Shown here: positions 1-64,000 of the stretch, piece after piece | How positions within the stretch are numbered: the stretch's first letter is position 1 | How the letters are laid out: the number at the start of each line of letters is the position of its first letter | Source: an uncultured Nitrospirota bacterium | GTDB lineage: Bacteria; CG2-30-53-67 | DNA: 64,000 nt | NCBI GenBank assembly: GCA_947259355.1 | Contig: CAMYMF010000010.1 | Coordinates: 170-64,169 of the forward strand | Direction of reading: 5' to 3' | The notes under the pieces: generated by a model | What the model saw: the letters and a program-made list of their open reading frames with translations, nothing else | Databases searched by the model: none | What the model was told of the DNA's origin: nothing | Made by a program: the position numbers and the translations under genes

Positions 1-995
1 TCAGCCGCAATGCCATTTCTCTGGTCTTTTCGCTCCCCATGGCTTACAAGGAGCGGATTCGGCAGGTGGACGGGGTGCAGAATATTTCCTACGGCAACTG
101 GTTCGGCGGCATCTATATCGAAGAAAAGAACTTCTTCGCCAACTTCGCCGTGGAGCCGACAAGCTATCTGGAGATCTACCCCGAATTCCAGGTGCCCGAG
201 GATCAGAAGGCCGCGTTCCTGAGGGACCGCAAAGCCTGCGTGGTGGGGCGCAAACTGGCCGCGCGATTCGGCTGGCAGTTGGGAGACCTCATCACCCTTC
301 GGGGAACCATCTTTCCGGGCAATTGGGAATTTGTCTTGCGCGCAATCTATGCGGGGCGGGACGAGAGCACCGACGAGTCCCAGTTTTTCTTTCACTGGGA
401 TTACCTGAACGAAACGCTCAAGAAGACGGCACCGGCCCGGGCCGACAAAGTCGGTTTCTACATCACTCAGGTCGAAGATCCTGCGCTCGCCACTCAGGTC
501 TCTTACACCATTGATCGGATGTTCGACAATTCGCTGGCCGAGACCCTCACCGAAACAGAAAAAGCTTTTCAGTTGAGCTTCATCGCGATGAGCGAGGCCC
601 TGCTGATCATCATACAGCTTGTCTCGTTGGTGGTCATCGTCATCATCATGGCCGTCGTCGCCAATACCATGGCCATGACCGTGCGGGAACGGACCTCCGA
701 GTACGCCGTGTTCAAGACCCTCGGCTTCGGCGCGGTGCGCATTGGGGCCCTGATCTTTGGCGAGTCGCTCACCATCACGACGATGGGCTGCGCCGCCGGC
801 ATTGCGCTCACCTTCCCGGTGACGCGGGCCTTCGCGCATACCATGGGAGACTTCTTCCCGGTCTTTCGCATCGACCCGCAGATCTTTGTCAATTACGTCG
901 TCGCATCCCTCATTGTCGGCATTGTGGCTGCGCTCATCCCCACCTGGCGGGCCATCGGTCTTACCATCGCCGAGGGGCTGGGGAGGCTGGAATGA
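1..995 (+). CDS. ABC transporter permease, FtsX/MacB-like (5' end outside window)
   Basis: Frame 3 is open from base 3 with no stop before the listed ATG at 39. A large extracytoplasmic domain is followed by a C-terminal FtsX-type TM bundle (..TVRERTSEYAVFKTLGFG..). The stop overlaps the next start (ATGA at 992-995). Confidence 0.8.
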   Translation, partial: SRNAISLVFSLPMAYKERIRQVDGVQNISYGNWFGGIYIEEKNFFANFAVEPTSYLEIYPEFQVPEDQKAAFLRDRKACVVGRKLAARFGWQLGDLITLRGTIFPGNWEFVLRAIYAGRDESTDESQFFFHWDYLNETLKKTAPARADKVGFYITQVEDPALATQVSYTIDRMFDNSLAETLTETEKAFQLSFIAMSEALLIIIQLVSLVVIVIIMAVVANTMAMTVRERTSEYAVFKTLGFGAVRIGALIFGESLTITTMGCAAGIALTFPVTRAFAHTMGDFFPVFRIDPQIFVNYVVASLIVGIVAALIPTWRAIGLTIAEGLGRLE

Positions 996-2158
996 AAATT
1001 CCTTTTTCCTACAGTCTTCGCAACCTCTGGACGCGGCGGCTCACGACCATTCTTACGGCATCAGGCATGGCCTTGGTGGTCTTCGTCTTTGCGGCGATTC
1101 TGATGCTGGCGGAAGGCTTGGAGCAGACCCTGGTGGAGACCGGTTCCTACGAGAACGCCGTGGTCATTCGAAAGGGCTCGGAGACGGAGGTGCAAAGCGG
1201 TGTGGATCGCCTGCAAGCGGGCATTGCAGAGACCCAGCCTGAGGTAGCCCTGGGGGAGAAGGGTCGCCGCCTCCTGGCCAAGGAAATCGTCATCCTCATC
1301 AGTCTTCCCAAGCGGGGAACCACCAGTCGTTCCAATGTCGTCATCCGGGGGATCGGACCCGAGTCGTTGGGCCTGCGGCCGCAGGTGCAATTGACAAGAG
1401 GACGGCTGCCGCGGCCCGGTTCCTCCGAGATCATTGCCGGGCAGCGGATCGCCCAGCGCTTCGAGGGAGGTGGTCTGGGCGAGCGGCTTCGCTTTGCCAT
1501 GCGGGACTGGACCGTGGTCGGTGTGTTCGATGCCGGCAACACCGGTTTCAACTCGGAGATCTGGGGCGATGCCGATCAGCTCATGCAGGCCTTTCGCCGT
1601 CCCGTCTACTCGTCGGTGATCTTCAAACTTCGGAATCCCGCGGAGTTCAACACGTTGAAGTCGCGAATCGAAAGCGACCCGCGCCTCACGGTGGAGGTCA
1701 AACGGGAGAATCAATACTACAAGGATCAATCGCGGGCTCTTGCGAAATTTCTGCGTATCCTCGGGCTGTCGCTCACCGTCATCTTCTCCCTCGGCGCAAT
1801 CATCGGCGCCATGATCACCATGTATGCCGCCGTGGCCAACCGAACGCAGGAGATCGGTACCCTTCGCGCGCTTGGCTTTCGGCGCAGCAGCATCCTGATC
1901 GCCTTTCTCATGGAGGCCTTGCTCCTGGGCTTCATCGGCGGCTGCCTGGGGCTCTTTCTGGCCTCCTTTCTGCAGGCCTTTACCATCTCCACAACGAATT
2001 TCCAGACCTTTGCTGAGTTGGCCTTTTCATTTTCCATCACCGGCGAGATCATCTACAAAGGCCTGCTCTTCTCTGTCGTTATGGGATTCGTAGGCGGCGT
2101 GCTGCCTGCGGCGCGGGCGGCCAGGATGAATGTGCTGGAGGCGCTGCGCGCGACGTAG
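992..2158 (+). CDS. ABC transporter permease, FtsX/MacB-like
   Basis: 388-aa ORF with an N-terminal TM, a periplasmic domain and a C-terminal FtsX region (..NRTQEIGTLRALGFR..). Translationally coupled to the upstream permease. Confidence 0.85.
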   Translation: MKIPFSYSLRNLWTRRLTTILTASGMALVVFVFAAILMLAEGLEQTLVETGSYENAVVIRKGSETEVQSGVDRLQAGIAETQPEVALGEKGRRLLAKEIVILISLPKRGTTSRSNVVIRGIGPESLGLRPQVQLTRGRLPRPGSSEIIAGQRIAQRFEGGGLGERLRFAMRDWTVVGVFDAGNTGFNSEIWGDADQLMQAFRRPVYSSVIFKLRNPAEFNTLKSRIESDPRLTVEVKRENQYYKDQSRALAKFLRILGLSLTVIFSLGAIIGAMITMYAAVANRTQEIGTLRALGFRRSSILIAFLMEALLLGFIGGCLGLFLASFLQAFTISTTNFQTFAELAFSFSITGEIIYKGLLFSVVMGFVGGVLPAARAARMNVLEALRAT

Positions 2159-2612
2159 TTACCTGAAATGCTTGCATCGCAAAGACGTAGGGCGCAAAGA
2201 GAAACCACTTCGTGTCAAGACCAAAACCTCCACCTGCACCGAAGCCTATCTTACCGCATTTCCTATTTTCTATTTTCCATTTGCTATTTGCACACTTTGG
2301 TTCACCGCCCACTGCCCGCCGCCCACTGTTCCTCCGTCTTCCGTCCTTTGGTTCTGACTGGCCGCCGTCTTTCCATTTACCATTTCCCAGTTGCCATTTA
2401 CGATTTCCCGAGTCGTCTCCGATTGCCGGCACCGGGGTCCAGTGCTATAGTCGAGCATGATTGTGAGTGGAGCACTCTTGGCCGTGACTCGAAATAGGGA
2501 GGGACGGCCGAATCGCTTCGTAGCAAGAACGAATATTTGGGTGCCGAAGAGAGAGACGACTGCTCCCAAGGGTTCAGGAGCAACGCTTAGGCAAGCGATT
2601 GTGAGGTGTGTC

Positions 2613-3527
2613 ATGAAAAACAAAGCCAAAAAGAAGAAAGCAGCCGCGTATCCAACGCTGCATAAAACCGTGGACATTGACGGGTTGGAGATCTTTTATC
2701 GAGCGGCCGGTCCCAGGAATCGACAGACCCTGCTTCTGCTGCACGGATTTCCAACGTCATCCCATATGTTCCGGAACTTGATTCCTGCCCTTTCGGACAA
2801 GTTCCACGTGGTGGCCCCGGATTATCCCGGATTTGGCGCCAGCGCAATGCCGAAGGTCGATGGGTTCGCTTATACCTTTGACCGATTTGCAGAGATTATG
2901 GAAGGGTTTATCGAGAAACTGGGCCTGAAAAAGTTCAGCCTCTACGTGATGGACTACGGCGCCCCCGTCGGGTTTCGCATTGCAGCAAAACACCCGAAGC
3001 GGGTGGAGGCACTCATCATCCAGAACGGGAATGCCTACGAGGAAGGCCTGCGGGAATTCTGGGACCCCATCAAAGCCTACTGGAAGGAAAGATCTGACGA
3101 AAATGCCGAGGCGTTGCGCAACAGCCTGCTAACCCTTGACGCCACGAAATGGCAGTACACGAACGGTGTCCGAAATCCCGAAACCATCGCGCCTGACAAC
3201 TGGTTCAACGATCAGTATCTTTTGGATCGACCGGGCAATAAAGAGATTCAACTGCAGCTGTTCTACGACTACGGATCCAACCCATCGCGCTATCCCGAAT
3301 GGCAGGCCTACTTTCGGAAATATCAACCGCCCACACTCATCGTGTGGGGCAAGAACGATTACATTTTCCCCGAGGAAGGCGCCCATCCGTACAAGCGCGA
3401 CTTGAAGAACCTGACGTTCCACATTCTCGACACGGGACACTTTGCCCTCGAAGAAGACGGCAGCCTCATTGCGCGTCTTATCAAAGAGTTCATTGAAAAG
3501 CATGTGGCGGCTCCGAAAGCGGCTTAA
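2613..3527 (+). CDS. alpha/beta hydrolase (epoxide hydrolase / haloalkane dehalogenase-like)
   Basis: [37 protein letters not shown] motif block. I chose the ATG at 2613, preceded by GAGGTG, rather than the longest ORF start at 2457. Confidence 0.8.
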
Positions 3528-3768
3528 CAGAATCGATCTTCCTCAGAGGGTCCTTCGCGACCTACACTGGCGAACGGCCCTCTGAGACTTCCGGATGGGG
3601 GCCGCGCGCGCCGCTTTGTTATCATCTCAGAAGCTCTATTTCAGTGGCAAGATGGGCCTTCCGAAGGGAAAGGCGGGTCTGCCTTCTGGGCAGCTCCCTG
3701 CGGATGGGAAGCGTCTTCGGCTTCAGCCAGAGAGGGGCGGCCAAGTTCCAGCCGCAAGGGAGAAGGTC

Positions 3769-4236
3769 CTATGACAAACGAACGACTTTGTCGAGAGCCT
3801 TCTGGAGACGCACCGCGTCCACAGCGGCAATCGCTTTGAGGATTTTAACGCCGGTGCGCGGATATTCTTCCACAAACGCTTCAAGCTTGTCGCGGCTGAC
3901 CGTCAGGATTTCGGTATCCTCCAACGCAACGATGGTGCCAAAACTGCCCCGTCGACGCAGTGCGGAGAAATTACCGATATGCGCTCCCTTGTCCAGGACC
4001 GCGATCAACATGCTCTTGCCCGAGTGCTCCGTCTGCTTCTTGACTTCCAGCCGTCCCGACGCCACGATACCGATGATGTTCATCGTCGCCCCTTCTTCGA
4101 AGCAGATCGTGACGGCGGGAAATCTCTTTCGTTCGAACAGCGGCGCCAGCTGCACCCTCTCATCATAATTCAAAACCTGAAGAATGCCGATCCGGTCGAC
4201 GGCCGTCTCAACAATCTGCTGAATGAGTTGTTCCAT
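3769..4236 (-). CDS. cyclic-nucleotide-binding domain protein (no DNA-binding domain)
   Basis: cNMP-binding beta-barrel pattern (..GATMNIIGIVASGRLEV..IGNFSALRRRGSFGTIVALEDTEILTV..). Internal ATG at 4236 has a GGGAGA SD; the longest ORF starts at 4266. Confidence 0.7.
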   Translation of the reverse strand: MEQLIQQIVETAVDRIGILQVLNYDERVQLAPLFERKRFPAVTICFEEGATMNIIGIVASGRLEVKKQTEHSGKSMLIAVLDKGAHIGNFSALRRRGSFGTIVALEDTEILTVSRDKLEAFVEEYPRTGVKILKAIAAVDAVRLQKALDKVVRLS

Positions 4237-4736
4237 CGATTCATCTCCCGGGAGGACACATGGCATGGGGCATCATTTGATGGACTCGCCAGCTTCTTTC
4301 CAAGCATCGAAGAGTGTCGCCCGCCTTTGCCCCCCGCTCCCGTAAAACGCCATCGGTATGATGGGGCACGTCTTCTCCCTCTGCCCAACGGAGCTGCAGT
4401 CATCAATGGCGATATGTGATGTCCCCCGACGCCCTTTCCCCCTTCACGGGAACAGGGTTCGGTGATGGGACGAAGAATACGACCATCTGGATGTTCGGTG
4501 CAGTATCTTCCGACGAGGTCTCCCCCTCTCCCTTCACCTAACCACTGGTTTGCTGTTCTGTCAAGATGGGGCGGCAGAAAGATACCGGATGCCACGCGGG
4601 CGTCCGTGCCCTGTCTGTGTCATTTGCCTCAGACCTTGGCAAGAAAAACGACGGTTTTTTGTCACCCAAAATGTTACGCACGGTTTTCGTTCTCCCATGT
4701 CTTGACGCCCTGCAAACTTGGGTGTATCTTCCGGCC

Positions 4737-5762
4737 ATGAGCGAGAAAGTTACTGCCCATCATTTGATCTTCCTTGTCATGCTTGGTTTCTTATTGCCTT
4801 ACACCTATGGAGGTTGCGTTGCGGCATTCAGCAGTGGCGACGGACATAAGGAGCGCATAGTTAGAGATACCCCTAACGATCATGAGGATGGATTCTCAGG
4901 TGGTTTCATCATTGTTGTCACGGAGGCCTCCGTTGATTCGCAAAATGCTCAAGCCCTTAACGGTCTAACCATCAGAGGCGATACGACCAGTATCGAACCT
5001 GAAGCATCAGCACTAGATCCGAATGCCGTCGACACTCGGATCGCGACGTATCGTCCCTTGGATTTCTCGTTGACTGTGGGGTATTCTTTAGGTCATATAC
5101 GACTCAGTCCGACGTTGTTCGGCGCGAGCCAGGCAGACACGATCCATCAAAGCGGGACTGTCGAGGGCCGTTGCGGAGGCGTCTTTTCGTACAGCTTGAC
5201 TCTGGACAAGGTCTCCAAGGAATTTTCTGGACACCTTACCTTCGAGGATTACTGTGACAAGCAAACGACTCTCTCCGGCGATCTCGATGTTATTGGCACC
5301 TTTGATTCCGATACTGAAGACGTCATAACAGCCACCCTTTCATTCGATAGCCTGCTCGCAGGCTCCTTCATTCTGGCAGGTGAGCTTTCAATCGATTTCT
5401 CAGAGCTTCCCATCCTCGCAGTATTCACCGTCCAGGCGACGGACGCTCTCTCCGGGCAGGTCTACCGCCATGAAGACTACAGCATGAACATCACCGAATC
5501 GATTGACGGTGTCGACATAGATCTCACGGGGACCTTCCACCACCCCGATCATGGATTCGTTGGTTTAGCCACGGCGGATCCACTTGTTATTCATGATGGA
5601 GATCACTGGCCGGCATCGGGCCAAATGGTCATTCAGGGAGCCAACAGCACGGCGGCAGTATTGACGGCCGTCGATCACTTGCAGTGTGGCATTATGGTTG
5701 ACACAACGGGTGATGGATTATTGGACTGGGACTCGGGAGTCCTGAATTGGATTGACTTGTAA
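4737..5762 (+). CDS. hypothetical lipoprotein/secreted protein
   Basis: Signal peptide MSEKVTAHHLIFLVMLGFLLPYTYGGC with a lipobox-like GGC. Acidic, Ser/Thr/Asp-rich body with no recognisable domain. Confidence 0.55.
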   Translation: MSEKVTAHHLIFLVMLGFLLPYTYGGCVAAFSSGDGHKERIVRDTPNDHEDGFSGGFIIVVTEASVDSQNAQALNGLTIRGDTTSIEPEASALDPNAVDTRIATYRPLDFSLTVGYSLGHIRLSPTLFGASQADTIHQSGTVEGRCGGVFSYSLTLDKVSKEFSGHLTFEDYCDKQTTLSGDLDVIGTFDSDTEDVITATLSFDSLLAGSFILAGELSIDFSELPILAVFTVQATDALSGQVYRHEDYSMNITESIDGVDIDLTGTFHHPDHGFVGLATADPLVIHDGDHWPASGQMVIQGANSTAAVLTAVDHLQCGIMVDTTGDGLLDWDSGVLNWIDL

Positions 5763-5987
5763 TGGCGGCCCCAACGCATTCCTTAATTCCTGTTTTCTCG
5801 TTGATATTTGCACGCGTAGGTCGACCACCCGCTCCGCGGGTCGGTCGAGGCCTCCCATAGAGGCTGCGCCTTTAACCGCGCACGCTCCGGAGGACGCGGA
5901 GAAAGGCAATCCCTGTCAAAGATTAAGTAGCTGAGTCAGAACCTCCGTCGATAAAGTGGACACAATCGCCTAACGGAGGATGTGTCC

Positions 5988-6089
5988 ATGCGCAGCAAGA
6001 GCAGAAAGCAGATCGAGACAGGCACGAGGAAGAAACATCGATACAGCAATGCGTTTAAGCTGACGTCGGTGACTGCAGGCGTCCGCTAG
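5988..6089 (+). mobile_element. possible IS3-family OrfA N-terminal remnant (33 codons)
   Basis: MRSKSRKQIETGTRKKHRYSNAFKLTSVTAGVR resembles the R-x-YS-x-x-FK-x-x-V start of IS3 OrfA proteins. It is truncated by a stop and lies in an AT-richer patch. Confidence 0.25.
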
Positions 6090-6215
6090 ATGACACCCAA
6101 ACAGTGTAGGCTTCCTTACTTACCCTTTTAACCTTTTCCGGTGTTTGACTCAGACACCGAATTCGTAGGGTGACTGACCCTGAACTTGACAAAGCAAACG
6201 ATAGGTGATATCTAG

Positions 6216-6707
6216 CAAATAGGAATCATTCCGATTATCGAAGAATATAAGAACCTTCGGGATATTGAACAGACGCTCATCTCGAGTTTACGTGATAAGG
6301 GATAGAGGCCCACCCCTAAACGACTTGAAATTATTCGACTTTTGGCACGGGATATCTCACATCCCGGCGTAAGGGATATTTTACGGAACGTCAGAAAGAT
6401 CGTTCCACGGATAAGCATGTCAACGGTATCTTACACCCTTGACATGATGCAGAGAGAAGGCTTGATATAAGGGCTTGAGTTCTACCACACGGACAAGCGT
6501 TAGGATATGAACCTATCGCATCATATCGACCTCGTCTGCACAACATGCGGGAAGATAACGGATTTTACGAGTGATTTGCCTTCATTATCAAAGGCTGTGG
6601 AAAAGGAAACAGGTATTAAGCTGTCAAGTATGCGGTTTGAATATTACGCCATCTGCAGGACTCGCGCGCGTGTGAAAAAGAAGAGGGGCCCTAAATTCTT
6701 TTGTTAG
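6216..6707 (+). pseudogene. Fur/PerR-family regulator pseudogene (three in-frame stops)
   Basis: A single frame reads ..LRDKG*RPTPKRLEIIRLLA..HPGVRDILRNVRK.VPRISMSTVSYTLDMMQREGLI*GLEF..DKR*DMNLSHHIDLVCTTCGKITDF.. with stops at 6303, 6468 and 6501. No clear start codon, and the C-terminal CxxC is lost. Confidence 0.75.
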
Positions 6708-6911
6708 CTAGTTTCCATCCGAAAATTAAAAGGGACACGAATTAGTTTCCAATTTGGAAACGAGCAATTTTTTCGATGAGCAAGGCCGCACAAGGGTTTA
6801 CGACGAGGCGTACTCATTGTACGTCGAGGAAGTAAGCCCGCGGAGAACGCAGCGCATCGGGTGAAACACTATTATCCACAACAGCACTGTGCCTAAGTTC
6901 AGACAACGTAA

Positions 6912-9119
<2,208 letters not shown>

Positions 9120-9540
9120 TGGCAGCCTAAACGACTTCGAGGGCTTCTGAATTGAAATGCAACGACGCGATGGCTCGCTGACGCTTTATATTTAGCACGG
9201 GGCGGCGGAAGGGGACACGCGCGAAAACGCGATCCCTGCGCCTGTCAGGTCATTCTTCATGGCGGGCCGTCTCTGCGGCCCGGAGGCTTCGCTGATCGAT
9301 GGGTCGTACAAGATTCGCGAATGAAAACGGGTGTTGTGACAGAAACAGGGCGGCAAAAAAGCGGTCAGCTGTGAACCTAAAGGGGACAGGCTGCTTTTCG
9401 TTTTCAGGAGGGTTGAGAATAACAAAATAGCCTGTCCCCTTTGGCGCTTCCTGCAGCTCAGAACGTTTGCCCCCCAGGCGTAGAGGGAACCGGAAAGGAA
9501 GTCGCCATATGTGCCCGCACACAGGATGGAAATCACTTGC

Positions 9541-10194
9541 ATGAAACTGCTGTCCGTCAATGTCTCCTTACCCAAAACCTATGAATACGGCGGCAAGTCC
9601 GTAACCACCGGCATCTATAAAGAACCGGTCGCGGGACGGGTCATGGTGAGAAGACTCAACCTGGAAGGCGACGGCCAGGCCGATTTGACGGTGCACGGCG
9701 GGATTGACAAGGCCGTTTACGCCTATGATACGGACAGCTATGGCTATTGGCAGCGCGAACTTGGGTGGGACGATCTGCCCTTTGGCTATTTCGGCGAAAA
9801 CCTCACCGTGGACGGCCTGCCCGACGACCGCGTCCACATCGGCGACATCTTTCAGGTCGGGGGCGCCCTACTGGAGGTGAGCCAGCCCCGGGTCCCCTGC
9901 TTCAAGCTGGAGCTAAAGATGGAGAAGCCGGGCTTTTCCCGCCGGTTTCTGGCCAGCGGTCGCCTTGGATTCTATCTCCGAGTGTTAGAAGAAGGGGATG
10001 TCGGCGCAGGAGACGTCATCGAGCGTGTGAAGACCAACCCGGGGCAGGTGTCGGTGCGTGAAATAGCCCGCCTGCTCTATTTCGACCGTGACAATCTCGA
10101 CAAGATCCGCCAGGTGCTGCGTCTCCGCGCCTTGGCGCAGGCATGGCGTAACCCCTTCGAGAAACTGCTGGGCAAACCGGAAGGAAATTCGTAG
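9541..10194 (+). CDS. MOSC domain protein (YiiM-like)
   Basis: MKLLSVNVSLPK..GIYKEPV..LEGDGQADLTVHGGIDKAVYAY..LEVSQPRVPCFKL pattern. Start moved to the ATG at 9541. Confidence 0.85.
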   Translation: MKLLSVNVSLPKTYEYGGKSVTTGIYKEPVAGRVMVRRLNLEGDGQADLTVHGGIDKAVYAYDTDSYGYWQRELGWDDLPFGYFGENLTVDGLPDDRVHIGDIFQVGGALLEVSQPRVPCFKLELKMEKPGFSRRFLASGRLGFYLRVLEEGDVGAGDVIERVKTNPGQVSVREIARLLYFDRDNLDKIRQVLRLRALAQAWRNPFEKLLGKPEGNS

Positions 10195-10571
10195 AGGTCC
10201 GGCACCTGTGAGGCTCGTTGGCAAAAAGGAAACAGGCTGCCTGGCAAATGCCATGACATAGCTTACCTTGCCGCTAAAGAGGGTTTGTGCTTAACGCACG
10301 GCAGACTCCGCGAACGTATCCAATATTGCCGAGACGACACTGCAATCCTCTTTGATCCCGGGGGAGGAAAGATCTCGGCCACTCAATTCCGGAGGATTCT
10401 CTCGACGCATGAGGGACTCTCGTTGAGATAGGCATGACCGAAAAGTAGACAGGAGCCGGTAGGTGCGGAGCGTCCCAGGGCAAGAAGCCCTGTGGTTCAC
10501 GAAACGCCTGTTGCTGCGACCTTATTCTCTCCGCGCCCATACCCGCGCTAAGCCTTCGCGGAGAAAGAGCT

Positions 10572-11141
10572 ATGAGCGAGCCGGGACAGACGAAGAAAAG
10601 TGAGCTGAAGGTCTTCATCGCTTCTCGTGAATCCAAATGTGATGACTGTGGTGAGGAATTGGGCCGTCATGCCTGGATCACCCTGCAACAGGAGAAGGGA
10701 GCGGTCTGCCTGACGTGCGCGGACCTTGACCATCTCGTCTATCTTCCGTCGGGCGACGCCGCGCTGACACGACGTGCCAGGAAGAACTCAAGGCTCTCCG
10801 CTCGGCATCGGCCTCACATTCATGCTCTGCCTGTTCAATGGCCTCGTTCTCAACCAGTAGTCCCTGCCGCTCGTAGCGCCTGCGGGCCCGGCTGCCCTTC
10901 GGAGCGCGAGACGATCATCGCGGAGCATGCCTGCCGGAAATACAGTGGCCGCGTCGGCCGAAGCGCTGCCGCCAAGGACCTTGCAGAAAAAGCGGTGCAA
11001 CTCGCAGTCCTTGCGCATATTCGTCATGTGGAGACCCGTTATGATGAGTTTCTCATCAAAAAATGCGATCGACATACTGCACGTGCGCGCGTCAGCGAAG
11101 AAGTGTTTCAAATAGAGGACCCGTGGAGAAAGAAAGCCTGA
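10572..11141 (+). CDS. DUF2293-family protein, central ~30 codons apparently inverted
   Basis: The N-terminal (..CLTCADLDHLVYLPSGDAALTRRARKNSRLSA) and C-terminal (..PGCPSERETIIAEHACRKYSGRVGRSAAAKDL..IRHVETRYDEFL) blocks fit the family. The middle motif RRRYERQGLLVENEAIEQAEHECEADA is only readable on the reverse complement of 10803-10893. Confidence 0.75.
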   Translation: MSEPGQTKKSELKVFIASRESKCDDCGEELGRHAWITLQQEKGAVCLTCADLDHLVYLPSGDAALTRRARKNSRLSARHRPHIHALPVQWPRSQPVVPAARSACGPGCPSERETIIAEHACRKYSGRVGRSAAAKDLAEKAVQLAVLAHIRHVETRYDEFLIKKCDRHTARARVSEEVFQIEDPWRKKA

Positions 11142-11660
11142 TAGAAGCTCCAGGGGCTCTCGCGAGAGTCGGAATCCTCCCGGGGGCTGTCGAGGTTTGG
11201 GCCCGCAATGACAATGCATGCAGTCCGTACAATTTCGATGAAAGAACAACCCGCGCCAACTACCACAAAAACCTCATGGCGCGGTTATCAGCGGCCTTTG
11301 ACATCGATTCAAGCAGGCGCGAGAAGCAGCTGAGCCTCGGCATGAGAATCGCTTCTTTCCCTGGAGCAATTGGGTTGGCGGCCAGTCTGTTCTTTCTGTT
11401 CTTTCTCTTCTTTCAATCCCGGGGAAGGTTTTCGATAAACGCTGAAGCAGCGCTGGCCAATGGCACTCGTCTGGCGCCGTGGATGCTGTCCGTTCCCCCC
11501 ATAAATGACAAATCCAATGAGGAGCTATAGAATATCGAGCAGCGAAAGAAGGATTGTCAAATCTGTCTTAAATCGTTGCCAAGCTCGTAGTCGAAAGCTC
11601 AGCGTGCCAACAAGAAAGCAGAAAAGCCAAAGTCGCTAAAAGTCACAAAGGAGACAACCC

Positions 11661-11993
11661 ATGAGATACTTAGTCGTAGGCTCCGGAGGACCAGGATTCG
11701 CATCATACGAGGAAACCTTGGAAGTACTAAACAGTATTATTCTGCCCAGTTTTAATGCATTAATCCAGCTCGAAAGAAAGAAAAAGATCCGTGCCGGAGG
11801 ACTCCCAGTCGGTGATCGAGCGTTTGTGTTTATTGTCGAGGCCAGATCCAACGACGAAGTTGACCAAATGCTGAGAAAACTTCCGATGTGGGGTACGCTG
11901 GATTGGGACGTGACACCGTTGCAGACATTCAGCGCGAGGGCGAAGCAGGAGCGGCAGGCCGTAAGAGACATCAAAAAGATGATGAAGAAATAG
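11661..11993 (+). CDS. small hypothetical protein (muconolactone-isomerase-like fold suspected)
   Basis: 110-aa ORF with an AAAGGAG SD. The ..LRKLPMWGTLDWDVTPLQTF.. pattern is reminiscent of small alpha+beta isomerase-like families; function uncertain. Confidence 0.55.
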   Translation: MRYLVVGSGGPGFASYEETLEVLNSIILPSFNALIQLERKKKIRAGGLPVGDRAFVFIVEARSNDEVDQMLRKLPMWGTLDWDVTPLQTFSARAKQERQAVRDIKKMMKK

Positions 11994-12074
11994 GCCCCGC
12001 ACGTTTGCACCCGACGATAAAGGCCTTCGCTCCTTTCGCGAAACGCAACAACGATGGGGGGGCAGCAAAGGAAA

Positions 12075-12533
12075 ATGCACCATATTTACCGAGGATTCGT
12101 TTGTCTATCGTTCATCGCTGGTTGCAACTCTCAGCCGGAACCAACGTCTGCGGTACGCGGACAGCCACGGTGGACGAATGATCAAGTTATCCAGCGGATC
12201 ATGAACGGCGAACTGGGTGACAACCTGGCCGATCGTGCAAGGAAGACGGACAACTTGTGGATGCGCGAGATAGACCAGAATGTCCTTCCCATGCAGATCT
12301 TCTACTATGCCGACTATCGCGCCGGCATCTCTGTGCTGGTCGAAAACGACAAACCAATTCTCCTTTGTGCCGGATATGGCAGCGGCCCCGTGTCAGGCCT
12401 GACAGTCGTCTCCAGGGGTGGCAAGACGGTTTTGACATATACCTACACCATCGGAAGCGGGGTCCAGCACCTGTATGAAGCGGAGTATGTTCTCGGGTCG
12501 GGAGTCGGCTTTTCAGAGAAGATGACAAACTAA
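12075..12533 (+). CDS. hypothetical lipoprotein
   Basis: Signal MHHIYRGFVCLSFIAGC with lipobox IAGC. No recognisable domain. Start could also be 12054. Confidence 0.6.
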   Translation: MHHIYRGFVCLSFIAGCNSQPEPTSAVRGQPRWTNDQVIQRIMNGELGDNLADRARKTDNLWMREIDQNVLPMQIFYYADYRAGISVLVENDKPILLCAGYGSGPVSGLTVVSRGGKTVLTYTYTIGSGVQHLYEAEYVLGSGVGFSEKMTN

Positions 12534-12601
12534 CCCTCGGACATCCCACTTGGCGGGGATGCATCAAAAATACGCATGCCTTGCCACGGGAGGCTGCATC
12601 A

Positions 12602-12772
12602 ATGACACCTCAAAGGCAACCCACCCGCTCCAATGGGATATGTGACATCCGAAGCATGGGTTGTCTGCTGGTATTTGTGGGCATCGTGGGAGCCATGTTT
12701 GGCATGGCTGGTATGCTTGGAATCATCAAGAATCTTGAACTTAAATTCCTCGGCATCGAGCTGAACAATTAA
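12602..12772 (+). CDS. small single-TM membrane protein (56 aa)
   Basis: GGGAGG at 12588-12593 lies 8 nt before the ATG. One hydrophobic helix (CLLVFVGIVGAMFGMAGMLGII). Sits just upstream of the MtrA-like gene. Confidence 0.4.
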   Translation: MTPQRQPTRSNGICDIRSMGCLLVFVGIVGAMFGMAGMLGIIKNLELKFLGIELNN

Positions 12773-12823
12773 CGTACATGATTGTTGACCGTTGAGTTCA
12801 TGTTGGCTTAAGTTGAAAAAACG

Positions 12824-13519
12824 ATGCGAAAAGTGGATCCCCATCCAGATTATCCCCCGGAAGACGGCCAGTATCTGAGAGGCAATGATTTCTCTCCGGT
12901 TGCCGTGGCCATCATCTTGAATTGTGATGCAGACAAAATCCCGCCCGAGCTTGAAAACCTTGTACGGGCTGGGATCGAGACGGGGGCCGCCCTATCAGGA
13001 ACCGTACAAACCGAGAATATTGGATTCGAGAAAATGCTCTGTAACATCGTCTCCAATTCCAATATCCGTTATCTCATCGTAGGCGGCCCCGAATCGCCGG
13101 GCCATTTGACGGGTGAGGCTTTAAAAGCTTTGATTCATAATGGGGTGGACGAGAAGAAGCGTATCGTAGAAACCGACGCGCCCCATCCTTTTCTATTCAA
13201 CGTCTCTATGGAGATGATTGAACGCTTCCGGAAACAGCTCTCGTTGATCGACCTTCAGTTTCAGGGAGACCCCGAATTGATTCGAAAGGCCGTCTGGTGC
13301 TGTTATCAGGAAAGTCCTGTCGCGTTTCGTGGTTATTCGCTGTACGATCCAGGCGCCTACCCAGAGAGCCCTCTCAGCGGCAGGCTGACATGGCGTGTCA
13401 CCCAGCCATGGACTGAAGTGTTGGATGAAAAAGAGCGTGAGGCAAAAGAGAAAGCACTGGCGCTCATAGAGCGCTTAAAGGCAAGAGCCAAGAAAGGCAA
13501 AGAGAACCTGCAAGAGTAG
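12824..13519 (+). CDS. MtrA-like (tetrahydromethanopterin S-methyltransferase subunit A family) corrinoid-binding protein
   Basis: YPPEDGQYLRGNDFSPVAVAIIL..TENIGFEKMLCNIVSNSNIRYLIVGGPESPGHLTGEALKALIHNGVD matches the MtrA core as I recall it, including the His in the GH-TG motif. It has no C-terminal TM helix and carries a Lys/Glu-rich tail instead. Confidence 0.7.
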   Translation: MRKVDPHPDYPPEDGQYLRGNDFSPVAVAIILNCDADKIPPELENLVRAGIETGAALSGTVQTENIGFEKMLCNIVSNSNIRYLIVGGPESPGHLTGEALKALIHNGVDEKKRIVETDAPHPFLFNVSMEMIERFRKQLSLIDLQFQGDPELIRKAVWCCYQESPVAFRGYSLYDPGAYPESPLSGRLTWRVTQPWTEVLDEKEREAKEKALALIERLKARAKKGKENLQE

Positions 13520-13632
13520 CGGACAAGGGAGTCCTCAGGCGATACAGATTGACTGACCGCCGAGACTATCCATGTGCAGAATGTGCAACCGTGATCCGAT
13601 CAAAACTTGATGCTCACGAGGAGGGATTGAAC

Positions 13633-13962
13633 ATGAGCAAGGCCGACATCTATTGGAGCGGTGCATCGGGGAAAAAATACGGCTACTGGATTCATGCCAT
13701 AGATACAGCGTTCCGGAAAATAGCCGGCAATAGCATTTTTGCGAAGCAGACAGAAAGCGGAGACTGGGTACCAATTTATATCGGCCAGACCCGGAATTTC
13801 GACCTGGGGCTGACGGATGATCGGGAAAAGATGGCCTGCGCCCGCCAGAATGGTGCCACCCATGTCCACACCCATTTCAGCTCCCCCGATGAACCCATCC
13901 GAAGAGCGGAGGTGGAGGACCTGGTGGCGCAATGGAAACCGGTCTGCAATTCGCGCCCATGA
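13633..13962 (+). CDS. hypothetical protein, GIY-YIG-like
   Basis: GAGGAGGG SD before the ATG at 13633. ..KYGYWI..IYIGQTRNF.. and a C-terminal ..E.DLV..WKPVCN pattern resemble small GIY-YIG superfamily proteins. Confidence 0.5.
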   Translation: MSKADIYWSGASGKKYGYWIHAIDTAFRKIAGNSIFAKQTESGDWVPIYIGQTRNFDLGLTDDREKMACARQNGATHVHTHFSSPDEPIRRAEVEDLVAQWKPVCNSRP

Positions 13963-14032
13963 ATGACAGACCGTCTACCGGCGACGCATCCCAGCAAATG
14001 ATTAAGGAGCCCTGTCTCACGAGACTGCGACT

Positions 14033-14338
14033 ATGGCGAAGCGATCGAAATCGTCACCGGACAAACGTTGGTCGGGGAAGGTAACCCGAGAGAGCAATGC
14101 ACTGGATCTGGAGGAGGGGGTCTTCACGTGGTCGGATCCGAAGAGGATTGCGCGGTCCCTCAAGCGCTCAGCGGACAGCAGCACCCGTCGCAAAGCCCCC
14201 CCATTCCGCTCCGCCATGTCGATGCTCGTCTTCTATATGAACCGAGCAGGCAGGAATCTGAACGAGGACCAGCTGCGAATTCTGGAGCAGGCCAAGGAAG
14301 AGCTCCGCGGACTCTATGGGAAGCGCCGCCATCCATGA
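14033..14338 (+). CDS. DUF3175-family protein
   Basis: ..SNALDLEEGVFTWSDPKRIARSLKRSADSSTRRKAPPFRSAMSMLVFYMNRAGRNL.. matches the family pattern as I recall it. Confidence 0.8.
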   Translation: MAKRSKSSPDKRWSGKVTRESNALDLEEGVFTWSDPKRIARSLKRSADSSTRRKAPPFRSAMSMLVFYMNRAGRNLNEDQLRILEQAKEELRGLYGKRRHP

Positions 14339-14374
14339 TTGCCGGTGGGGCCCCCACCAAAGGGAGCATGCATC

Positions 14375-15160
14375 ATGTCAGAGAAGCGACCCGTTTTGTA
14401 TCACGCAGAAAAGGGCATCGCCCGGATGACCCTCCACAGACCGGAAGCCCTCAATGCCATGAACAGGGACTTACTGGAACGACTGGGGTCGCTTCTTGCC
14501 GAAGCCAAGGCCGATGACGGTGTGAAGGCCGTGATCATCACCGGCACAGGGGACAAGGCCTTTTCCGCCGGCGCGGATATTGCGTTCCTCCATCAGGCGT
14601 CACCCCTCGCGGTGCGGGAGTTCGCTGAGATGGCTGTATCGGTTAATCAGCAGATTGAGACGCTGGGAAAAGTGGTCGTGGCTGCGATGAACGGGTTTGC
14701 TCTCGGGGGCGGCCTGGAGCTCGCGGAGGCTTGCACGCTCCGAGTAGCTGTTCGAGGTGCTCGCTTAGGTCATCCCGAGGTTCGCATCGGCGCCATCGCC
14801 GGTTTCGGCGGCACCACCAGACTTCCCAGATTGATCGGCAAAGGACGGGCTGCAGAGCTCCTTCTGACGGGACGCCTGGTGGCTGCGGAAGAAGCTTTGC
14901 AAATGGGACTCGTGAACCGCGTCGTGGGTCGTGAGGATTTGCTTTCCGAGACGGAAGGTCTCATCCTTGAAATCCTTGCGCAGTCCCCCAGTGCCGTCCG
15001 CCTGACGTGGGAGGCCATGCATCGCGGCTTGAACATGACCCTCGAAGAATCCGCACGCCTCGGTGCAGATTACTTCGCTCTGGCAGCTTCCACGGAGGAT
15101 TTTCGAGCGGGGACCAAAGCCTTTCTCGACAAGGCGCCTCCGTCCTTCAAAGGTAAATGA
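14375..15160 (+). CDS. enoyl-CoA hydratase/isomerase (crotonase family)
   Basis: ..ALNAMN..VIITGTGDKAFSAGADI..VVAAMNGFALGGGLELAEAC... ATG at 14375 with an AAGGGAG SD. Confidence 0.9.
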   Translation: MSEKRPVLYHAEKGIARMTLHRPEALNAMNRDLLERLGSLLAEAKADDGVKAVIITGTGDKAFSAGADIAFLHQASPLAVREFAEMAVSVNQQIETLGKVVVAAMNGFALGGGLELAEACTLRVAVRGARLGHPEVRIGAIAGFGGTTRLPRLIGKGRAAELLLTGRLVAAEEALQMGLVNRVVGREDLLSETEGLILEILAQSPSAVRLTWEAMHRGLNMTLEESARLGADYFALAASTEDFRAGTKAFLDKAPPSFKGK

Positions 15161-15475
15161 GCTGGGATACCACAGGCTATCGTTGCGCATGAGGTCGAGG
15201 CATTCCGGTCGCTGGCTCCTTTTCAAGCCTTCATTTGTGTTATCGCCTACCCTCCCAAGGTTCCAAGTGCTGCCCCGTATTTCGTGATCTGCCGTATGTT
15301 TTGCGGTTCCTCTGTATTCGAGTTCATCTATGACGCTACGTATCACGGGGAAGAGAAACACATCATCTCACCAAGAATGTGACGAAACCCCTGCGTTGAC
15401 GGTATCCGGATTCAGGAGTATTTTTGCAGTAGGCTCTAAAAAGCAAATCTCCATCAGCAACCGGAGGAACAAGAG

Positions 15476-15875
15476 ATGAATCTTATGCGGACCATCATTT
15501 TGGCAACGGCACTGACTCTTTTGGCTGCCACAGCTTCAGGACAAGAGCCTCCGAAGTTTTACAAGGAGACATTCCCTGAGCATGCCCTCAAATCCAAACT
15601 CGAAGCCGAACAGGTGCTCGTGGGCAAGGATGCAAAGCTCGACGCGAAGACCCGTGAGCTCATCGCGTTGGGCGTCTCGGCCCAGATTCCCTGCGAATAC
15701 TGTGTCTACGTCCATCAGAAGAATGCTCGGCAGGAAGGGGCCAGTGAGGCCGAAATCCGTGAAGCCGTCGCGACCGCTGCCCACGTGCGGCAATTGGAGT
15801 ACTGTTCTGAACGGCATGGGGTATGACTTCGAAGCTTTCAAAGCGGAAGTGGACAAGATGCATGCACCGAAATGA
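15476..15875 (+). pseudogene. carboxymuconolactone decarboxylase (AhpD-like) family gene with apparent frameshift near 15791
   Basis: Signal peptide and the IPCEYCVYVH motif lie in frame 1. The expected C-terminus NWSTVLNGMGYDFEAFKAEVDKMHAPK continues in the +1 frame (ORF ending 15875), while frame 1 stops at 15826. Confidence 0.65.
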
Positions 15876-16214
15876 CACCGGTCGGTGCCGGCAAGAAGGT
15901 ATCCTTGCGCTGGTTCCCGGTGGATGGAAGCGGGTAGACCGGACGGCTCATGCCATATCCAGGCTGGACAGAAGGGGGGTACCGGTGTGGCTCTTTATAC
16001 ATACCCTCATCCCTAAAGCGCACATGGCCTTAGACACAAGGCGCCGTACCGGAAGGCACCGGAGATGAATTTAACAGCAGGTTGAGGGCGCAGAGAGAGC
16101 ACCCTACAGGCACCACGGCACTCTCTCTGCGGTGCTGCTGCAGAATGAACGTGCGATCTGCGGTACGAGCGCTTCCACAACCCTTTATGACGTTCCCCTC
16201 CGGCTGCTGCCGGT

Positions 16215-17501
16215 TTAATGCCCGATCGCCTTCTTTCCTTTTGCCTTTTCAGCGAAGGTGGGCATGGGATAAACGAAATTGCCGGTCCGCGCGTCCCGAG
16301 GCCAGACGATCACCCGCTTCCCATCCTGCCATTGCACATCAACCATAGAATGGCCGACCTGGAGTCCCGTCTCATCAATATTCCAGCCGCCGTAGAAGGA
16401 CATGAATGTTAGATGCCCCAGGGCTTCTCTAACTTTATCCGAGTCGACCGAATTGGCCTTTTCCACGCCCAAGGTATAGGCCAACACCTGGGCACCGGCT
16501 TCCGCAGCATGATAATCGGGAATCATATCTTTCCCAACGGCTTTCTTGAAAAGCGTCACAAACTCGTCCTGGTCCGGACCAATCCAATGTATGCCAGCCT
16601 GTTTAGCATCGGCCTCCGCATATTTCACCCCATATTCCCAGTGCGACGGCCCGGTCACGCCTTCGGCCATGGTCGTTAAAGCCTGATAGAAAGCAGGCAG
16701 CGTCGCAGCAGCAATGAGGGACAATCCCTTCACATTGATATCGAGGTCCGCCATCTGTCGGTTGAAAAGCTGACCATCTTCAAAGTGTCCGCCGCCTAGA
16801 ATGAAGTCCGGCTTGGTCGCTTTTAGGGCCGATAGAAGGGGTGTGAGATCGGTCACACCCTTCGGATAAGTTCTCGCGAAAACAATCTCAAGGCCGAGCT
16901 TCGTTGCATGTTCCGTCGCGCCAACCATCACCATCCTGGCGAATTCAGAATCCTCGTAGGCCAGAGCAATCCTCGCGTTGGGGTCGGTTTCCTTGATCAT
17001 ATTCAGCGTGCCTTGATGATAACCCGTGGCCGGTCCGATGGTCTGAACGATGTACTTGAAGCCTTGTTGGAAAATGGCATTACTGGCACCCCCGTGATCC
17101 ATGTAACAGACCTGAAAGCTCTCCGTCACCGGCGCGCCCCGAAGGGTTAGCCCCGAACTGTAGGGAGAGAACACCACATCAACCTTATCGCGGGTCACCA
17201 GGCGGCCGATAAGACTTGTAACCGCTTCTTTGTTGGATTCACGGTCATAGTATTTGTATTCCAGGGGCACTTTCTTCCCCTCTAGCATAACCCCGCCATA
17301 GACATGATTGACCCAATCAACAATCGCCTTAATGCCGCCGACGGCCTGCTCCCCCGCCTTCGCATATTTCCCGGAAAGACAGGCTGGATGGCCGATGACG
17401 ATTTTGTCGCGACTGCCCGCAGACACCGGCGTCAGGTTGGAGAGCAGCAAATAGAGAATCCCCGTGAACACAAATAGCCCTTTCACTATTTTAGATCTCA
17501 T
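16215..17501 (-). CDS. ABC transporter substrate-binding protein, branched-chain amino acid (LivK-like) type
   Basis: Signal peptide MRSKIVKGLFVFTGILYLLLSNLTPVSA and a Peripla_BP_6-like body. AAAAGGAGG SD before the ATG at 17501. Confidence 0.88.
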   Translation of the reverse strand: MRSKIVKGLFVFTGILYLLLSNLTPVSAGSRDKIVIGHPACLSGKYAKAGEQAVGGIKAIVDWVNHVYGGVMLEGKKVPLEYKYYDRESNKEAVTSLIGRLVTRDKVDVVFSPYSSGLTLRGAPVTESFQVCYMDHGGASNAIFQQGFKYIVQTIGPATGYHQGTLNMIKETDPNARIALAYEDSEFARMVMVGATEHATKLGLEIVFARTYPKGVTDLTPLLSALKATKPDFILGGGHFEDGQLFNRQMADLDINVKGLSLIAAATLPAFYQALTTMAEGVTGPSHWEYGVKYAEADAKQAGIHWIGPDQDEFVTLFKKAVGKDMIPDYHAAEAGAQVLAYTLGVEKANSVDSDKVREALGHLTFMSFYGGWNIDETGLQVGHSMVDVQWQDGKRVIVWPRDARTGNFVYPMPTFAEKAKGKKAIGH

Positions 17502-17716
17502 TGTCAACCTCCTTTTGCATGAGTCATTCGCTCCAAATCCGCCCTCCCGTTCTTGACTCCTCATCGTCCATGTCCCCGATGCACCTCCTTCAACTTGCGG
17601 ACGGATTGTCGGATACGGCTCATATGGACGCCCCCTTGGTCATTATCTTAACTCCCTCCTTTCTCCCACATCCATCTGGGTGATTGGGCAGTCTGTTCTA
17701 CCTTCGATGGTCCGCC

Positions 17717-17961
17717 ACAAAAAAGGGCCGAACCCACCCAAGGTTTTCTCCTTCGGCAGCTCGGCCGTCTTTCCCCCACAAAGACCCGACGCTTTCTGTC
17801 AGCCTGTCACCAGGCGTTTGGCTTTATCGGGAAGTCTGGTTTTCGAGGATTCTATTGTCGATTGAAGATATCCCCTCCCCTCATTTTTTCTACTCAGGCA
17901 CCACTATAGGGACCTGTCAAGTGAACGCGGAGAAAAAATTTGAAATTTATCTGGACATGAA
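17717..17961 (-). promoter_or_regulatory. structured 5' leader with intrinsic terminator (copy A of a paralogous leader pair)
   Basis: Aligns with 36247-36492 over its whole length; the 48-nt core (17749-17796) is 42/48 identical. On the RNA strand, the hairpin GGCCGAGCUGCCGAAGGAGAAAACCUUGGGUGGGUUCGGCC is followed by U6. A conserved TTGACAG block lies at the 5' end. Confidence 0.55.
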
Positions 17962-18090
17962 ACTCGAGAAAGGCCTTGTTATAAATGCACAACAGTCGTT
18001 TCGAAAACAGAATGAACCGGCCCCAGCTTTTGATCTTTCCACGCCCCATAACGGGGCAAGGTGCCATCTAAATCTATGGCCCTTTTCGAT

Positions 18091-18530
18091 TCAAACCGCT
18101 TTTCGCGCACGAAACGGATAGCCAAATGTCCCGAATTTGCGTGCATTCTCCTCGCCGTTCGTCCCCGCATAGGTGTCGACCGAAGGACCAAATGCAACGT
18201 CCACAAACCCAACCCCTTCGATCACGACGGTCCATCCCGCACGGGGCAGGGCGCCGGCAATTCAACCGGTCCAGAGGCCGATGTCCCGTTTGGCGTTCTC
18301 CGAAAGAGCATTGTCGACACATATATCGGCCATTTGTATCCTACCCCCCGGGCGGAGCACCCGCGCAACTTCCCGATAAGCGGTCACTTGGTCGGGCACG
18401 AGGTTGAGCACCCCGTTTGAGACCACCGGGTCCGCCCATCCGTCCGGCACGGGAAGTTCCCAGCAAGTCCTTGTCGAAACTCTAGCCCGAATACTGCACG
18501 AGTGATCATGATGAGAAGCCGAAGAAGCGC
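18091..18530 (-). pseudogene. ArsM-like SAM-dependent methyltransferase remnant
   Basis: ..LPVPDGWADPVVSNGVLNLVPDQVTAYREVARVLRPGGRIQMADI..LWTG*IAGALPRAGWTVVIEGVGFVDV... There is an in-frame TGA at 18262-18264, a frameshift upstream (LEFRQGLAG is in another frame), and no motif-I N-terminus. Confidence 0.6.
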
Positions 18531-18582
18531 GGTAGGCAAGGCGCGGAAGATTTGCTGGCTGAAGACATATTGTAATATTTAA

Positions 18583-18745
18583 GTGGTCCTGTTCGCAATT
18601 ATGGTGAAGCATCGAGACGGTTGTAGCGCGGTTTCCTCAAGGCGCGCGACTGAGGCGTACCCCCTGCGGTACGTCGCAGGGAGCGGAACGCAGAGGAGGG
18701 TGCGCTACGGCACTCGAATACCCTCGTATTTGCGAACAGGACCAC
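18583..18745. repeat. 163-bp element bounded by perfect 16-bp inverted repeats (MITE-like or structured RNA)
   Basis: GTGGTCCTGTTCGCAA (18583-18598) pairs with TTGCGAACAGGACCAC (18730-18745). Nested complementary blocks TCGAG/CTCGA and GTAGCGC/GCGCTAC lie inside. Confidence 0.6.
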
Positions 18746-19075
18746 CTGATCAGGACATTCAATGCAACGACGCATACGGCAGCTTATCCGTCTTCGCAGA
18801 ATGCTACGCCGCGACAAGTCCGGCCTCGGAATCGACTTACTCATGCAATATCCGGGCTCGGCGCCATTGCCAATCCCTCTTTGTATTCCACGCCGCAGGA
18901 GAACCCCAAGATATCGAAGGCACGTTGCATTCGCGTACCCAAATCGGCCCGGCCATAGACGTGAAGCGCTTTGGGTGACGAGGACCTCCGTGAAAAACAT
19001 GAGGGGCATATCCAGGCTGGAAGTTCTCGACAGGATAGCGACCGTCCGAGAAGACTGCGGCTAATTGTGCGGGCA

Positions 19076-19735
19076 TTAACGAGACCGCTTGACAGGCTCT
19101 CCGTCGCCGCCAAAAACGGCGTCGGCCACTTCTTTGTTCGTTTGGAGTCCAATATCGAGCATGGAGCAGTACATCCTGTTGGCGATGGCTTCGCTGTCGA
19201 CTTTCATCGCACTGGTGAGCGTACAATTGATGATGAATGTTTCTTCGGCGTAGATTTCCAGAATCTCGTTATGCAGGTTGAGGAACCGCTCCTTGTTGTT
19301 GCCGAAGCTTTTCCGGACCAGATCGTGATAGTCCGCTCCGTCTTTGGTTGCCAGCAGTTGTTGAAAAAGGCCTACCTGGTGGCGGGCTCTCTTGCGCCGA
19401 AGGGGCGTGAGCTTCTCATAATCGAAGCAGATCTTGACGGGGAGGAATTTGATGTCTCTCAGCAGGAATTGATCGATATCCCTACCGACGGCGATCAGCT
19501 CATCCAGATCGTCCTCTGTGATCTGTCGGCCGGCCTGATGAAGGGTGACCGCCAGGTCGAGATAATCCCGGTGATACTCCAGTTCCCGTTTCACCCGGTG
19601 CATGAGAAACTTCTTGAACACCGGGAATTGAATCACCGAGACTTTCCGACCGCATTCATCGAGGCATCGTTTGAAAAGGGTATGCAGAAACCAGTCGGCG
19701 AACTGCATGATCTCCTTTTCCGTGTCAATGCTCAT
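19076..19735 (-). CDS. hypothetical protein (219 aa)
   Basis: Long ORF with normal codon texture; start chosen at MSIDTEKE. No recognisable domain. Confidence 0.55.
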   Translation of the reverse strand: MSIDTEKEIMQFADWFLHTLFKRCLDECGRKVSVIQFPVFKKFLMHRVKRELEYHRDYLDLAVTLHQAGRQITEDDLDELIAVGRDIDQFLLRDIKFLPVKICFDYEKLTPLRRKRARHQVGLFQQLLATKDGADYHDLVRKSFGNNKERFLNLHNEILEIYAEETFIINCTLTSAMKVDSEAIANRMYCSMLDIGLQTNKEVADAVFGGDGEPVKRSR

Positions 19736-19842
19736 GGTTTGCCCGCCCCAGACATGACAGGAATTTGCTTCAGAAACATCTAGAACTCTACCACCCGTAT
19801 TGAATCTGTCAACGGGGTGGCCAAGGACCTGTTCTGTCACCC

Positions 19843-19874
19843 TAAAAAAAAGCCCCACGGTTTCCCATGGGGCT
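19843..19874 (-). terminator. rho-independent terminator of csp
   Basis: Stem AGCCCCA/TGGGGCT (19851-19857 / 19868-19874) followed on the minus strand by U8 (complement of the A run at 19843-19850). Confidence 0.8.
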
Positions 19875-19900
19875 TTTCGGTTCACAAGGTCTGATAAAGA

Positions 19901-20101
19901 TTAGAGCTTGATCACGTTGGAGGCTTGCGGGCCTTTCTGTCCTTGACTTACGTCAAAACTGACCCGTTGACCCTCTTCCAGTGTCTTGAAGCCCTCATCC
20001 TTGATCTCGGAATAATGGACGAACACGTCGGGGCCATCGCTCTGCTCGATGAAGCCAAAACCCTTGCCATCGTTGAACCACTTGACTGTACCTTCTGACA
20101 T
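19901..20101 (-). CDS. cold-shock protein (CspA family)
   Basis: [33 protein letters not shown] with RNP1/RNP2 motifs; 66 aa. Confidence 0.97.
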
Positions 20102-20163
20102 CTTTTTCTCCTTCTCTCAGAAATGAAACAGTGAAACCATGTGCAGCAATAACCAATAACCAT

Positions 20164-20195
20164 AAAAAAAACGCACAGTCCTTGAAGTCTGTGCG
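20164..20195 (-). promoter_or_regulatory. hairpin plus U8 inside the csp 5' UTR
   Basis: On the minus strand, CGCACAG-N10-CUGUGCG is followed by UUUUUUUU, 63-94 nt upstream of the csp ATG. No upstream minus-strand gene needs terminating here. Confidence 0.45.
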
Positions 20196-20384
20196 GTTTA
20201 TTATTTCGCTATTTCACGATGATAAATCTGCACAACCCAAACTTACCATAGCAGTACAACACAACCGTTGCACGATGTCAATGTTTATTTTTGCTTTCTT
20301 TTGAGAGAGTTGACATTTCGGCTTTCTCCGCTATTAATAATTTTATTATCATTACAGTCCACTGTTTCCCCAAGGTCAGGCAAG

Positions 20385-22505
20385 ATGAGAGCCCAGCCCC
20401 GGCTGCTTCTTTGTAGCTGCAACCAACAGCTTTCTCTTGATCCCAGATTGCTCCAGAAGAGCCTTGAATTGGGCGAAAAACCTCTCCTTTTTACATCCTT
20501 ATGTAGAAATGAACTCTATCGCCTCGAAAACCTGATTAAAAAAGAGCCGGAGACCCCTCTGCTCATTGCATGTGCCGTGGAAGCGCCCCTGTTCGAGGAA
20601 TTTCTGGGGGAAGCGCGATTTGAGGGGAACGTTTCGTTCACCAATCTCCGAGAGGAGTGTTTCTGGGTCCATGAGACGAGGGAAGCGGCCAATCTGAAGG
20701 CGGCCTCCCTCCTTCACCGGGCGATGGGTGACGCACTGGCATCCATGAACCCCATGACGCAGGAAGCGGAAATCGAGGTCGGTAACGACGTGTTGATTTA
20801 CGGCGACCGGGAATCGTGCCTGTCGTTCGCCTCGATTGTTCCGCTGCGCCTGCAGCCCTATGTGCTCGTGGAGGAAGGCTTCGCCAGAGAAACCAGACAA
20901 AGACTCCTCCAGGGGAACAAATTTGTGGTGGATGCGGGCAAGGTCCTCTCTATCGAGGGTCATCTGGGAGACTATCGGGTTGCCGTGGCCTACAACAACC
21001 CCATTGATCTCATCAAATGTGTCAAATGCCGGCGCTGTCTGGAGGCTTGCCCCAAGGGTGCCATCGATTCCTTTTACCAGATGAACAGGCAAGTGTGCGG
21101 CCCCTGTGACGCCTGCGTCGATGCCTGCGAGGCTGTGGGGGCCATTGATCTTGGCCGCAAAACGGTTCAAGAACGGGTGTTCGATCAGGTGGTGATTCTC
21201 GGCTCATCCTTTTCAATCAATTCCAATGTTCCCCCCAGAGGGATGTACTGCGTTAGACAGCCTCAAGAAAGTGACCTTCGCCCCCTGGCCTCACTCCTGG
21301 TATCCCGTGTGGGCCAGTATAGAAAACGGAAACAGATTCACTATCGTCTGGCCACCTGTGGCTGGGGCGCGTTCAAGCAAGAGGGCTGCATGCGCTGTTG
21401 TGAAGTCTGCCCCGTGTCGGCCCTCACGGGAACAGAAAAGGGAATCGACTGGGATCCGATTCGCTGCATGGGATGCGGCGCGTGTGTCTCCCGCTGCCCC
21501 AATGACTCCTTGACCTATCAGAAACGTCCGGCAAGTGAGATCCACCGCGCGATTTATGCCCTCATCTCCCCGTTGCCCGGTTCTACAAATAATGAAGATC
21601 CACCGGGGGAATCCTGTCTGCTCCTGGGATGCGAACGATGCGGCACCCGGAAGCTCCGAGCCGTGGGCGAGAAGCGACTCCCCTACCCTGCCTCCGTCCG
21701 TCCCCTCTTACTGCCATCGACGGCGCTGATCTCCGAAGATCATATGCTGGAAGCCCTGCGACTGGGCGCTGCCGGCGTTGCGATCCTTCGCTGTGATTGC
21801 ATCCCGGTGATCCCCGAATCACTTCAAGAGGCCATGGATCAGAGCCGTGAGGTTTTGGATGCCTTTGGCGCAGATGCGAAGCAGATTCGGTTGCTGGAAG
21901 AAACAGAACCCGAAAGACTGGCCGGGCAACTGACCTCCTTCGCCGAGGGGCTTACCCCCTTGCCCTGGGCGGCTCAGCAGAACCCCTTGACTTTGGATGA
22001 GAAGCGCGCAGCTCTCAAGACCGCCCTGCGGCATTTCATGGAGGCCACGGGCCATGAACCGGGCAGGATCCCGGCCGGTGCCCACCCCTCCTTTGCAACG
22101 GTCCGGCTCGATCAGGGAAAATGCACTCTGTGCATGGCCTGTGTGGCAGCCTGTCGTCCCAAGGCGTTGAGAGCCGGGGGAGGATCTCCCGAACTGCGAT
22201 GTATCGCCTGGGATTGTATCGCCTGCGGCCTGTGCGAAAGCCTCTGTCCGGAAGATGCAATCACCCTGGAGCGGGGACTGCCGCTCAGCCTCAGCGCCTT
22301 TGAAGAAGAGGTTTTGATGCAGGACGAAGCGGTGGCCTGTCCTCGGTGCGGCAAAGCCTTTATTTCGAAGACGGCCCTGCAGAAGATTCAGGCGGCGTTG
22401 GTGGAGAGTCCTCATTTTGAAGGGAATCGCCAACGGCTTCTGGAGCTGTGTGAAGATTGTCGGGTGGTTTATCTCTTTGAGAGCAATCTGGAAGACGTGA
22501 AATGA
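20385..22505 (+). CDS. large multi-[4Fe-4S] ferredoxin-domain protein heading the formate dehydrogenase operon
   Basis: Six Cys clusters (CVKCRRCLEACP, CGPCDACVDAC, CMRCCEVCP, CMGCGACVSRCP, CTLCMACVAAC, CIACGLCESLCP) plus a terminal CPRCG..CEDC. ATG at 20385; stop overlaps the next start (ATGA). Confidence 0.8.
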   Translation: MRAQPRLLLCSCNQQLSLDPRLLQKSLELGEKPLLFTSLCRNELYRLENLIKKEPETPLLIACAVEAPLFEEFLGEARFEGNVSFTNLREECFWVHETREAANLKAASLLHRAMGDALASMNPMTQEAEIEVGNDVLIYGDRESCLSFASIVPLRLQPYVLVEEGFARETRQRLLQGNKFVVDAGKVLSIEGHLGDYRVAVAYNNPIDLIKCVKCRRCLEACPKGAIDSFYQMNRQVCGPCDACVDACEAVGAIDLGRKTVQERVFDQVVILGSSFSINSNVPPRGMYCVRQPQESDLRPLASLLVSRVGQYRKRKQIHYRLATCGWGAFKQEGCMRCCEVCPVSALTGTEKGIDWDPIRCMGCGACVSRCPNDSLTYQKRPASEIHRAIYALISPLPGSTNNEDPPGESCLLLGCERCGTRKLRAVGEKRLPYPASVRPLLLPSTALISEDHMLEALRLGAAGVAILRCDCIPVIPESLQEAMDQSREVLDAFGADAKQIRLLEETEPERLAGQLTSFAEGLTPLPWAAQQNPLTLDEKRAALKTALRHFMEATGHEPGRIPAGAHPSFATVRLDQGKCTLCMACVAACRPKALRAGGGSPELRCIAWDCIACGLCESLCPEDAITLERGLPLSLSAFEEEVLMQDEAVACPRCGKAFISKTALQKIQAALVESPHFEGNRQRLLELCEDCRVVYLFESNLEDVK

Positions 22506-23191
22506 CAGACACAGCCTTTCACCAGAGTCGCCTCGGGTATTACGACTTTTTGGCGGCACTCCTGATGGAGATCCCCTCCCGGGAGACCCTGGCGCTAATC
22601 TCTCAGCGGGAGCGTCTTCCCGGTGACGCCTATCCCCATGCTTCTCTCAAGGAGGGATGGGAGATCATCGATGCCTTTCTGGATGACCGGCGGGGTGACT
22701 CGGAAGTGCAAAAGGCGGTGGCCCAGGAATTTACCGAACTCTTTCTCTCCCTCGGCGGCGGGCAGGTACTGCCCTTTGAATCCAAGTATATAGACGGAAA
22801 GCTCATGGACCGCTCCCTGGCCCGGCTCCGGCGATTCATGAAGGAGATCGGACTTGCGAAGGCCCCGAAGCTTTATGAGCCCGAGGATTCCCTCGCGGTG
22901 GAGCTGGACATTATGCGCCACCTTATCGCCAACGGGCTGAAAGAAACCAACGGTCATCACGACCGATGGCTTGCGTATCAGGAGGCATTTCTCAATAACC
23001 ATCTTCTCTGCTGGGCCATCGATTTTTTCAAGGATCTGGAAAAGGCGCCGTCAGCGAAGTTCTACAGGGGGGTTGCGAAGGTCGGATACGGTTTTTTGTT
23101 CCTCGAAAGGGAAACCTATGGCCACCTTGGCCTGGAAACCAAGAAAACACGGGGAGAAGAGATCTATGAAAAGAGAAAAAAGAAATTCTGA
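22502..23191 (+). CDS. TorD/DmsD-family redox-enzyme maturation chaperone
   Basis: ..EFTELFLSLGGGQVLPFESKY..EPEDSLAVELDIMRHL.. is the typical pattern of this family. Positioned before the Tat-dependent molybdoenzyme. Confidence 0.8.
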   Translation: MTDTAFHQSRLGYYDFLAALLMEIPSRETLALISQRERLPGDAYPHASLKEGWEIIDAFLDDRRGDSEVQKAVAQEFTELFLSLGGGQVLPFESKYIDGKLMDRSLARLRRFMKEIGLAKAPKLYEPEDSLAVELDIMRHLIANGLKETNGHHDRWLAYQEAFLNNHLLCWAIDFFKDLEKAPSAKFYRGVAKVGYGFLFLERETYGHLGLETKKTRGEEIYEKRKKKF

Positions 23192-23363
23192 GCATGGAAG
23201 AAGGGCATTTCTGAAGGGGCTGGTCGCGGGAGGGGCCGGGATCGTCGCCGCGTCTGCGGTCTCCGCAAAGAAACCACCGAAAAAGGACGGCAAACACTCC
23301 CACGAAACGCTCTACCATGAAACGCCGGAGATCCTGAAGTATTACGAGACCCTGAAATCGTGA
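23166..23363 (+). CDS. small Tat-signal protein ('formate dehydrogenase region TAT target' type)
   Basis: 65 aa, below the ORF-track cutoff as an ATG ORF. It has the twin-arginine motif GRRAFLKG and a C-terminal ..YHETPEILKYYETLKS. Overlaps the TorD-like gene by 26 nt in another frame. Confidence 0.65.
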   Translation: MKREKRNSEHGRRAFLKGLVAGGAGIVAASAVSAKKPPKKDGKHSHETLYHETPEILKYYETLKS

Positions 23364-23521
23364 TGTGCGTTTGTCTCATAAATCGGCGTACAGCGCGGCA
23401 AAACAAAGCAGCCAAGGCGTGTAACATGCGGATCGCAGGCTGCGGCCATGAGCCGAGGAACCCACAAAGGCCTGTGACGTTTTGGTGCTCTGTATGGGAA
23501 TCTTCGTGAAAGGAGTGAAAC

Positions 23522-26359
23522 ATGAGCACAGACAAGGAAGTCAAGAAGGCAAAGTCCGTTTTCCTGAGTGCTCTCTCCGGCCGGTTGTCCTCCCCGGTGA
23601 GTCGGAGGAAACTCTTGAAAACATCGGGACTTGCGATGGGAACGGGGATCGCGGCCTCCCTGGTCCCTCGCGCCCTGGTCCGGGATGCCGGGGCGGAGGA
23701 AGCCCGCAAGGATGCCTATCCGGGCTCCCAAGAGGTCCGCACGATCTGCACCCATTGTGCGGTGGGATGCGGCGTCCTGGCCCGGGTGCAGGACGGCGTG
23801 TGGGTCACCCAGGAACCGGCCCTGGATCATCCCGTCAGCCGAGGTGGTTTCTGCGCCAAGGGGGCTTCGCTACGTGAAGTAGCCTCGGGCGAGAAGCGCC
23901 TGCGCTATCCCATGAAAAAGGTTAATGGAAAATGGGAGCGGGTCTCCTGGGACACGGCCATGTCGGAGATCACCGACAAGCTTCTCAAGATCCGGGAGGA
24001 ATCGGGCCCCGATTCTCTCTTTCTCTTCGGTTCGGCCAAGTTCAACAACGAGCAGGCTTACATGCACCGCAAGTTTGCCGCCATGTGGGGATCCAACAAT
24101 ACCGACCATCAGGCGCGCATCTGTCATTCCACGACCGTGGCCGGTCTGGCCAACACCTGGGGCTACGGGGCCATGACCAACAGCCTCAATGACATCCGCC
24201 ATTCCAAGTGCATTTTCATGATCGGCTCCAATGCGGCGGAGGCCCACCCCGTCGCCATGCAGCACATCCTGGTGGCCAAAGAGAGGCACACCGCGCCGGT
24301 GATCGTGGTCGACCCCCGCTTCACGAAACTGGCCGCGCATGCCACCGAGTACGTACGGATCCGATCGGGCACCGATGTCGCCTTTATGATGGGACTGGTC
24401 AATCTCATCATCGAGAACGACTGGCACGACAAGAATTTTATCCATGATCGCGTCTACGGCTTTGACATGATGCGTAAAGAGGCAGCCCATTATTCCCCGG
24501 AGGTGGTCCAGGACATCTGCGGCGTAGAACCAGCGCAGCTGAAACGGGTCGCCAAGACTCTGGCGGACAACCGCCCGGCGACGGTGGTCTGGTGCATGGG
24601 AGGGACGCAGCACACCATCGGGAACAGCATGACCCGTTCCTACTGCATCTTACAGATGGTGCTGGGCAATATGGGAAAGTCCGGGGGCGGTGCCAATGTC
24701 TTTCGGGGCCACGACAACGTCCAGGGCGCGACGGACATGTGTATCCTCTCTCATTCCCTGCCCGGCTACTACGGCCTGTCCGAAGGCGCCTGGAAGCACT
24801 GGGCCAAGGTGTGGGATGTCGATTACGACTGGCTGGTCTCCCGCTTCGACAGTAAGGAGATGATGGGCAAGAAGGGCTTTACCGTCGCCCGGTGGTATGA
24901 AGGGGTCCTGCAGGATAAAAAGGATCTGGACCAGCGTGACAATACCCGGGCCGTCTTCTACTGGGGAATGGCACCGAATTCTCAGTCCACCATTCACAGA
25001 CTCAAAGAAGCCCTGGACAAGGTGGAACTGGTGGTCGTGATTGATCTGTACCCGAATCTGGTGTCCGCTCTGGCCGAGAGAAAAGAGAACATCTATCTCT
25101 TGCCGGCGGCCAGTCAGTTTGAGACTTCGGGCAGTGCGACCGATACGAGCCGCCATCTGCAGTGGCGATTTAAGGTGATCGAGCCCGCCTTCGAGAGCCG
25201 GCCGGATCAGGATATTATGATCGATTTCGCGAACCGGCTCGGTTTCGGAAAGGAGTACACAAAGTATATCAAGGAGTTTCCGGAGGATGCGACCCGTGAG
25301 TACAACAGAGGAATGTGGACCATTGGCTATACCGGTCAGACCCCGGAGCGGCTGAAGCGACAGGCCATGAACTGGCACACCTTTGACATCGAGACCCTCC
25401 AGGCTCAGGGCGGCCCTTCGGATGGCGAATGGTATGGCCTGCCCTGGCCCTGCTGGAATGAGGAGCACCCCGGCACCCCCATTCTCTACAACATCGACTT
25501 GCCGGTCGCAAAAGGGGGCTTGCCCTTCCGGGCACGCTTCGGAGTGGAGCACGATGGCGTTTCCCAGTTGGCAGGCAGCGGCTCCGCCAACCCCGGCAGT
25601 CAGGTGAACGAAGGCTATCCCGAGTTCACCGACAAGCGTGTCAAGGAGCTGGGGATTCCGCTCACCCCGGAAGAGGCTAAAGCCATTGAAGGAAAAAACT
25701 GGAAAACAGATCTCACGGGGACGATTGTTCGCAAAGCCATTGGCGCGGGAATGGCGCCTTTCGGGAACGCCCGATGCAGAATGAATGTGTGGAACTTTCC
25801 GGATCCCATTCCCATCCACCGGGAGGCCCTTCACTCTCCCCGCCCGGACCTGGTGGCCAAGTATCCCACCTATGAGGACAAACCGAAGCACTACCGGGTG
25901 ACCACCCTCTACAAGAGTATTCAGGACACCAACTGGTCCAAGGATTTCCCGATCATCCTCACCTCGGGACGGGTCGTCCAGCACAACGGCGGCGGCGACG
26001 AAACGAGGAGCAACATCTGGCTGGCCGAGTATGCTCCGGAGATGTATGTGGAGATGAACCCCAGGCTGGCCAACGACCTGGGGGTGCGCGACGGCGACAT
26101 GGTCTGGATCAAGAGTCCCGAGGAAAGCAAAATCAAAGTCAAGGTCAAGGTCACCGAACGGGTGGACCGGACAACCGTCTTTCTCCCCTTCCATTACGGT
26201 GGCATCTTTGAGGGGAGGAACCTCTCCGGAAACTATCCGGAGGGTACCGTCCCCTATGCCATTGGTGAATGTGCCAACACGGTCACCAACTATGGCTACG
26301 ACATCGTGACCCAGATGCAGGAAACCAAAACCGGCCTGTGCAGAATTGAGAAGGCCTAA
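23522..26359 (+). CDS. fdhA: formate dehydrogenase alpha subunit (molybdopterin oxidoreductase, Tat-exported, Cys type)
   Basis: Tat signal [14 protein letters not shown] and N-terminal [10 protein letters not shown] cluster. [23 protein letters not shown] has Cys where E. coli FdnG has selenocysteine. 945 aa. Confidence 0.93.
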
Positions 26360-26371
26360 GGAGAAAAGATT

Positions 26372-26959
26372 ATGGCACGGATGAAATTCCTCATGGATGT
26401 CTCCCGCTGCATCAACTGTGACGGCTGCACCGTGGCATGCAAGAACACCAACCACGTTCCCTGGGGTATGCACCGCAGACGGGTGGTGACCATCAACGAA
26501 GGCAAGCCGGGGGAACGGAGCCTCTCCGTCGCCTGCATGCACTGTACCAAGGCCCCCTGCATCTCCGTTTGCCCCGTAGACGTCATCTACGAAAGGGAAG
26601 ATGGGGTCGTCCTGCATGACAAGGAAGGATGCATCGGCTGCGGATACTGTCTCTGGGCGTGCCCCTTCGGCGCCCCCCAGTTCCCCGAGTCCGCTCCCTT
26701 TGGCAGTCGGGGGGGGATGGACAAGTGCACCTTCTGCGCGGGCGGTCCCGTGGAAGACTTCTCCTCCGAGGAAAGGGAGAAGTACGGCGCCAACCGGGTG
26801 GGCGAGGGGAAGCTTCCCTCCTGTGCCTCCATGTGCGCAACCAAGGCACTTCTGTCTGGGGACAGTGACAAGATTTCAGAAATCTTCAGGAACAGGATCG
26901 CCAACCGCGGGGCCGGCGGGGGAACGTGGGGTTGGAACATCGCCTATGGGAAGAAGTAG
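26372..26959 (+). CDS. fdhB: formate dehydrogenase iron-sulfur (beta) subunit
   Basis: CINCDGCTVACK, CMHCTKAPCISVCP, CIGCGYCLWACP and CTFC clusters; AAGGAG SD. Confidence 0.9.
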   Translation: MARMKFLMDVSRCINCDGCTVACKNTNHVPWGMHRRRVVTINEGKPGERSLSVACMHCTKAPCISVCPVDVIYEREDGVVLHDKEGCIGCGYCLWACPFGAPQFPESAPFGSRGGMDKCTFCAGGPVEDFSSEEREKYGANRVGEGKLPSCASMCATKALLSGDSDKISEIFRNRIANRGAGGGTWGWNIAYGKK

Positions 26960-27052
26960 ATTTTCCGAGGGGACGAGGCTTCTTTCGAAATCGACCGGAC
27001 GGAAGGGCTCCCGGCAAAGTGGCCGGGACGCCCTTCCCGGGAGGCCTGAAAA

Positions 27053-28036
27053 ATGAATCCTGGCATCCTTCAAAAGCCGAAGAGACTCCTGAGCGTGTGG
27101 CCACGGACCTTGCTGATGGTCTTCGCACTCGGGGTGCTCTGTGCGGGAATCAGTCTGGCCATGACGGCGTACAACGCAGTCCCTGTCAACGACTTCTGGA
27201 GCGCGGTGCGGCAGGGGCCGCAGGAGATCGTCGGGATGACCTTTCGAGATTTCCGTGAGGACATCCTCAAAGGAGCGGGGGGTTGGTTCTTCGCCGCCTT
27301 TATCCTGCTCCTCGGCGGCCACTATCTGATCTTTGGCCCCCATCGGTACCCCGAACCTGAAGAAAGTTCTCTCATATCCCGCTTTACCCCGGGGGAGCGC
27401 ACCATCCACTGGCTGGTGACCTCGCTTTTCATTCTACTGGCCATCACGGGCCTGCTTTTGCTCTACGGAAGGCACATTGTGACACCCATTCTGGGTCAGG
27501 AGACGTTTGCCTCTTTCGCAAAGCTGCTCAAACTCGTCCATAACTTCCTCGGCCCTGCCTTTGTGGTGGCCGTCTTCCTGATGGTCGTAAAATGGTGGCG
27601 GGACGGTGCCGTTTTCAGAGACTACGACTGGGATTGGGTCAAAAGCGGAGGGGGGTATTTGAAGAAAGGTGTGTACGCGCCGGCTGGCCGGTTCAATGCC
27701 GGACAGAAAGGCTGGTTCTGGGCGGTGATCCTGTTGGGACTGGCAACGGCCGTGACCGGTCTGATCCTCGATTTCGGCAATCTTTTCGGAGATCAGTGGG
27801 GGTTGCGTGCGGACGTGGCCACCAAGGACCTGTTCCGATATACCATGATTGTCCACGGCGTCGTGACGGTTCTCTTCGTCGGCGGTGTTCTGGTACACAT
27901 GTACATGGCCGTTTTCGCCGCGCCCGGCTCTCTGTCCGGCATGCTCAACGGAAAGGTTGAGGAGAACTGGGCCAAAGAGCATCATGACCTTTGGTATGTG
28001 GAGCAGAAAGCCAAAGAGGCCGGCGTGGCAGAATAG
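27053..28036 (+). CDS. fdhC: formate dehydrogenase gamma subunit (membrane cytochrome b)
   Basis: Multi-TM protein with His-containing helices (..RTIHWLVTSLF.., ..VHNFLGPAF.., ..MIVHGVVTVLF..VHMY..) directly after the alpha and beta subunits. Confidence 0.8.
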   Translation: MNPGILQKPKRLLSVWPRTLLMVFALGVLCAGISLAMTAYNAVPVNDFWSAVRQGPQEIVGMTFRDFREDILKGAGGWFFAAFILLLGGHYLIFGPHRYPEPEESSLISRFTPGERTIHWLVTSLFILLAITGLLLLYGRHIVTPILGQETFASFAKLLKLVHNFLGPAFVVAVFLMVVKWWRDGAVFRDYDWDWVKSGGGYLKKGVYAPAGRFNAGQKGWFWAVILLGLATAVTGLILDFGNLFGDQWGLRADVATKDLFRYTMIVHGVVTVLFVGGVLVHMYMAVFAAPGSLSGMLNGKVEENWAKEHHDLWYVEQKAKEAGVAE

Positions 28037-28412
28037 ACTTTTCATTAAAGGTTTGCACCCATCCCACAGACACTGGATGCACCCGGCTGTCGGCCTTCAG
28101 TCTGCGGTCCTCGCTAACCCAGCCGTCGGACTGCGGCGCATGTCAAACCATTGAAGCACGTCTGCCTGGGTCGCCCCTCCACGGAAATCGCGCTCTCAGA
28201 AACCAGCCTCCGAAGTTGTCGTGGATTTGGGTTGCTTCTCAACGAAATTGAGCCAATAATACGATGCCATGAAACAGCCGGTATTCCTGGTCTGAGCAGC
28301 AGGCTTTAGTTCCGTCAGTCTATTGCGAGGGAGCGGGTACGGTGTGCGTCAAGTCCGCACTACCCTATGGGCTCAATCCGGGATCCTTCGCACACCCACT
28401 GTTTTCTAGTCA

Positions 28413-29012
28413 ATGAAGACCCTGTGGATCGGCATCTTTGTTTTGGTTCTGCTCTGGTCGGGCATTCACCCCAAGGACTACTTCACCTGGTTTCTGGAGG
28501 TGTTGCCCGCCGTCATCGGAGCGTTTGTATTGGCCATCACCTACAGACGATTCCCTCTGACACCTCTGGTCTATATCCTGATTCTCTTACATTGTATGGT
28601 TCTCATGGTGGGTGGGCATTACACCTACGCCGAGGTGCCGTTGTTCGACAGCTTTCGCAACTGGTTCGGTTTCGAGCGAAACAACTACGACAAAGTCGGT
28701 CATTTCGTTCAGGGTTTCGTGCCCGCCATGATTGCCAGAGAGATCATACTGAGAAAACGCATTGTGCACGGCATGGCGTGGGTCAACTTTTTCATCGTTT
28801 GCATCTGTTTGGCCTTGAGCGCGTTTTACGAATTGATCGAGTGGAGTGTTGCCGTCATGAGTGGTGAGTCGGCAGAGGCCTTTCTCGGCACCCAGGGCTA
28901 TGTTTGGGACACACAATCCGACATGGGGTTGGCTCTTCTGGGCGCGATTGCCGCACTGCTGCTCCTGTCGAAGGCGCACAATCGATCGCTGGCAGCGAAG
29001 CGATACGTTTGA
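28413..29012 (+). CDS. DUF2238 (YjdF-like) inner-membrane protein
   Basis: ..NNYDKVGHFVQGFVPAMIAREI..YELIEWSVAV..FLGTQGYVWDTQSDM.. is characteristic of the family as I recall it. Confidence 0.8.
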   Translation: MKTLWIGIFVLVLLWSGIHPKDYFTWFLEVLPAVIGAFVLAITYRRFPLTPLVYILILLHCMVLMVGGHYTYAEVPLFDSFRNWFGFERNNYDKVGHFVQGFVPAMIAREIILRKRIVHGMAWVNFFIVCICLALSAFYELIEWSVAVMSGESAEAFLGTQGYVWDTQSDMGLALLGAIAALLLLSKAHNRSLAAKRYV

Positions 29013-29160
29013 AACCAAATCTGTCGGGCACAACCACACGGACGTTTGGCCGAGCAACCCATCCCAAAGAATCAAACACAGGCGGGATGTCCGTTTGAAC
29101 ACCGGTACCTGTATGAAACAGCATCCCCACCGCGATAGAATCCCTCACCCAACAGCCGGG

Positions 29161-29859
29161 TTAGCTCAGATCCATGAGCAGAAGCTCCGATGCTTCCCGG
29201 GCGACGATCTGCAGGTCGGCTGTATCGCTGATGGCCGCACCGTCCCCGGCGTGCAACGTCTCTCCGTCCACGGTCACGGATCCTTTGAGGAGCTGAATCC
29301 ATGCGTGTCTGGCGAGACTGAGCGTATGGGCGACGAGCCCTCCGGGCGGGAGCACAGCACAATAGAGTTGCACATCCTGATGGATCTTCAAGACGCCGGG
29401 CCCACCCTCCGGTGACGCAAGAAGCCTCAACCGTCCTCGTTTTTCTTCATCCCCAACGGTAATGTTCTCGTAACCCGGCGCGAGACCCATCTCATTCGGC
29501 TCGATCCAGACCTGAAAAAAGCCGAGCACTTCGTCGGGCGACGGATTGTGCTCACTGTGGGTCACCCCCGTACCGGCGGTCATTCGCTGGACCTGGCCCG
29601 CCTGCAGGGTGGAACGATTGCCACCGCTGTCCCGATGTTCAATGCGCCCCTGAAAGATATAGGAGATGATCTCCATATTCTCATGGCCGTGGGTATCAAA
29701 CCCGCGCCCAGGCTGCACATAATCTTCATTGATAACCCGCAGTGTTCGAAAGCCCATATGGTCCGGGTCATAATAAGTGCTGAAGGAGAAGGTGTGATGG
29801 GTCTTGAGCCAGCCCAAATCCACCTTTCCCCGTTCATTCGATTTTCTGATGCGTATCAT
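29161..29859 (-). CDS. pirin-family protein
   Basis: ..RGKVDLGWLKTHHTFSFSTYYDP..GFDTHGHENMEIISYIFQGRIEHRDSGGN... GGAGG SD before the ATG at 29859. Confidence 0.9.
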   Translation of the reverse strand: MIRIRKSNERGKVDLGWLKTHHTFSFSTYYDPDHMGFRTLRVINEDYVQPGRGFDTHGHENMEIISYIFQGRIEHRDSGGNRSTLQAGQVQRMTAGTGVTHSEHNPSPDEVLGFFQVWIEPNEMGLAPGYENITVGDEEKRGRLRLLASPEGGPGVLKIHQDVQLYCAVLPPGGLVAHTLSLARHAWIQLLKGSVTVDGETLHAGDGAAISDTADLQIVAREASELLLMDLS

Positions 29860-29861
29860 GT

Positions 29862-30515
29862 TCAACCTCCTGTGGGTTGTGTTTGCAGGCAATAGGTCGG
29901 GCCGTTTTGCCTTTCAATGTGAGCATCTTGGCGAATCAGCTCCAGGTGGATGCGGATATCCACTTCCTCGCCGACCACCATCCCCCCATGGTCCAGAGCA
30001 CGGCTCCAGGTCATGCCGAATTGCTTCCGGTTGATCCTGGCCACGGCATCCAACACCAGGCGCTCTGAATGCGGGCCGAGCCCGAAACTGTAGCCCCCAT
30101 TCGACACATGGAGCTTCACCTGCCGGGTTATTCCGCGAATCGTCAGCTCGCCCACAACTGTCAGCCCTCCTCCAGGGTGCCTTATCACCTTATTCGATCG
30201 GAATGTAACTTCGGTGAACTCCGAAGTATGGAACAGTCGGGGACCTTTCAGAAATGCTGCCAGTCCTTCTCTTTCTGAGTGAAGACTCTCTGCCGCAATA
30301 CTGACGGACACTCGCGATCTTCGGACATCGTCTCCGTCGATGTAGACCAGACCGTGAACCTGGTTGAAGCTCCCCCGAGCATGGCTCACGAGCATCTGCC
30401 TCACAGAGAATTCCACGCTGGAGCAGACCCGATCGACGCGCCAGCTGGCCGCGAAGAGTGGGCCGGCGTGATTGAGCACTCCCGAGATGATAAGCAGAAT
30501 ACCGAGTCGTTTCAT
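29862..30515 (-). CDS. YceI-family periplasmic protein
   Basis: Signal peptide plus ..SSVEFSVRQMLVSHARGSF..SEFTEVTFRS..LTVVGELTIRGITRQV... The stop lies 2 nt before the pirin ATG. Confidence 0.85.
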   Translation of the reverse strand: MKRLGILLIISGVLNHAGPLFAASWRVDRVCSSVEFSVRQMLVSHARGSFNQVHGLVYIDGDDVRRSRVSVSIAAESLHSEREGLAAFLKGPRLFHTSEFTEVTFRSNKVIRHPGGGLTVVGELTIRGITRQVKLHVSNGGYSFGLGPHSERLVLDAVARINRKQFGMTWSRALDHGGMVVGEEVDIRIHLELIRQDAHIERQNGPTYCLQTQPTGG

Positions 30516-30673
30516 CTTTCACTCCATACCATGCAAGGCTCCACCAATCCGTCTACAGCATACCCGGCCACGGATTGAAGAGAACGCAATCCCGTCTACC
30601 GGAAGTCTTCTCATCGGTTGCTGCCCTTGTGTTCCGTGTCTTCAACACGAAGCACTCCTTTTAACTTCAATGG

Positions 30674-30689
30674 TTTAATGTTGAACTAT
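30674..30689. promoter_or_regulatory. candidate MarR operator, copy 1 (TTTAATGTTGAACTAT)
   Basis: 15/16 identical to 31210-31225. Lies in the marR-yceI intergenic region. Confidence 0.45.
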
Positions 30690-30711
30690 ATGCCCAAAAA
30701 AATATCCCTGC

Positions 30712-31161
30712 CTATGCTTTTCGCGCGCCAAGCTTTCGGCAAAGACGGCCAAGCTCCTCCTGTTCCGCTGCAGAAAGTATGCTCATCTCTTGCTGAATTC
30801 CCTCCACGTGGGACGGGAAGAGCGAAGATACTAAACGCTGCCCCTCCGCCGTGAGATGGACCATTATGTAACGGCGATCTTTCTCGTCGCGCCGTCGCTC
30901 CACGAGACCGCGCTTCTCCAGGTTGTCCACCACAAGGGTGATGTTGCCGCCGCTCTTCAGGATTTTCCTGCCGAGATCCACCTGGCACATGGGTCCCAGA
31001 TGGAGCAGAGCGTCCAGAACCCCGAACTGACTTTCCGTCAGTCTCGCCCCGGACATGACGTGCCGGGTGCGCGCCGCCACCGACTCGGCTGCACGCACGA
31101 GTTTGATGAAGGCATTCAAGGCTCTTGTCTCCTTCCTGGTCCCCTTATATTGTGTTCCCAA
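30712..31161 (-). CDS. MarR-family transcriptional regulator
   Basis: ..LTESQFGVLDALLHLGPMCQVDLGRKILKSGGNITLVVDNLEKRGLVERRRDEKDRR.. winged-helix pattern. Apparent TTG start with a GGAG 8 nt upstream. Confidence 0.88.
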   Translation of the reverse strand: MGTQYKGTRKETRALNAFIKLVRAAESVAARTRHVMSGARLTESQFGVLDALLHLGPMCQVDLGRKILKSGGNITLVVDNLEKRGLVERRRDEKDRRYIMVHLTAEGQRLVSSLFPSHVEGIQQEMSILSAAEQEELGRLCRKLGARKA

Positions 31162-31209
31162 ACCTGTGACTCCACGAGATCCAAACTTAAACTATTACAT
31201 GCTATATTA

Positions 31210-31225
31210 TTTAATATTGAACTAT
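31210..31225. promoter_or_regulatory. candidate MarR operator, copy 2 (TTTAATATTGAACTAT)
   Basis: Lies in the AT-rich region about 50 nt upstream of marR. Same orientation as copy 1. Confidence 0.45.
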
Positions 31226-31446
31226 TTGTCAAGCAAAAAATAATTAGCGCAGCAAAACAGAATTGAATCAATGAGTTGCGCCCCTGCTCGAAGGGCTCGA
31301 GACCATGGATTGGATATCTTTCACGACCGGTGTTGGTTCGCCACCCCGATCAAGAACAACACAGAGTCCCCCCCCATGACAAGACGATTCCCGGCATGCG
31401 GGATTTCGATGAAAAGAGGCTACGGCAGGGAGCCCCGGGAACAGGC

Positions 31447-31785
31447 TCAGTCCTCAAAACCGGCGTAAGCATGTCGCAAGTCGATCACCGCCATGACACC
31501 GACGCACTCGCCCTGACTGTTTCGCAATGGCGTGGCGATGGAGGGTATCCCTTTATAGGATCCGGTGTCCGGCGTCTCTCGTACCACCTCATTGGTCTCC
31601 AGAACTTTTTCCATCACGGGGCCGGAATAGTTCCTATCAATGACGCGGTTGCCTTCGATGCGCAGGCCCCTTTTGTTCTTGCTTCTTACAGCAACAGGGA
31701 ACTGATCTACGAGATTGTGGAAGGCCATGGCCATCGGCTCCAATTCATCGCCTGTCATGTCTGGGTGAAAGAGATCTGGCATCAT
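31447..31785 (-). CDS. hypothetical protein (112 aa)
   Basis: ORF with plausible coding texture (..GIPSIATPLRNSQGECVGVMAVIDL..). Family not recognised. Confidence 0.5.
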   Translation of the reverse strand: MMPDLFHPDMTGDELEPMAMAFHNLVDQFPVAVRSKNKRGLRIEGNRVIDRNYSGPVMEKVLETNEVVRETPDTGSYKGIPSIATPLRNSQGECVGVMAVIDLRHAYAGFED

Positions 31786-32366
31786 CTTCTCCTTTTCTGG
31801 ACTGCATGCCCCCCTGAAAAAACAAGGGGCTTGAACATGTTAGGGATGCTGCACTGACGGAGAGAAGTGTAGCACCAGATTTGAAAGTCGGCAATTCGGT
31901 CACTCGAAAAATGTGAAAAATTATCGAGGGATACGCTTCGGAGATTAAAGATGGCGTCCCCGGAGAGACTCAGCGGAGACCCATTTCTGGATCGTCCGAG
32001 GATCGCATCAACCACATTTTCTAGAACTATTTATCTGTATTTATATCAAAATTACTCGCTTTCAGATTTTTGAAGCGATATTATCTCTTAAAAGAGTTCA
32101 TTTTTGCGCAATAACGGTGATCCTACATCGGAATAGCGTTGTCTATCCTTGCCGCCGACACACGCCCACTGCGCGCAGCATCTTTCTGTACTGGCGGATC
32201 ATGCCTTTCAGTAATTTATTCACTCAGCAAGAGAGCTCGGCTCGTTTTTCCATGATTCCTTATTTCTTAGACGCTTAGCCAATCCAGAGATGTGGAGGTT
32301 GAATTCGATCAGTCCTGGAGAATGAGCCAAGGCTCCCTTTTTGTCGCGCGGAGGCGATACCTTCTC

Positions 32367-32396
32367 TTGACAGCACGTTCGCTCATAAGGTATCTT
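32367..32396 (+). promoter_or_regulatory. sigma-70-like promoter (TTGACA-N18-TATCTT)
   Basis: TTGACA at 32367-32372 and TATCTT at 32391-32396. Confidence 0.4.
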
Positions 32397-32428
32397 GTCT
32401 GCGTTTGAGAAGGCTACTGGTGGTCTTC

Positions 32429-32473
32429 GGTCGGAAGGTGGGACCTGAGTGCAGGCCCACCGACCTTATTTTT
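32429..32473 (+). terminator. intrinsic-terminator-like hairpin in the leader of the 32519 gene
   Basis: GGTCG..GTGGG.CCTG-AGTG-CAGGCCCACCGACC followed by TTATTTTT. It lies about 30 nt after the predicted TSS and 46 nt before the ATG. Confidence 0.5.
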
Positions 32474-32518
32474 CATGGGCCCGCCGGCTGGTGAGGTTCG
32501 TTTCAGGGAGGTAGTGCC

Positions 32519-33979
32519 ATGAGAGCGAGAGTAATTGCTGCCACCGTCTTGGCGTCAGGTCTGTTCTTTGGCGGACCTGCACCGGGCATCGCGCAAAGTC
32601 AGGTTACACCGGCATCCTTGCAGGGTGCTGATGCATTGCCCAACGCCCAACCGGGTGAGTGCTACTCTAAAGTGATGCTCCCGGCGGAATATAAGACGGA
32701 AACCGAACAGGTGGTGATACAGGACGCCTATGAAAAAATCGAAATCGTAGCGGCCGAATACCAGACCGTCACGGAGAAGGTCGTTGTCAAGGAGCCAGCG
32801 GCGGAACTCGTCCCCGTGGAGCCTGTGTTTGAAACAGTGAAGGAACGGGTGGAAACCCAACTGGCCCGTCGCATCTGGCGCGTCGGCAAGAGTGCCAAAT
32901 CTAAAGCGGCTGATCCCAGCCTGGTTTCCGGCGCGCAGGCCCTGGGGCTGCCCGTGTCTGCCAAGGTGGGGCAGTGCTACGCCGAGTACTTTCAGGCAGC
33001 ACAATATAAGACCGAGACGGAGAATGTGATCGTGCGCGAGGCCTATCAGGGGGTCGAGGCCGTTCCGCCCAAGTATGAGATGGTTGACGAAAAAGTGATT
33101 ATCAGTGACGCTTCATTCAAGTTGGTGGAGGTGCCACCCGTTTACGAAACGGTTACAGAGAAAGTCCTGGAGGCGCCGGCATACACCACATGGAAAACGG
33201 GACGCGGCCCCGTGGAACGGATCGATCACAGCACCGGCGAAATTATGTGCCTGGTGGAAGTTCCGGCCAAATACAAAACGGTGGAAAAGCGCGTCCTGAA
33301 GTCTCCCGCAAAGACTCAGAAGATCGAAATCCCCGCCAAGTACAAGATGCAGAAGGTGCGCAAGCTGGTGGCGCCGGCGGAGTTCCGCAACGTCGATGTG
33401 CCTGCAGAGCACAAAACCGTCACCAAGAGGACTCTGGTCTCCGAAGCCAAGACCGTCTGGCAGCCAATCGGGCAGGAGGGTCCGGGAAAATACACCGGCC
33501 GGCGGCTCTGTCTGCACGAAATACCGGCAAAGCATGAGATCATCACCAAGCAGGTTCTCAAAGCGCCGGCCACAACCCGGAAGGTTGAAATCCCTGCAGA
33601 GCATAAGACACAACAGGTGCGCAAACTCGTCTCCCCGGCCCAGGAGAAGCGCGTCCAGGTGCCTGCGAAAGTGGCCACATTCACCCGGCGCGTCAAGGTG
33701 GCCGATGCCCGGCTCGAATGGCGCCAAGTCCTGTGTGAAACCAACATGAGCAAGGAACTCAATACCCAGATTCAGCGTGCCCTCGCCAGCCGCGGTTTCA
33801 ATCCCGGCGAGATAGATGGTGTGATCGGCCGACAGACCATGGTCGCCGTCGGTGAGTTTCAGAAGAAAGAGGGGCTACCCCAGGGTGGGTTAACCATGCG
33901 CACCTTGGCTGAGCTGGGTATCAATGTTGCGTCAGCACGTTCCACATCGAGCATCAAAGCGAAGCAGCAACAGCGCTAG
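32519..33979 (+). CDS. secreted repeat protein with C-terminal peptidoglycan-binding (PG_binding_1-like) domain
   Basis: Signal peptide, internal repeats built on (I/V)PA(K/E)(Y/H)K-T..K.VL..PA, and a C-terminal ..LASRGFNPGEIDGVIGRQTMVAVGEFQKKEGLPQGG... Confidence 0.8.
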   Translation: MRARVIAATVLASGLFFGGPAPGIAQSQVTPASLQGADALPNAQPGECYSKVMLPAEYKTETEQVVIQDAYEKIEIVAAEYQTVTEKVVVKEPAAELVPVEPVFETVKERVETQLARRIWRVGKSAKSKAADPSLVSGAQALGLPVSAKVGQCYAEYFQAAQYKTETENVIVREAYQGVEAVPPKYEMVDEKVIISDASFKLVEVPPVYETVTEKVLEAPAYTTWKTGRGPVERIDHSTGEIMCLVEVPAKYKTVEKRVLKSPAKTQKIEIPAKYKMQKVRKLVAPAEFRNVDVPAEHKTVTKRTLVSEAKTVWQPIGQEGPGKYTGRRLCLHEIPAKHEIITKQVLKAPATTRKVEIPAEHKTQQVRKLVSPAQEKRVQVPAKVATFTRRVKVADARLEWRQVLCETNMSKELNTQIQRALASRGFNPGEIDGVIGRQTMVAVGEFQKKEGLPQGGLTMRTLAELGINVASARSTSSIKAKQQQR

Positions 33980-34189
33980 CTCTTCGCAGCGCAGCAGCCG
34001 GAACTTGAGCCTCCGGCAACATGGAAAAATCAGTTGCAACATCCCAGGGGACCGGCTTCCCAAGAGCTTGTCCCCTGGTTCTTTTTCGGCCCCACGGAAA
34101 GCATCCGCCACCTCATTCTCTCGTTGCGCACTCTCGCAACCACCGGGGGTCACGGGCAGGAACGATCCTGCCCGTGACTGCTCCGCCGC

Positions 34190-35677
34190 CTAGTCACGAT
34201 GCCGCACGAGGGTGAGTCTGTCCTGAATGCCGAAGGGATCCTTGATTTCCACCTCCCGTTGGAACGTCAGTTTCTTCTTGCCTCGGTCATCGAGGTATTT
34301 GTCCAGCTCCAGATTAACCATGAGGGGCACCGGCTCACCGGCTTGAGTCAGGGCTTGCCGCAACAACCCTTCGGCCTTCGTGGCAAAGGCAATGGCGTCG
34401 CCCAGAATGCGCATGACTTCTGTCGGATTGTGAAAACCGACCGAGTTTTCAGCACCGACGTAGAGGGAGCGGTAGAAAGCCTCTTCATAGTAATCCTTGG
34501 CTTGACCATAAAGTTCTTCGTTCAAGAGCTTTCCTGATCCCTGGGCGGCATGGACTTTCTCAATCAGTTTGGCCGCCGTGGCCGTGGCGTATCCTGCCCG
34601 CAGCATGAGCGAAACCGTCCGGTCTTGAATGGTGGTGACCTGCCCCTTCAGCCATTCGGCGCTCTCCGTATGACACTGCATGCATGCCTTCATGTCATTC
34701 TTCAGTGGGCTCGTCACCCGATGATCGGACACCTTGTGAACACCGACCTTGGTATACGGCATGTGACAGTCTGCGCAGGACGCGCCCGCCTTCCAGTGGA
34801 CGCTCTCCTTGGAGAACAATTCGTACTCGGGATGCCTCATGAAGGCCAGTTTGTACCCGGTGACCTTTTGTTTCCACTCCGCCACGGAGGGGTCGTTTCG
34901 GATCTGCCGAATGATGTTCTCAACGGAGATGTTCTCCCATTGGCTTCCGTGCCACGGAAAGTAAATGCCAACAGATTTCATCTCCTTGCTCTTTTTGATG
35001 TTGTACGTCACATGGCACTGGGCGCAAACGATGCTGCGCATCTCCTGGTTGGAGAGCGTCTCGGGATCTTTGCCCATGGTCTCGAGTGCCTTCACCAGCG
35101 TGAAGCCTCTGGAGATCTTCAAGGACATGTCCTCGTGGTGATGACAGTCCACGCACGCCACCCCCAGTTCCTGATGCTCTTTGGGGATGGCCGCATGCAC
35201 TTCTTTCCAGGGCTTGCTGTAGTAGTCGATCCCCATCTCCTTCTCGAATTTCGGCGCGTAGGGCGTTTTGCACGTCAGACAGACACCGCCGGCCCCGACT
35301 CTGGAGGGGTCGATCTCCAGTTGATCGATGAGCATGTAGGCATGCCCCCTCGGTTCGTTATACTCGACGCCAAAGCCCCATCCGCTGAAGAGCAGCGCCA
35401 TGAAGGGGAACTCCGACAACTTGTCATAGGTGATCCTGTCGGCATCGAAGCCTCGTTTGTATTTGCTTTTTCCTGCAGGCGTGGGCTCCTTGGTCCTCTC
35501 CCACAATTCGTACTCCACAGGATAGGCCTTGCCCCAGGCCGCCGGATCCATTTCGCCCGCAGCGATTTTCACCGGCCGGACCTGCTCACTCTTGGGCGGC
35601 TGGCAGCCAGAAAGCCCAAGGGCTGCCAGGCCCATCACCGTGCACCATACCCAAGTGCATCGACCTGTCCATTTCAT
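34190..35677 (-). CDS. nrfA: ammonia-forming cytochrome c nitrite reductase, pentahaem subunit
   Basis: CLTCK (CxxCK haem 1) plus four CxxCH motifs (CVDCH, CAQCH, CADCH, CMQCH). Lipoprotein-type signal LSGC. GGAGG SD before the ATG at 35677. Confidence 0.93.
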   Translation of the reverse strand: MKWTGRCTWVWCTVMGLAALGLSGCQPPKSEQVRPVKIAAGEMDPAAWGKAYPVEYELWERTKEPTPAGKSKYKRGFDADRITYDKLSEFPFMALLFSGWGFGVEYNEPRGHAYMLIDQLEIDPSRVGAGGVCLTCKTPYAPKFEKEMGIDYYSKPWKEVHAAIPKEHQELGVACVDCHHHEDMSLKISRGFTLVKALETMGKDPETLSNQEMRSIVCAQCHVTYNIKKSKEMKSVGIYFPWHGSQWENISVENIIRQIRNDPSVAEWKQKVTGYKLAFMRHPEYELFSKESVHWKAGASCADCHMPYTKVGVHKVSDHRVTSPLKNDMKACMQCHTESAEWLKGQVTTIQDRTVSLMLRAGYATATAAKLIEKVHAAQGSGKLLNEELYGQAKDYYEEAFYRSLYVGAENSVGFHNPTEVMRILGDAIAFATKAEGLLRQALTQAGEPVPLMVNLELDKYLDDRGKKKLTFQREVEIKDPFGIQDRLTLVRHRD

Positions 35678-35693
35678 CGCAGACCTCCTCTCA

Positions 35694-36155
35694 TCACAGG
35701 GTTTCGATGGCACCACTGCGCTGATGGGATACCCGTCTGTGACAGCTCCAGCATTTCCTTTCGGTGTCCATCAGCGACACGGTGGTGGCGTGGCATCGGA
35801 CACAGTTTCTCTGCAGGACCTTTTCCCCGTGAGCAGTCAATTCAATCCGCTCGGGAACCATGCCGGAGTAAAAGAAGAACACATCCTTCAACCCGTCAAT
35901 TGCCTTCCACACATAGTGGGCGCTCACCGTCTCGTTGGGGAGATGGCAGTCGACACACTGTTTCCGCCGGTGCGCTCCGGTATGGCTCCAGGCTTCGTAC
36001 TCGGCCTCCATAACATGGCAGCTGACACAAAAGTCCGCCTGATCCGATTTCGCGAGCAGCTTGGGTGGACCGAGTAGGAAGAACAGGGAAACAACCAGCA
36101 GAGCGACCGTGATACCAAGGTAAAGACCTGCCTTTTTCCGTCCCGACTTGCCCAT
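35694..36155 (-). CDS. nrfH: NrfH, NapC/NirT-family tetrahaem membrane cytochrome
   Basis: N-terminal TM helix and four CxxCH motifs (CVSCH, CVDCH, CVRCH, CWSCH), immediately upstream of nrfA. Start could also be 36197. Confidence 0.9.
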   Translation of the reverse strand: MGKSGRKKAGLYLGITVALLVVSLFFLLGPPKLLAKSDQADFCVSCHVMEAEYEAWSHTGAHRRKQCVDCHLPNETVSAHYVWKAIDGLKDVFFFYSGMVPERIELTAHGEKVLQRNCVRCHATTVSLMDTERKCWSCHRRVSHQRSGAIETL

Positions 36156-36246
36156 TTTCTCACCCCCTTCCTCCCCCGAATCTGTGAGGCCTTCCATCGC
36201 CACCGTTTTCCCGAGGCCTGTCGGCAACAGCCTCCTTCTGCCGTCG

Positions 36247-36492
36247 AACAAAAATGCCGGACGCCGAAGTTTCATCCTTCGGCAGCCCGGCCATCTTTCC
36301 CCCACCAAGACCCGTGACTTTCCGCCCCCCCCTCACGAAGGGTTGAGCTTTCTCGGGAAGCCCCTTGTCCTTAATGGTTTTCCTTTGTTGAGTATAGCGG
36401 CAGCGGCCCCTCCCTCAGCTTCTATGATTCACCAGGTTGAGCATCTGTCAAGTCGGTGAGAAAAGAATTTGCTGTCCGTCGAAACGCATGAA
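36247..36492 (-). promoter_or_regulatory. structured 5' leader with intrinsic terminator (copy B of the paralogous leader pair)
   Basis: Aligns with 17717-17961; the 48-nt core is at 36275-36322. On the RNA strand, the hairpin GCCGGGCUGCCGAAGGAUGAAACUUCGGCGUCCGGC is followed by AUUUUUGUU, 92 nt before the nrfH ATG. Confidence 0.55.
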
Positions 36493-36835
36493 CACTTTTG
36501 TTACAAAACCACGACAGTCTAGCTGAAGAAACACATCACACACCTTGCGAGCCGCTTGGCAGCAATTGGGTATAGACCGTTTCTCTTGGTGCGGCCATTG
36601 CAGGCGGGATGATCGTGGCGTGCACCCGATTGGGCCCGCTGGTGGAATCTCCCCATAGCATTGCTCCAGGTGACGTGCCGAGCGCGGGAAAAAGGGATTG
36701 CTCCCTGTCGTATCTTGTAGGAAAATAATCAAGAGAGGTAAGGATTCAAAGTATTCTGAGACCGAAGCGGCCCTTGGAAGAAAGGGCTGCAGAGAGTGGA
36801 CGAAAAGCACCACGATGGCAGGAGGGAATCCAATC

Positions 36836-37339
36836 ATGTTCAAGAGACCGTCCCAAATAGCTGACGCGTTCGCATTTCTTTCACAGTCCTGGGGCGGCCG
36901 AATAGCCCTGGCCGCCGTGGGGTGTCTCCTCGCCTGGACAGCGGTCGAGGCCGTCGCCCTTTCCGGCGAAAGCGTCTACGATGACTACCTGGCTTACAAC
37001 AAACCGCTTGCCTTGGAGGCAACCGAAGCCGGTCAGCGTTTTCGGGTGCAGATTGCAAGCTCGAACCGAAAATCCAAACGAAGGCTGGTGTATCAGATTA
37101 TCGATCCCGCCGGTACAAGACTGCTGGACACCCATGACGGCTTCAGTCGGACTACGCGGGCGTTTTACTTCACGGCCCAACAGGCCGGCACGCACTATCT
37201 CCTCATTGACGAATACTACAGTCCGGGCGGCCAACAAGCCGCGCCAGCTTCCAAATACCTGAACAGCAAGTCCGTCCATGTTTATCGGGACGATGACACA
37301 CGGATGCTCGGTATCCTTGCCCATTTCATCGTTTGGTAG
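36836..37339 (+). CDS. hypothetical membrane-anchored protein
   Basis: AGGAGGG SD 9 nt before the ATG at 36836. One N-terminal hydrophobic segment. No recognised domain. Confidence 0.55.
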   Translation: MFKRPSQIADAFAFLSQSWGGRIALAAVGCLLAWTAVEAVALSGESVYDDYLAYNKPLALEATEAGQRFRVQIASSNRKSKRRLVYQIIDPAGTRLLDTHDGFSRTTRAFYFTAQQAGTHYLLIDEYYSPGGQQAAPASKYLNSKSVHVYRDDDTRMLGILAHFIVW

Positions 37340-37623
37340 TCCCATCGGCGCGACACAGCCCAAAACATCGCCCCCCGGGCCGCATTCTCCGCTGACACGC
37401 GAAGTCTGTTTGCCCATCTACAAGATCCCCTTATCCATACACCATGAGGGGCAAATCTAAGGGACGAACGGCCCCCGGGCTGAATCACCAGGTTTCCCGC
37501 GATTGTCTGCGCCCCATTTCCTTCGCCGATTACCGAAAACCTCTGAGCAATCTTTTTTGGAACCTTTTGCGGCCTCTGGTGTCTCATAGACCAGAAACCT
37601 ATTTGAACGAAAGGAGAAAGGCC

Positions 37624-38427
37624 ATGTTGAAAGGAACAATTGCCGTACTCATCGCTTGTCTGCTTCTGGGAGCCACCACGCCGTCCACGTCTGCCCGGGA
37701 GGAGATGGGTGTAGACATCGAGATCCTATCGGACCGTGGGAATCAGTTCTATACGATCCCCTACAAGCAATACGTGGCGGGAAAAACGGAGGTCATCAAA
37801 CGGTATCTTGAAGCCCGACGGGGGAAGAATTACAGGGTAGCCATCACCAACAACACACCCCATCGAATCGGTGTGGTCATTGCGGTAGACGGGCGGAATA
37901 TCATATCAGGCAAGCGGTCTGATCTGAGGCATCATGAATCGATGTACATTCTCAGCCCCCATGAGCGCGCGACCTATGGCGGATGGCGGACGGACAAGAA
38001 TACGGTGCACCGGTTCTATTTTACGAATCCGGCCGATGCCTATGCCGTCCGAACATTCGGCGACACCTCGGCCATGGGGGTGATCGCGGTGACCGTCTTT
38101 GAGGAGAAACCGAAGCCTCGACGATGGCGCAAACAAGAGCGGGGCCCAGGGAAACCTTCTGCAGAAGCCGCGCCGGAGGCGCTGGGTGAAGACCGTGCGG
38201 GCACCGGTTTTGGGGAGGGTGAACACTCGCCGTCCGTGGCGGTGTCCTTCAGGCCGAAGCGAACACCCTTCAAGAAGATCCTCCTCAAATACGAATGGCG
38301 AAACCGTCTCTGTGAAATGGGACTTATGCGCTGCAAGGAGGATGGCAACCGCCTCTGGGACGAAGAGGACCGCTTTGCGCCCCCTCCGCCCGATCAGCAC
38401 GGACGGGTGTATCCGGAATATGACTAA
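37624..38427 (+). CDS. hypothetical secreted protein
   Basis: AAAGGAGAAAGG SD, signal peptide MLKGTIAVLIACLLLGATTPSTSA, and a Pro/Arg/Lys-rich linker. No recognised domain. Confidence 0.6.
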   Translation: MLKGTIAVLIACLLLGATTPSTSAREEMGVDIEILSDRGNQFYTIPYKQYVAGKTEVIKRYLEARRGKNYRVAITNNTPHRIGVVIAVDGRNIISGKRSDLRHHESMYILSPHERATYGGWRTDKNTVHRFYFTNPADAYAVRTFGDTSAMGVIAVTVFEEKPKPRRWRKQERGPGKPSAEAAPEALGEDRAGTGFGEGEHSPSVAVSFRPKRTPFKKILLKYEWRNRLCEMGLMRCKEDGNRLWDEEDRFAPPPPDQHGRVYPEYD

Positions 38428-38500
38428 CACCGCTGGGGGCGCTCGTGCCGGATTGGGTTTCGTCGATTTTGAGCCCATGGCGTATAATCGCGCGCGCCCC

Positions 38501-39859
38501 TCAGAGACTGCCTCCCGATGCCTGGCCTATCGCGCGCCCGGTGCTGTAAATCTGGAACACATCGACGCCATCTCCGGTCACGATGTTCCCCATGACAACA
38601 CCGCCATTAGGATCGTAGGTACCCTGGCCACCGGAGGCGGCTCTCTCCATCGGCTTGAGGGAGTCCTTGAGCACCAGGCGGCCTTGGCCGTCTCTGAGCA
38701 ACCAAGCGCCTCCCAAATCTCGGAATTCAAAGAGATAGACACCGGCCGCACCGGCCGATCCGGAAGGCGTGGCCAGGAGATAGGCTGAACCGTTCGTGTT
38801 CACCAACGCGGTGGCGGTTAGAACCACAGCATTCAAGTGCATGGCGTCTGCCGAATCGGTCAGCACACCCGCGTAGGCCCAGCTCTCCCCGTGATCGAAA
38901 GAAGAGAACAGAACCGTCCTGTAGTTGTTCCAATCACCCATGCCGCTGATCGTCGTGCCGGCATCCAAACTCAGATAGATCACCCCGTTCTGCACCAGCG
39001 CCCCCGGCTCGGAGAACAAGACGCAATCGTTCAACGCGGGGTCCAACTGATTCAGAAGATGGACGACGGGATATTCTGTGCGTCCGGTGGCCGGGTCTCT
39101 GGGATAGGGATCCGCCCCGAAGAGGCGTATCTCTTCGCCCTGCGCAAGGTTATTCGGCGCGTCGGCATATTTGTACGCGATCCAACCGTAGTCAAACAGG
39201 CGGTCGTCGGCAGAGGTCCCCGGATCTCTTGCAAAATATTTGTGCCAGAACAACTTCCATCTCCGGTGAGGGTTCGGGTCGGTGGGGTCATGGATCAAGG
39301 TCGGCACTTCATTGCGCCACACCCCCGACACCGGGCGACCCTCGACCATTACCATGCCGTTGCGGGATTCGTTGATGGTTGACACGAACTGCCATGTGTG
39401 ACCGCTGTCTGAAGTTTTCGCCAGATTCGTATAGTGATACGATCCGAAAACCACCGCCGTGTAGACCATCCAACCCTCACCGGCATCATCATATGCAATG
39501 GCCGGATCGTACACACCATTGACAGTGGTTTCGCCCACAATGTGAATTCGCCTGTAGCCCGCGGTATCGTCTAGATCCAAGCACGGTAACGTGCGACCGC
39601 CGGCCTTGGCATCCCATATATCGCCGATTAAGTCACACAACCACTGAAGAGAGGGGCCGAGGCCTTCCCCATGGCACTCATAAGCGTTGCAGTAGGCATC
39701 ACAGACATTGAACAGCGGAAATCCGAGCCCGGCTTCTTTGCAGACATCTTGAGAGAAGGCAGGCCGGGGTACCAAGAACAACAGCAGGCACGCGAGGAGC
39801 CGTAGTGCGGTAATGGGGGACCATCGGCCCGTTCCGCCTTCTTGCATAGGTCTGTCCAT
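38501..39859 (-). CDS. secreted BNR/Asp-box repeat (sialidase-fold-like) protein
   Basis: Signal peptide and Asp-box motifs TSDSGHTW and SFDHGESW. Start uncertain (39922, 39859 or 39847). Confidence 0.65.
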   Translation of the reverse strand: MDRPMQEGGTGRWSPITALRLLACLLLFLVPRPAFSQDVCKEAGLGFPLFNVCDAYCNAYECHGEGLGPSLQWLCDLIGDIWDAKAGGRTLPCLDLDDTAGYRRIHIVGETTVNGVYDPAIAYDDAGEGWMVYTAVVFGSYHYTNLAKTSDSGHTWQFVSTINESRNGMVMVEGRPVSGVWRNEVPTLIHDPTDPNPHRRWKLFWHKYFARDPGTSADDRLFDYGWIAYKYADAPNNLAQGEEIRLFGADPYPRDPATGRTEYPVVHLLNQLDPALNDCVLFSEPGALVQNGVIYLSLDAGTTISGMGDWNNYRTVLFSSFDHGESWAYAGVLTDSADAMHLNAVVLTATALVNTNGSAYLLATPSGSAGAAGVYLFEFRDLGGAWLLRDGQGRLVLKDSLKPMERAASGGQGTYDPNGGVVMGNIVTGDGVDVFQIYSTGRAIGQASGGSL

Positions 39860-39998
39860 ATTTTCCACGCAATCCCCCTTCCGGGCACTCCACCCACCGA
39901 GCGGTCCGGACCGCGCCAGCATGTCTCGGGCTCACCGGCGTGCAACTTGGCCAACTCCCCAAGTGCAACCATTATTTGACGGATTATTTTGACGTTCT

Positions 39999-40036
39999 CG
40001 TGTAGGACAATTGAATGCTTCCAATTGTCCTACACG
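39999..40036. repeat. perfect 15-bp inverted repeat with 8-nt spacer (operator-like)
   Basis: CGTGTAGGACAATTG (39999-40013) pairs with CAATTGTCCTACACG (40022-40036), in a divergent intergenic region. Confidence 0.6.
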
Positions 40037-40289
40037 TATCGGATCTATCGGATATCTTCGTATTTGTCAAGTATCGGTGAGGAAGCGGAAGCCTTTTTTC
40101 TGAAACAGCGCCAACTGGACACAGGCAGGCCCTACATAGGGATCACCATCCAGGACCAGCGTCCGATTTTGAGAGGGGTCTTGACATACGCCTGTGCTGA
40201 AAATATGATTGGATAGCCGACGTCGTTGCTCAGGCAAGACAGAGGAGCTAAGGCGATGGGTGATCTCAAACACGATGATTGAGGCCGTC

Positions 40290-40538
40290 ATGAACCCAAG
40301 ACAGACCGGACATGGAAACCGCGGGTATGCGCAGCAACCCAATGAACGAGACGCCTACCGGGATTTCGACGCGACCGAACTTTACTGCAATCGTTGCAGA
40401 CAAGCCGTGCCCGTGCGTAAACGACTTCTTCTGGTGCTGCCGGAGGGCGACAAGTTTGAGTACCTTTGTGCTTATTGCTCGACATCGGTCGGAACAAAAA
40501 CAGAGCGGGACACGCGCCCGAAATCACTGATTATCTGA
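40290..40538 (+). CDS. small zinc-ribbon-like protein (82 aa)
   Basis: CNRC..(27 aa)..CAYC pairs. Start uncertain: the TTG at 40209 is unlikely, and ATGs occur at 40275 and 40290. Confidence 0.45.
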   Translation: MNPRQTGHGNRGYAQQPNERDAYRDFDATELYCNRCRQAVPVRKRLLLVLPEGDKFEYLCAYCSTSVGTKTERDTRPKSLII

Positions 40539-40720
40539 CACCATCCCATGAGTGTTCTGTATTTGGAGCGCCTGAAACCTTCCCCGATTCGACAGGCCGA
40601 TTCTGTTACATTCGCCTTCACCAGAAACCCTTGTCTCCCATCGTGCACACAGGGGGATCTTGAGATCTCTTGTCCAGCAAACAGGTCCGTCTATCCTCCA
40701 CCGAACCGAGCAGAGCAATA

Positions 40721-41710
40721 TTATGCCGGGGGTTCGGCTTCCCCCAACGGGGGGGATGGGGGTTTCTTTCTTCTGACATGGGGCGGTTTCTTCTTCGGCC
40801 GTTGCGTCTCGGCATCCCGCCAGATCACGACCTGGTTGCGCCCGGCTTTCTTAGCCGCATAGAGAGCCTCATCGGCCCGGCAGATGGTCTCTTTCATGGA
40901 AAGCTCGGCAGCCATGGCAGTCAAACCGATGGACGCGGTGATATGGATGAGCAGCGTGTCGTCGCAGGTGACCGGGGTCCGGGAGAGGCCGACTCGGAAA
41001 CGGTCTAGGATGGTATGGGCCGTTTCGACGGGAGTGCTCGGAAGACAGATGAGAAACTCCTCCCCGCCGTAACGGCAGAACCAGTCGTAGGGTCGGAGAT
41101 TGTTGCTGAAGTACTCGGCGGTGACCCGCAGCACGTGGTCCCCTATTTGGTGTCCGTAGGTGTCGTTGACCCTCTTGAAATGGTCGAGGTCCAGAATGGC
41201 GATGCTACAGGGCTCCCCCGTACGATCCACCCGGGCGTGCTCCTGAAAGAGTATGGGGAACATGGCCTGGCGGCTGTAGGCCCCCGTCAGACAGTCGAAC
41301 ATGCTCAGCATTTCATGAAGACTCTCCTTCAACAGGAGCATCTCGTGGAACAGGTTCTGCTCCTCCTTCATGAAGGCCAAATACTCCCTGTCGGTGATCG
41401 GCCCTCCCGCCCTCGCTTTTCGGGCAATACGCCGGACCTGATCGTGCATGGCCTCATGGACTCTATCGATAGTGATGAAGTTGGGATGATCGAGAAGCCC
41501 CGGGTGATCCTGATCGTAGTACCAGCGACCAAATGCGCAGTACTGGTGACTGTTGCGCGCGAGGTATTCTTCACCCACGGGCAGGGAGCAAATCAACGTA
41601 CGGTGCCACTGGGTTATCCAGTATTCGTGGTCGGCCATGGCGGATTCGAGGCTCTGAAGGATTGCCCGTATCTCCTCCGCCGTGAGGTGCTGAAGATGAA
41701 GTGCGGACAT
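40721..41710 (-). CDS. diguanylate cyclase with N-terminal CZB (zinc-binding) domain, DgcZ-like
   Basis: GGDEF domain with RYGGEEFLICLP. The N-terminus ..SHQYCAFGRWYYDQDHPGL..RVHEAMHDQV.. fits the chemoreceptor zinc-binding domain. Basic, Pro-rich C-terminal tail. Confidence 0.8.
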   Translation of the reverse strand: MSALHLQHLTAEEIRAILQSLESAMADHEYWITQWHRTLICSLPVGEEYLARNSHQYCAFGRWYYDQDHPGLLDHPNFITIDRVHEAMHDQVRRIARKARAGGPITDREYLAFMKEEQNLFHEMLLLKESLHEMLSMFDCLTGAYSRQAMFPILFQEHARVDRTGEPCSIAILDLDHFKRVNDTYGHQIGDHVLRVTAEYFSNNLRPYDWFCRYGGEEFLICLPSTPVETAHTILDRFRVGLSRTPVTCDDTLLIHITASIGLTAMAAELSMKETICRADEALYAAKKAGRNQVVIWRDAETQRPKKKPPHVRRKKPPSPPLGEAEPPA

Positions 41711-41935
41711 GAAGCGAAGCCCGTCCTTTCCTGAAATCACGGGTCTGTCGCCATCCTGCCCCCCTTGCTTTATTTTACTTCATATTCCCCAGGAGTCAAG
41801 GCTGGCCGACAGAAGTGAGGCGCCGCAGCATGTGAAGCACCGTTTGGCCGTTGTGTTGCGATCCGACCGCAGGGGCTTCCGCCGGCGCAGCAAATATGCT
41901 ATAGTCAGTGCAGTCCCGAGCATCTGCGAAAAGGT

Positions 41936-43024
41936 TTGGACATGTCCAGCACATTCGGAACACTCTTTCGAGTCACCACCTTTGGGGAGTCTCACGGCAA
42001 AGCCGTCGGCGCCGTCGTCGACGGGTGTCCGGCAAAGCTGCGTCTCAGTGAGGCGGACATCCAGGCCCAACTCGGTCGGCGCCGCCCAGGCCAGAGCGAT
42101 CTTGCCACACCCCGTGACGAGGGGGATACGGTGGTGATCCTGTCCGGGGTAGAAAGCGGCTTGACCCTCGGCACACCGATCGGCCTGCTGGTTGAGAACC
42201 GCGACCAGCGGCCGGGCGACTATGCGGAGACTGCAGACATCCCCCGTCCCTCGCATGCAGATTTCACTTATCAGATGAAATACGGCATCCGGGCATCCAG
42301 CGGGGGCGGACGCGCCAGTGCCCGGGAGACCATCGGGCGTGTGGCAGCAGGGGCCATCGCCGAGAAGATTCTGAAAGAGCGATGCGATCTGAGTATCGTG
42401 GCCTATGTGAGCACCGTCGGCACGATCGAGGCACCCCGAATCGCTCTGGAGGAGCTGACCCGGGAGGCCGTCGACGCCAGCCCCACTCGCTGTCCTGACC
42501 AAGCCACGGCCGCAAAGATGGTCGACCTCATCGAACAGACCCGAGACCGCAAAGATTCCGTCGGCGGCGTTGTCACGTGTCTCTGCCGGAAGGTGCCGGT
42601 GGGGTTAGGCGAGCCGGTATTTGACAAGCTGGAGGCCAAGCTGGCCCAGGCGATGCTTTCGATCCCGGCAAGCAAAGGCTTTGAGATCGGGTCAGGCTTC
42701 GCAGGGGCCCGCATGCAGGGATCCGCTCACAACGATCCCTTTGTCCGCAAGGGAAGCCGCCTCGGTACACGGTCCAACAACAGCGGCGGTGTGCAGGGCG
42801 GCATATCGAACGGAGAGCCCATCGTCTTTCGTGTTGCCTTCAAACCTCCCGCGACCATCGGGTTGCCCCAGAAAACAGCCACCTTCCAGGGCAAAGAGGT
42901 CTCGCTGGCGGCCAAAGGTCGCCACGATCCCTGCGTCGTACCGCGGGCAGTGCCGATCGTGGAGTCCATGGCGGCGCTGGTTCTGGTGGATATGATGCTG
43001 CGGCAAGACTACCGGACTCGCTGA
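41936..43024 (+). CDS. aroC: chorismate synthase
   Basis: [47 protein letters not shown]; 362 aa. Confidence 0.96.
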
Positions 43025-43383
43025 TCGTCTCCCACCCACCCGAAGACTCTCCGCAGTCGCCCACAGGTGACACGACCGTCAGGAGATCGGCCTTTTCCAT
43101 AGAGGCCCTCCGCTACCCCTTGCCGGCCCTCGGCGCGCAGCCAATCCGAGCTGGTTTCCATCCGGAAACGGCCCTTTTCCCGATGAGCTGCGTCCTCCGC
43201 GGGCTTACTTCCTCGACGTACAATTAGTACGCGTCTAGTATGCTTCGGAGTAGACCCTTGTGCGGCCTTGCTCATCGAAAAAATTGCTCATGTCCAAATT
43301 GGAAACTAGTTCGTGTCCGTTCTAATTTCCGGATGGACACTGGCTGGTTCTGTAGTCGAATAGCGCTGTCAAGGACGACGCAC

Positions 43384-44559
43384 TCAGTCCCGGGCCACAC
43401 ACATGGCAATACCCATGCCGCCACCGACACAGGCCGTGGCCAGGCCCCTCTTGGCATTGCGCCGACCCATCTCATGGATCAGGGTAATCAGAATGCGACA
43501 GCCCGAGGCGCCGATGGGATGCCCCAGGGCAATGGCGCCACCGTTCACATTCACCCGCGCCGTATCCCATCCCATTTCCCGGTTCACAGCCAGGGCCTGG
43601 GCCGCAAAGGCTTCGTTGGCCTCGATGAGGTCGAGGTCTTCCATCTTCCATCCGGCCATCTCCAGCGCCTTGCGACTCGCCGGAATGGGACCGGTCCCCA
43701 TAATGGCCGTGTCGACACCGACCGTGGCCCAGGAGACGATACGACCCAGCGGCTTGATGCCGCGGGACTTCGCCGTCTCAGCACTCATGAGTACCACCGC
43801 CGCGCCCCCGTCGTTGATTCCCGACGCGTTGCCTGCGGTGACGGTGCCGCCCTTGTCAAAGGCCGGCCGCAGCCGGGCCAGGCTTTCCAGGGTCGTGCCG
43901 TGCTTGGGATGCTCGTCGGTGTCAACAATGGTGTCCCCCTTGCGGCCCTTCACGGTAACCGCTACGATCTCTTCTTTGAAACGACCGGCATTCTGGGCCG
44001 CTTCGGTTCTGTTCTGCGACTCGCAAGCGAACGCGTCCTGCTCTTCGCGGCTGATCTTCCACTGCTGGGCCACGTTTTCTGCCGTGTTCCCCATGTGATA
44101 ATTGTGGAAGGGATCGGTCAGTCCGTCCCGCAGCATGGTATCGACCAGCTTCCCGTCACCCAGCCGGGTGCCGTTTCGCAGGTGGATCACGTGGGGCGCA
44201 CAGCTCATGCTCTCCATCCCGCCGGCCACCACAATCGTCGTCTCCCCCAGCTTGACCGATTTGTACCCCTCGGCCACGGCCCGCAGTCCCGAGGCGCAGA
44301 GTTGATTGATGGCGTAGGCCGTTGACTCCACGGGAAGACCCGCACCGAGGGCCACCTGGCGAGCGGGCCCGGCACCGGCATTGGCGCTCAGCACGATCCC
44401 CATCATCAGCTCATCGACCTCGGTCGGCTCCACGCCGGCCCGTTTCAAGGCCTCCTGCACTGCCACCTGCCCCAGCTGCGTCGGGAGGATCGAGCTGAGT
44501 GAGCCGTTGAAGGCACCAATGGGCGTACGGGCTGCTCCGGCAATGACCACATCGTTCAT
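43384..44559 (-). CDS. acetyl-CoA C-acetyltransferase (thiolase II)
   Basis: [65 protein letters not shown] before the ATG at 44559. Confidence 0.95.
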
Positions 44560-45015
44560 GAGATACCTCCTTTGTGAAAAAACGTTTTCCGAGATCCGTT
44601 GCCGGCACGATGGGTCCCGGCGAACGGCTCCCCTCCTCTGCTTCATTCCATGGGGGGTTGCTCCTCACCGTAAGTGATTGACTCTGAAGAGATTACGAGA
44701 AACACCGGCCTCGTGTCCAAGGCCCGTGTGCCCACTTCACCGTGGAAAAGAGCGGCTGTCGGACAGGCACCCGTCCACGTGATCTGTTCCGAAGGGGCCC
44801 CATCATACACTTGTTGGGCCAAAGAGACAAGTACAAACGAGAGCTTCGGTGTGAACTACTCGGCTCACCTCTCCTGAGGAGCTTCGACCCCTTGGGCAGC
44901 CCCATCCCGCTTCCTTCCAACAGAGAACCACAGGGGTCAGGGAGGCCTCGAGGCGCTCTTCTCCATTCTTCAGGAACACGCCCTGCGCATCAACATGGTA
45001 CCCGTTGCAGGGTTT

Positions 45016-45600
45016 TCACCGCTCGCGGATTTGATAAGTGACGCGCGCATCCACCAGACGCATCATTTGTTCTTCCAGACCAGGCTGGTACTCGTCGGGG
45101 GTCATAAACAAGATGAGATAAAGGATGTGGTCTCCGCTCGGCAGCCCGGGTTTTGTGCGCACCTCGAAGCCCGCTTCCGGCTCGGAGCCGGGAACATCTT
45201 CGGGGGTGTTGGCCGCCCCGGGGTCTTCGAGTAGATAGAGATGGACTGTCGCATGCCGCCGGACCGTCTCCGGTAGTTCGGCCATATGAAAAACCGTCCC
45301 CGCCTCCCCGTCCACCGCAATCCAGCGCCCCGGCTGGTCGATCTCCAGGGGCTGACCGCGCGGGGGTCTCTGCCCGAGGAGCTGAAACTCGTCCGCGCCG
45401 TCCAGATGGGCACACCGGAATGACGTCCCCAGATAATCGGCTGTCAATCTCAGTGTGGCCCGATGGACCAAGAAACGAATGGGCAGAAGGAGCGGCACTT
45501 CCGAGTGCTCGGGATAGTAGGAATGATCGCAATTCACCCGGGGCGTTTTCAGGCCCAAAGGGAGTCGCACGGAATTCACCGTCCGGACAAGTGTGCGCAC
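45016..45600 (-). CDS. hypothetical protein (194 aa)
   Basis: Long ORF with no recognised domain. Start not verified. Confidence 0.45.
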   Translation of the reverse strand: MRTLVRTVNSVRLPLGLKTPRVNCDHSYYPEHSEVPLLLPIRFLVHRATLRLTADYLGTSFRCAHLDGADEFQLLGQRPPRGQPLEIDQPGRWIAVDGEAGTVFHMAELPETVRRHATVHLYLLEDPGAANTPEDVPGSEPEAGFEVRTKPGLPSGDHILYLILFMTPDEYQPGLEEQMMRLVDARVTYQIRER

Positions 45601-45636
45601 CGGACCGTCGATATACCGAACTGCTTAAGGGTCAGA

Positions 45637-45736
45637 CCTACACATTACACTTTCTGCTTGACAAATCATCTTCTGGGACCCCCATGGGGTCGCGCCTACA
45701 CATTGCACTTTTGGGCTCTTCACAATTTCATCTTCT
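45637..45736. repeat. two imperfect direct repeats, period 58 bp
   Basis: CCTACACATTACACTTT..ACAAATCATCTTCT (45637-45674) and CCTACACATTGCACTTTT..ACAATTTCATCTTCT (45695-45736), upstream of the 45600 gene. Confidence 0.6.
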
Positions 45737-46033
45737 CAATCAATTGAAAAGATAGATGCCCTTCCTCTTTGCATTTGGTTAGGGGCGGGAAAGGGGTTCC
45801 CCGTAATACGGGGGAGGCTTCAGGAATCGGGAGCGGTCCTTTTGGTTCTTGGGAGGCAGTTTACCCTCTTAGAAAGTTCCCTTCTAACGGGGTTTACATA
45901 ATGACGTTATGTTGCGCTTACCGTCCCTTCGCTTCACTCCGGGACGCCGCGCGCCCAGCTTAGCTCTATCCTTGCCGACTTCGCCGGCTTCTACATTAAG
46001 GTATCTTGTGGTTAAGCCCGGTGTCCTGGCCCG

Positions 46034-46074
46034 CCTCAGCGTCGGATAACGTCGAACGTTATCGGATGCTGAGG
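46034..46074. other. long near-perfect hairpin (19-bp stem, 3-nt loop) in a non-coding stretch
   Basis: CCTCAGCGTCGGATAACGT-CGA-ACGTTATCGGATGCTGAGG with one G-U pair and one mismatch. Enclosed by a 9-bp pairing, GTCCTGGCC (46023-46031) with GGCCAGGAC (46141-46149). Confidence 0.5.
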
Positions 46075-46352
46075 GAACCGGGGAAGGGCAGGCGTGAACT
46101 TTCTTCTTTGATTGCCCGCTTAGCTTGGCCGTACCCGACAGGCCAGGACCCCGTTGCGCGGGGCAGGCCTTACAACGCGGCTTCCTCCCAAAAAACAAGC
46201 GGGTCAGCCCCGGTAAACCGGGACAGGCCTCAAGATTCCCCCAATTCCTGAAGCGATGCCTCTGGTGATATGGTCCTGTTCATACTCCCCGTCGCTTTCA
46301 AAACAAATATGGAGCACCTCAAACGGACGCCGTGGACTCTCGCGCATCCGGG

Positions 46353-47333
46353 TCAAGGCTTCAAGATCAGCTTCCCCATGACGGCGCCGCTCTCGAGGAG
46401 CTCATGGGCTCGCGCGGCTTCGGAGAGCGGCATCCGCTCATGAACATGGGGCCGGATCTTCTTGTCGGCCAAATGCGCAAAGAGTCTTTCCAGGGATTGG
46501 GCCATGAGGTCCGGGGCACTCTGGGCAACGGTATAGATCACAAATGTCCGAATGCCGACACTCTTTCCGAAGTGCGTCGCCAACTGCTCGGCCAGATTCC
46601 CTTCAGGCGGGCCGGCGGCAAAGCCAAACCAGATGAGATTGCCGAAGGGTGCCAGCACCTCGAGATCGCGCGCGAAGGTATCCCCCGCCACCGAGTTCAG
46701 CACGAGATCGACGCCTCTGTTGTAGGTAATCTCCATGATCCGCTTCACGACATCATCGGTCCGGTAATTGATGATATAGTCGATCCCCTGTTGCACCGTG
46801 TAAGCCACCTTCTCCCGGGAGCTCGTCAGACCGATTACCTTTGCGCCCGCTTCTTTTGCCAGCTGAATCACGGCGGTGCCCACCCCACCGGCCGCAGCAT
46901 GGACCAGAATGGTCTGCCCTGGCTGAACCTGAGCCATGGTGTGGAGCATGTGATAGGCTGTGGCATAGTTGACAATAACGGCCGCCGCTTCATCCAGGTC
47001 CAGCCCCTCGGGGAGGGGTGTGACCGATGCGGCGTCGGCCAGAACATACTGGGCGTAGCATTTCTCACCGAGCAGTGCCACCGGTTGCCCCGGCCGCACC
47101 CGGGTTACCTCGTCCCCCACGGCTTCCACGAGCCCGCTGCACTCCAGGCCCGGTATGGCCGGCAAGGGCGGCATAAAGGGATAGGTCCCCCTGCGCACCA
47201 TGGTGTCGGCGAAATTCACGGAAGCTGCTGCGACTTTCACCAGAACCTGCCCATTGCCCGGCGTCGGCTTCTCCACGTCTTCGTACTGGAGTACATCCGC
47301 ACCACCCGTCTGATAAATTCGTATGGCTTTCAT
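46353..47333 (-). CDS. NADPH:quinone oxidoreductase / zeta-crystallin-type medium-chain dehydrogenase
   Basis: MKAIRIYQTGGADVLQYEDVEKPTPGNGQVLVKV..VHAAAGGVGTAVIQLAK... ATG at 47333. Confidence 0.9.
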   Translation of the reverse strand: MKAIRIYQTGGADVLQYEDVEKPTPGNGQVLVKVAAASVNFADTMVRRGTYPFMPPLPAIPGLECSGLVEAVGDEVTRVRPGQPVALLGEKCYAQYVLADAASVTPLPEGLDLDEAAAVIVNYATAYHMLHTMAQVQPGQTILVHAAAGGVGTAVIQLAKEAGAKVIGLTSSREKVAYTVQQGIDYIINYRTDDVVKRIMEITYNRGVDLVLNSVAGDTFARDLEVLAPFGNLIWFGFAAGPPEGNLAEQLATHFGKSVGIRTFVIYTVAQSAPDLMAQSLERLFAHLADKKIRPHVHERMPLSEAARAHELLESGAVMGKLILKP

Positions 47334-47749
47334 AACTGAATCCCCTGAAGAACACCCGTGCGCCGCTTCGCTGACCGACCACGGGAGCAAGCCCCATCGA
47401 CTTCAACCACGAGATGGCAGCATTGTATCTTCGATGCCGCACCCTGGTCAAATCCGCACCCGTTGCGAGCAGTCTGAAAATAAAATTCGTGTGAGTGGTT
47501 CTAATATGAAGGAAAACTGGCACTGATGGCTTGAAAGTGCTTTTATATCTTTTAATTGAGATAATATAGAAATAAATCGTCCGGAAAACTCACTGATCAT
47601 CGAAGAATCGCCGGCAAGGGATCCGACATATCCCCCTCAGGGTAACGATGAAAGACGCTGAGAACCACTTTTCTTCGCGACCTTGCCTCTTCCCGGGTTA
47701 CTAAAGTATCGATATCCCCCTTATTTCTAATGCATGAAAGGAGGCTCCC

Positions 47750-48532
47750 ATGCGGCATTACGTGATCTCAGTCTCGGCCTGCGCGGTCGCGGTGTTCGCC
47801 TTTGTAGCATGGATGGGGAGCGCGTGGGCCCTGACAGTCGGACAGACGTTTCACTTTACGGATAACCGGGGTGTCAGCGAAGGCACACCGGTTTGGCGCC
47901 AGAACATCCAGGCGAATATCACCGATATCGTCACAGCCCTGGACCCTCTCACAGCATCGCAAAACGGCACCGCGCTCAATATGGTCCCGCTGAATCAAAC
48001 CCTCTTTCCGAACCGCTATGCCGCCAGCCGGCCTGTCGACGGAACCCTCCTGGGACCTTGGGTGATTACCGGCACGGACGAAGCAGGGACGACCTCGGCC
48101 TTTACCACTGCCATTCCTGCACTGCAGCAAGTCCCGTTGGTCAGCAATCTGCAAATCATCGGCAACGGCGTCACACCGGCACTGGTGTGGGATCTTCCGG
48201 ATTTGTGCGAGTTTGACATAGACCGTATCCGCGTCCGCGCGGTGGATGCTGCAACGGGGAATCAATTCATCCAGTCCGGTGCCCTGCTCACAGACAGCGA
48301 GACATTCATCGTACCCAACGGATGGCTCTCGGTCGGTAACGCCTATACCTTCAGGGTGTTGTTGGAGGATCTGGAGTATATCTCCCCCGGTGTGGACGGC
48401 AGCCCGCTCTTTCTTGAGAACCGCTCGAGCACGTTTTCACAGCTCTTCACGCCTGTGCCCGAGCCGGCATCGCTGCTCCTTCTCGGGTCCGGATTGATCG
48501 GGCTAATCGCCATCAGTCGAAAGAGCAGATAG
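47750..48532 (+). CDS. PEP-CTERM sorting-domain secreted protein
   Basis: Signal peptide and C-terminal VPEPASLLLLGSGLIGLIAISRKSR. GAAAGGAGG SD. Confidence 0.85.
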   Translation: MRHYVISVSACAVAVFAFVAWMGSAWALTVGQTFHFTDNRGVSEGTPVWRQNIQANITDIVTALDPLTASQNGTALNMVPLNQTLFPNRYAASRPVDGTLLGPWVITGTDEAGTTSAFTTAIPALQQVPLVSNLQIIGNGVTPALVWDLPDLCEFDIDRIRVRAVDAATGNQFIQSGALLTDSETFIVPNGWLSVGNAYTFRVLLEDLEYISPGVDGSPLFLENRSSTFSQLFTPVPEPASLLLLGSGLIGLIAISRKSR

Positions 48533-48872
48533 AGAACCCTCAACGATCTGTCCCTTCTCGTTTCACGCTCCGAAGATGTGCTACGCGCGCTCCAGGGAGC
48601 ACTCAGCACCCTCGGGCGCTGCAAAGACCAACAGAATTGGCTATCCCGCCCGGCCCGTTTGCCCATCTCTTTTCCTCGGCAGAGATATTCGTGACATTCG
48701 AGCGTTTTCCCTTCCTTCGAAAGACCCCATGGGGATGCTCCGGCCCGATGGAACTGAAAATCTGGAACCCAGGGGAACTTCCTCTTAAGTGCACTTGTCT
48801 AAAGGGGTGAACGGCAGAGATGACAAAGCAACGACATGGCGACACTCGAACGTATTGAAAGGAGAGCCCCCA

Positions 48873-49373
48873 ATGAAGATCAGACACCCCAAAACAATCT
48901 ATTCCGTAGCGGCAGCGCTGATGGGCATCGTGTTGTCGGCAACCCTCGTCTTTTCACAACCGCCCGGCGGCGGACAATGGCAGCAGAGCGAAGTCAGAAA
49001 AGAGAGAATGGCCTACCGAATCCAGGCCATGGAAGAGCGGCTCGGGTTGAGCGACGCGCAAAAAGAGCTCTTGGCGGCCCACAGAGAGAAGCAGTGGGAA
49101 GCCGCTGCGGAGCTGCGTACAAGGCTCCGGGAAACCCGGCAAGCCTTGAAAGCGGAGCTGACGCAGATGGACTTGGACGATGCGAAGATCGACCTGCTTC
49201 AGAGCGAAGCGAAATCATTGCAGGCCCAGATGGCGGACAATCGGCTCGCGGGAGTCCTGGAAGTTCGCGAAATTCTGACGCCCGATCAGTTCTCCCAGTT
49301 CATGGCGCTCAAGGGAAAACATAAAGGCCGCATGAAAGGAAACTGCAATGCTGGCGAATGGCGCCGGCAGTAA
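48873..49373 (+). CDS. periplasmic Spy/CpxP-family (LTxxQ) protein
   Basis: Signal peptide and LSDAQKELL / LTPDQFSQF motifs in a helical, Lys/Glu/Gln-rich body. Confidence 0.75.
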   Translation: MKIRHPKTIYSVAAALMGIVLSATLVFSQPPGGGQWQQSEVRKERMAYRIQAMEERLGLSDAQKELLAAHREKQWEAAAELRTRLRETRQALKAELTQMDLDDAKIDLLQSEAKSLQAQMADNRLAGVLEVREILTPDQFSQFMALKGKHKGRMKGNCNAGEWRRQ

Positions 49374-49473
49374 ACAGCATCCCCCTTCCTTCCCCGGACC
49401 GACGCTCGGTCGGTCCGGGCCGGTCGGCCCATCCGGCTGAGATGAGCAGGACGAGACTCCTCTGCGTCGGTCT

Positions 49474-49623
49474 TCACCCGAGCATCGTATGGCAATAGAT
49501 GGTTTTTTCATACCATTGGGAGAGGCTGCGGGCGGTCTTGCGATTGATTCCCACAGAGACCAGTCTGCAATAGAGGTGCAGGGGGTTCAAATAATGTCTG
49601 AATCTGTCTTTCCTGCTCACCAT
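49474..49623 (-). CDS. small basic protein (49 aa), below the ORF-track cutoff
   Basis: GAAGGAGGTGA SD 9 nt before the ATG at 49623. Sequence: MVSRKDRFRHYLNPLHLYCRLVSVGINRKTARSLSQWYEKTIYCHTMLG. Confidence 0.45.
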   Translation of the reverse strand: MVSRKDRFRHYLNPLHLYCRLVSVGINRKTARSLSQWYEKTIYCHTMLG

Positions 49624-49906
49624 GATCGCTCACCTCCTTCGCGCTTCTGTTTGAATAGACGAACGCTCGGAAGAAATCCTGCAGACAGTTCCGCCCGAAG
49701 TTCGCATGAGACTTCTCCGCCCCCGCTCCTCTCCCCGCGCCTCAGGGGGGGCCGCCCTTTCGTAAAAGCTTGACAAACGCCGTTCACGGCGTAGGATAAG
49801 GGCAACTGGTCTACGCCCGTGCAGACCTGTGAACTCTGGGGCCTGGCCAAGAGGTTTTCGGGCCCTCATCTCGAGGATGTCCCTCGGCATTAACAGGGTT
49901 GAATCT

Positions 49907-51238
49907 ATGGCGTTATCTCAGCTGGAACACCTCCTTCGTCAGATCGGCAACACCGACCTCATGGAGCTGACACAGTTCAATCCCCAGGGAAGGGTGCGGG
50001 TTTTCGCGAAGCTCGAGATGAACAATCTCACGGGGTCCGTCAAGGATCGGCCCGCCCGAAACATGATCGAAGAGGCGGAAAAAACGGGGAGGTTGGAGCC
50101 GGGAAAGACTGTCCTGGAGTCGACGTCGGGAAACACAGGGATCGCCTTGGCGGCCATCGGGCGGGCCAAGGGTTACCCGGTGAAACTGGTGATACCGGAG
50201 ACGGTCAGTCGTGAGAGAAAGGAGCTGCTAGCCGGTTTTGGTGCGGAGATCGTCCTGAGCAGCGGCATGGAAGGTGCCGACGGCGCATACAATCTGGCCA
50301 ACACCCTCTACGAGGAAGATCCGGACAGGTTCTTCAAGGCGGATCAGTATGCCAACCCCGACAACCCCGCGGCCCACTGCAATACCACGGGCGAGGAAAT
50401 CTGGCGCCAGACGGAGGGACAGGTGACGCACTTTGTGGCGGCCACGGGAACAAGCGGTACTCTCATGGGAACCACCCGTCGGTTGAAAACGCATAATGGG
50501 CAAATCAAGGTCTACGGGGCCCAGCCCGCAGAGGAAATGCACGGCGTGGAAGGCTTGAAGAATTATTCGGCCGAAATGGTGCCGGCCATCTATGAACCAC
50601 AACTGCTGGACGGTGTGATCCGGATCGGCACGCAGGATGCCTATGACATGATGGTGCGCCTGGCCAGGGAGGCCCGCGTCTTCGCCGGTCCCAGCGCGGG
50701 TCTCAATGTCTGTGCAGCGCTGAAGCTGGCAGCAGAGCTAGACCAGGGCCTCATCGTTACCGTGCTGCCGGACTCGGGATATCGTTATGTCAGCACGGGG
50801 CTTTTCCCGGACGATCTTTTCGATGTGCATCTGGCATCCCAACAGATGGTGGAGATCACGAAACATGCCGGCAGCGGATACCCCCATGAGGTCTGCGGCC
50901 TTCTGGCCGGAACCATCGAGCCGCACCGCAAAGTGGTCACACGGGTCTTTCCGTGCAAGAACATCAACCGGCAGCGTGCACGGGATCGGTTCGAAATCGA
51001 CCCCCGCCAGTATCTGGAAATCACCGAGGCCTTGACGGAAGACGAAACCATCCTCGGCATCTACCACTCCCACCCCGATCATCCCTCCAGACCGTCACCG
51101 ACGGATCTCTCCCGGGCCTTCCCGGTCTACTCCTATCTGATTGCCGCAACCATCGACGCCACGGTCAGTTCGACCCGCTCGTGGACATTGCATGAAGAAA
51201 AGGGTGTCTTCGAGGAAGAATTCATCAAGGTGACGTGA
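49907..51238 (+). CDS. cysteine synthase (CysM/CysK-type PLP enzyme) fused to a C-terminal JAMM/MPN (Mec-like) metalloprotease domain
   Basis: N-terminal ..LTGSVKDRPARNMI..ESTSGNTGIALA..ATGTSGTLMG... C-terminal ..HEVCGLLAG..YHSHPDHPSRPSPTDL (JAMM motif). Start 49907 or 49877. Confidence 0.85.
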   Translation: MALSQLEHLLRQIGNTDLMELTQFNPQGRVRVFAKLEMNNLTGSVKDRPARNMIEEAEKTGRLEPGKTVLESTSGNTGIALAAIGRAKGYPVKLVIPETVSRERKELLAGFGAEIVLSSGMEGADGAYNLANTLYEEDPDRFFKADQYANPDNPAAHCNTTGEEIWRQTEGQVTHFVAATGTSGTLMGTTRRLKTHNGQIKVYGAQPAEEMHGVEGLKNYSAEMVPAIYEPQLLDGVIRIGTQDAYDMMVRLAREARVFAGPSAGLNVCAALKLAAELDQGLIVTVLPDSGYRYVSTGLFPDDLFDVHLASQQMVEITKHAGSGYPHEVCGLLAGTIEPHRKVVTRVFPCKNINRQRARDRFEIDPRQYLEITEALTEDETILGIYHSHPDHPSRPSPTDLSRAFPVYSYLIAATIDATVSSTRSWTLHEEKGVFEEEFIKVT

Positions 51239-51255
51239 GGCAGAGCCAAGCTCGC

Positions 51256-52635
51256 TCAGCCTCGGGAGCGCCGGGCCGGCTCCATGCCGAGTTTCCTTCG
51301 CAGGGTCAGGCGGTTGATTCCGAGGACCCGGGCCGCTTCTGATAGATTGTCCCGGGTCAAGGAGAGCACATACTCCAGGAGGTGTTTGTCGACCTCCTCG
51401 TGGATCTTCCTGTGAATATTACGCTCCTTGGTCTCGACAAATTCCTTCAAAATGGGAACCAAAGCGGAGGCAAGTGTGTCGGACAAGCCCGCTTGCTGTT
51501 TCGTGGCACCATGGGTGCCGAGATCTTTCAATTCATGGGATGTCAAATAGGCCACTTTACTCAGGGCCATCGCGGACCGGATCGTGTTTTCCAGCTCTCG
51601 AATATTTCCGGGCCAGTCATAGGCCAGCATTTGATCCCTGAACGTGCGGGTCATCCCCTGAATTCGGGTCCGGGTGGTGTGCCGGTATCGGTGAATGAAA
51701 AAATGAATCAACGGCAGGATATCCTTCTTGCGCTTGCGCAGAGGCGGGATGTGGATGGTGGCCACACTCAATCGGTGGAACAGATCCTCCCGAAATTTGC
51801 CCCGCCGGACCATGGCGGGCAGATCTCTGTTGGTCGCCGAAATGACCCGCACGTTGACCTGCGCTTCCTGGGTGCTCCCCAAAGGATAAAACGTCTGGGT
51901 TTGGATGAAGCGAAGGAGTTTTCCCTGGATGGAAAAGGGCAGTTCGCCGATCTCATCAAAAAAGACACATCCGCCGTCCGCGATCTTGAGGAACCCCTCC
52001 TTGGCCGAAAGGGCCCCGGTAAACGCGCCTTTCTCAAAACCGAACAGTTCCGATTCCAGCAGGGTGTCGGGAATGGCCGCGCAGTTGATCACCACAAAGG
52101 GTTTCCCGAAGCGCTGCGACAGCTGCGCGATGGACTCGGCAATGAGCTCCTTTCCTGTTCCTGTCTCACCCGTAATCAGCACCGGGACTTCCACCTGTGC
52201 CAGTCGGGCCAGTTTCTTGCAGACATCCATGATCAGCGCTGATCGCCCGACAATGGCGCACGTGGGATCGATGGTGTAGCTCCCTTTGCCCGTTTCAATG
52301 CGCGCGCTCAACTCCTCGCGGATCTCCTGCAGTTCCTGAATCAAACCGGCAACAACCTCTTTTCTCAGAGGCCGGTGCACAACTTCGTAGGCTCCCGATG
52401 TGGTCGCATCGATGACGGACCCCGTCCTCTTTTCCTGGGTGACGGCAACGACAAAGGTCCGTGCGGCAAGCTCTCCGAGGAGATCGGTGCCCAGGGTGTC
52501 GATATCGAGAAAGACGACACGCTCCGCCCCGGCGGCCCTCCCCGTGAGCACACGAACGCCTTGGGGCAACACAGAGGTCAACTCTCTTTTCAGGGCGGGG
52601 TCTTTCGTCATCAGACGGATTGTTTCGCGCTTCAT
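51256..52635 (-). CDS. sigma-54-dependent transcriptional activator (degenerate receiver, AAA+, Fis-type HTH)
   Basis: ITGETGTGKE Walker A, ESELFGFEKGAFTGA (GAFTGA) and C-terminal NLSEAARVLGINRLTLRRKL. The N-terminal receiver-like domain lacks the acidic DD pair. Confidence 0.9.
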   Translation of the reverse strand: MKRETIRLMTKDPALKRELTSVLPQGVRVLTGRAAGAERVVFLDIDTLGTDLLGELAARTFVVAVTQEKRTGSVIDATTSGAYEVVHRPLRKEVVAGLIQELQEIREELSARIETGKGSYTIDPTCAIVGRSALIMDVCKKLARLAQVEVPVLITGETGTGKELIAESIAQLSQRFGKPFVVINCAAIPDTLLESELFGFEKGAFTGALSAKEGFLKIADGGCVFFDEIGELPFSIQGKLLRFIQTQTFYPLGSTQEAQVNVRVISATNRDLPAMVRRGKFREDLFHRLSVATIHIPPLRKRKKDILPLIHFFIHRYRHTTRTRIQGMTRTFRDQMLAYDWPGNIRELENTIRSAMALSKVAYLTSHELKDLGTHGATKQQAGLSDTLASALVPILKEFVETKERNIHRKIHEEVDKHLLEYVLSLTRDNLSEAARVLGINRLTLRRKLGMEPARRSRG

Positions 52636-52723
52636 CGTATATTTCTTATACAGCATGGTTAATAAATAATCAACATTTTTCGCCCGGGACGGATGAAGAA
52701 CCTCTTTTGGCAAGGCTCGCAGG

Positions 52724-52739
52724 TGGCACGGGAGTTGCT
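52724..52739 (+). promoter_or_regulatory. sigma-54 (-24/-12) promoter
   Basis: TGGCACGGGAGTTGCT matches TGGCACG-N4-TTGCW at every specified position. It lies 112 nt upstream of the 52851 ATG and is divergent from the activator gene. Confidence 0.75.
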
Positions 52740-52850
52740 ATTCATGAGCGAAGGAAAAAGGGGAACTGGATCATCCCACCCATCCCGGCCCGGGTTGAAC
52801 CGGCCGGAGCATCGGTGTTGAAATGTTCATAGGGGGAGAAAGGAAAAACG

Positions 52851-53948
52851 ATGAATGTCAATCTGGAAGAACTCAAGCGGGTGGGAATCATTGCGCAGCG
52901 GCAGAAGGACTATTTCCTGTTCCGGCTGCGCACGGTGGCCGGTGAATTGACGGCGGAGCAATTGAGTGCAGCCGCGGCCATCTCGAGGGAATATGCAGAC
53001 GGCAAAGTGCATCTGAGCACACGTCAGGGGGTAGAGATCCACAACATACATGTGAGCAGACTGCGGGAAGTGAGCGACAGGCTCGAAAAAGAAGGGATCA
53101 CCCTCGGCGCCTGCGGCCCGCGGGGCAGGGGCATCGTAGCCTGCCCGGGACGGGCAACCTGTGCATTCGGCTTGGTCGACACCAAGGAACTCGCGGGCGA
53201 GCTGGACCGCGAGTATTTCCGTAAAGACGCTCCCCATAAATTCAAGATCGGTGTCTCGGGCTGCCCCAACAACTGCTCCAAACCAATCGAGAATGACATC
53301 GGGGTGATGGGAGGGGTCTTGCCGGGCTGGCAGAAGGACCAATGCATCCATTGCCGCCTCTGTCTGCATATCTGCCCGACGGAGGCATTGGAGAATCGGG
53401 AAGACCACTATATTCTGGACCTGGAAAAGTGCATCCTGTGCGGTCTCTGCATTGTCAACTGCCCGGCCAATGCCTGGGAGCCGAGACAGCGCGGCTATAC
53501 ACTCTTCCTGGGCGGCACCATGGGTAAGAAGCCCCGGCTCGCCAGCCGGGCAAAAATCTTGATTGAATCGAAAGAAGAACTGCTGCGCTTCATCAAGGCC
53601 GCCTTTGACTTCTATGTTCACCATGGGCGGAAGAAGGAGCGCTTCGGCCACACGCTCGACAGAGTCGGCCTTGAGCGGGCCCTGGAACAGATACTGGCCA
53701 AAGAGACTCAGACCCTGGACCTCCGGGGGGTCAGCTGTCCCATGAATTTTGTCCGGGCAAAACTCGCAATCGAGGATATTGATGAGGGGCAGCGGATCGA
53801 GTTCTTTCTCGATGAAGGGGAGCCGCTGGTCAATGTGACAAGGAGCTTGAAAAACGAAGGCCATCGGGTCCTCCATGTGGCGCCGGAGGAAAGATATTTC
53901 AGGGTGCTTGTCGAAAAGCGGACCCACAAGTTCGCCCGGGCGGTTTAA
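52851..53948 (+). CDS. sulfite/nitrite-reductase-like sirohaem-[4Fe-4S] protein with ferredoxin insert, fused to a C-terminal TusA/SirA-like domain
   Basis: ACPGRATC and GCPNNC (the Cx5C..Cx3C sirohaem-cluster signature), CIHCRLCLHICP and CILCGLCIVNCP, and a C-terminal LDLRGVSCPMNFVRAKLAIEDIDEGQRIEFFLDEGEP (TusA-type CP motif). Confidence 0.8.
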   Translation: MNVNLEELKRVGIIAQRQKDYFLFRLRTVAGELTAEQLSAAAAISREYADGKVHLSTRQGVEIHNIHVSRLREVSDRLEKEGITLGACGPRGRGIVACPGRATCAFGLVDTKELAGELDREYFRKDAPHKFKIGVSGCPNNCSKPIENDIGVMGGVLPGWQKDQCIHCRLCLHICPTEALENREDHYILDLEKCILCGLCIVNCPANAWEPRQRGYTLFLGGTMGKKPRLASRAKILIESKEELLRFIKAAFDFYVHHGRKKERFGHTLDRVGLERALEQILAKETQTLDLRGVSCPMNFVRAKLAIEDIDEGQRIEFFLDEGEPLVNVTRSLKNEGHRVLHVAPEERYFRVLVEKRTHKFARAV

Positions 53949-54070
53949 TGCAGCCTAATCACGATGGCCAAAGCTTCGTCAAACGAGCCCCGTGGAAACA
54001 GAGTCCGGCTGTGCCCTGGAAAACGCCCACCTCCTTGAGCACGTAGAAGCAAAAGTAACTGGACCTCATA

Positions 54071-54463
54071 ATGTGCAGAGTACTCGTCATTCATAACCAA
54101 GGGATGTCTTTGGACACGTTTCGATTCTTGTTCATGCAATCGGGATATCATGTTGAAACGGCGACCAGTGGAGAACAGGGGATTCAGAAGCTGGAGGCGA
54201 TACGGTTTGATCTGGTTATCACGGATGTGCGTTCGCCAGGGATCGATGGGCGTCGGATTGCCCGTCACATCAGAAATTCGGGTCGCCGGTATTTACCCAT
54301 TGTTGCGATTTCCTCGACGCCCCTGGCGCGGCAGTTTGATTTCGACCTGGTCATTTCTAATCTCTTGGACATGATCCTCCTGAGAGGATTTCTAAAAAAA
54401 ATGACTTCCAATAACTCACTCCGTGACGATCTCGGACCACCGTCGGGGTCCCCGGAATCATAA
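54071..54463 (+). CDS. single-domain response-regulator receiver protein (atypical acidic pocket)
   Basis: CheY-like fold pattern ..FDLVITDVRSPGIDG..PIVAISS.., but the N-terminus reads VLVIHNQG instead of the usual ..DD... Confidence 0.7.
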   Translation: MCRVLVIHNQGMSLDTFRFLFMQSGYHVETATSGEQGIQKLEAIRFDLVITDVRSPGIDGRRIARHIRNSGRRYLPIVAISSTPLARQFDFDLVISNLLDMILLRGFLKKMTSNNSLRDDLGPPSGSPES

Positions 54464-54559
54464 GAGTGTCTGAAACGTCGACCGCCAAGGTGCGGTGAAA
54501 ACGGCCGAGATTACAGATAGTGGGAAGGAAGTGCTCGCCTGATCGAGCCGTTTGAATGT

Positions 54560-55144
54560 TCAGTTTCCCTCGCGCACCCCTTTCTTCTTGGTTCTCTCCG
54601 GATAGATATAACTGATGGGGGGATTCTTGGCAGAGGGATTCGTCGGCGCATAGGCCACCACTTCAAACCCCGAAAGGCGAAGCTCGCCCTTCACCTTGGT
54701 CATGTAGAGCTGCACAACGGCGTCGCTCCTGCCTCTGAGCAAATAGTTGGAACTGACCAGGTCATAGTGCACGAAAGCGTTTTTCAGGGCGGCCTCATCG
54801 AGCACCTTGCTTCGCGGGACCAGCTGAATTCGCTCATAGGTCCCACTGAAGCCATAGGTCTTCTTCAGTTTCTGGTTGAGGCGACGCAGGGTGCGGGTCC
54901 CCACTTTTTGCCTGATCTTCGGTGCGAGCACCGGTTTGATCGACTCCAGCTTGTAGCTCACGAATTTTTCGATGCAGGCCTGTTCGAAGGCCTCTGCTTC
55001 CGGCACGGAACTCTTGGACACCACATCGTACTCCATCCGCCCGTCATCATAATGATGGTATCCCAGGTGGTATTTGCTGATCGAGAAGCAGCCGCTCAGC
55101 AGTAAACCGAGCAGCAGACTTGCGGCAAAGCGTCTATCAACCAT
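54560..55144 (-). CDS. hypothetical lipoprotein
   Basis: MVDRRFAASLLLGLLLSGC lipobox. No recognised domain. Confidence 0.6.
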   Translation of the reverse strand: MVDRRFAASLLLGLLLSGCFSISKYHLGYHHYDDGRMEYDVVSKSSVPEAEAFEQACIEKFVSYKLESIKPVLAPKIRQKVGTRTLRRLNQKLKKTYGFSGTYERIQLVPRSKVLDEAALKNAFVHYDLVSSNYLLRGRSDAVVQLYMTKVKGELRLSGFEVVAYAPTNPSAKNPPISYIYPERTKKKGVREGN

Positions 55145-55458
55145 GAAGCTTCCTTTCGTCCATCGCACCATCCGTCCCCGTCAGTCCATGTGGCAAGGCT
55201 CCATCGGGCGCGCGCCGCCGATACAGAATCAGAGACAACATGTTATCAGTCTATAAACAAGCCGTGGGGCTGTCAAAATGTTTTTTCCGCTCTCACAGGT
55301 GGGCACCAGATACGCCTAGCGGCAAGCCTGCGGCCGGAGAGGCTTCCCGTGCAAGGCATCGATCAAAGAGCGGCCGTCGGATTTCTTATCGGCCGGACCA
55401 CAGCAACACTTGATCCATTGGAGAAGTTTAGGGAAAGGCTCGGAGGGCAAAGCAAATC

Positions 55459-55519
55459 CGGTGCCCGACCACCGTCCGCGGGGGGCAAGGGGATCCCCCC
55501 TGGCCGGTGTCGGGCACCG
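55459..55519 (-). terminator. large GC-rich hairpin downstream of the small PEP-CTERM gene
   Basis: CGGTGCCCGAC (55459-55469) pairs with GTCGGGCACCG (55509-55519), with an inner G6/C6 pairing. A U-rich tract follows on the minus strand. Confidence 0.45.
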
Positions 55520-55530
55520 CGCAGACAACG

Positions 55531-55812
55531 TTATTCAGCTTTGTGGTACTTGCGAGCGTAGGCCGCTCCCGAAAGGAGCGAAACACCGAGTAGAACAAGT
55601 GTGGCAGGCTCAGGCACGGGCGCTGCCGCTTTGTCGTCCTCACTCGAATTGTCATCCCGGTAAAGCTTGTCTATTTTTGCAGTCTTGGTTTTATAGGCCT
55701 TTTCACTCTTCTTCGCGTGGGGCCGGTCCAGACCATCCTTTTTCGGATAACCATAGGCTGCACCCGATCCCACAAGGAAAAGCACAACCATCAGTACGAT
55801 CCATCGTTTCAT
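55531..55812 (-). CDS. small PEP-CTERM sorting-domain protein (93 aa)
   Basis: Signal peptide, Lys-rich middle, and C-terminal VPEPATLVLLGVSLLSGAAYARK. GGAGAGGAGG SD. Confidence 0.8.
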   Translation of the reverse strand: MKRWIVLMVVLFLVGSGAAYGYPKKDGLDRPHAKKSEKAYKTKTAKIDKLYRDDNSSEDDKAAAPVPEPATLVLLGVSLLSGAAYARKYHKAE

Positions 55813-56503
55813 AGCGTCTAACCTCCTCTCCACGACTTCATGATTCGCGACGCTCTGCTGGAACTTTCCCGTAACAGAGAGGCAACGGCGCTCTTTCTCT
55901 TATCCGTCCGACGAATTCGGATCGACAAAACTTCACCAAATGCTTCCAATCACAAACCCGTGAAAAAGCAAGATGGATGCCAAACTTACAACCTATTGTT
56001 TTTACGCAAATTTCTGCCCCAGCAACACAGAACTGCCCGACGATGGGCAAGGAAGTGTAAAGATTGCCGACAGTTGGCCCTCTACCTCTGGGCAGAGGGT
56101 AGAAACTCTATCAAATACAATATGTTAGGGTTGTAAGCCTTCTCGACAGGGCCTAAAAAATCAGATATAAGACGTTTTTGATCTAAAAAACCAGAATTAT
56201 GAACCTAAGGACCCAAAATACCCTGTTAATAACTCTCAAAGTGCTCATTCTGGCATAGAAGAGGGTCTGTCTTTCCCGGCCGGGGGCTCAAAGCTCGCCG
56301 CGCGTTGCGGCCATGGCATAGGGGCACCTTGAGGGTGAGGCCACCGGACGCAACGCTGGCCGGCCAGATTATGAATCGCATATTCCTTCGAATCCTGTTA
56401 TCCTGTCGCAGCGTTCCCTGGCCGCTTGCCCTTTGACAGCGGCTGAGAGGCGCCCACCCGGGGGCCCCCTCTCGAAACCGATGCGTCATCGATCCTCAAT
56501 GCC

Positions 56504-57730
56504 ATGAGCCCACTTCACATAACCCTGCTGCTCTGTGCTGCGGAAGTGCTGGGACTGGCCGGTCTTGCCACCTTCCCTTCCCTGCTCCCCTATTTCATGG
56601 AAGCCTGGCAGTTGAGCAACACCGAAGCCGGGTGGTTGAGCGCCATCTACTATGCCGCCTACGTGGTCATGGTACCCATGCTGACGGCCGTCACTGACCG
56701 GCGGGACGCCCGCAACATACTGCTCGCAAGTCTGGCAATCGGCGCGCTGGCCTCCCTGGGGTTTGCCTGGGGGGCCCAGGGGTTTTGGTCCGCGCTGGTG
56801 CTCCGTTTTCTGGCGGGAGTGAGCCTGGCGGGCATCTATATGCCCGGTCTCAAACTGCTCAGTGACCATACGGAAGGCCCGCGCCAGTCACGTTACGTCT
56901 CCTTCTACACGGCGTCTTTCAGCTTGGGCGCGAGCCTCTCCTACTTCATGGCGGGCGAGGTATTCGCTCTGCTTGACTGGCGCTGGAGCTTCGGGGTGGC
57001 GGGTTCTTTCACGTTCCTGGGCGCGCTCCTCGTCTGGCTCTGGGTCCCGGCGGGACGGATGCCAGCGTCCGTGAGCCGGCGGGCGGGCCAAAACAGTCTC
57101 CGCGCCGTTCTGCGCAACCGAAATACCATGGCCTTTGTCCTGGCCTATGCCGCCCATATGTGGGAACTTTTCAGCATGCGATCGTGGATGGTGGCATTCC
57201 TGGACTACTCCCGCCGCCTGCAGCCGGCGGGGACGCTCGACTGGAGCCCCACGCAGGTGGTGGCCCTCATCAATCTGATCGGGCTGCCGGCCAGCATCGC
57301 CGGCAATGAGTTGTGCCGTCGTTTCGGGCGCAAAAAAGTACTGGTACGCATCATGGTCGCGTCTGCCCTGCTCAGCGCGGGGCTTGGCTTCGCCGCGCCC
57401 CTCCCCTATGGCGTGGTCGTCTCTCTGGGATTGCTCTATGGGGTTTTCGTCCTGGGGGACTCCGCGTCGCTGACGGCGGGTGCGGTTGCCAGCGCGCCGG
57501 CCGGCGGGCGCGGGGCAACCCTCGCGGTGCACTCCACCTTCGGCTTTGGTGCAGCGTTCCTCGGCCCCCTGGCGACGGGCATCATCATGGATATTCTTGG
57601 GGGAAACACAGGCCTCGCCTGGGGTGCAGCCTTTATCACCATGGGAGCCGGCTGTGCTCTGGGGCCGCTGGCACTGAACCTTCTCCACGAGGAGAAACCC
57701 GGGGAACGCGACCCGGGTCTATCATTGTGA
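56504..57730 (+). CDS. MFS transporter
   Basis: About 12 predicted TM helices; 408 aa. Confidence 0.85.
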   Translation: MSPLHITLLLCAAEVLGLAGLATFPSLLPYFMEAWQLSNTEAGWLSAIYYAAYVVMVPMLTAVTDRRDARNILLASLAIGALASLGFAWGAQGFWSALVLRFLAGVSLAGIYMPGLKLLSDHTEGPRQSRYVSFYTASFSLGASLSYFMAGEVFALLDWRWSFGVAGSFTFLGALLVWLWVPAGRMPASVSRRAGQNSLRAVLRNRNTMAFVLAYAAHMWELFSMRSWMVAFLDYSRRLQPAGTLDWSPTQVVALINLIGLPASIAGNELCRRFGRKKVLVRIMVASALLSAGLGFAAPLPYGVVVSLGLLYGVFVLGDSASLTAGAVASAPAGGRGATLAVHSTFGFGAAFLGPLATGIIMDILGGNTGLAWGAAFITMGAGCALGPLALNLLHEEKPGERDPGLSL

Positions 57731-57740
57731 GCCCCCCGTC

Positions 57741-58190
57741 TCACTGCTGCGCGCGCCACGAGAGACAGCATTTCTTGAATTTCTTCCCGCTGCCGCAGGG
57801 ACACGGATCGTTTCGACCGACGTCGGTGTAGGCCTTTCGGAAGGTCTCACCCCGCATCGAACCATCGTCTCGGAAACGACCGAGATACTCCGGTGTCAGA
57901 CGTAACACCGCGTCGGCCAGCTCCTTTGCGTCGGGGAAGTGCCCCGTGGTAGCAAGATAACCAAAGAAGCCCTGGAGCAACTCGGGAAACCCTTTTCGGA
58001 CCGGCACCGGCAGGTCAAGGCGGCCCACCCCGTTGAGCGACTCCGGCAGTCCACCCACGCGGAGATCGCTTCCTCCGTGCTCGCACCAGAACAGCAGGAG
58101 CGCCTCGGCATGCTCTTTGAGCTTCGAATCAAGGAAACGGAAATGCTCTGAAGCACAGTAATCCGATACCGCGTCGCGCAACGCCTTCAT
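57741..58190 (-). CDS. SEC-C motif domain protein
   Basis: C-terminal [30 protein letters not shown] before the ATG at 58190. Confidence 0.75.
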
Positions 58191-58525
58191 GCCTTTGTCC
58201 TCACCTTTCTGTCTCCCTGCCCAGAGCAGGCCATACTGAATGTCCATCATGGACCCAGTACGCCGGGTTCCCCGCCTTCAATCTTTCGAGAACCGTTGAC
58301 GGCCCGCTGCCGACGGCAGTGCGTTGGCCAGTATATAATGATTCGCATCCTCTGTCATGCTTCTTTCTCGCCACCGAATGCCGCGCGCTGTGCTGCACCC
58401 CCGGCCCGAAGGACCGCCGATTGCGTAGACGGGGCCTCGGGCAAAACGGACTTGACAAGGGTTCACAGCTAGGGATAGATAAGTTGGGGAAAAAGGATGA
58501 AACGTTCGCGAGAAGGAGGCAGAAG

Positions 58526-58975
58526 ATGATCGACGCTCGCCGATACTTGGTCAGTTGTGTAATTCTTGGAGGAGCTCTTGTCCTGCTCGCAGCCTGCGCC
58601 ACCACGGCTGTATCCCCAGGGCCGGAAGTGAGAAAGGACGTCGTCTACACCTGCGATTGCGGCCCCCAGTGCCAGTGCAATGCCGTTAGCACCGAGGCGG
58701 GGAAGTGCGCCTGCGGGAAGCCTCTCAAATGGGGTCACGTCGTGAGGGTGGAAGGAAACGACGCCCTGGTGTGCCAGTGTGCAGAAGGGTGCCGGTGCGC
58801 CGGTCTCGGTCCGAACGATTCCACCAAATGTGCCTGCGGCAATCCCGTGAAACGGGTGAACCTGGCTGGGACCGGGGTCCACTTCTGCAACTGCGGCGGC
58901 TCCTGCACATGCAACACTGTGTCCCATCGAGCGGAGCAGTGTAAGTGCGGCATGGAATTAAAGAAGGTGGATTAG
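58526..58975 (+). CDS. cysteine-rich triple-repeat lipoprotein (metallothionein-like?)
   Basis: Lipobox LLAAC and a GGAGG SD. Three repeats of C-x-C-x3-C-x-C-x8-9-C-x-C-G-x-(P/E)-(L/V)-K, six Cys each. Confidence 0.7.
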   Translation: MIDARRYLVSCVILGGALVLLAACATTAVSPGPEVRKDVVYTCDCGPQCQCNAVSTEAGKCACGKPLKWGHVVRVEGNDALVCQCAEGCRCAGLGPNDSTKCACGNPVKRVNLAGTGVHFCNCGGSCTCNTVSHRAEQCKCGMELKKVD

Positions 58976-59195
58976 CGTCACATCCGCTCAATAATAACAT
59001 TTCTTCATGAAGGGACATTGGCTGCACGATGTGCTGGACGCGACGTCGCACCGCTCGACCACAGACACCTGGTTGCACCCAACGGATTCCCGCCCCGCCC
59101 GGACGTAACCAAAGTGCTTGTTAGAGAAAGCGATGCAGGGGCCCGCCTGCAACATCTCGCCCAGGAAGGCTGCCGCCAAAGGCCGATCCGAACAG

Positions 59196-60347
59196 ATGTC
59201 TGACTCATCCTCTCTGCGCCTGCAATTCATTGTCTTCTCCCTCATATCCGCCTCTTTCACCAATGTCTACATCACCCAGCCAGTGTTGCCCATACTGCAG
59301 CAGGAGTTCGCGGCGGACCTGGTCCTCGTTTCCCTTAGTGTCTCCGCCGTCATTCTGGGCATCGCCCTGTCCAACCTCCCCTTCGGCCTTGTGGCGGACA
59401 AATGGCCCATTCATCCGATCATCCTGACCGGCGGATCTCTGGTGGCCCTGGCCGGGCTGGTCTGCGCACTGACGCCGGACCTGTGGGTCCTGATCGTTGC
59501 GCGATTTCTGCAGGGGCTTTTCATTCCGGCTTTGACGACCTGCCTGGCGGCCTACCTGGCCCGCACCCTGCCACCGGCCCGCCTGAACGTCGTCATGGGC
59601 TCCTACGTCTCGGCCACCGTCGTGGGAGGGCTGGGCGGTCGCCTGCTGGGCGGTTGGATCCACCCACCCCTGCACTGGCGCTACGCCTTTGTGTCGGCCT
59701 CCGTGCTGATCTTGCTCGCGACACTCAACGCCTGGCGGCGCCTGCCGCGCACCCCCATGGAATCGGGACCCCGCCGAAGCTCGGTCGGCTTTCTGGCACT
59801 GCTGCGGCGTCGCGAGCTGCTGCGTATCTACGCCTGCGCCGCCGGAAGTTTTGCCCTTTTCTCGACAGTGTTCAATTATCTCCCGTTCCGATTGAGTGGC
59901 GCACCCTTTTACTTCTCCACCGAATTGACGACCCTGCTTTACCTGGTTTATGTGGTGGGCATCTTCATGGGACCCACGGCTGGCCGGATGAGCAACGCCA
60001 TGGGCAGCGGCAACACGCTCCTCGTGGGAAGCGCGCTGCTGGCGGTGTCGCTGGGGATCCTGTCGCTTCCCTCCATTGTCGCCGTTGTGGCCGGACTCCT
60101 GATTCTGTGCGCCGGGTTCTTCATGGTGCATGCGGCGGCCGTGGGATCTCTCAACCGGAAGCTCACCAGCGGTCAGGGAAGGGCCAATGCCCTCTATGTT
60201 CTCTTCTACTATACCGGCGGCTGGCTCGGCATCACGGCGTGCGGGTTTGCTTACAAGTTGGCCGGCTGGCGTGCCGTGGTCGCGCTCTGCATGCTCCTGG
60301 TGATCTTTCCCCTTCGAACAGGCCTGGGGGAGAGGAGAACCATCTGA
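59196..60347 (+). CDS. MFS transporter
   Basis: 12-TM pattern; start chosen at MSDSSSLRLQF. Confidence 0.85.
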   Translation: MSDSSSLRLQFIVFSLISASFTNVYITQPVLPILQQEFAADLVLVSLSVSAVILGIALSNLPFGLVADKWPIHPIILTGGSLVALAGLVCALTPDLWVLIVARFLQGLFIPALTTCLAAYLARTLPPARLNVVMGSYVSATVVGGLGGRLLGGWIHPPLHWRYAFVSASVLILLATLNAWRRLPRTPMESGPRRSSVGFLALLRRRELLRIYACAAGSFALFSTVFNYLPFRLSGAPFYFSTELTTLLYLVYVVGIFMGPTAGRMSNAMGSGNTLLVGSALLAVSLGILSLPSIVAVVAGLLILCAGFFMVHAAAVGSLNRKLTSGQGRANALYVLFYYTGGWLGITACGFAYKLAGWRAVVALCMLLVIFPLRTGLGERRTI

Positions 60348-60466
60348 TCCCGCAACGGCAGTGCCTGCAGCGGGGAAGGCGCTGCAGCTGCACTACACAG
60401 CACACGTGTTCGCGGGTATACTCAAAGCCGGTACCCCGCGGAACAAATCAACCGACGGAGTGCATC

Positions 60467-61249
60467 ATGAAGATCCCCGTCTATCACGTCGACGCTTTCA
60501 CGCAAAAGGTCTTCCAGGGAAACCCGGCGGCCGTCTGCCTTCTGAAGACGTGGCTTGACGATCAGACATTGTTGAACATCGCGGCCGAGAACAATCTCTC
60601 CGAAACAGCCTTTCTCGTGTCCCTCTCGTCTGGGCGTTACGGACTAAGGTGGTTCACGCCGACTTTGGAGATGGATCTTTGCGGCCACGCCACCCTGGCC
60701 AGCGCCTTTGTACTGTTCAAACACTACGATCAAAACCTGACGAGACTGCACTTCGAAACAGCCAGTGGGGTTCTGGCGGTGGAGAAATCGGATGACCTTC
60801 TCGCCATGGACTTCCCTGCCAGAGAGGCGACTCCCGTCGAAGCCTCACCGGAATTGGTCGAAGCCCTGGGCGGTTCACCGGTGGCCGTGCTTCGGTCGCG
60901 CGACCTCATGGCCGTCTTTGAAACAGAATCGGTCATTGCAAAGATGGCGCCGGACATCAAAAAGATAAGACAGCTCGATGCCTTTGGGGTCATTGTGACA
61001 GCCCCCGGCGCGACGGTCGATTTTGTCTCCCGCTTTTTTGCGCCCAAGGCGGGCGCGCCGGAGGACCCCGTCACAGGTTCTGCGCATTGCACTCTGGTTC
61101 CCTACTGGGCGGAGCGCCTGCGAAAGACCGAGCTGCACGCACGTCAATTGTCTGCCCGCGGCGGAGAACTCTTCTGCCGACATCTCGGCGACCGCGTCCG
61201 GATCGCAGGACACGCCGTGCTCTTTGCGCAGGGCGAGATCCATCTGTGA
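60467..61249 (+). CDS. PhzF-family isomerase-like protein
   Basis: MKIPVYHVDAFTQKVFQGNPAAVCLL..NLSETAFL..RWFTPTLEMDLCGHATLA..PVTGSAHCTLVPYW. Only the last 260 codons of the 615-aa listed ORF. Confidence 0.9.
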   Translation: MKIPVYHVDAFTQKVFQGNPAAVCLLKTWLDDQTLLNIAAENNLSETAFLVSLSSGRYGLRWFTPTLEMDLCGHATLASAFVLFKHYDQNLTRLHFETASGVLAVEKSDDLLAMDFPAREATPVEASPELVEALGGSPVAVLRSRDLMAVFETESVIAKMAPDIKKIRQLDAFGVIVTAPGATVDFVSRFFAPKAGAPEDPVTGSAHCTLVPYWAERLRKTELHARQLSARGGELFCRHLGDRVRIAGHAVLFAQGEIHL

Positions 61250-61574
61250 TTGTGCTGCCGGCGCCTCGTTGTCAGGGAAATTCTTACCTGTCTTCTTCGT
61301 ACAATCAATAGCGTCCAATGACAAAATTTCGTCGTCATTACATTGGCTCATCGTGTCAAATTCTTTGCTGTCGGACTAGACATAGTTGCGATTATCATGT
61401 ATTTTTTTGTTGGTTGGCTGGCAGCTACGAATTTCCGTCATTTTGGCTGCGGCAGGGGGTCCTACGTCACCGCGGTTGTCTTCTGTTGAGATCATCTCAA
61501 GAATGCACTGACAGAAGGATGTGACTAGGCCATCCGGGGGACAACCGGCTCGTGATCCCCGAGACTAGGAGATT

Positions 61575-62387
61575 ATGACGCAAGAGAGCTATGCCTGGGA
61601 TTCGGCGGAGTATGCGAAGCATTCCGACGCGCAGTATGCGTGGGCCCTCGAGCTGATTGGCAAACTGAACCTGAAAGGGGATGAGTCGGTTCTCGATATC
61701 GGCTGCGGCGATGGACGGGTCACGCTGGTCCTCGCGAAACAGGTGTCAAAGGGGCACGTTGTTGGCATCGACAGCTCGCAAAGCATGATCGCCCTGGCGC
61801 AAAAGCGCCTGCGCGAATCGGACTGTCGCAACACGGCCTTTGCCGTCGCCGATGCAACGGCGTTGCCCTTTGAGGACCGGTTCGACCTCGTCTTCTCCAA
61901 CGCTGCGCTGCACTGGACCCGAAATCATTCGGCCGTTTTGAACGGGGTGAATAGAAGTCTTAAGCCTTCGGGATACGTGCTGATGCAGATGGGTGGCCGC
62001 GGCAATGCCCAGAACCTGATCGACATCATCGACGGCGTGCGGATCAGGAGAAAATGGCGAAGCCATTTCGACGGCTTCCGCTTTGCCTATGGGTTCTACG
62101 GTGTGCACGAGTATACGGGGTGGCTGGCAGACGCCGGCCTTCATGCAACGCGGGTTGAAGAAATCCCGAAGACCCTGCGGCAACAAGGCAAAGCCGGACT
62201 GGCCGGCTGGATTCGCACCACCTGGCTGCCCTACACCCAACGGGTTCCGGAGAACCTCAGAGAGGTCTTCATCTCCGAGGTGGTTGATGCGTATGTGAAA
62301 GTCCATCCCCCGAATGGTGAAGGGACCGTTTGTGTCGAGATGATACGGCTTGAAGTCGAGGCGGTTAAAGGGAAGATTAATGCTTAA
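61575..62387 (+). CDS. class I SAM-dependent methyltransferase (Tam-like)
   Basis: VLDIGCGDGRVT motif I, ..FDLVFSNAALHW.., and a TAGGAGA SD. Confidence 0.85.
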   Translation: MTQESYAWDSAEYAKHSDAQYAWALELIGKLNLKGDESVLDIGCGDGRVTLVLAKQVSKGHVVGIDSSQSMIALAQKRLRESDCRNTAFAVADATALPFEDRFDLVFSNAALHWTRNHSAVLNGVNRSLKPSGYVLMQMGGRGNAQNLIDIIDGVRIRRKWRSHFDGFRFAYGFYGVHEYTGWLADAGLHATRVEEIPKTLRQQGKAGLAGWIRTTWLPYTQRVPENLREVFISEVVDAYVKVHPPNGEGTVCVEMIRLEVEAVKGKINA

Positions 62388-62567
62388 TCCGGATATACAA
62401 GAACTCAATACGACGAATATTTGCTGCCCCCTTGACGTCTATTTAGAGATGCAGCGCGTTTGCTCAGAGCTTTTGAACGCAATGGGCGACGAGTAGGGCA
62501 TTGCGCCTTCATCATGAAGGACTGCATCATATCCCATAACCCCTTTCTAAATAAGGAGGCATGAGCC

Positions 62568-63812
62568 ATGCACAGAAACATGAAAATCACATTCCTGCTT
62601 TTCGCCATGGTGGCCGCCTTCGGTCTGATCCTTGCGGGTCCGGCCTGGGCCAAGGTGGAAGGAGACATGATCACCTTCGGCGCTGCGGTCTCCTTTACCG
62701 GCAAGTACTCCACCAATGGCAAGCACACCAAGAACGGCTACGATCTCGCCGTCAAACGTCTCAATGAGATGGGCGGGGTCGAGGTGGCCGGAAAACACTA
62801 CAAGATCGAGGTCAAATACTATGACGATGAATCGACACCGGCCCGGGCCGGTCAGCTCGCGGATCGCCTGATCAAGCAGGATGGTATCAAGTTCATCCTC
62901 GGGCCATACGGTTCAGGCCCCACCAAAGGGATGGCGCCGATCACCGAAAAGTACCAGGTCCCCATGGTGGAAGCCAACGGCGCCTCTCGGGCGCTCTTCA
63001 ACAAAGGCTACCGTTACCTCTTTGCGGTGCTCACCACCTCCGAGCAGTATCTGACCGCGTCCGTCGATCTCCTGGCCGAGCAGTACCTGGCAGCGGGAAA
63101 GGATCCGCAGGATGCAAAAATCGCCGTCGCCGTGGAGAACGATCCCTTCTCCATGGACATTCGGGCGGGGATTCTGGACGACGCCCAGACCCACGGCATG
63201 CGGGTTGTCATCGACGACAAGCTACCCAAAGAACTCACCGACATGACGGTGACCCTCACCAAGGTCAAGGCCCTGAAACCGGACCTTCTGGTAGTGTCGG
63301 GCCACTCCAAGGGCGCGGCCCTGGCCGTTCGCCAGACAGCTCAGATGAAGGTTGATGTGGACATGCTGGCCATCACCCACTGTGAGGCGGCCGATGTGAA
63401 GGGCAAATTCGGGGCTGACGCGGAGTATACCCTCTGCGCGACCCAGTGGGCACCGACCATGTCTTACAAGGATGAATGGTTCGGCAGCGCCGGCGATTAT
63501 GCCAAGCGTTTCGAGGAAGAATACGGCTATGTGCCTCCCTATCAGGCAGCCGAGTCGTCGGCGGCGGTGCTCGTCTATGTCAACGCCATTCAACGGGCCG
63601 GCTCCTTCGACAAGGAGAAGGTTCGGGACGCCATTGCGGCCACCGACATGGAGACGTTCTACGGCCGAGTCGATTTCGATGATACCGGAAAGAACATCGC
63701 CAAGCCGATGGTGCTGCGCCAGATCCAAAACGGTGAGTACGTTCCGGTGGCGCCGAGCCAGTTTGCCGCAGAGAAGGTCATCTACCCCCGACCCAAATGG
63801 AAGGATCGATAA
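62568..63812 (+). CDS. ABC transporter substrate-binding protein, branched-chain amino acid (LivK-like) type
   Basis: Signal peptide MKITFLLFAMVAAFGLILAGPAWA and a Peripla_BP_6-like body, followed by a permease gene. Confidence 0.88.
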   Translation: MHRNMKITFLLFAMVAAFGLILAGPAWAKVEGDMITFGAAVSFTGKYSTNGKHTKNGYDLAVKRLNEMGGVEVAGKHYKIEVKYYDDESTPARAGQLADRLIKQDGIKFILGPYGSGPTKGMAPITEKYQVPMVEANGASRALFNKGYRYLFAVLTTSEQYLTASVDLLAEQYLAAGKDPQDAKIAVAVENDPFSMDIRAGILDDAQTHGMRVVIDDKLPKELTDMTVTLTKVKALKPDLLVVSGHSKGAALAVRQTAQMKVDVDMLAITHCEAADVKGKFGADAEYTLCATQWAPTMSYKDEWFGSAGDYAKRFEEEYGYVPPYQAAESSAAVLVYVNAIQRAGSFDKEKVRDAIAATDMETFYGRVDFDDTGKNIAKPMVLRQIQNGEYVPVAPSQFAAEKVIYPRPKWKDR

Positions 63813-63883
63813 GAACCGATAAACCGATGCCGCCCCCCGCCCTTCCATGAGACGGGGGGCGGCGCACACCGTAGGGATAGTCT

Positions 63884-64000
63884 GTGGACAATCTTCAAAT
63901 ACTATTTGCCGCCCCGGTCTTCTCCCTCCAGCTGCTCATCGATGGCATCCTCATCGGTGCCGTCTTTGCCCTCGCCGCCTATGGGATGGCCCTGGTCTGG
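63884..64000 (+). CDS. branched-chain amino acid ABC permease (LivH-like), 5' part only
   Basis: GTG start after AGGGA. VDNLQILFAAPVFSLQLLIDGILIGAVFALAAYGMALVW fits a LivH N-terminus. Runs off the window. Confidence 0.6.
   Translation, partial: MDNLQILFAAPVFSLQLLIDGILIGAVFALAAYGMALVW

Follow-up and report, generated by a model that had tools for sequence, protein, structure and literature searches.

The question raised by this locus is whether a DUF2293 gene has had a central segment turned onto the opposite strand and, if so, whether what is seen is one position of a genetic switch, the relic of a single mutation or a fault of assembly. The gene lies in a stretch of 64,000 nucleotides, referred to throughout as the window, and an earlier note on it had offered all three readings, having observed that the forward reading frame stays open across a block of residues that looks unrelated to the family, while the family's central motif appeared to be encoded on the other strand. 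The best reading of the evidence set out below is that the rearrangement is a one-off mutation scar in the lineage of a sediment bacterium, and that it is no genetic switch. The reading frame, which does prove to be open, is the following:

10572 to 11141, plus strand: the rearranged DUF2293 open reading frame, 189 aa, open, against a canonical family length of about 229 aa

The Pfam model of the family, PF10056 (DUF2293), matches this ORF with 81 bits against a cut-off of 25 (residues 106-186, profile positions 7-85 of 85); PF10056 describes only the C-terminal 85 positions of these proteins, however, and the match falls downstream of the inverted segment. A search for homologues with the window's protein found 7,888 sequences, and the best 120 of these 7,888 are 220-281 aa long, typically about 229 aa, the length of 189 aa being unique among them to the window's protein. 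By canonical architecture we mean that of the bacterial DUF2293 proteins of about 229 aa (invariant residues are numbered here as in the homologue P0002), which comprises a Zn-ribbon-like N-terminus, an RYERQG hairpin, a long helix and a C-terminal bundle. The window's protein does not show this full set. In common with other DUF2293 (PF10056) proteins it has the N-terminal CxxC...CxxC region and the C-terminal helical domain, both intact and well above the Pfam threshold, but unlike them it has the central 73 residues of the architecture missing or scrambled. A literature search on DUF2293 returned no papers, and a Foldseek comparison of the predicted structure of a canonical homologue with the PDB gave no neighbour at E <= 0.001; as to what DUF2293 does, nothing new is learned from the rearranged gene. 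The 3' end of the gene is overlapped by 79 nt by a further ORF (11063-11530, plus strand, 155 aa) that has no Pfam family at E <= 0.001 and may perhaps be no real gene.

Read as its reverse complement, 10794-10893 is SRARRRYERQGLLVENEAIEQAEHECEADAERR, the beta-hairpin/helix motif of the DUF2293 family. The translation that had been given for the reverse complement of 10803-10893, SRARRRYERQGLLVENEAIEQAEHECEADA, was reproduced exactly; when aligned with sets of 11 and of 46 homologues, the antisense peptide follows the family consensus SxARKRYERQGLLVExEALExAExECxADA, and it keeps every one of the 12 invariant residues (R97, Y100, E101, R102, Q103, G104, L106, E108, E116, C119, D122 and R126 in P0002). 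On the plus strand the segment (called M below) is read as (L)SARHRPHIHALPVQWPRSQPVVPAARSACGPG, and the forward reading RHRPHIHALPVQWPRSQPVVPAARSACGPG, which begins RHRPHIHALPVQW, matches nothing in either alignment. Scores from a full-length family HMM, built from the 46 homologues, were as follows:

Antisense peptide alone: 50.0 bits, E 8e-17, HMM positions 83-115
As-given middle alone: -2.5 bits, no real HMM match
Whole protein as given: 263.7 bits, HMM positions 1-77 and 146-228
Whole protein flipped in place: 296-304 bits, HMM positions 1-112/115 and 148/149-228
Pseudo-ancestor with the missing pieces restored: 413.7 bits, HMM positions 1-228, one domain

Judged by these scores and by the conserved residues, the antisense family match is confirmed as real and lies far beyond chance, so that both of the observations from which the question arose, that the forward residues are unrelated to the family and that the opposite strand carries its central motif, are borne out. 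A full-length HMM was used in place of the Pfam comparison that the earlier note had proposed because PF10056 does not cover the segment and hence cannot address it; the Pfam scores themselves (81 bits as given, 72 bits flipped) are uninformative on the point, the lower value arising because the flip boundaries chosen, 10800-10905, destroyed the residues 'CPS'. It had further been claimed that flipping the segment in place keeps the reading frame, and this is true as far as it goes, in that the flipped frame is open and the motif and a higher score are restored, but 40 conserved residues are still missing. Similarly, the inversion that had been placed at 10803-10893 is real, while its limits are better given as 10796-10893, or as 10794-10893 if an overlap of 2 nt is counted.

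To describe the rearrangement it is necessary to have an ancestral sequence for comparison, and here this was provided by a relative about 93% identical, present in two other metagenomes, together with L161, a Logan contig that carries the DNA of the closest full-length homologue, P0002. On this basis an ancestral 217 nt (22 + 100 + 95) has been replaced by the reverse complement of its inner 100 nt. The ancestral order is L (to 10795), d1 (22 nt), M (100 nt), d2 (95 nt) and R (from TGCCCT), and the order in the window is L, the reverse complement of M, and R:

10572 to 10795, plus strand: left colinear part L, the N-terminal CxxC...CxxC region up to ...RKNSRL
10794 to 10795, no strand: junction 1 (10795/10796), a 2-nt overlap 'CT' that fits both L and the inverted piece
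10796 to 10893, minus strand: inverted segment M, whose minus strand is SRARRRYERQGLLVENEAIEQAEHECEADAERR and which in contigs of runs X2 and X4 has the opposite orientation relative to L
10893 to 10894, no strand: junction 2 (10893/10894), overlap of at least 1 nt (T), with loose ends before 10794 in X2 and X4
10894 to 11141, plus strand: right colinear part R, (C)PSERETIIAEHACRKYSGRVGRSAAAK... to the stop, the C-terminal helical DUF2293 domain

Alignment of the window with L161 by blastn breaks into three pieces, the middle one on the other strand:

Window 10596-10801 with L161 843-1048, plus, 81.6%
Window 10794-10900 with L161 1164-1058, minus, 75.7%
Window 10905-11135 with L161 1272-1502, plus, 77.5%

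Altogether 117 nt of ancestral sequence (22 + 95) have gone, and the gene as a whole is shorter by 120 nt (40 codons). In family terms the missing codons are, for the left 22 nt, part of S-A plus VVLKW and, for the right 95 nt, E-IRRAQAxLRRxELDxxYIxRFAxRVRELYPx.

The closer relative is represented by short Logan contigs in X2 and X4, whose identity to the window is about 93% over the segment and 97% over the left flank. One contig from X2 carries the reverse complement of 10736-10795 (with 2 differences from the window over this part of L) and then, 22 nt further on, 10794-10893 on the other strand; its placement on the window accordingly gives an 'opposite strands' joint from 10795 to 10893 and a loose end behind 10795. 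The letters that flank the matched pieces in the relative, taken from such loose ends, run ...AGGCT, TTCAGCGGTGGTGTTGAAATGG, AGCCGGGCGCGG...GCCGAGCGGAGAG, AAATCCGTCGCGCCCAAGCGGCCCTTCGGC..., where TTCAGCGGTGGTGTTGAAATGG is the 22 nt lost at junction 1 and AAATCCGTCGCGCCCAAGCGGCCCTTCGGC begins the relative's copy of the roughly 95 nt lost at junction 2 (the length of 95 nt for d2 was counted on L161, positions 1165-1259). The relative thus encodes ...R-L-S-A-V-V-L-K-W-S-R-A-R...A-D-A-E-R-R-E-I-R-R-A-Q-A-A-L-R, and a pseudo-ancestor put together from the relatives' pieces is in frame, with 690 nt against the 570 nt of the window's gene.

The position of the left breakpoint can be read from three codons. 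L-S-A is spelt CTT TCA GCN in the relative and in L161 and CTC TCC GCT in the window; reverse-complementing the relative's AGCGGAGAG, the codons (E-R-R) that follow ADA, gives exactly this CTC TCC GCT. The window's L-S-A codons therefore come from the inverted piece, which places the breakpoint at 10795/10796. It is because L-S-A happens to be encoded by coincidence that the protein alignment seems colinear for 7 nt past the true breakpoint (10794-10802). A microhomology of 9 nt at this junction was considered and rejected, the relative's L-side CTTTCAGCG sharing only 2 nt exactly. At junction 2, where d2 and the sequence upstream of R were deduced from relatives at 76-93% identity, the microhomology is anything from 1 to about 8 nt. 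With the help of the close relative, both breakpoints appear to be resolved to within 1-2 nt.

That the window's arrangement is the derived one is shown by the consistency with which other genes have the canonical order. A canonical query is colinear over approximately residues 1-226 in all 80 of 80 loci from GTDB species genomes (from many phyla) and in all 80 of 80 JGI metagenome loci; the best matches in these two sets have only 60-74% amino acid identity, which suffices to show colinearity but makes them unsuited to reconstructing the ancestor. The check on orthologues that had been recommended thus found none sharing the present orientation, all 160 fetched loci being canonical, as are the relative in X2 and X4 and L161, and the rearrangement is confined to one lineage. 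Contigs from the relatives match the intergenic DNA upstream of the gene as well (10357-10427 and 10466-10770), so that these are orthologous loci. The event seems also to be a recent one, because the strand of M that is now untranslated still encodes a perfect family motif (12 of 12 invariant residues, no stop) and most of its differences from the relative are synonymous: of the six that could be placed (codon positions being assigned by hand), four (10828, 10857, 10882 and 10885) leave the residue encoded in the old sense frame unchanged, and the other two, at 10824 and 10839, replace H by N at a variable position and I by L.

We consider it likely that this is a real, lineage-specific and non-reversible inversion-deletion for which the simplest route would be one template switch, out and back. 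The suggestion of a fixed micro-inversion is supported, then, as regards the inversion and its being fixed, but this was no clean flip, since there are two flanking deletions of 22 and 95 nt. In the proposed event the nascent strand would leave its template at 10795, pair again, through 2 nt (CT), with the far end of M on the opposite strand, copy M backwards from there and finally rejoin its first template at the TGC codon of ...CPSERE. Such a replication-based origin is something that we infer from the form of the product. The same real, fixed event could instead have come about by breakage, with two double-strand breaks, resection of 22 and 95 nt and inverted re-ligation by NHEJ or alternative end-joining; sequence has indeed been lost on both sides of the inverted piece, and the junction overlaps, which are 2 nt long at one side and at least 1 nt at the other, fit both routes and are typical of end-joining. 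The template switch is favoured because it needs a single event, against the several steps of breaking the DNA twice, resecting both flanks and re-capturing a free fragment of 100 nt, and no Ku or LigD was seen among the 20 large ORFs scanned in the window. On balance end-joining is an unlikely route, although of the alternatives it is the one to be taken most seriously.

If a template switch was responsible, it would belong to a type already described. The four-point model of PMC5453318 has a type '1-3-2-4', in which a fragment is inverted and no repeat is created, and the window has exactly this form, being F1, the reverse complement of the ancestral 2->3 fragment and F3, with the points in the order 1<3<2<4; 100 nt would have been copied and 117 nt skipped (22 between points 1 and 3, 95 between points 2 and 4). 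In common with the cases in that paper, the window shows a flank, an inverted internal fragment and a second flank, with no new repeat, in one lineage, and a single event that appears in a linear alignment as a block of unrelated sequence. In contrast to those cases, the event here is bacterial and inside a coding gene, and its replicative origin is a proposed one; many of the human-chimp template-switch cases that the paper describes are clusters of mutations of a few bases. A second point of comparison is the template switching of bacterial quasi-palindromes, in which an imperfect inverted repeat is the place where strands are switched (Ripley 1982; Dutra and Lovett 2006, both as cited in PMC5453318), the classical events correcting the repeat to a perfect palindrome over a few bases. 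There is some likeness to this, as CTTTCAGCG and AGCGGAGAG in the relative form an inverted match at 6 of 9 positions, and the left copy in the window is now the perfect complement of the right one. Unlike such events, however, the window's inverts the whole spacer-side fragment and deletes the flanks, and the exact overlap is only 2 nt.

A quite different possibility is that the organism has the canonical gene, and that the rearrangement arose in the library or the assembly, as a chimera of whole-genome amplification or PCR or as a mis-join. An inverted piece with deletions and short overlaps does resemble the chimeras of multiple displacement amplification, of which inverted joins, intervening deletions and short junction overlaps are reportedly a classic product. 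Evidence on this point comes from run X1, which contains the same strain (word depth about 3, word share 0.27-0.29): a k-mer contig of 252 nt, separately built by Logan and with a mean word depth of 2.9, agrees with window 10679-10930 at every position (0 differences), both junctions included. The depth in X1 is only about 3x, a point that an advocate of an artefact could use; against this, the assembled contigs of the run show the as-given orientation only, with no contig, joint or loose end that leads to the canonical L-d1 junction for this strain, an artefact would need two template jumps within 100 nt carried by several reads, and a repeat search found no inverted repeat of anything like k-mer length by which a de Bruijn graph assembler might be misled. 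An artefact of this kind is accordingly very improbable.

There remains the reading that a site-specific recombinase flips the segment to and fro, making a reversible intragenic inverton with two protein isoforms. In its favour, the ORF is open as given and is also open, with the motif restored, when 10803-10893 or 10794-10893 is flipped, and recoding intragenic invertons are known to exist (bioRxiv 10.1101/2023.03.11.532203). These depend on an inverted-repeat pair that an invertase recognises and undergo a conservative flip (ibid.), and the locus differs from them in several respects. The weak imperfect inverted repeats in which the earlier note had placed the junctions (10796-10813 and 10885-10904) turn out to be at chance level: their local score of 7 compares with a background of 4.64 +/- 1.16 and is equalled by 6.2% of random window pairs of the same spacing (p about 0.06), and a repeat search did not report the pair even at seed 6, while giving 14 other pairs of similar quality within the same 500 nt. 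They were therefore rejected as recombination sites, and the junction overlaps are of only 2 nt and 1 nt. Nor is the inversion conservative: 117 nt are missing relative to every relative, so that a family-like protein results from neither orientation. After a flip in place the protein would score 296-304 bits, compared with 413.7 bits for the pseudo-ancestor, and would still be without HMM positions of about 78-82 and 113-148 and without 40 conserved residues, among them the invariant R136, D141 and F148. The relatives have the canonical, undeleted form and never the in-place flip, X1 shows a single orientation (in assembled contigs at about 3x, where a minority orientation or a polymorphism could go unseen), and a Pfam scan of the 20 large ORFs of the window found no invertase or site-specific recombinase. 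Compared with the recoding intragenic invertons of Chanin et al. ('Intragenic DNA inversions expand bacterial coding capacity'), then, the locus is similar in that its inversion is wholly intragenic, leaves the ORF open and recodes about 33 residues, but it has no inverted-repeat pair and gives no sign of a second orientation, no invertase was seen among the large ORFs scanned nearby, and it has lost sequence at both junctions, so that no flip could undo the change. The probability that this is a switch is, in our estimation, close to negligible.

The ORFs scanned are metabolic genes, including katG, a MOSC/YiiM protein, a muconolactone-isomerase-like protein, an MtrA-like protein, an enoyl-CoA hydratase, binding proteins, NrfA and a molybdopterin oxidoreductase, and some of these deserve remark in their own right. 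The katG ORF (6924-9119) together with its upstream sequence (6740-9340) has k-mers in common with about 20 unrelated metagenomes from sediment, mangrove, marine and freshwater sources (2015-2025). In each of the four of these that were compared in detail, runs X7, X12, X13 and X16, there are short Logan contigs by the thousand with 90-99% identity to katG (5,300-8,900 pieces per run, with a summed depth in the thousands), the sequence flanking katG being essentially absent from them, and many of the runs with a word share of 0.08 match the window only at katG; this suggests a hyper-abundant, micro-diverse or horizontally spread family of alleles. Two c-di-GMP-I riboswitch aptamers lie on the minus strand, at 17752-17832 (49.1 bits) and 36277-36357 (60.1 bits), both above the Rfam gathering thresholds, and the second is just upstream of a gene for an NrfA-like cytochrome c552 (34190-35716, minus strand); if the two are linked, nitrite ammonification would be under c-di-GMP control. 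The MtrA-like protein (12824-13519, plus strand; tetrahydromethanopterin S-methyltransferase subunit A family, 130.7 bits) adjoins the muconolactone-isomerase-like ORF and the enoyl-CoA hydratase in a chromosome that is otherwise like that of a bacterial anaerobe. No Pfam family was found at E <= 0.001 for the plus-strand ORFs 4566-5762 (398 aa), 12054-12533 (159 aa) and 37444-38427 (327 aa).

As for what the inversion-deletion has done to the DUF2293 protein, 73 conserved residues have been replaced by 33 unrelated residues rich in Pro and Arg, and the stretch scrambled or deleted (d1, M and d2) holds 16 of the 61 columns that are invariant in the family. In an AF2 model of a canonical homologue (mean pLDDT 69, the N-terminal half being of low confidence and the C-terminal half, including the R region, above 90) the lost stretch is predicted to be a beta-hairpin, with strands at 88-94 and 99-105, followed by a helix of 47 residues (109-155), of which the part encoded by d2, with block-mean pLDDT of 84-97, leads into the C-terminal bundle. 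It is because 16 invariant columns and the hairpin and long helix are affected that a loss of function seems likely, and the rearranged protein is probably crippled or inactive, even though its ORF is open and in frame. M has three antisense frames, of which only one is open, and R stays in frame after one in three changes of length; the chance of an intact ORF would accordingly have been about 1/9, which is a mild hint that the shortened protein has been tolerated or selected. It is improbable that the frame has been kept because the shortened protein works, with the Zn-ribbon-like N-terminus, the Pro/Arg-rich linker of 33 residues and the DUF2293 bundle functioning together; were it so, the gene would be a natural deletion experiment, in which the RYERQG hairpin and the long helix would be dispensable or would have a separable function.

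The mutation itself is of an ordinary kind, and the case is a new instance of something already known, albeit a clean bacterial one of the '1-3-2-4', inversion-only class that resembles template switching. It is of some practical consequence that a gene caller and Pfam both accept the ORF as an ordinary DUF2293 gene although a third of the protein is scrambled, and that in-frame micro-inversions of this kind escape both routine annotation and linear alignment. Equally, an inversion within a gene may leave the frame intact without being an inverton, and before one is called the inverted repeats, the conservation of sequence at the junctions and heterogeneity at the level of reads should all be checked. 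The main value of the DUF2293 case is thus as a worked example and as a caution.

Follow-up and report, generated by a model that had tools for sequence, protein, structure and literature searches.

Two c-di-GMP-I (GEMM-I) type leaders, probably transcriptional ON switches, upstream of nrfHA and of an orphan solute-binding-protein gene

Two related leaders and the genes behind them

The window, that is the whole 64,000-nt stretch of DNA that was analysed, carries two leader regions of similar sequence on its minus strand. The first, copy A, precedes the gene of a predicted periplasmic solute-binding protein (SBP), and the second, copy B, precedes nrfH, the first gene after it, which is followed by nrfA. 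The features of both loci are given below in the direction of transcription. The aptamers were located with Rfam and with R1, a covariance model built from the two window copies and an orthologous leader. Two loci from relatives also appear, L125 (the closest relative with a long contig) and L130 (a metagenome contig).

Copy A
17976-17997, minus strand: far-upstream block GACTGTTGTGCATTTATAACAA, an imperfect dyad TGTYGT-N6-RTAACA (segment z = 5.2 between the copies)
17915-17920, minus strand: TTGACA, likely -35 element, followed by the conserved TGGTG; CTTGACAG is invariant in copies A and B and L125
17872-17883, minus strand: 5' G-box TGAGGGGAGGGG, located close to or at the 5' end predicted for the leader; common to copy A, copy B, L125 and L130
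17752-17832, minus strand: c-di-GMP-I (GEMM-I) type aptamer, with extended P1 17748-17834 (Rfam and R1)
17719-17766, minus strand: predicted intrinsic terminator, hairpin 17766->17726 and U6 at 17724->17719 (MFE folds)
16215-17501, minus strand: gene of a 428-aa periplasmic solute-binding protein, Peripla_BP_6, LivK/UrtA-like (PF13458, 153 bits)

Copy B
36498-36519, minus strand: far-upstream block GACTGTCGTGGTTTTGTAACAA (segment shuffle test)
36424-36451, minus strand: promoter-like TTGACA, 16-nt spacer, AATCAT (scan, 10/12 matches; 0.1 expected in shuffles)
36407-36417, minus strand: 5' G-box TGAGGGAGGGG, conserved in the same set as that of copy A
36277-36357, minus strand: aptamer of the c-di-GMP-I clan, with extended P1 36274-36360 (Rfam and R1)
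36247-36292, minus strand: predicted intrinsic terminator, hairpin 36292->36256 and UUUUUGUU (U5GUU, 36254-36247) (MFE folds)
35694-36155, minus strand: nrfH, encoding the quinol dehydrogenase subunit, a tetrahaem protein, of cytochrome c nitrite reductase (149.9 bits on TIGR03153, cut-off 134.2; Pfam Cytochrom_NNT)
34190-35677, minus strand: nrfA, ammonia-forming cytochrome c552 nitrite reductase, 495 aa (P0121; PF02335, Cytochrom_C552, 504 bits)

When window positions 17650-18000 and 36180-36530 (both minus strand) were aligned with MAFFT, 78% of the columns were identical over 350 nt. A preliminary description of this DNA had aligned 17961->17717 with 36492->36247, and the correspondence was found to hold along the whole of that length. 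All the shared blocks that it had named were recovered, namely AAATT.TTTTCT, CTTGACAG, TGAGG(G)GAGGGG, GAAAACCA and CTTCCCGA[T/G]AAAGC, and so was its 48-nt core with 42 identical positions, the copies differing at six. A degenerate 39-nt pattern of this core occurred exactly twice in the 64-kb window (0 expected, 100 shuffles).

The similarity was unevenly distributed in a segment-wise shuffle test. It was strongest in the aptamer (z = 19), followed by the far-upstream segment, 90 nt upstream of TTGACA (z = 5.2, 0/500 shuffles), the segment from TTGACA to the aptamer (z = 3.3, 8/500 shuffles) and the 3' arm of the terminator (z = 3.0). Between the terminator and the ribosome-binding site (RBS) it was not significant (z = 1.3). 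The alignment had suggested that copy A might keep a relic of the RBS and start codon of nrfH; this was rejected, as the similarity there is at shuffle level. As had been claimed earlier, no ORF is conserved between the copies, nor is a start codon, and a leader peptide after the G-box was discarded for the same reason.

Identity of the aptamers

When the whole window was scanned with Rfam at gathering thresholds, exactly two matches were returned, one in each leader and both in clan CL00126. Copy A matched RF01051 over the full length of the model (positions 1-87 of 87) with 49.1 bits against a gathering score of 35; three non-canonical pairs were present in this alignment. Copy B matched RF03167 (c-di-GMP-I-GGC), also over its full length (1-80 of 80), with 60.1 bits against a gathering score of 59, and a second, weaker match of the same clan, likewise above its own threshold, was suppressed in the scan. 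On R1 the copies scored 108 bits (A) and 106 bits (B), and these were the only two matches of the model within the window. Permissive E-value scans of each leader gave no other credible Rfam family, only chance-level matches. The approximately 100 nt upstream of the aptamer were also considered as the site of a further aptamer, second or tandem, or of some other known RNA, and this was rejected, given the chance-level Rfam matches there and only two R1 matches in the window.

The preliminary description had recognised a riboswitch-type structured leader with an intrinsic terminator, and this reading was borne out by the Rfam matches and the terminator folds. It had been unable to match the leader to any riboswitch class and had recommended an Rfam search of both copies; this search gave a clean match to an existing clan, c-di-GMP-I/GEMM-I, in each of them, the outcome that it had named as showing the RNA to be known and not novel. 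Its expectation about the likely signal did not hold either. By their sequence, the leaders appear to be ordinary c-di-GMP-type aptamers; the RNA class is a known one, and they would bring nothing new to riboswitch biology.

Both copies carry the GNRA loop GUGA on their first hairpin. In many, though not all, GEMM-I members, this tetraloop docks into a receptor in the second hairpin. The second hairpin (P3) of the window copies is short: the receptor-like segment CUAAgg...cuAuG of RF01051 is deleted, although the GNRA loop is kept. In most relatives P3 is extended by 2-4 U-A pairs. Compared with Vc2 of Vibrio cholerae, an aptamer of the RF01051 type, the window copies share the three-helix junction, the GNRA-capped and the second hairpin, and the contact nucleotides G20, A47 and C92. 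They differ from it in the short P3 with its deleted tetraloop-receptor-like positions and in a clade-specific run of G in the loop. Further differences lie in the expression platform, which is an overlapping intrinsic terminator, in the genes, nrfHA and an orphan binding protein, and in the host, which is uncultured and probably Nitrospirota-like.

Conservation of the helices

R1 was searched over 100 sources, mostly loci fetched from one-genome-per-species contigs by a pattern for the 3' part of the aptamer, and 94 matches were obtained. In the resulting alignment 92.3% of the cells were occupied by standard pairs, and 14 of the 23 pairs had changed on both sides. None of 500 shuffles reached these values for any of five measures, and pairing fell to 31-51% when the partners were slid by 1-3 columns. 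Most of the covariation came from P1, the closing pairs and the GNRA hairpin. In the second hairpin the search pattern had preset the 3' strand, which is thereby uninformative on covariation and conservation. A comparison of copies A and B alone already showed two G-C to C-G swaps in the GNRA hairpin. P1 and two hairpins, meeting at a three-way junction, are backed by compensatory changes across the 94 relatives.

Predicted terminators and the probable direction of the switch

The U6 tract of copy A ends the predicted terminator about 218 nt before the ATG at 17501, close to the distance of about 215 nt at which a GC-rich hairpin with U6 had previously been placed. The 17-nt 5' arm of this terminator (17766->17750) lies inside the aptamer, where it forms the 3' strand of helices P3 and P1, and copy B uses the 3' half of its aptamer in the same way. 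In the MFE folds of aptamer plus downstream sequence, the first hairpin is kept and GGCCGnGCUGCCGAAGG, the 3' strands of P3 and P1, pairs with its downstream complement. The terminator fold of copy A has -53.9 kcal/mol, compared with -31.0 kcal/mol for the best fold that keeps the aptamer, and the corresponding values for copy B are -57.3 and -26.3 kcal/mol. The terminator fold is thus 23-31 kcal/mol more stable than any aptamer-keeping fold, and secondary-structure energies alone never favour the aptamer in either copy. In stepwise folding the terminator takes over once its 3' arm is transcribed. A simple terminator scan found neither of the two terminators, which is explained by their bulged stems. 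In folds of the relatives, the U-runs can pair with the A-rich loop of P3.

Because the terminator borrows its 5' arm from the 3' half of the aptamer, only one of the two structures can exist at a time, and a separate anti-terminator is not involved. It follows that an aptamer locked by its ligand should prevent termination, which corresponds to an ON switch. As the energies never favour the aptamer, its function would depend on stabilisation by the ligand and by tertiary contacts, together with kinetics. We consider it probable that both leaders are c-di-GMP-I (GEMM-I) riboswitches acting as transcriptional ON switches. The analysis establishes the RNA family, the contact nucleotides, the covariation of the helices and the incompatibility of aptamer and terminator; which ligand is bound, that it switches the leader ON, and that control is kinetic and co-transcriptional are what we infer.

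In the mechanism that we propose, the transcript would start near the G-rich box, at about 17885 in copy A and 36418 in copy B, downstream of the TTGACA promoter, and some 50-60 nt further on the GEMM-I aptamer would fold, consisting of P1, the GNRA-capped hairpin and the short second hairpin. GGCCGnGCUGCCGAAGG would double as the 5' arm of the long GC-rich terminator with its U-run. When the ligand is absent, the far more stable terminator would displace the aptamer and transcription would stop before the coding region. Binding of c-di-GMP at the three-helix junction (G20, A47, C92) would lock the aptamer while the polymerase passes, the terminator would not form, and read-through would lead to transcription of nrfHA in the case of copy B or of the orphan solute-binding-protein gene in the case of copy A.

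The switch might instead be turned OFF by its ligand, or act mainly on translation or RNA stability rather than on termination. OFF switches reportedly exist among other c-di-GMP-I riboswitches, for example Cd1 of C. difficile. The additional G-rich elements described below, complementary to the 5' strand of P1, could add alternative folds, and the 218-nt spacer between terminator and start codon in copy A is long. This reading is nevertheless improbable. The identity of the terminator 5' arm with the 3' half of the aptamer, with no intervening anti-terminator, is the topology of an ON switch, the overlap layout was found in 64 of the 88 evaluable relatives, and the ribosome-binding sites are no part of the switching region, being placed far enough downstream of it.

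Contact nucleotides and the probable ligand

The equivalents of G20, A47 and C92 are present in both copies, as located through the Rfam model alignments. Among the 94 relatives, the G20 column holds G in 84 and A in seven, and A47 is invariant (94/94); the C92 column also has C in 94/94, a value that is not independent, as this column was preset by the search pattern. A47 stacks between the bases of the ligand. In Vc2, whose numbering is used here, G20 forms a Hoogsteen pair with G-alpha of c-di-GMP and C92 a Watson-Crick pair with G-beta, and an A at position 20 (A14 in Gs1761) defines the cGAMP-sensing GEMM-Ib subclass (PMC6140456). Copies A and B and L125 have G at this position, so the window copies are not of the A20 cGAMP type.

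The aptamers could still sense 3',3'-cGAMP or be promiscuous, like those of Geobacter GEMM-Ib, and several observations fit such a behaviour. The context of copy B, a respiratory operon with multihaem cytochrome, resembles the Geobacter GEMM-Ib regulons; the fetch pattern recovers loci of Desulfuromonadaceae, Pelobacter and Geobacter as well; and A20 does occur in the seven relatives mentioned. The leaders of Geobacter pgcA, omcST and omcAHG share with the window copies the aptamer fold and a terminator-based platform. They activate transcription and lie upstream of multihaem c-type cytochrome respiratory genes, and the likeness would extend to activation if the window switches act as proposed. 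In Geobacter, GEMM-Ib riboswitches upstream of cytochrome operons raise transcription when the ligand is made (PMC6456294). The Geobacter aptamers, however, have A20 and prefer the cGAMP made by a Hypr GGDEF enzyme (Ser348), whereas those of the window have G20 and a canonical Asp/GGEEF enzyme nearby. With G20, Vc2 binds c-di-GMP in the picomolar range and cGAMP only at ~10 uM (PMC6140456).

The only GGDEF enzyme in the window is a DgcZ-like diguanylate cyclase (40721-41740, minus strand), which passed NF007380 (269 bits, cut-off 256). A CZB and a GGDEF domain were recognised in it, together with the motifs NDTYGHQIGD and GGEEF and an RxxD I-site. The combination of Asp and GGEEF acts solely as a diguanylate cyclase (PMC6456294). 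Its presence suggests that the organism can make c-di-GMP, and a cGAMP-responsive or promiscuous switch is on these grounds regarded as very unlikely.

Slightly less probable again is that the aptamers are members of the c-di-GMP-I-GGC variant class (RF03167) with some other ligand. The RF03167 gathering score of 59 is just exceeded by copy B (60.1 bits) and by its L125 orthologue (61.9 bits), and the short second hairpin of the window copies fits the shape of this family. The consensus lines of RF03167, GACGCGAA (GACGCGAAgCc), and RF01051, GACGCAAA (GACGCAAAgCc), from which the meaning of 'GGC' was deduced, differ visibly at the equivalent of A47, right after the first hairpin (P2). The signature of RF03167 is a G at this place, but both copies and all 94 relatives have A, as in RF01051. 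Moreover, copy A fails RF03167 (48.6 against 59) and passes RF01051 (49.1 against 35). The slightly better score of copy B on RF03167 is attributed to the short second hairpin and not to the signature nucleotide.

A(N)GGA motifs in the leaders controlled by CsrA/RsmA stand in hairpin loops, usually several of them, with one overlapping the Shine-Dalgarno sequence. The last alternative, raised in the preliminary description, is that a protein acts on the leader, either in antitermination or as CsrA bound to GGA in a hairpin loop. The AGGA that follows the aptamer in both copies and the conserved G-rich boxes in the leaders would fit it, but it is highly implausible. Each leader has a single AGGA, situated 90-218 nt from the RBS, and this motif makes up the 3' side of P1: it is conserved, covaries with the opposite strand across the 94 relatives and is largely paired in the terminator. 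A known ligand-binding aptamer also accounts for the whole conserved core. The earlier statement that AGGA is exposed in both terminator loops did not hold either: in copy A both G of the motif pair within the stem and AGAAAA forms the loop, and in copy B only GA lies in the loop.

Promoters, G-rich elements and the origin of the pair

TTGACA is located 86-128 nt upstream of the aptamer in the window copies and is followed by TGGTG; most relatives have a TTGACA-N17-TGnTAnnAT promoter 40-60 nt upstream of the aptamer. In copy A no clean -10 element was seen and the promoter scan gave no full sigma-70 match. A sigma-54 promoter at TGGTG was rejected, the GG-N10-GC spacing being absent from every copy.

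The 5' G-box was evaluated as a general feature of the subfamily and discarded as such, as it was found in 21 of 87 upstream regions, which is about chance. A second G-rich element is the P3 loop of the window copies, which reads GUGGGGG; a GGGG run was present in only 5 of 94 loops. Both elements are complementary to CUUCCC, which is the 5' strand of P1. The ligand-free consensus obtained with RNAalifold had the G-box paired with this strand in 3/3 leaders, without compensatory changes, and single-sequence folds of the 5' segment were no more stable than shuffles in the two window copies (z = 0.27 and -0.19). The complementarity could represent an anti-P1 element or a hairpin that stabilises the 5' end, or it could mean nothing. 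That these clade-specific additions, together with the shared upstream dyad, form an extra layer of control is a speculative option to which we give little weight; the layer could consist of a helix that competes with P1 and so sets the threshold for c-di-GMP, or of a binding site for another factor. If true, respiratory nitrite ammonification in this uncultured lineage would be gated by c-di-GMP and a second input.

The far-upstream block has the consensus GACTGTYGTGnnTTTnTAACAA and is common to copies A and B only, not being conserved in L125. The aptamers of the two copies are 78% identical, a value that either of them also reaches with aptamers of unrelated genomes (77-84%), so the similarity of the core reflects conservation of the family. 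The paralogy proposed in the preliminary description is accordingly upheld: the core provides no evidence for it, but the flanks and the P3 loop do, as the distal TTGACA..TGGTG, the 5' G-box and the G-run of the P3 loop are common to A and B and point to a common origin. The copy linked to the SBP gene is absent from the SBP orthologues and the copy linked to nrfH recurs in relatives, which suggests that copy A reused an nrfH-type cassette. Most simply, then, copy A would be a reused copy of an nrfH-type promoter-riboswitch-terminator cassette, and the pair would represent such a unit redeployed before an unrelated gene.

Controlled genes and their neighbourhood

The nrfH-linked aptamer was detected in two relatives. 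In L125 (NrfA 86%) it lies directly upstream of nrfH (61.9 bits with Rfam), and in L130 (NrfH 70% identity) it lies before nrfH as well (103 bits with R1). Six loci with sufficient upstream sequence (L127, L128, L131, L134, L136 and L137) had no aptamer before nrfHA. On this comparison of sequences the link to nrfHA is real, but restricted to a narrow clade. The relatives found through NrfA are named Nitrospirota or Thermodesulfovibrionales, and those found through the SBP are named Deltaproteobacteria or Desulfatiglans.

The gene behind copy A had been described as an amino-acid ABC binding protein. This label is a guess at family level: the protein belongs to Peripla_BP_6, reaches none of the NCBIfam cut-offs, and lacks permease or ATPase genes beside its own. 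No livHMGF homologues (permease or ATPase) were found anywhere in the window, which makes the SBP an orphan here. Its orthologues, with 75-83% identity, are followed by livHMGF-type genes. The three nearest orthologous loci, L120, L122 and L124, gave no Rfam riboswitch match, and R1 found none in L120-L124; a riboswitch ancestral to the SBP gene was discarded, being absent at the SBP orthologues examined. Their upstream regions showed no nucleotide similarity and no visible insertion junction. Since the aptamer is missing from most nrfHA loci and from all the SBP orthologues examined, its link to these genes is likely young and could be non-essential.

Neither nrfH nor nrfA nor the SBP gene of the window stood beside any of 119 pattern-matched aptamer loci. 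The genes downstream of these aptamers were very diverse, including PAS kinases, Usp, CBS and NmrA proteins, sigma factors and two multihaem cytochromes. Such diversity is expected for GEMM-I. In a literature search, no paper tying GEMM riboswitches to nrfA was found, and the association with nrfHA and with an orphan SBP is apparently unreported. The nrfHA wiring would be mildly new, with a parallel in the cGAMP control of Geobacter cytochromes. If the proposed function is correct, a second messenger of the sessile lifestyle would be tied to nitrite-to-ammonium respiration in an uncultured anaerobe.

Between the two riboswitches, positions 20268-28036 hold a formate dehydrogenase cluster with genes for the alpha subunit, an FDH3-type beta subunit and a gamma cytochrome b, together with a TorD/NarJ-like chaperone and an HdrA/FlpD-like Fe-S protein. 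With nrfHA, this cluster makes up a coherent formate-to-nitrite respiratory neighbourhood.

Leader elements outside the aptamer

The leaders of copy A, which precedes the Peripla_BP_6 binding-protein gene, and copy B, which precedes nrfH, share further elements beyond the GEMM-I aptamer. The G-rich box also occurs in L125, the closest nrfHA relative with a long contig, and in L130, a related metagenome contig.

17976-17997 and 36498-36519 (minus strand): far-upstream block GACTGTYGTGnnTTTnTAACAA, common to both copies
17872-17883 and 36407-36417 (minus strand): G-rich box GAGGGGAGGGG, at the leader's predicted 5' end
L125 ~530-545 and L130 ~5-20: G-rich box GAGGGGAGGGG, at the leader's predicted 5' end

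The far-upstream block holds an imperfect dyad, TGTYGT-N6-RTAACA, and in copies A and B alike a TTGACA lies 57-66 nt downstream of it. The block may be a transcription-factor site; L125 does not conserve it. In all four leaders the P3 loop carries a GUGGGGG run, and CUUCCC of the P1 5' strand is complementary both to this run and to the G-rich box. The box and the run are specific to these four leaders.

Genes near the riboswitches

A diguanylate cyclase is encoded 4.4 kb from copy B, and the interval separating copies A and B contains a formate dehydrogenase cluster.

40721-41740 (minus strand): DgcZ-like diguanylate cyclase, CZB zinc-sensor domain and GGDEF
20268-28036 (plus strand): formate dehydrogenase cluster, comprising the next five genes
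20268-22505 (plus strand): HdrA/FlpD-like Fe-S protein
22502-23191 (plus strand): TorD/NarJ-family chaperone
23522-26359 (plus strand): molybdopterin alpha subunit, 945 aa
26372-26959 (plus strand): FDH3-type beta subunit (315 bits; cut-off 240)
27053-28036 (plus strand): gamma cytochrome b
62568-63812 (plus strand): second Peripla_BP_6 binding protein
47750-48532 (plus strand): PEP-CTERM-anchored protein (exosortase substrate, biofilm-matrix type)
51256-52713 (minus strand): sigma-54 enhancer-binding protein
6924-9119 (plus strand): KatG catalase-peroxidase
12824-13519 (plus strand): MtrA-like protein

The active site of the cyclase is of the canonical Asp/GGEEF type, and the protein also has an RxxD I-site; it is a local source of the presumed ligand. 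Together with nrfHA, the formate dehydrogenase cluster looks like a formate-to-nitrite respiratory chain. The second Peripla_BP_6 protein and the one under riboswitch control share 31% identity, and no GEMM match was found upstream of the second gene.

A further c-di-GMP enzyme adjoins the riboswitch-controlled nrfHA of L125, a HAMP-PAS-GGDEF-EAL protein of 960 aa (5003-7885), 2.3 kb downstream of nrfA and preceded by a phosphonate-type binding protein. In the Nitrospirota MAG L127, nrfHA has no riboswitch; an IS21-family pair (rve transposase and IstB ATPase, 6337-8486) lies immediately 3' of it.

GEMM-I aptamers in other genomes

Aptamers from five fetched loci have adenine as nucleotide 20 (A20), which is the signature of the cGAMP type.

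L022:5885-5972 and 6078-6159: two A20 aptamers in tandem, MAG labelled Nitrospirota
L087:3763-3846: A20 aptamer
L058:1614-1702: A20 aptamer
L042:23-110: A20 aptamer
L031:1209-1289: A20 aptamer

Their MAGs are labelled Nitrospirota, Thermodesulfovibrionia, Gemmatimonadota, Bacillota and 'delta proteobacterium', and fall outside Geobacter/Pelobacter, the group where the cGAMP-type subclass is best known. In six loci (L097, L099, L100, L116, L060 and L031) two GEMM-I matches lie no more than 1-2.5 kb apart, and multiple riboswitch-controlled units are therefore clustered in these genomes.

Follow-up and report, generated by a model that had tools for sequence, protein, structure and literature searches.

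A probable class I c-di-GMP riboswitch in the leader of the nrfHA nitrite ammonification genes of an uncultured Nitrospirota bacterium

Nitrite ammonification by the products of nrfHA is usually described as being under the control of protein regulators that respond to oxygen, nitrate/nitrite or NO. A further question is raised by the nrfHA locus of an uncultured Nitrospirota bacterium, in which a structured leader with an intrinsic terminator precedes nrfH: what signal would decide whether transcription passes the terminator and enters the operon? The original prediction for this locus, made within a stretch of 64,000 nucleotides (hereafter the window, whose numbering is used throughout), held that the leader imposes conditional read-through, that it is paralogous to a second leader at 17717-17961 upstream of an amino-acid binding-protein gene, and that both respond to one shared signal, for which glutamine, 2-oxoglutarate and nitrite were proposed. 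The analysis presented here indicates, with considerable confidence, that the nrfHA leader (copy B; the second leader is copy A) is a class I c-di-GMP (GEMM-I) riboswitch acting as a transcriptional ON switch for nrfHA.

The identity of the regulated genes as nrfH and nrfA is borne out by strong matches to the expected Pfam families (Table 1). NrfH has 516 homologues, many of which are named as the small subunit of cytochrome c nitrite reductase, and nrfA likely begins with the ATG at 35677, separated from the stop codon of nrfH by 17 nt, a spacing that matches that of the called genes in L082. Three assemblies encode an NrfH that falls within the 90%-identity cluster of the window protein, namely L081 (GCA_041577435.1, NrfH 89% identical), L208 (GCA_945786985.1) and L209 (GCA_041577075.1), and GCA_041577835.1 represents a further close relative.

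Reading of the minus strand from 36520 to 36150 recovered the conserved blocks, the 48-nt core, the hairpin and the U-run as originally described, the letters of the core agreeing with those first quoted and the nrfH ATG lying 92 nt past AUUUUUGUU. A sigma-70-like promoter is suggested by a site that agrees with the consensus at 10 of 12 positions, where 0.3 such sites are expected in shuffles of the region, and that is situated 60 nt upstream of the aptamer described below. Each of the four nrfH leaders (4/4) keeps this promoter block, as does copy A, the -10 element of which is weak. Transcription would be predicted from these elements to start near 36417, and a terminated RNA would then measure approximately 170 nt, a downward revision of the approximately 190 nt originally proposed.

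Beyond the limits originally proposed for the element (36247-36492), conservation continues upstream to 36519, where a distal block is found. This block is present in copy A (17997-17976) and in the nrfH leaders of L081, L208 and L209, and its two halves occur together at just two places in the window, copies A and B. The distal block may be a transcription-factor site. A CRP/FNR-type site was considered for it and rejected, as the TTGT...ACAA half-sites lie 9 nt apart, against the even spacing usual for such sites. A small leader peptide was also considered and rejected: copy A has an AUG in the purine-rich block, but copy B and its orthologs are without an AUG at that place and the reading frames are not conserved.

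Table 1. Positions of the leader elements and associated genes within the 64,000-nt window
Feature	Position	Strand	Remarks
nrfA, pentahaem cytochrome c552 nitrite reductase	34190..35677	-	Pfam Cytochrom_C552, E=6e-151
nrfH, NapC/NirT-type tetrahaem quinol dehydrogenase	35694..36155	-	Pfam Cytochrom_NNT, E=3.1e-15; first gene past the leader; ATG at 36155
Intrinsic terminator, copy B	36247..36291	-	Hairpin GCCGGGCUGCCGAAGGAUGAAACUUCGGCGUCCGGC (36291-36256), then U-run AUUUUUGUU (36255-36247)
48-nt core	36322->36275	-	
GEMM-I (c-di-GMP-I) aptamer, copy B, 81 nt	36277..36357	-	cmscan RF03167, 60.1 bits, E=1.1e-11, full-length model match
P1 pairs	36357/36355-36354 with 36281-36280/36277	-	
P1a hairpin	36347-36322	-	GUGA tetraloop
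P1b hairpin	36319-36284	-	
CTTCCCGAGAAAGC	from 36360	-	
Purine-rich block GAGGGAGGGG	36407..36416	-	At the predicted transcript 5' end; present in copy A (17882-17872); varied in L081, L208 and L209
Promoter-like site	36424..36452	-	CTTGACAG (36452-36445) with TTGACA -35 (36451-36446), 16-nt spacer and AATCAT -10 (36429-36424)
Distal conserved upstream block GACTGTCGTGGTTTTGTAACAA	36498..36519	-	About 47 nt upstream of the -35 box
CZB-GGDEF gene, DgcZ-like predicted diguanylate cyclase	40721..41740	-	Pfam GGDEF, E=4e-39; CZB, E=4e-8
Copy A cassette	17720..17997	-	Distal block, CTTGACAG (17921-17914), aptamer (17832-17752) and terminator
Branched-chain amino-acid-type binding-protein gene	17501-16215	-	Downstream of copy A; Peripla_BP_6-type domains

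When the whole window was compared with Rfam at curated thresholds, just two matches were obtained, both to GEMM-I families (c-di-GMP-I clan), both full length, and corresponding to copies A and B. Copy A matches RF01051 with 49.1 bits (gathering score 35, E=1.4e-6) and a model of the subtype described below, R1, with 92.1 bits, while copy B reaches 90.8 bits on R1 and has as its best-scoring Rfam model the c-di-GMP-I-GGC family, RF03167 (60.1 bits, gathering score 59). Clan competition hid one further, lower-scoring match of copy B that exceeds the gathering score of its own family and is most probably RF01051. The likeness to the c-di-GMP-I class (GEMM-I, RF01051), of which Vc2 of Vibrio cholerae is the prototype, extends to the two-hairpin aptamer, the GNRA tetraloop on the first hairpin and the position in a 5'-UTR, and also to the A-rich strand that ends in G20, the AAA after P1a that contains A47, and the C92 that precedes P1. 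Two features set the present RNA apart from this class. Firstly, the closing pair of P1a is inverted (C-G/Y-G versus G-C/C-G), such that AAAG-CY...GG-AAAG replaces AAAG-GC...GC-AAAG, and the C-G pair is invariant in 30 of 30 sequences of an alignment composed of copies A and B, the L081 ortholog and 27 non-redundant metagenomic relatives. Secondly, the second hairpin is short and carries a G-rich loop, GUGGGGGAAAG, that is peculiar to a small clade. From the same alignment RNAalifold recovered the two GEMM-I hairpins, with 10 of 19 pairs changed on both sides. The inverted P1a closing pair adjoins G20.

In the cmscan alignment, the equivalents of the ligand-contacting nucleotides of copy B are G20 at 36348, A47 at 36321 and C92 at 36282, the role of A47 as a ligand contact being one that we take from the Vc2 structure. 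The bases at these three positions are G, A and C in both copies, and the G at position 20 and A at position 47 are found in L081 and L208 as well. G20 and C92 have been shown to read the two guanines of c-di-GMP, and the exchange of G20 for A yields recognition of cGAMP and marks the GEMM-Ib group (PMC6140456). Judged by these nucleotides, copy B is filed as a canonical c-di-GMP-I aptamer for which c-di-GMP is the predicted ligand.

The assignment of copy B to RF03167 by score would, if taken at face value, make it a c-di-GMP-I-GGC variant with a different ligand. The letters GGC are said to encode positions 20, 47 and 92, a usage attributed to Weinberg and colleagues in 2017, and we know of no established ligand for this variant. 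Consistent with such a reading, RF03167 is the top Rfam model for copy B, includes P1 as does the present RNA, and is the best sub-threshold family for L081 (57.5 bits) and L208 (58.7 bits). Both of these orthologs, the aptamers of which are near-identical to copy B, nevertheless fall just below its gathering score of 59 and pass that of RF01051 with 47.7 and 47.6 bits, respectively. The defining difference between the two consensus sequences, GACGCGAAg in RF03167 versus GACGCAAAg in RF01051, is a G for A directly past the P1a helix, which is the A47 position, and here copies A and B, like L081 and L208, carry A rather than G. We consider it very unlikely that copy B is a GGC variant with a ligand of its own, and attribute the label to closely related models competing for one match, the higher score on RF03167 probably being due to peripheral features in common and to the fact that this model covers P1. 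A caution for annotation follows, namely that clan competition within Rfam can label a canonical aptamer as a GGC variant despite the absence of the defining base.

The canonical c-di-GMP-I aptamer is physically merged with the terminator. The 5' arm of the terminator (36291-36276) is built from the 3' strands of P1b and P1 with the C92 junction between them; the two folds overlap at 36295-36277, and as 12 nt are paired in both, aptamer and terminator are mutually exclusive. The terminator hairpin alone has a free energy of -27.7 kcal/mol, and was missed by a simple terminator scanner, presumably due to a bulge in its stem. Folding by free energy alone fails to yield the native aptamer, which is unsurprising given that ligand and tertiary contacts stabilise this fold, and the pairs given by Rfam were imposed for comparison: the full-length minimum-energy fold contains the terminator and reaches -53.6 kcal/mol, versus -19.4 kcal/mol with the aptamer pairs enforced. 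The much greater stability of the terminator fold suggests that termination is the default state and that a ligand-stabilised aptamer would turn expression on. The overlap of a GEMM-I aptamer with an intrinsic terminator upholds the original proposal of a structured 5' leader with conditional read-through.

A working model can be put forward on this basis. Transcription from approximately 36417 would first produce the 81-nt aptamer. Were c-di-GMP bound by the time polymerase reached the U-run, the 3' strand of the aptamer would be sequestered, with the C92 equivalent paired to one guanine of the ligand; formation of the terminator would be blocked and transcription would read through into nrfH and nrfA. 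In the ligand-free state, these 16 nt, with the C92 equivalent among them, would fold into the terminator, and an RNA of approximately 170 nt would end at approximately 36247. The ON direction of this switch is inferred from the anatomy of the leader, and it finds a precedent in the cGAMP riboswitch (GEMM-Ib) upstream of pilM in Geobacter metallireducens, an experimentally characterized ON switch in which aptamer and terminator cannot form together and the C that pairs with the ligand is taken up by the terminator (PMC9262584). The defining arrangement of pilM, in which the 3' strand of the aptamer is the 5' arm of the terminator and a U-run follows, is found in copy B. In Geobacter sulfurreducens, loss of the cognate cyclase lowers the levels of all transcripts that lie behind riboswitches of this kind, and the signal becomes dispensable when a mutation destabilises the terminator (PMC6456294). 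The Cd1 riboswitch of Clostridioides difficile (c-di-GMP-I, OFF) shares with copy B the aptamer class, the predicted ligand and control at the level of transcription; there, however, aptamer and terminator coexist and the ligand promotes termination through loss of an antiterminator, whereas here the two are exclusive and the opposite sign is predicted.

The resemblance to pilM, which includes the expression platform and target genes of the respiratory or cytochrome type, raises the question of whether the nrfHA aptamer senses 3',3'-cGAMP, or both dinucleotides, through an unchanged read-through mechanism. GEMM-Ib riboswitches with the same overlapping-terminator ON design lie upstream of Geobacter cytochrome genes (PMC9262584, PMC6456294), certain GEMM-I RNAs found in nature accept c-di-GMP as well as cGAMP (PMC6140456), and the inverted P1a closing pair of the subtype, located beside position 20, might touch specificity. 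Nonetheless, copies A and B as well as L081 and L208 carry G at position 20 itself, which is A in pilM and other cGAMP-type members. The diguanylate cyclase predicted from the neighbouring CZB-GGDEF gene likewise fails to support a cGAMP signal: this protein has a GGEEF motif, an RxxD I-site, and Asn followed by Asp in the sequence NDTYGHQIGD, while cGAMP-making Hypr GGDEF enzymes have Ser nine residues after the Asn, and enzymes of the type with Asp and GGEEF act as diguanylate cyclases (PMC6456294). Sensing of cGAMP, alone or in addition to c-di-GMP, is on this evidence improbable, and c-di-GMP remains the predicted ligand.

The paralogy of the two leaders, as originally proposed, is confirmed by an alignment with a mean column identity of 76% that extends from the upstream block through the -35 box, aptamer and terminator. 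For a pattern that fits both copies, 100 shuffles of the window give an expectation of 0.00, and this value, together with the Rfam E-values, shows that the likeness did not arise by chance. The original prediction had also considered that the similarity might stem from duplication of a longer stretch with no regulatory role; what the two copies share is instead limited to promoter, leader and terminator, likeness being lost past the terminator, and the stems differ by compensatory changes, such as those that convert the P1a strands CCCUUC/GGGGGG to CGCCUG/CAGGCU between copies A and B. The terminator of copy A is likewise present in its minimum-energy fold. Given that both leaders are GEMM-I RNAs with the canonical c-di-GMP-contacting nucleotides, one signal is very probably shared between them, as was first suggested. 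Copy A would then work in the same manner for the amino-acid binding-protein gene, placing both genes in a single c-di-GMP regulon.

How widely the association of this riboswitch with nrfHA is conserved was assessed in relatives at increasing distance. L081 and L208 have the same distal block, promoter, aptamer and terminator approximately 100-120 nt before nrfH, and the design of the terminator is kept in both. Among copy B, L081 and L208, the spacers that flank the aptamer and the sequence past the terminator have diverged, while all junction nucleotides and helices are kept. L209 retains the promoter and the 3' half of the element, but its 5' half is degenerate, with four broken pairs and the changes AAAG->AGAG and GGAAAG->CGAGCG; its aptamer scores 49.9 bits versus approximately 92 on R1 and gives no Rfam match. 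The degeneration of this aptamer implies that riboswitch control is dispensable in at least one lineage. At greater distance, no GEMM-I element was found at any of three NrfH loci with 71-77% identity (0/3) or at any of 80 nrfA loci from species-representative genomes (0/80; 32-75% protein identity), the 36 closest of which were scanned with Rfam and all 80 with the R1 model. Taken together, these data establish that the linkage of the riboswitch to nrfHA is real and conserved, that it is confined to a small clade, and that it has decayed in one member.

This pattern of conservation and decay bears on the possibility that the element is a non-switching remnant, its terminator always attenuating or leaky, with control exercised through the promoter and the conserved upstream block. 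The state of L209, with its low score, broken pairs and altered invariant junction bases, would accord with such a remnant, as would the conserved distal block, which suggests added protein-based control. Orthologs of the copy A binding-protein gene (82-83% identity), one of which is from the metagenome-assembled genome (MAG) of L208, are also without a riboswitch. A remnant would not, on the other hand, be expected to retain every junction nucleotide and helix, as copy B, L081 and L208 do despite freely diverged spacers, or to score far above threshold, and a constitutive terminator of -27.7 kcal/mol before a respiratory operon would be costly. We therefore judge a remnant to be quite improbable for the nrfHA leader and continue to favor a functional c-di-GMP switch.

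The subtype to which the two leaders belong is by no means restricted to this clade. The pattern CCGANAAAGCNNAAC-N40-65-GCTGCCGAAG was found in at least 120 metagenome contigs, and approximately 114 of 122 pattern matches look like true GEMM-I aptamers. Downstream sequence was long enough for assessment in 110 of them, and in 103 of these 110 the final 16 nt of the aptamer double as the 5' arm of a terminator that is followed by a U-rich tail. Judged from their sequences, the open reading frames downstream of the metagenomic aptamers encode secreted repeat proteins, PEP-CTERM proteins, cytochromes and kinases, the usual mixture for GEMM RNAs, and a tblastn search detected neither NrfH nor NrfA among the genes that follow these approximately 110 aptamers. 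The clade-specific pattern GTCTTNGTGGGGGAAAGANGGCC gave 0 matches in the metagenomes, indicating that the G-rich P1b loop occurs solely in the handful of NCBI MAGs that were reached by way of their proteins. Both the RNA and its expression platform are thus common, and it is the nrfHA target alone that is unusual.

The metagenomic distribution also helps in weighing the signal that was originally favored. According to that proposal, the leaders are attenuators for a nitrogen-status metabolite (glutamine, 2-oxoglutarate, nitrite or ammonium) common to nrfHA and the amino-acid uptake gene; its sole support is gene context, in that each of the two leaders precedes a gene with a link to nitrogen. 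In fold and in conserved junction nucleotides the leaders belong to GEMM-I, a family of cyclic-dinucleotide aptamers, the approximately 110 metagenomic members of the subtype lie before unrelated genes, and the window contains no Rfam match to a riboswitch family for glutamine or any other nitrogen-related ligand. The analysis gives no support to glutamine, 2-oxoglutarate or nitrite as ligands, and we consider a nitrogen-metabolite attenuator to be extremely unlikely.

With respect to what has been described before, the class of RNA, the ligand predicted for it and the manner of switching are well known already, and no mechanism is added by the present case. What is new is the target operon, nrfHA, which is unreported in the literature searched: no c-di-GMP riboswitch linked to nrfA or to cytochrome c nitrite reductase was found, the terms GEMM, riboswitch and nrfA stand in unrelated passages of the genome reports examined, and searches with strings from the 3' strand returned unrelated primer matches only. 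Should the proposed switch operate as predicted, the fate of nitrite in this lineage would depend on the state of a second messenger that usually tracks surface-attached or biofilm life, with a bearing on how the retention of nitrogen as ammonium, versus its loss, is regulated in sediments.

A source for this second messenger may be located nearby. The CZB-GGDEF gene lies on the same strand as the leader, 4.3 kb upstream, and L208 has the same arrangement, with aroC followed by CZB-GGDEF, small genes, the riboswitch, nrfH and nrfA. Judging by its predicted product, the gene shows an organism equipped to make c-di-GMP, and the cyclase is possibly a local source of ligand for the nrfHA riboswitch. 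A more far-reaching proposal is that the riboswitch constitutes the output of a genomically linked module, in which c-di-GMP from the zinc/oxidant-sensing, DgcZ-like CZB-GGDEF protein turns on nrfHA, and that the cassette was copied to the amino-acid uptake gene to form a small nitrogen-acquisition regulon. This proposal is rather doubtful; were it correct, reduction of nitrite to ammonium would be gated by biofilm or surface state, or by a metal or oxidant cue, beyond the regulators that sense oxygen and nitrogen oxides. Finally, the nearest named relatives of the proteins encoded in the window differ by gene: those of NrfA and NrfH belong to Nitrospirota/Thermodesulfovibrionales, those of the binding protein are Desulfobacterota-type MAGs, and those of AroC come from mixed phyla.

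The predicted c-di-GMP-I riboswitch upstream of nrfHA (copy B; aptamer at window positions 36357-36277, minus strand) was labelled c-di-GMP-I-GGC through Rfam clan competition, its score of 60.1 bits lying just above the gathering score (59). The variant-defining position of this aptamer is A, not G, and orthologues carrying one to three substitutions switch to the plain c-di-GMP-I label; the GGC label is thus an annotation pitfall. An inverted P1a closing pair (AAAG-CC...GG-AAAG) was also found in metagenomic GEMM-I aptamers (JGI contigs L086-L205), which are abundant (at least 120 contigs) and in which the 3' strand GCCGAGCUGCCGAAGG is nearly fixed. The ON design, in which this strand doubles as the 5' arm of an overlapping terminator, is present in 103 of 110 among the inverted-P1a matches listed.

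Two conserved blocks flank the predicted promoter. The distal block, GACTGTYGTG...TTTRTAACAA, is common to both cassettes of the window and to the nrfH leaders of three relatives, with no further occurrence in the window, and may represent a transcription-factor site. A CRP/FNR site would fit poorly: the TTGT...ACAA halves are separated by 9 nt, a gap unlike the usual CRP/FNR spacing. The purine-rich block is kept, with variation, in orthologous leaders, and a search for a conserved pairing partner or a conserved reading frame for this block revealed neither.

Coordinates of the features discussed
Feature	Position	Strand	Remark
Distal block	36519-36498 and 17997-17976	-	-35 box 47-55 nt downstream
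Purine-rich block, GAGGGAGGGG / GAGGGGAGGGG	36416-36407 and 17882-17872	-	predicted 5' end of both transcripts
Orthologues of the binding-protein gene behind copy A	L206:1-2560; L207:1-720		82-83% identity
Nearly identical aptamer-terminator copies	L193:1877-1958 and 8058-8139		~6 kb between
Apparently decaying nrfH-leader aptamer	L209:214-299 (GCA_041577075.1)		
CZB-GGDEF (DgcZ-like) gene	40721-41740	-	riboswitch strand, 4.3 kb upstream of riboswitch
CZB-GGDEF counterpart in a relative	L208:4005-4997		
CTTGACAG sites	4558-4565, 6621-6628, 43366-43373	-	
CTTGACAG sites	19088-19095, 32366-32373	+	

The paralogous cassette (copy A) precedes the binding-protein gene. At two loci, one of them in the same MAG as the nrfH locus L208, orthologues of that gene lack an upstream riboswitch and have permease genes behind them, and therefore copy A seems specific to the genome of the window, where such permease genes were not seen beside the binding-protein gene. 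Metagenomic contig L193 is another instance of cassette duplication inside one genome, with different ORFs behind its two copies.

The nrfH leader of L209, a close relative, looks like a riboswitch in decay. It retains the promoter, a hairpin resembling a terminator and the 3' half of P1b. The aptamer's 5' half, by contrast, is degenerate: four pairs are broken and invariant bases of the junctions have changed. In addition, CCGAAGG and CUUCGG have become CCGACGG and CUGCGG, respectively.

Gene order (aroC, CZB-GGDEF, riboswitch, nrfHA) is kept in one relative, L208. The CZB-GGDEF protein of the window contains GGEEF with an RxxD I-site, the canonical Asp in NDTYGHQIGD, and the zinc-site-type motifs CxxGxW and HxxxH. 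Lastly, the window holds seven copies of the 8-mer CTTGACAG, counting both strands, versus about two expected. One of them precedes the gene start at 32519 by ~150 nt. The 8-mer may be no more than the extended -35 consensus of this organism.

Follow-up and report, generated by a model that had tools for sequence, protein, structure and literature searches.

The window, i.e. the whole 64-kb stretch of DNA analysed here, contains a gene for a predicted sulfite reductase fused to a TusA domain. It is located divergently to the gene of a sigma-54 enhancer-binding activator. The following features were assigned:

49829..51238, plus strand: gene for a CysM-type cysteine synthase fused to a JAB/Mec domain (PALP and Prok-JAB; cysM/cysKM models)
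51256..52635, minus strand: gene for the divergent sigma-54 enhancer-binding activator, 459 aa (Sigma54_activat, AAA_lid_14, HTH_8)
52321..52635, minus strand: N-terminal pseudo-receiver domain of the activator, aa 1-105 (AF2 model and Foldseek)
52637..52651, no strand assigned: probable enhancer (UAS) palindrome GTATA-N5-TATAC, GTATATTTCTTATAC, approximately 87 nt upstream of the promoter
52724..52739, plus strand: sigma-54 -24/-12 promoter TGGCAC-N5-TTGCT, TGGCACGGGAGTTGCT (consensus match, kept in relatives)
52851..53948, plus strand: sulfite reductase-TusA fusion gene, ORF of 365 aa (Pfam NIR_SIR_ferr, NIR_SIR, Fer4 and TusA)
52893..53090, plus strand: NIR_SIR_ferr half-domain, aa 15-80 (Pfam E 5.9e-19)
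53115..53702, plus strand: NIR_SIR sirohaem-[4Fe-4S] domain, aa 89-284 (Pfam E 5.4e-33)
53334..53477, plus strand: inserted ferredoxin module with two [4Fe-4S] motifs, aa 162-209 (Fer4 family matches inside NIR_SIR)
53712..53918, plus strand: C-terminal TusA domain, aa 288-356 (Pfam TusA E 1.2e-17), with the Cys296 codon at 53736-53738

The reductase-TusA fusion protein

All main Pfam matches of the fusion protein exceeded the gathering cut-offs. The C-terminal TusA domain with a CP motif, which had been proposed in the first-pass annotation, was found by the domain scan (PF01206) with 64 bits at a cut-off of 28.6 and thus belongs to the TusA/SirA sulfur carrier family. Its C296-P297 at the TusA Cys-Pro position is invariant in the fused forms as well as in the free-standing partner TusA proteins. 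The sirohaem cysteine signature and the two-cluster ferredoxin insert, both noted earlier from the letters, were confirmed similarly. The cysteines C98-x5-C104 (ACPGRATC) and C138-x3-C142 (GCPNNC), read from the translation, lie within the NIR_SIR match and are invariant across 19 family members, as are R93, K130 and K132 of the same domain. The insert carries two CxxCxxCxxxCP motifs at aa 165-176 and 194-205 (C165/168/171/175 and C194/197/200/204), and all eight cysteines are invariant among the family members.

Among solved structures, the reductase half of Fsr gave the best match (7np8, E 1.2e-46). In the alignment to 7np8, C98/C104 and C138/C142 pair with Fsr C428/C434 and C468/C472, whereas R25, R93, K130 and K132, invariant in the 19 sequences, match R355, R423, K460 and K462, which are the four sulfite-binding residues of MjFsr, and R58 is aligned with Arg388, described as its assimilatory-type residue (PMC10229431). 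R58 does not vary within the family either. The closest known kin are the C-terminal half of Fsr, i.e. the group IIId Dsr-LP of methanogens, and the bacterial AsrC-type group III Dsr-LP (PDB 7NP8/7NPA; PMC3448663; PMC10229431). The fusion protein shares with them one NIR_SIR_ferr plus NIR_SIR unit, the CX5C...CX3C motif, the four sulfite-binding Arg/Lys with the assimilatory-type Arg, and the two-cluster ferredoxin insert, a domain holding peripheral and additional [4Fe-4S] clusters in group IIId Dsr-LP (PMC3448663). By these domains and residues the protein would fall into the group IIId Dsr-LP type of the sirohaem sulfite/nitrite reductase superfamily. It is best read as a sirohaem sulfite reductase of small size that resembles Fsr-C and AsrC (group III Dsr-LP type), probably a homodimer by analogy with Fsr. 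In contrast to Fsr, the F420H2-oxidase half is absent. Unlike AsrC, the protein has no AsrA/AsrB partners, since no asrA/asrB-like neighbours were found in the 64-kb window or in the related loci, and none of the described Fsr, Dsr-LP and AsrC proteins carries the C-terminal TusA domain. AsrC itself (TIGR02912) was rejected with 145.3 bits against the equivalog cut-off of 324.1. DsrA and DsrB were rejected as well (85 bits with a cut-off of 393 and 101 bits with a cut-off of 341, respectively), and the DsrB-type CXnCCX3C motif is absent.

Nitrite reductases are found among the sirohaem reductases of the same fold, and the group II Fsr is characterised as a nitrite reductase in the title of PMC9295563. 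Another anion such as nitrite might therefore be the substrate, with TusA playing a structural or regulatory role. However, the altered residues of the group II Fsr are absent from the fusion protein, all sulfite-type Arg/Lys are kept, and the conserved neighbours are all sulfur genes with not a single nitrogen gene among them, so that we consider a substrate of this kind highly improbable.

A frameshift or an assembly join of two genes does not account for the fusion, which is carried by more than 100 independent protein clusters with 56-87% identity; it is a true conserved gene. Among 868 homologues, TusA was present in all of the best 120. In other anaerobes, including the cultured Pelotomaculum propionicicum, the reductase and TusA are encoded by two overlapping genes: a 76-aa TusA gene overlaps the reductase stop codon, and its product shares 58-59% identity with the fused TusA domain. 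A single branch of the tree (SH-aLRT 99) divides the fused from the split forms. This branch, together with the presence of the fusion in every one of the best 120 homologues, indicates that the fusion arose once. The partnership of reductase and TusA would be older than the fusion, judging from the split forms.

No published account of a sulfite reductase-TusA fusion or pair, nor of the conserved regulatory module of promoter, activator and fusion, was found in the full-text literature outside subscription journals. The earlier suggestion that the architecture is undescribed therefore stands with respect to papers, but the fusion is not unique to this genome and is auto-annotated in databases as 'sulfurtransferase TusA family protein'. 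A sirohaem nitrite/sulfite reductase with a fused sulfur carrier also occurs in the NirA/Sir-rhodanese fusions of Halobacteria, detected in silico only (PMC11237513). Those fusions have archaeal hosts and combine a four-domain NirA with rhodanese, whereas the protein described here combines a small Dsr-LP type reductase with TusA.

The sigma-54 promoter and the divergent activator

The promoter element TGGCACGGGAGTTGCT, located 127 nt upstream of the fusion gene and facing it, is the sole zero-mismatch match to TGGCAC-N5-TTGCW within the window, just as the first-pass annotation had claimed a perfect consensus at this position. A -24/-12 element was found upstream of the orthologue in all 23 fused loci with upstream DNA (21 strict, two with one mismatch), and only one other strict match occurred in 385,655 bp of the loci on both strands. 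A search of 51100-54700 gave no sigma-70-like promoter. The GG-N10-GC element, the GAFTGA-containing activator and the presence of rpoN in the genome together point to a sigma-54 promoter served by an enhancer-binding protein.

The palindrome GTATATTTCTTATAC is the single match in the window, with 0 expected, and the same palindrome was found at -86 to -89 in 12 of 24 promoter regions scanned. Among 40 sigma-54-like motifs in the genome, the fusion-gene promoter alone has it. A wider regulon was rejected since the pair of palindrome and promoter was found once in the 3.1-Mb assembly. No Rfam match to a riboswitch or leader RNA was found near the locus, the leader of the fusion gene in the window folded no better than shuffles (z = 0.88), and a first alignment of all leaders yielded no consensus structure.

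The activator gave a Sigma54_activat match with E 3.2e-65, and the GAFTGA and Walker A (GETGTGKE) motifs are visible in its translation. By comparison with orthologues, its translation begins with the ATG at 52635 and not with the TTG at 52713. Its pairing with the promoter, proposed earlier, was found to be conserved: in 18 loci an orthologue (53-85% identity) is encoded divergently right next to the fusion gene, and in three more it is located 4-6 kb upstream. The receiver domain of the activator, which had been called degenerate, has a predicted REC fold (AF2 model with pLDDT 84), and the best Foldseek matches of the N-terminus are REC domains including those of NtrC1, NtrC4 and NtrX. No significant Pfam Response_reg match was obtained, with E values reaching only 0.04-0.17. 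D44 and T66 are invariant, but the acidic positions of strand 1 vary (TKD, TSN, SRS, TTQ), the conserved Lys is replaced by R88, and helix 2 is missing from the model. The domain is thus predicted to be non-phosphorylatable. The activator shares with NtrC1, NtrC4 and NtrX the REC-AAA+-HTH_8 layout, GAFTGA, the divergent gene and the upstream palindromic site. It differs from them in its receiver without the acidic pair, the conserved Lys and (in the model) helix 2, in having no kinase gene encoded near it and in its target, a sulfur-assimilation gene. A stand-alone receiver gene at 54071-54463 was rejected as a conserved partner since none of the related loci, not even L004 from the same genus, gave a homologue of it.

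Gene neighbourhoods and host genome

The cysM-JAB gene is convergent with the activator gene on the far side of the latter. It is likely a downstream consumer of reduced sulfur. Another sigma-54 promoter ahead of cysM-JAB was rejected, as no match with up to one mismatch was present there. Among the fused loci, at least 14 have cysK/cysM downstream of the fusion, at distances from immediate neighbourhood to approximately 5 kb. In two uncultured genomes, the split forms belong to operons for sulfate assimilation, reductase-TusA-cysC-cysH-sulfate ABC transporter-sat-cysK in the uncultured L025 and reductase-TusA-sulfate symporter-cysC-cysH-thiS-thiF-JAB-cysD-cysN in the uncultured L026, while thiF-reductase-TusA with cysK and metXW/metY nearby was found in P. 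propionicicum (L027). In the fused locus L005, the order is fusion-sbp-cysTWA-cysK. A TPP enzyme located between the activator and the reductase in L008 and L009 was considered as Xsc (sulfoacetaldehyde acetyltransferase), which releases sulfite, and was rejected as it matched the NCBIfam acetolactate synthase model NF006187 with 715 bits, above the cut-off.

Given its linkage to sulfur-assimilation genes, the fusion gene most likely provides anaerobic bacteria with reduced sulfur for making cysteine. Two observations on the host and the window count against such a role. The fusion gene is alone in its operon within the window, and cysM-JAB lies outside the reach of the sigma-54 promoter. The host genome (89.7% complete) encodes Sat, AprB, DsrAB and DsrC, with dsrAB on another contig, while no CysH or CysD family match and, by tblastn, no CysC was found in it. 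With a dissimilatory pathway of this kind, the cell should frequently have ample sulfide, which makes a reductase for assimilation look partly redundant unless it serves conditions without sulfate respiration.

The same observations would fit a detoxifying enzyme that removes toxic sulfite leaking from the host's own Apr/Dsr or coming from outside, with the activator sensing sulfite stress. Fsr of methanococci, the closest solved relative, removes toxic sulfite, the gene is monocistronic in a host with a Sat/Apr/Dsr pathway and without CysH, and universal stress protein genes are present within the operon in L005 and L017. On the other hand, the loci of relatives hold cysK/cysM, sulfate transporters, cysC, cysH, sat and metXW, and detoxification leaves the conserved sulfur-carrier partner unexplained. 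We regard it as unlikely.

It is also conceivable that TusA supplies the substrate, i.e. that Cys296 bears a thiosulfonate or persulfide (e.g. from imported thiosulfate), which is reduced instead of or besides free sulfite. TusA/DsrE proteins are known as thiosulfonate carriers (PMC4175335), and YeeD/TusA act as partners in the uptake of thiosulfate. In L005, a sulfate/thiosulfate-type binding protein and CysTWA are encoded behind the same promoter, and a second TusA in L025 is fused to CysA. The four residues binding free sulfite are nevertheless all invariant, and the split operons hold a complete sulfate-to-sulfite route, which yields free sulfite. Such a delivery is improbable in our opinion.

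Proposed model of the sulfur relay

The locus is, with fair probability, a self-contained sulfur-assimilation switch, in which sigma-54 controls an assimilatory sulfite reductase with a built-in TusA sulfur relay. The dedicated activator with its pseudo-receiver would bind the putative GTATA-N5-TATAC site and turn on the -24/-12 promoter, which serves one gene only. Electrons would enter the reductase via its own two-cluster ferredoxin insert, and sulfite would be reduced at the sirohaem-[4Fe-4S] site with assimilatory-type residues. The covalently attached TusA may be an obligate sulfur-relay partner, whose Cys296 would most likely gain reduced sulfur as a persulfide or trap sulfide at the exit of the active site. 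From TusA, sulfur could pass to cysteine synthesis via the neighbouring CysM-JAB and the ThiS/ThiF carrier system, which is encoded elsewhere in the host genome, on contig C33. The first-pass annotation had already suggested that reduced sulfur is handed directly to the carrier. This transfer to the TusA cysteine is inferred, as are its direction and chemistry, the activity of the enzyme and the signal of the activator. Complex prediction with two reductase domains and TusA scored 0.45 compared with 0.20 for the best control, a range (0.60 or less) reached by just 7 of 80 solved complexes and by both of the two mismatched pairs that passed. The partner pLDDT was at least 84 and at least 88% of the contacts were the same between runs. 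The prediction reported no interface, and these values may hint at a contact between the reductase and TusA. Fsr-type enzymes have buried active sites (PMC10229431). This speaks against a protein cysteine attacking the intermediate on the sirohaem in the way of DsrC.

The DsrAB-DsrC system and the TusA-DsrEFH-DsrC relay of sulfur oxidisers also combine a sirohaem sulfite reductase with a small cysteine-bearing sulfur carrier. TusA is unrelated to DsrC. Unlike DsrAB-DsrC, the fusion protein has the assimilatory CX5C...CX3C motif in place of the DsrB one, its context is biosynthetic, not respiratory, and its carrier is covalently fused. TusA is known as a member of the relay serving Dsr. A more far-reaching model makes the fused TusA the counterpart of DsrC in assimilation. 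It would receive a persulfide from the reductase and allow cysteine to be formed without the release of free sulfide, feeding a ThiS/ThiF (CysO-type) thiocarboxylate route and CysM-JAB. All of this would be controlled by a novel sigma-54 sulfur regulon with an activator that senses a sulfur metabolite directly through its pseudo-receiver. The more far-reaching model appears rather doubtful, though some chance should be left to it.

In the usual picture, assimilatory sulfite reduction frees sulfide, which is captured by cysteine synthase. A reductase and a carrier which have long been paired and are permanently fused in Nitrospirota-like bacteria suggest another route, and many anaerobes may channel reduced sulfur on proteins from the reductase onward. 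With a one-gene regulon and a predicted binding site, the locus offers a clean, testable case of sigma-54-controlled sulfur assimilation, and experiments are feasible since cultured P. propionicicum holds the split version.

The reductase–TusA fusion protein

The locus is of interest mainly because assimilated sulfur may be handed over in protein-bound form, and for its possible sigma-54 sulfur switch. The gene and the Pfam domains of its product (numbering of the fusion protein) are as follows:

52851–53948, + strand: fusion gene, 365-aa ORF starting 127 nt downstream of the sigma-54 promoter
aa 15–80: NIR_SIR_ferr domain
aa 89–284: NIR_SIR domain
aa 162–209: several Fer4 families
aa 288–356: TusA domain

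All cysteine patterns which the first-pass annotation had read from the sequence were found (C98-x5-C104, C138-x3-C142, two CxxCxxCxxxCP motifs and C296-P297), and the eight ferredoxin cysteines, the TusA C296 and all catalytic residues are invariant in the family alignments. In the alignment with the reductase half of Fsr, the best solved relative (7np8, E 1.2e-46), residues R25, R93, K130 and K132 correspond to the four published sulfite-binding residues of MjFsr, R355, R423, K460 and K462, and R58 corresponds to R388, which separates assimilatory-type from dissimilatory enzymes (PMC10229431). The cysteine motif for the cluster, CX5C...CX3C, is of the assimilatory kind. Judged by its sequence, the reductase falls into group IIId of the Dsr-like proteins (scheme of PMC3448663). 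Homology gives good support to the prediction that the fusion enzyme reduces sulfite at an assimilatory-type site with electrons delivered via the built-in ferredoxin. Identity with AsrC was rejected using a curated model (145 bits vs a cut-off of 324), as was identity with DsrA or DsrB (101 and 85 bits vs cut-offs of 341 and 393).

No description of a sulfite reductase–TusA fusion or pair was found by full-text literature search, and the protein names in databases are automatic annotation. The nearest published analogue is the NirA–rhodanese fusion of Halobacteria, described in an in-silico note (PMC11237513).

Fused and split forms

A search of 5.8 billion proteins found 868 homologues. Each of the best 120 (59–100% identity, headed by the window's own protein) has the TusA domain, and most are from metagenome genomes of Nitrospirota and Thermodesulfovibrionia. 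Scanning of species-representative genomes recovered 29 loci. In four of these, including that of the cultured Pelotomaculum propionicicum C1, the two parts are split: the reductase stops at about 287 aa and a TusA gene of 75–76 aa overlaps its stop codon. The free TusA is 58–59% identical to the fused domain and has the signature motifs in common with it. In an unrooted tree built from the reductase columns only (45 rows, 29 fused and 16 split), a single branch with an SH-aLRT of 99 divides the fused from the split forms, and the long-linker forms make up a single clade that falls within the short-linker forms, to which the window's protein belongs. The simplest reading of this tree, short of proof because the tree is unrooted, is a single fusion event. 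Frame breaks were observed in one of the loci (L029), which is from a long-read assembly.

Gene neighbourhoods and host

Two split pairs (L025 and L026) head sulfate-assimilation operons and a third (L027, Pelotomaculum) lies amid cysteine- and methionine-synthesis genes, with thiF immediately 5' of the reductase and cysK and the methionine-synthesis genes close by. In L025, the reductase and TusA are followed by APS kinase, PAPS reductase, a sulfate-type ABC transporter, ATP sulfurylase and cysteine synthase; in L026, by a sulfate symporter, cysC, cysH, thiS, thiF, a JAB peptidase gene, cysD and cysN. In the fused locus L005, the fusion gene precedes genes for a sulfate/thiosulfate-binding protein, cysT, cysW, cysA and cysteine synthase, and at least 14 fused loci have cysK or cysM downstream, at positions ranging from next to the fusion gene to about 5 kb away from it. 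In the window and the same-genus locus L004, the cysteine synthase is a CysM–JAB fusion encoded across the activator from the fusion gene, and the window's genome has a ThiS-ThiF-TusA cluster on another contig (C33). The neighbour genes of both forms thus point to biosynthesis, specifically to protein-bound sulfur routes.

Neighbouring genes:
49829–51238 of the window, + strand: CysM-type cysteine synthase fused to a JAB/Mec peptidase domain
54071–54463 of the window, + strand: stand-alone receiver-domain gene, 122 nt downstream of the fusion gene
13178–14191 of L025, + strand: sulfate ABC transporter ATPase (CysA-like) with a C-terminal TusA domain

The last of these is a second TusA fusion within one assimilation operon. 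The locus L019 has cysM beside a JAB-like stretch, and the JAB gene of L026 is separate and follows thiS-thiF. Universal stress protein genes (L005, 6131–6574 and 9739–10194; L017, 9130–9534) sit between the reductase–TusA gene and the cysK or sulfate transporter genes in these fused operons. No terminator-like site was found between the fusion gene and the stand-alone receiver gene; the latter has no counterpart in any related locus and is therefore probably outside the conserved module.

The host genome (3.1 Mb, 89.7% complete) encodes Sat, two AprB copies, DsrAB and DsrC. Neither a PAPS-reductase-family gene nor CysC was found in it at this completeness, so that sulfite would be supplied by the dissimilatory route or from outside. 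Among 14 genomes of the phylum examined, the fusion gene occurs in 2, both from the window's genus, and its nearest relatives beyond the genus are in Nitrospirota MAGs, which suggests that the module was acquired laterally.

Role of the TusA domain

We infer what TusA does from its long evolutionary association with the reductase and from the invariance of its cysteine. When the TusA domain was modelled together with two reductase domains, the predicted complex scored 0.45 vs 0.20 for the best control, which the tool rates as 'weak support' and which is to be read against a calibration where the mark of 0.60 or under was reached by 7 of 80 solved complexes and by both mismatched pairs that passed (2/2). 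The partner pLDDT was at least 84 and the contact agreement between runs at least 88%; the tool listed no interface. As an alternative to receiving the product, TusA might bring in a thiosulfonate substrate. As to how product would be received, a DsrC-like attack on the bound intermediate seems less probable than capture by TusA at the channel exit, because the sirohaem of Fsr is buried behind a channel (PMC10229431).

Sigma-54 promoter and activator

Regulatory elements of the window:
52724–52739, + strand: sigma-54 promoter TGGCACGGGAGTTGCT
52637–52651: palindrome
51256–52635, − strand: sigma-54 activator gene

The promoter is the sole perfect TGGCAC-N5-TTGCW match in the window; relaxing the pattern to one mismatch gives four, vs about 2.2 expected. 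The stretch 51100–54700 yielded no sigma-70-like promoter, and rpoN is encoded in the genome. In 385,655 bp of related loci, both strands counted, the strict form TGGCA[CT]-N5-TTGC[AT] occurs 22 times, and 21 of these matches are on the coding strand, 55–222 nt ahead of the fusion gene. Two further fused loci have a one-mismatch form, so that the element is present in every fused locus having upstream DNA (23/23); it is present in none of the four split loci.

The palindrome is unique in the window (0 expected). Of the 24 promoter regions scanned, 12 have it in the form (T)GTATA-N5-TATAC(A), 86–89 nt ahead of the −24 element, a position kept even where the activator gene is more distant. Among the 40 sigma-54-like motifs in the genome, it accompanies the fusion-gene promoter only. 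Since it abuts the activator start codon, autoregulation of the activator is plausible.

The activator has the Sigma54_activat, AAA_lid_14 and HTH_8 domains and the GAFTGA motif. Its orthologues (53–85% identical) are divergent and adjacent in 18 loci and lie 4–6 kb upstream in three more. Orthologue comparison fixes the predicted start at the ATG at 52635 (459 aa), over the TTG at 52713 chosen by the ORF finder, which would put the palindrome inside the coding region. With the ATG as start, the palindrome sits so close to it that a normal ribosome-binding site would not fit between the two. Residues 1–105 gave no significant Pfam match; they are predicted to form a five-stranded alpha/beta domain without helix 2 (pLDDT 84), and by structure they match receiver domains best, among them those of NtrC1, NtrC4 and NtrX (TM about 0.7). 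Asp44 at the acceptor position and Thr66 are invariant in the orthologues, the acidic pair following strand 1 varies among them, and Arg88 stands in place of the conserved Lys. The receiver-like fold and the two altered sites support the earlier description of this domain as a degenerate receiver. That it senses a sulfur-status metabolite is a guess.

Members of the long-linker clade (L006, 7880–7950; L021, 7892–7958; L011, L012, L014, L015, L017, L019, L020, L023 and L031) have a 16–18-bp hairpin with a C-rich loop in the leader that separates the start codon from the sigma-54 promoter; the hairpin is missing in the window and L004. Compensatory changes occur in 8 of 16 pairs (z about −5 vs shuffles), and the hairpin might act by hiding the ribosome-binding site or by making the transcript more stable.

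A second sigma-54-like element, TGGCATCCATCTTGCT (55967–55982, − strand), lies about 134 nt upstream of a small PEP-CTERM protein gene (55531–55833, − strand), and L004 has an identical copy at 11771 (− strand). On another contig of the window's genome (C54, about 4900–13900, − strand), three TusA genes are clustered with three sigma-54-like promoter motifs, one motif (9395) being just upstream of the TusA gene at 9071–9277; other sulfur-trafficking genes of this organism may thus also be under sigma-54 control.
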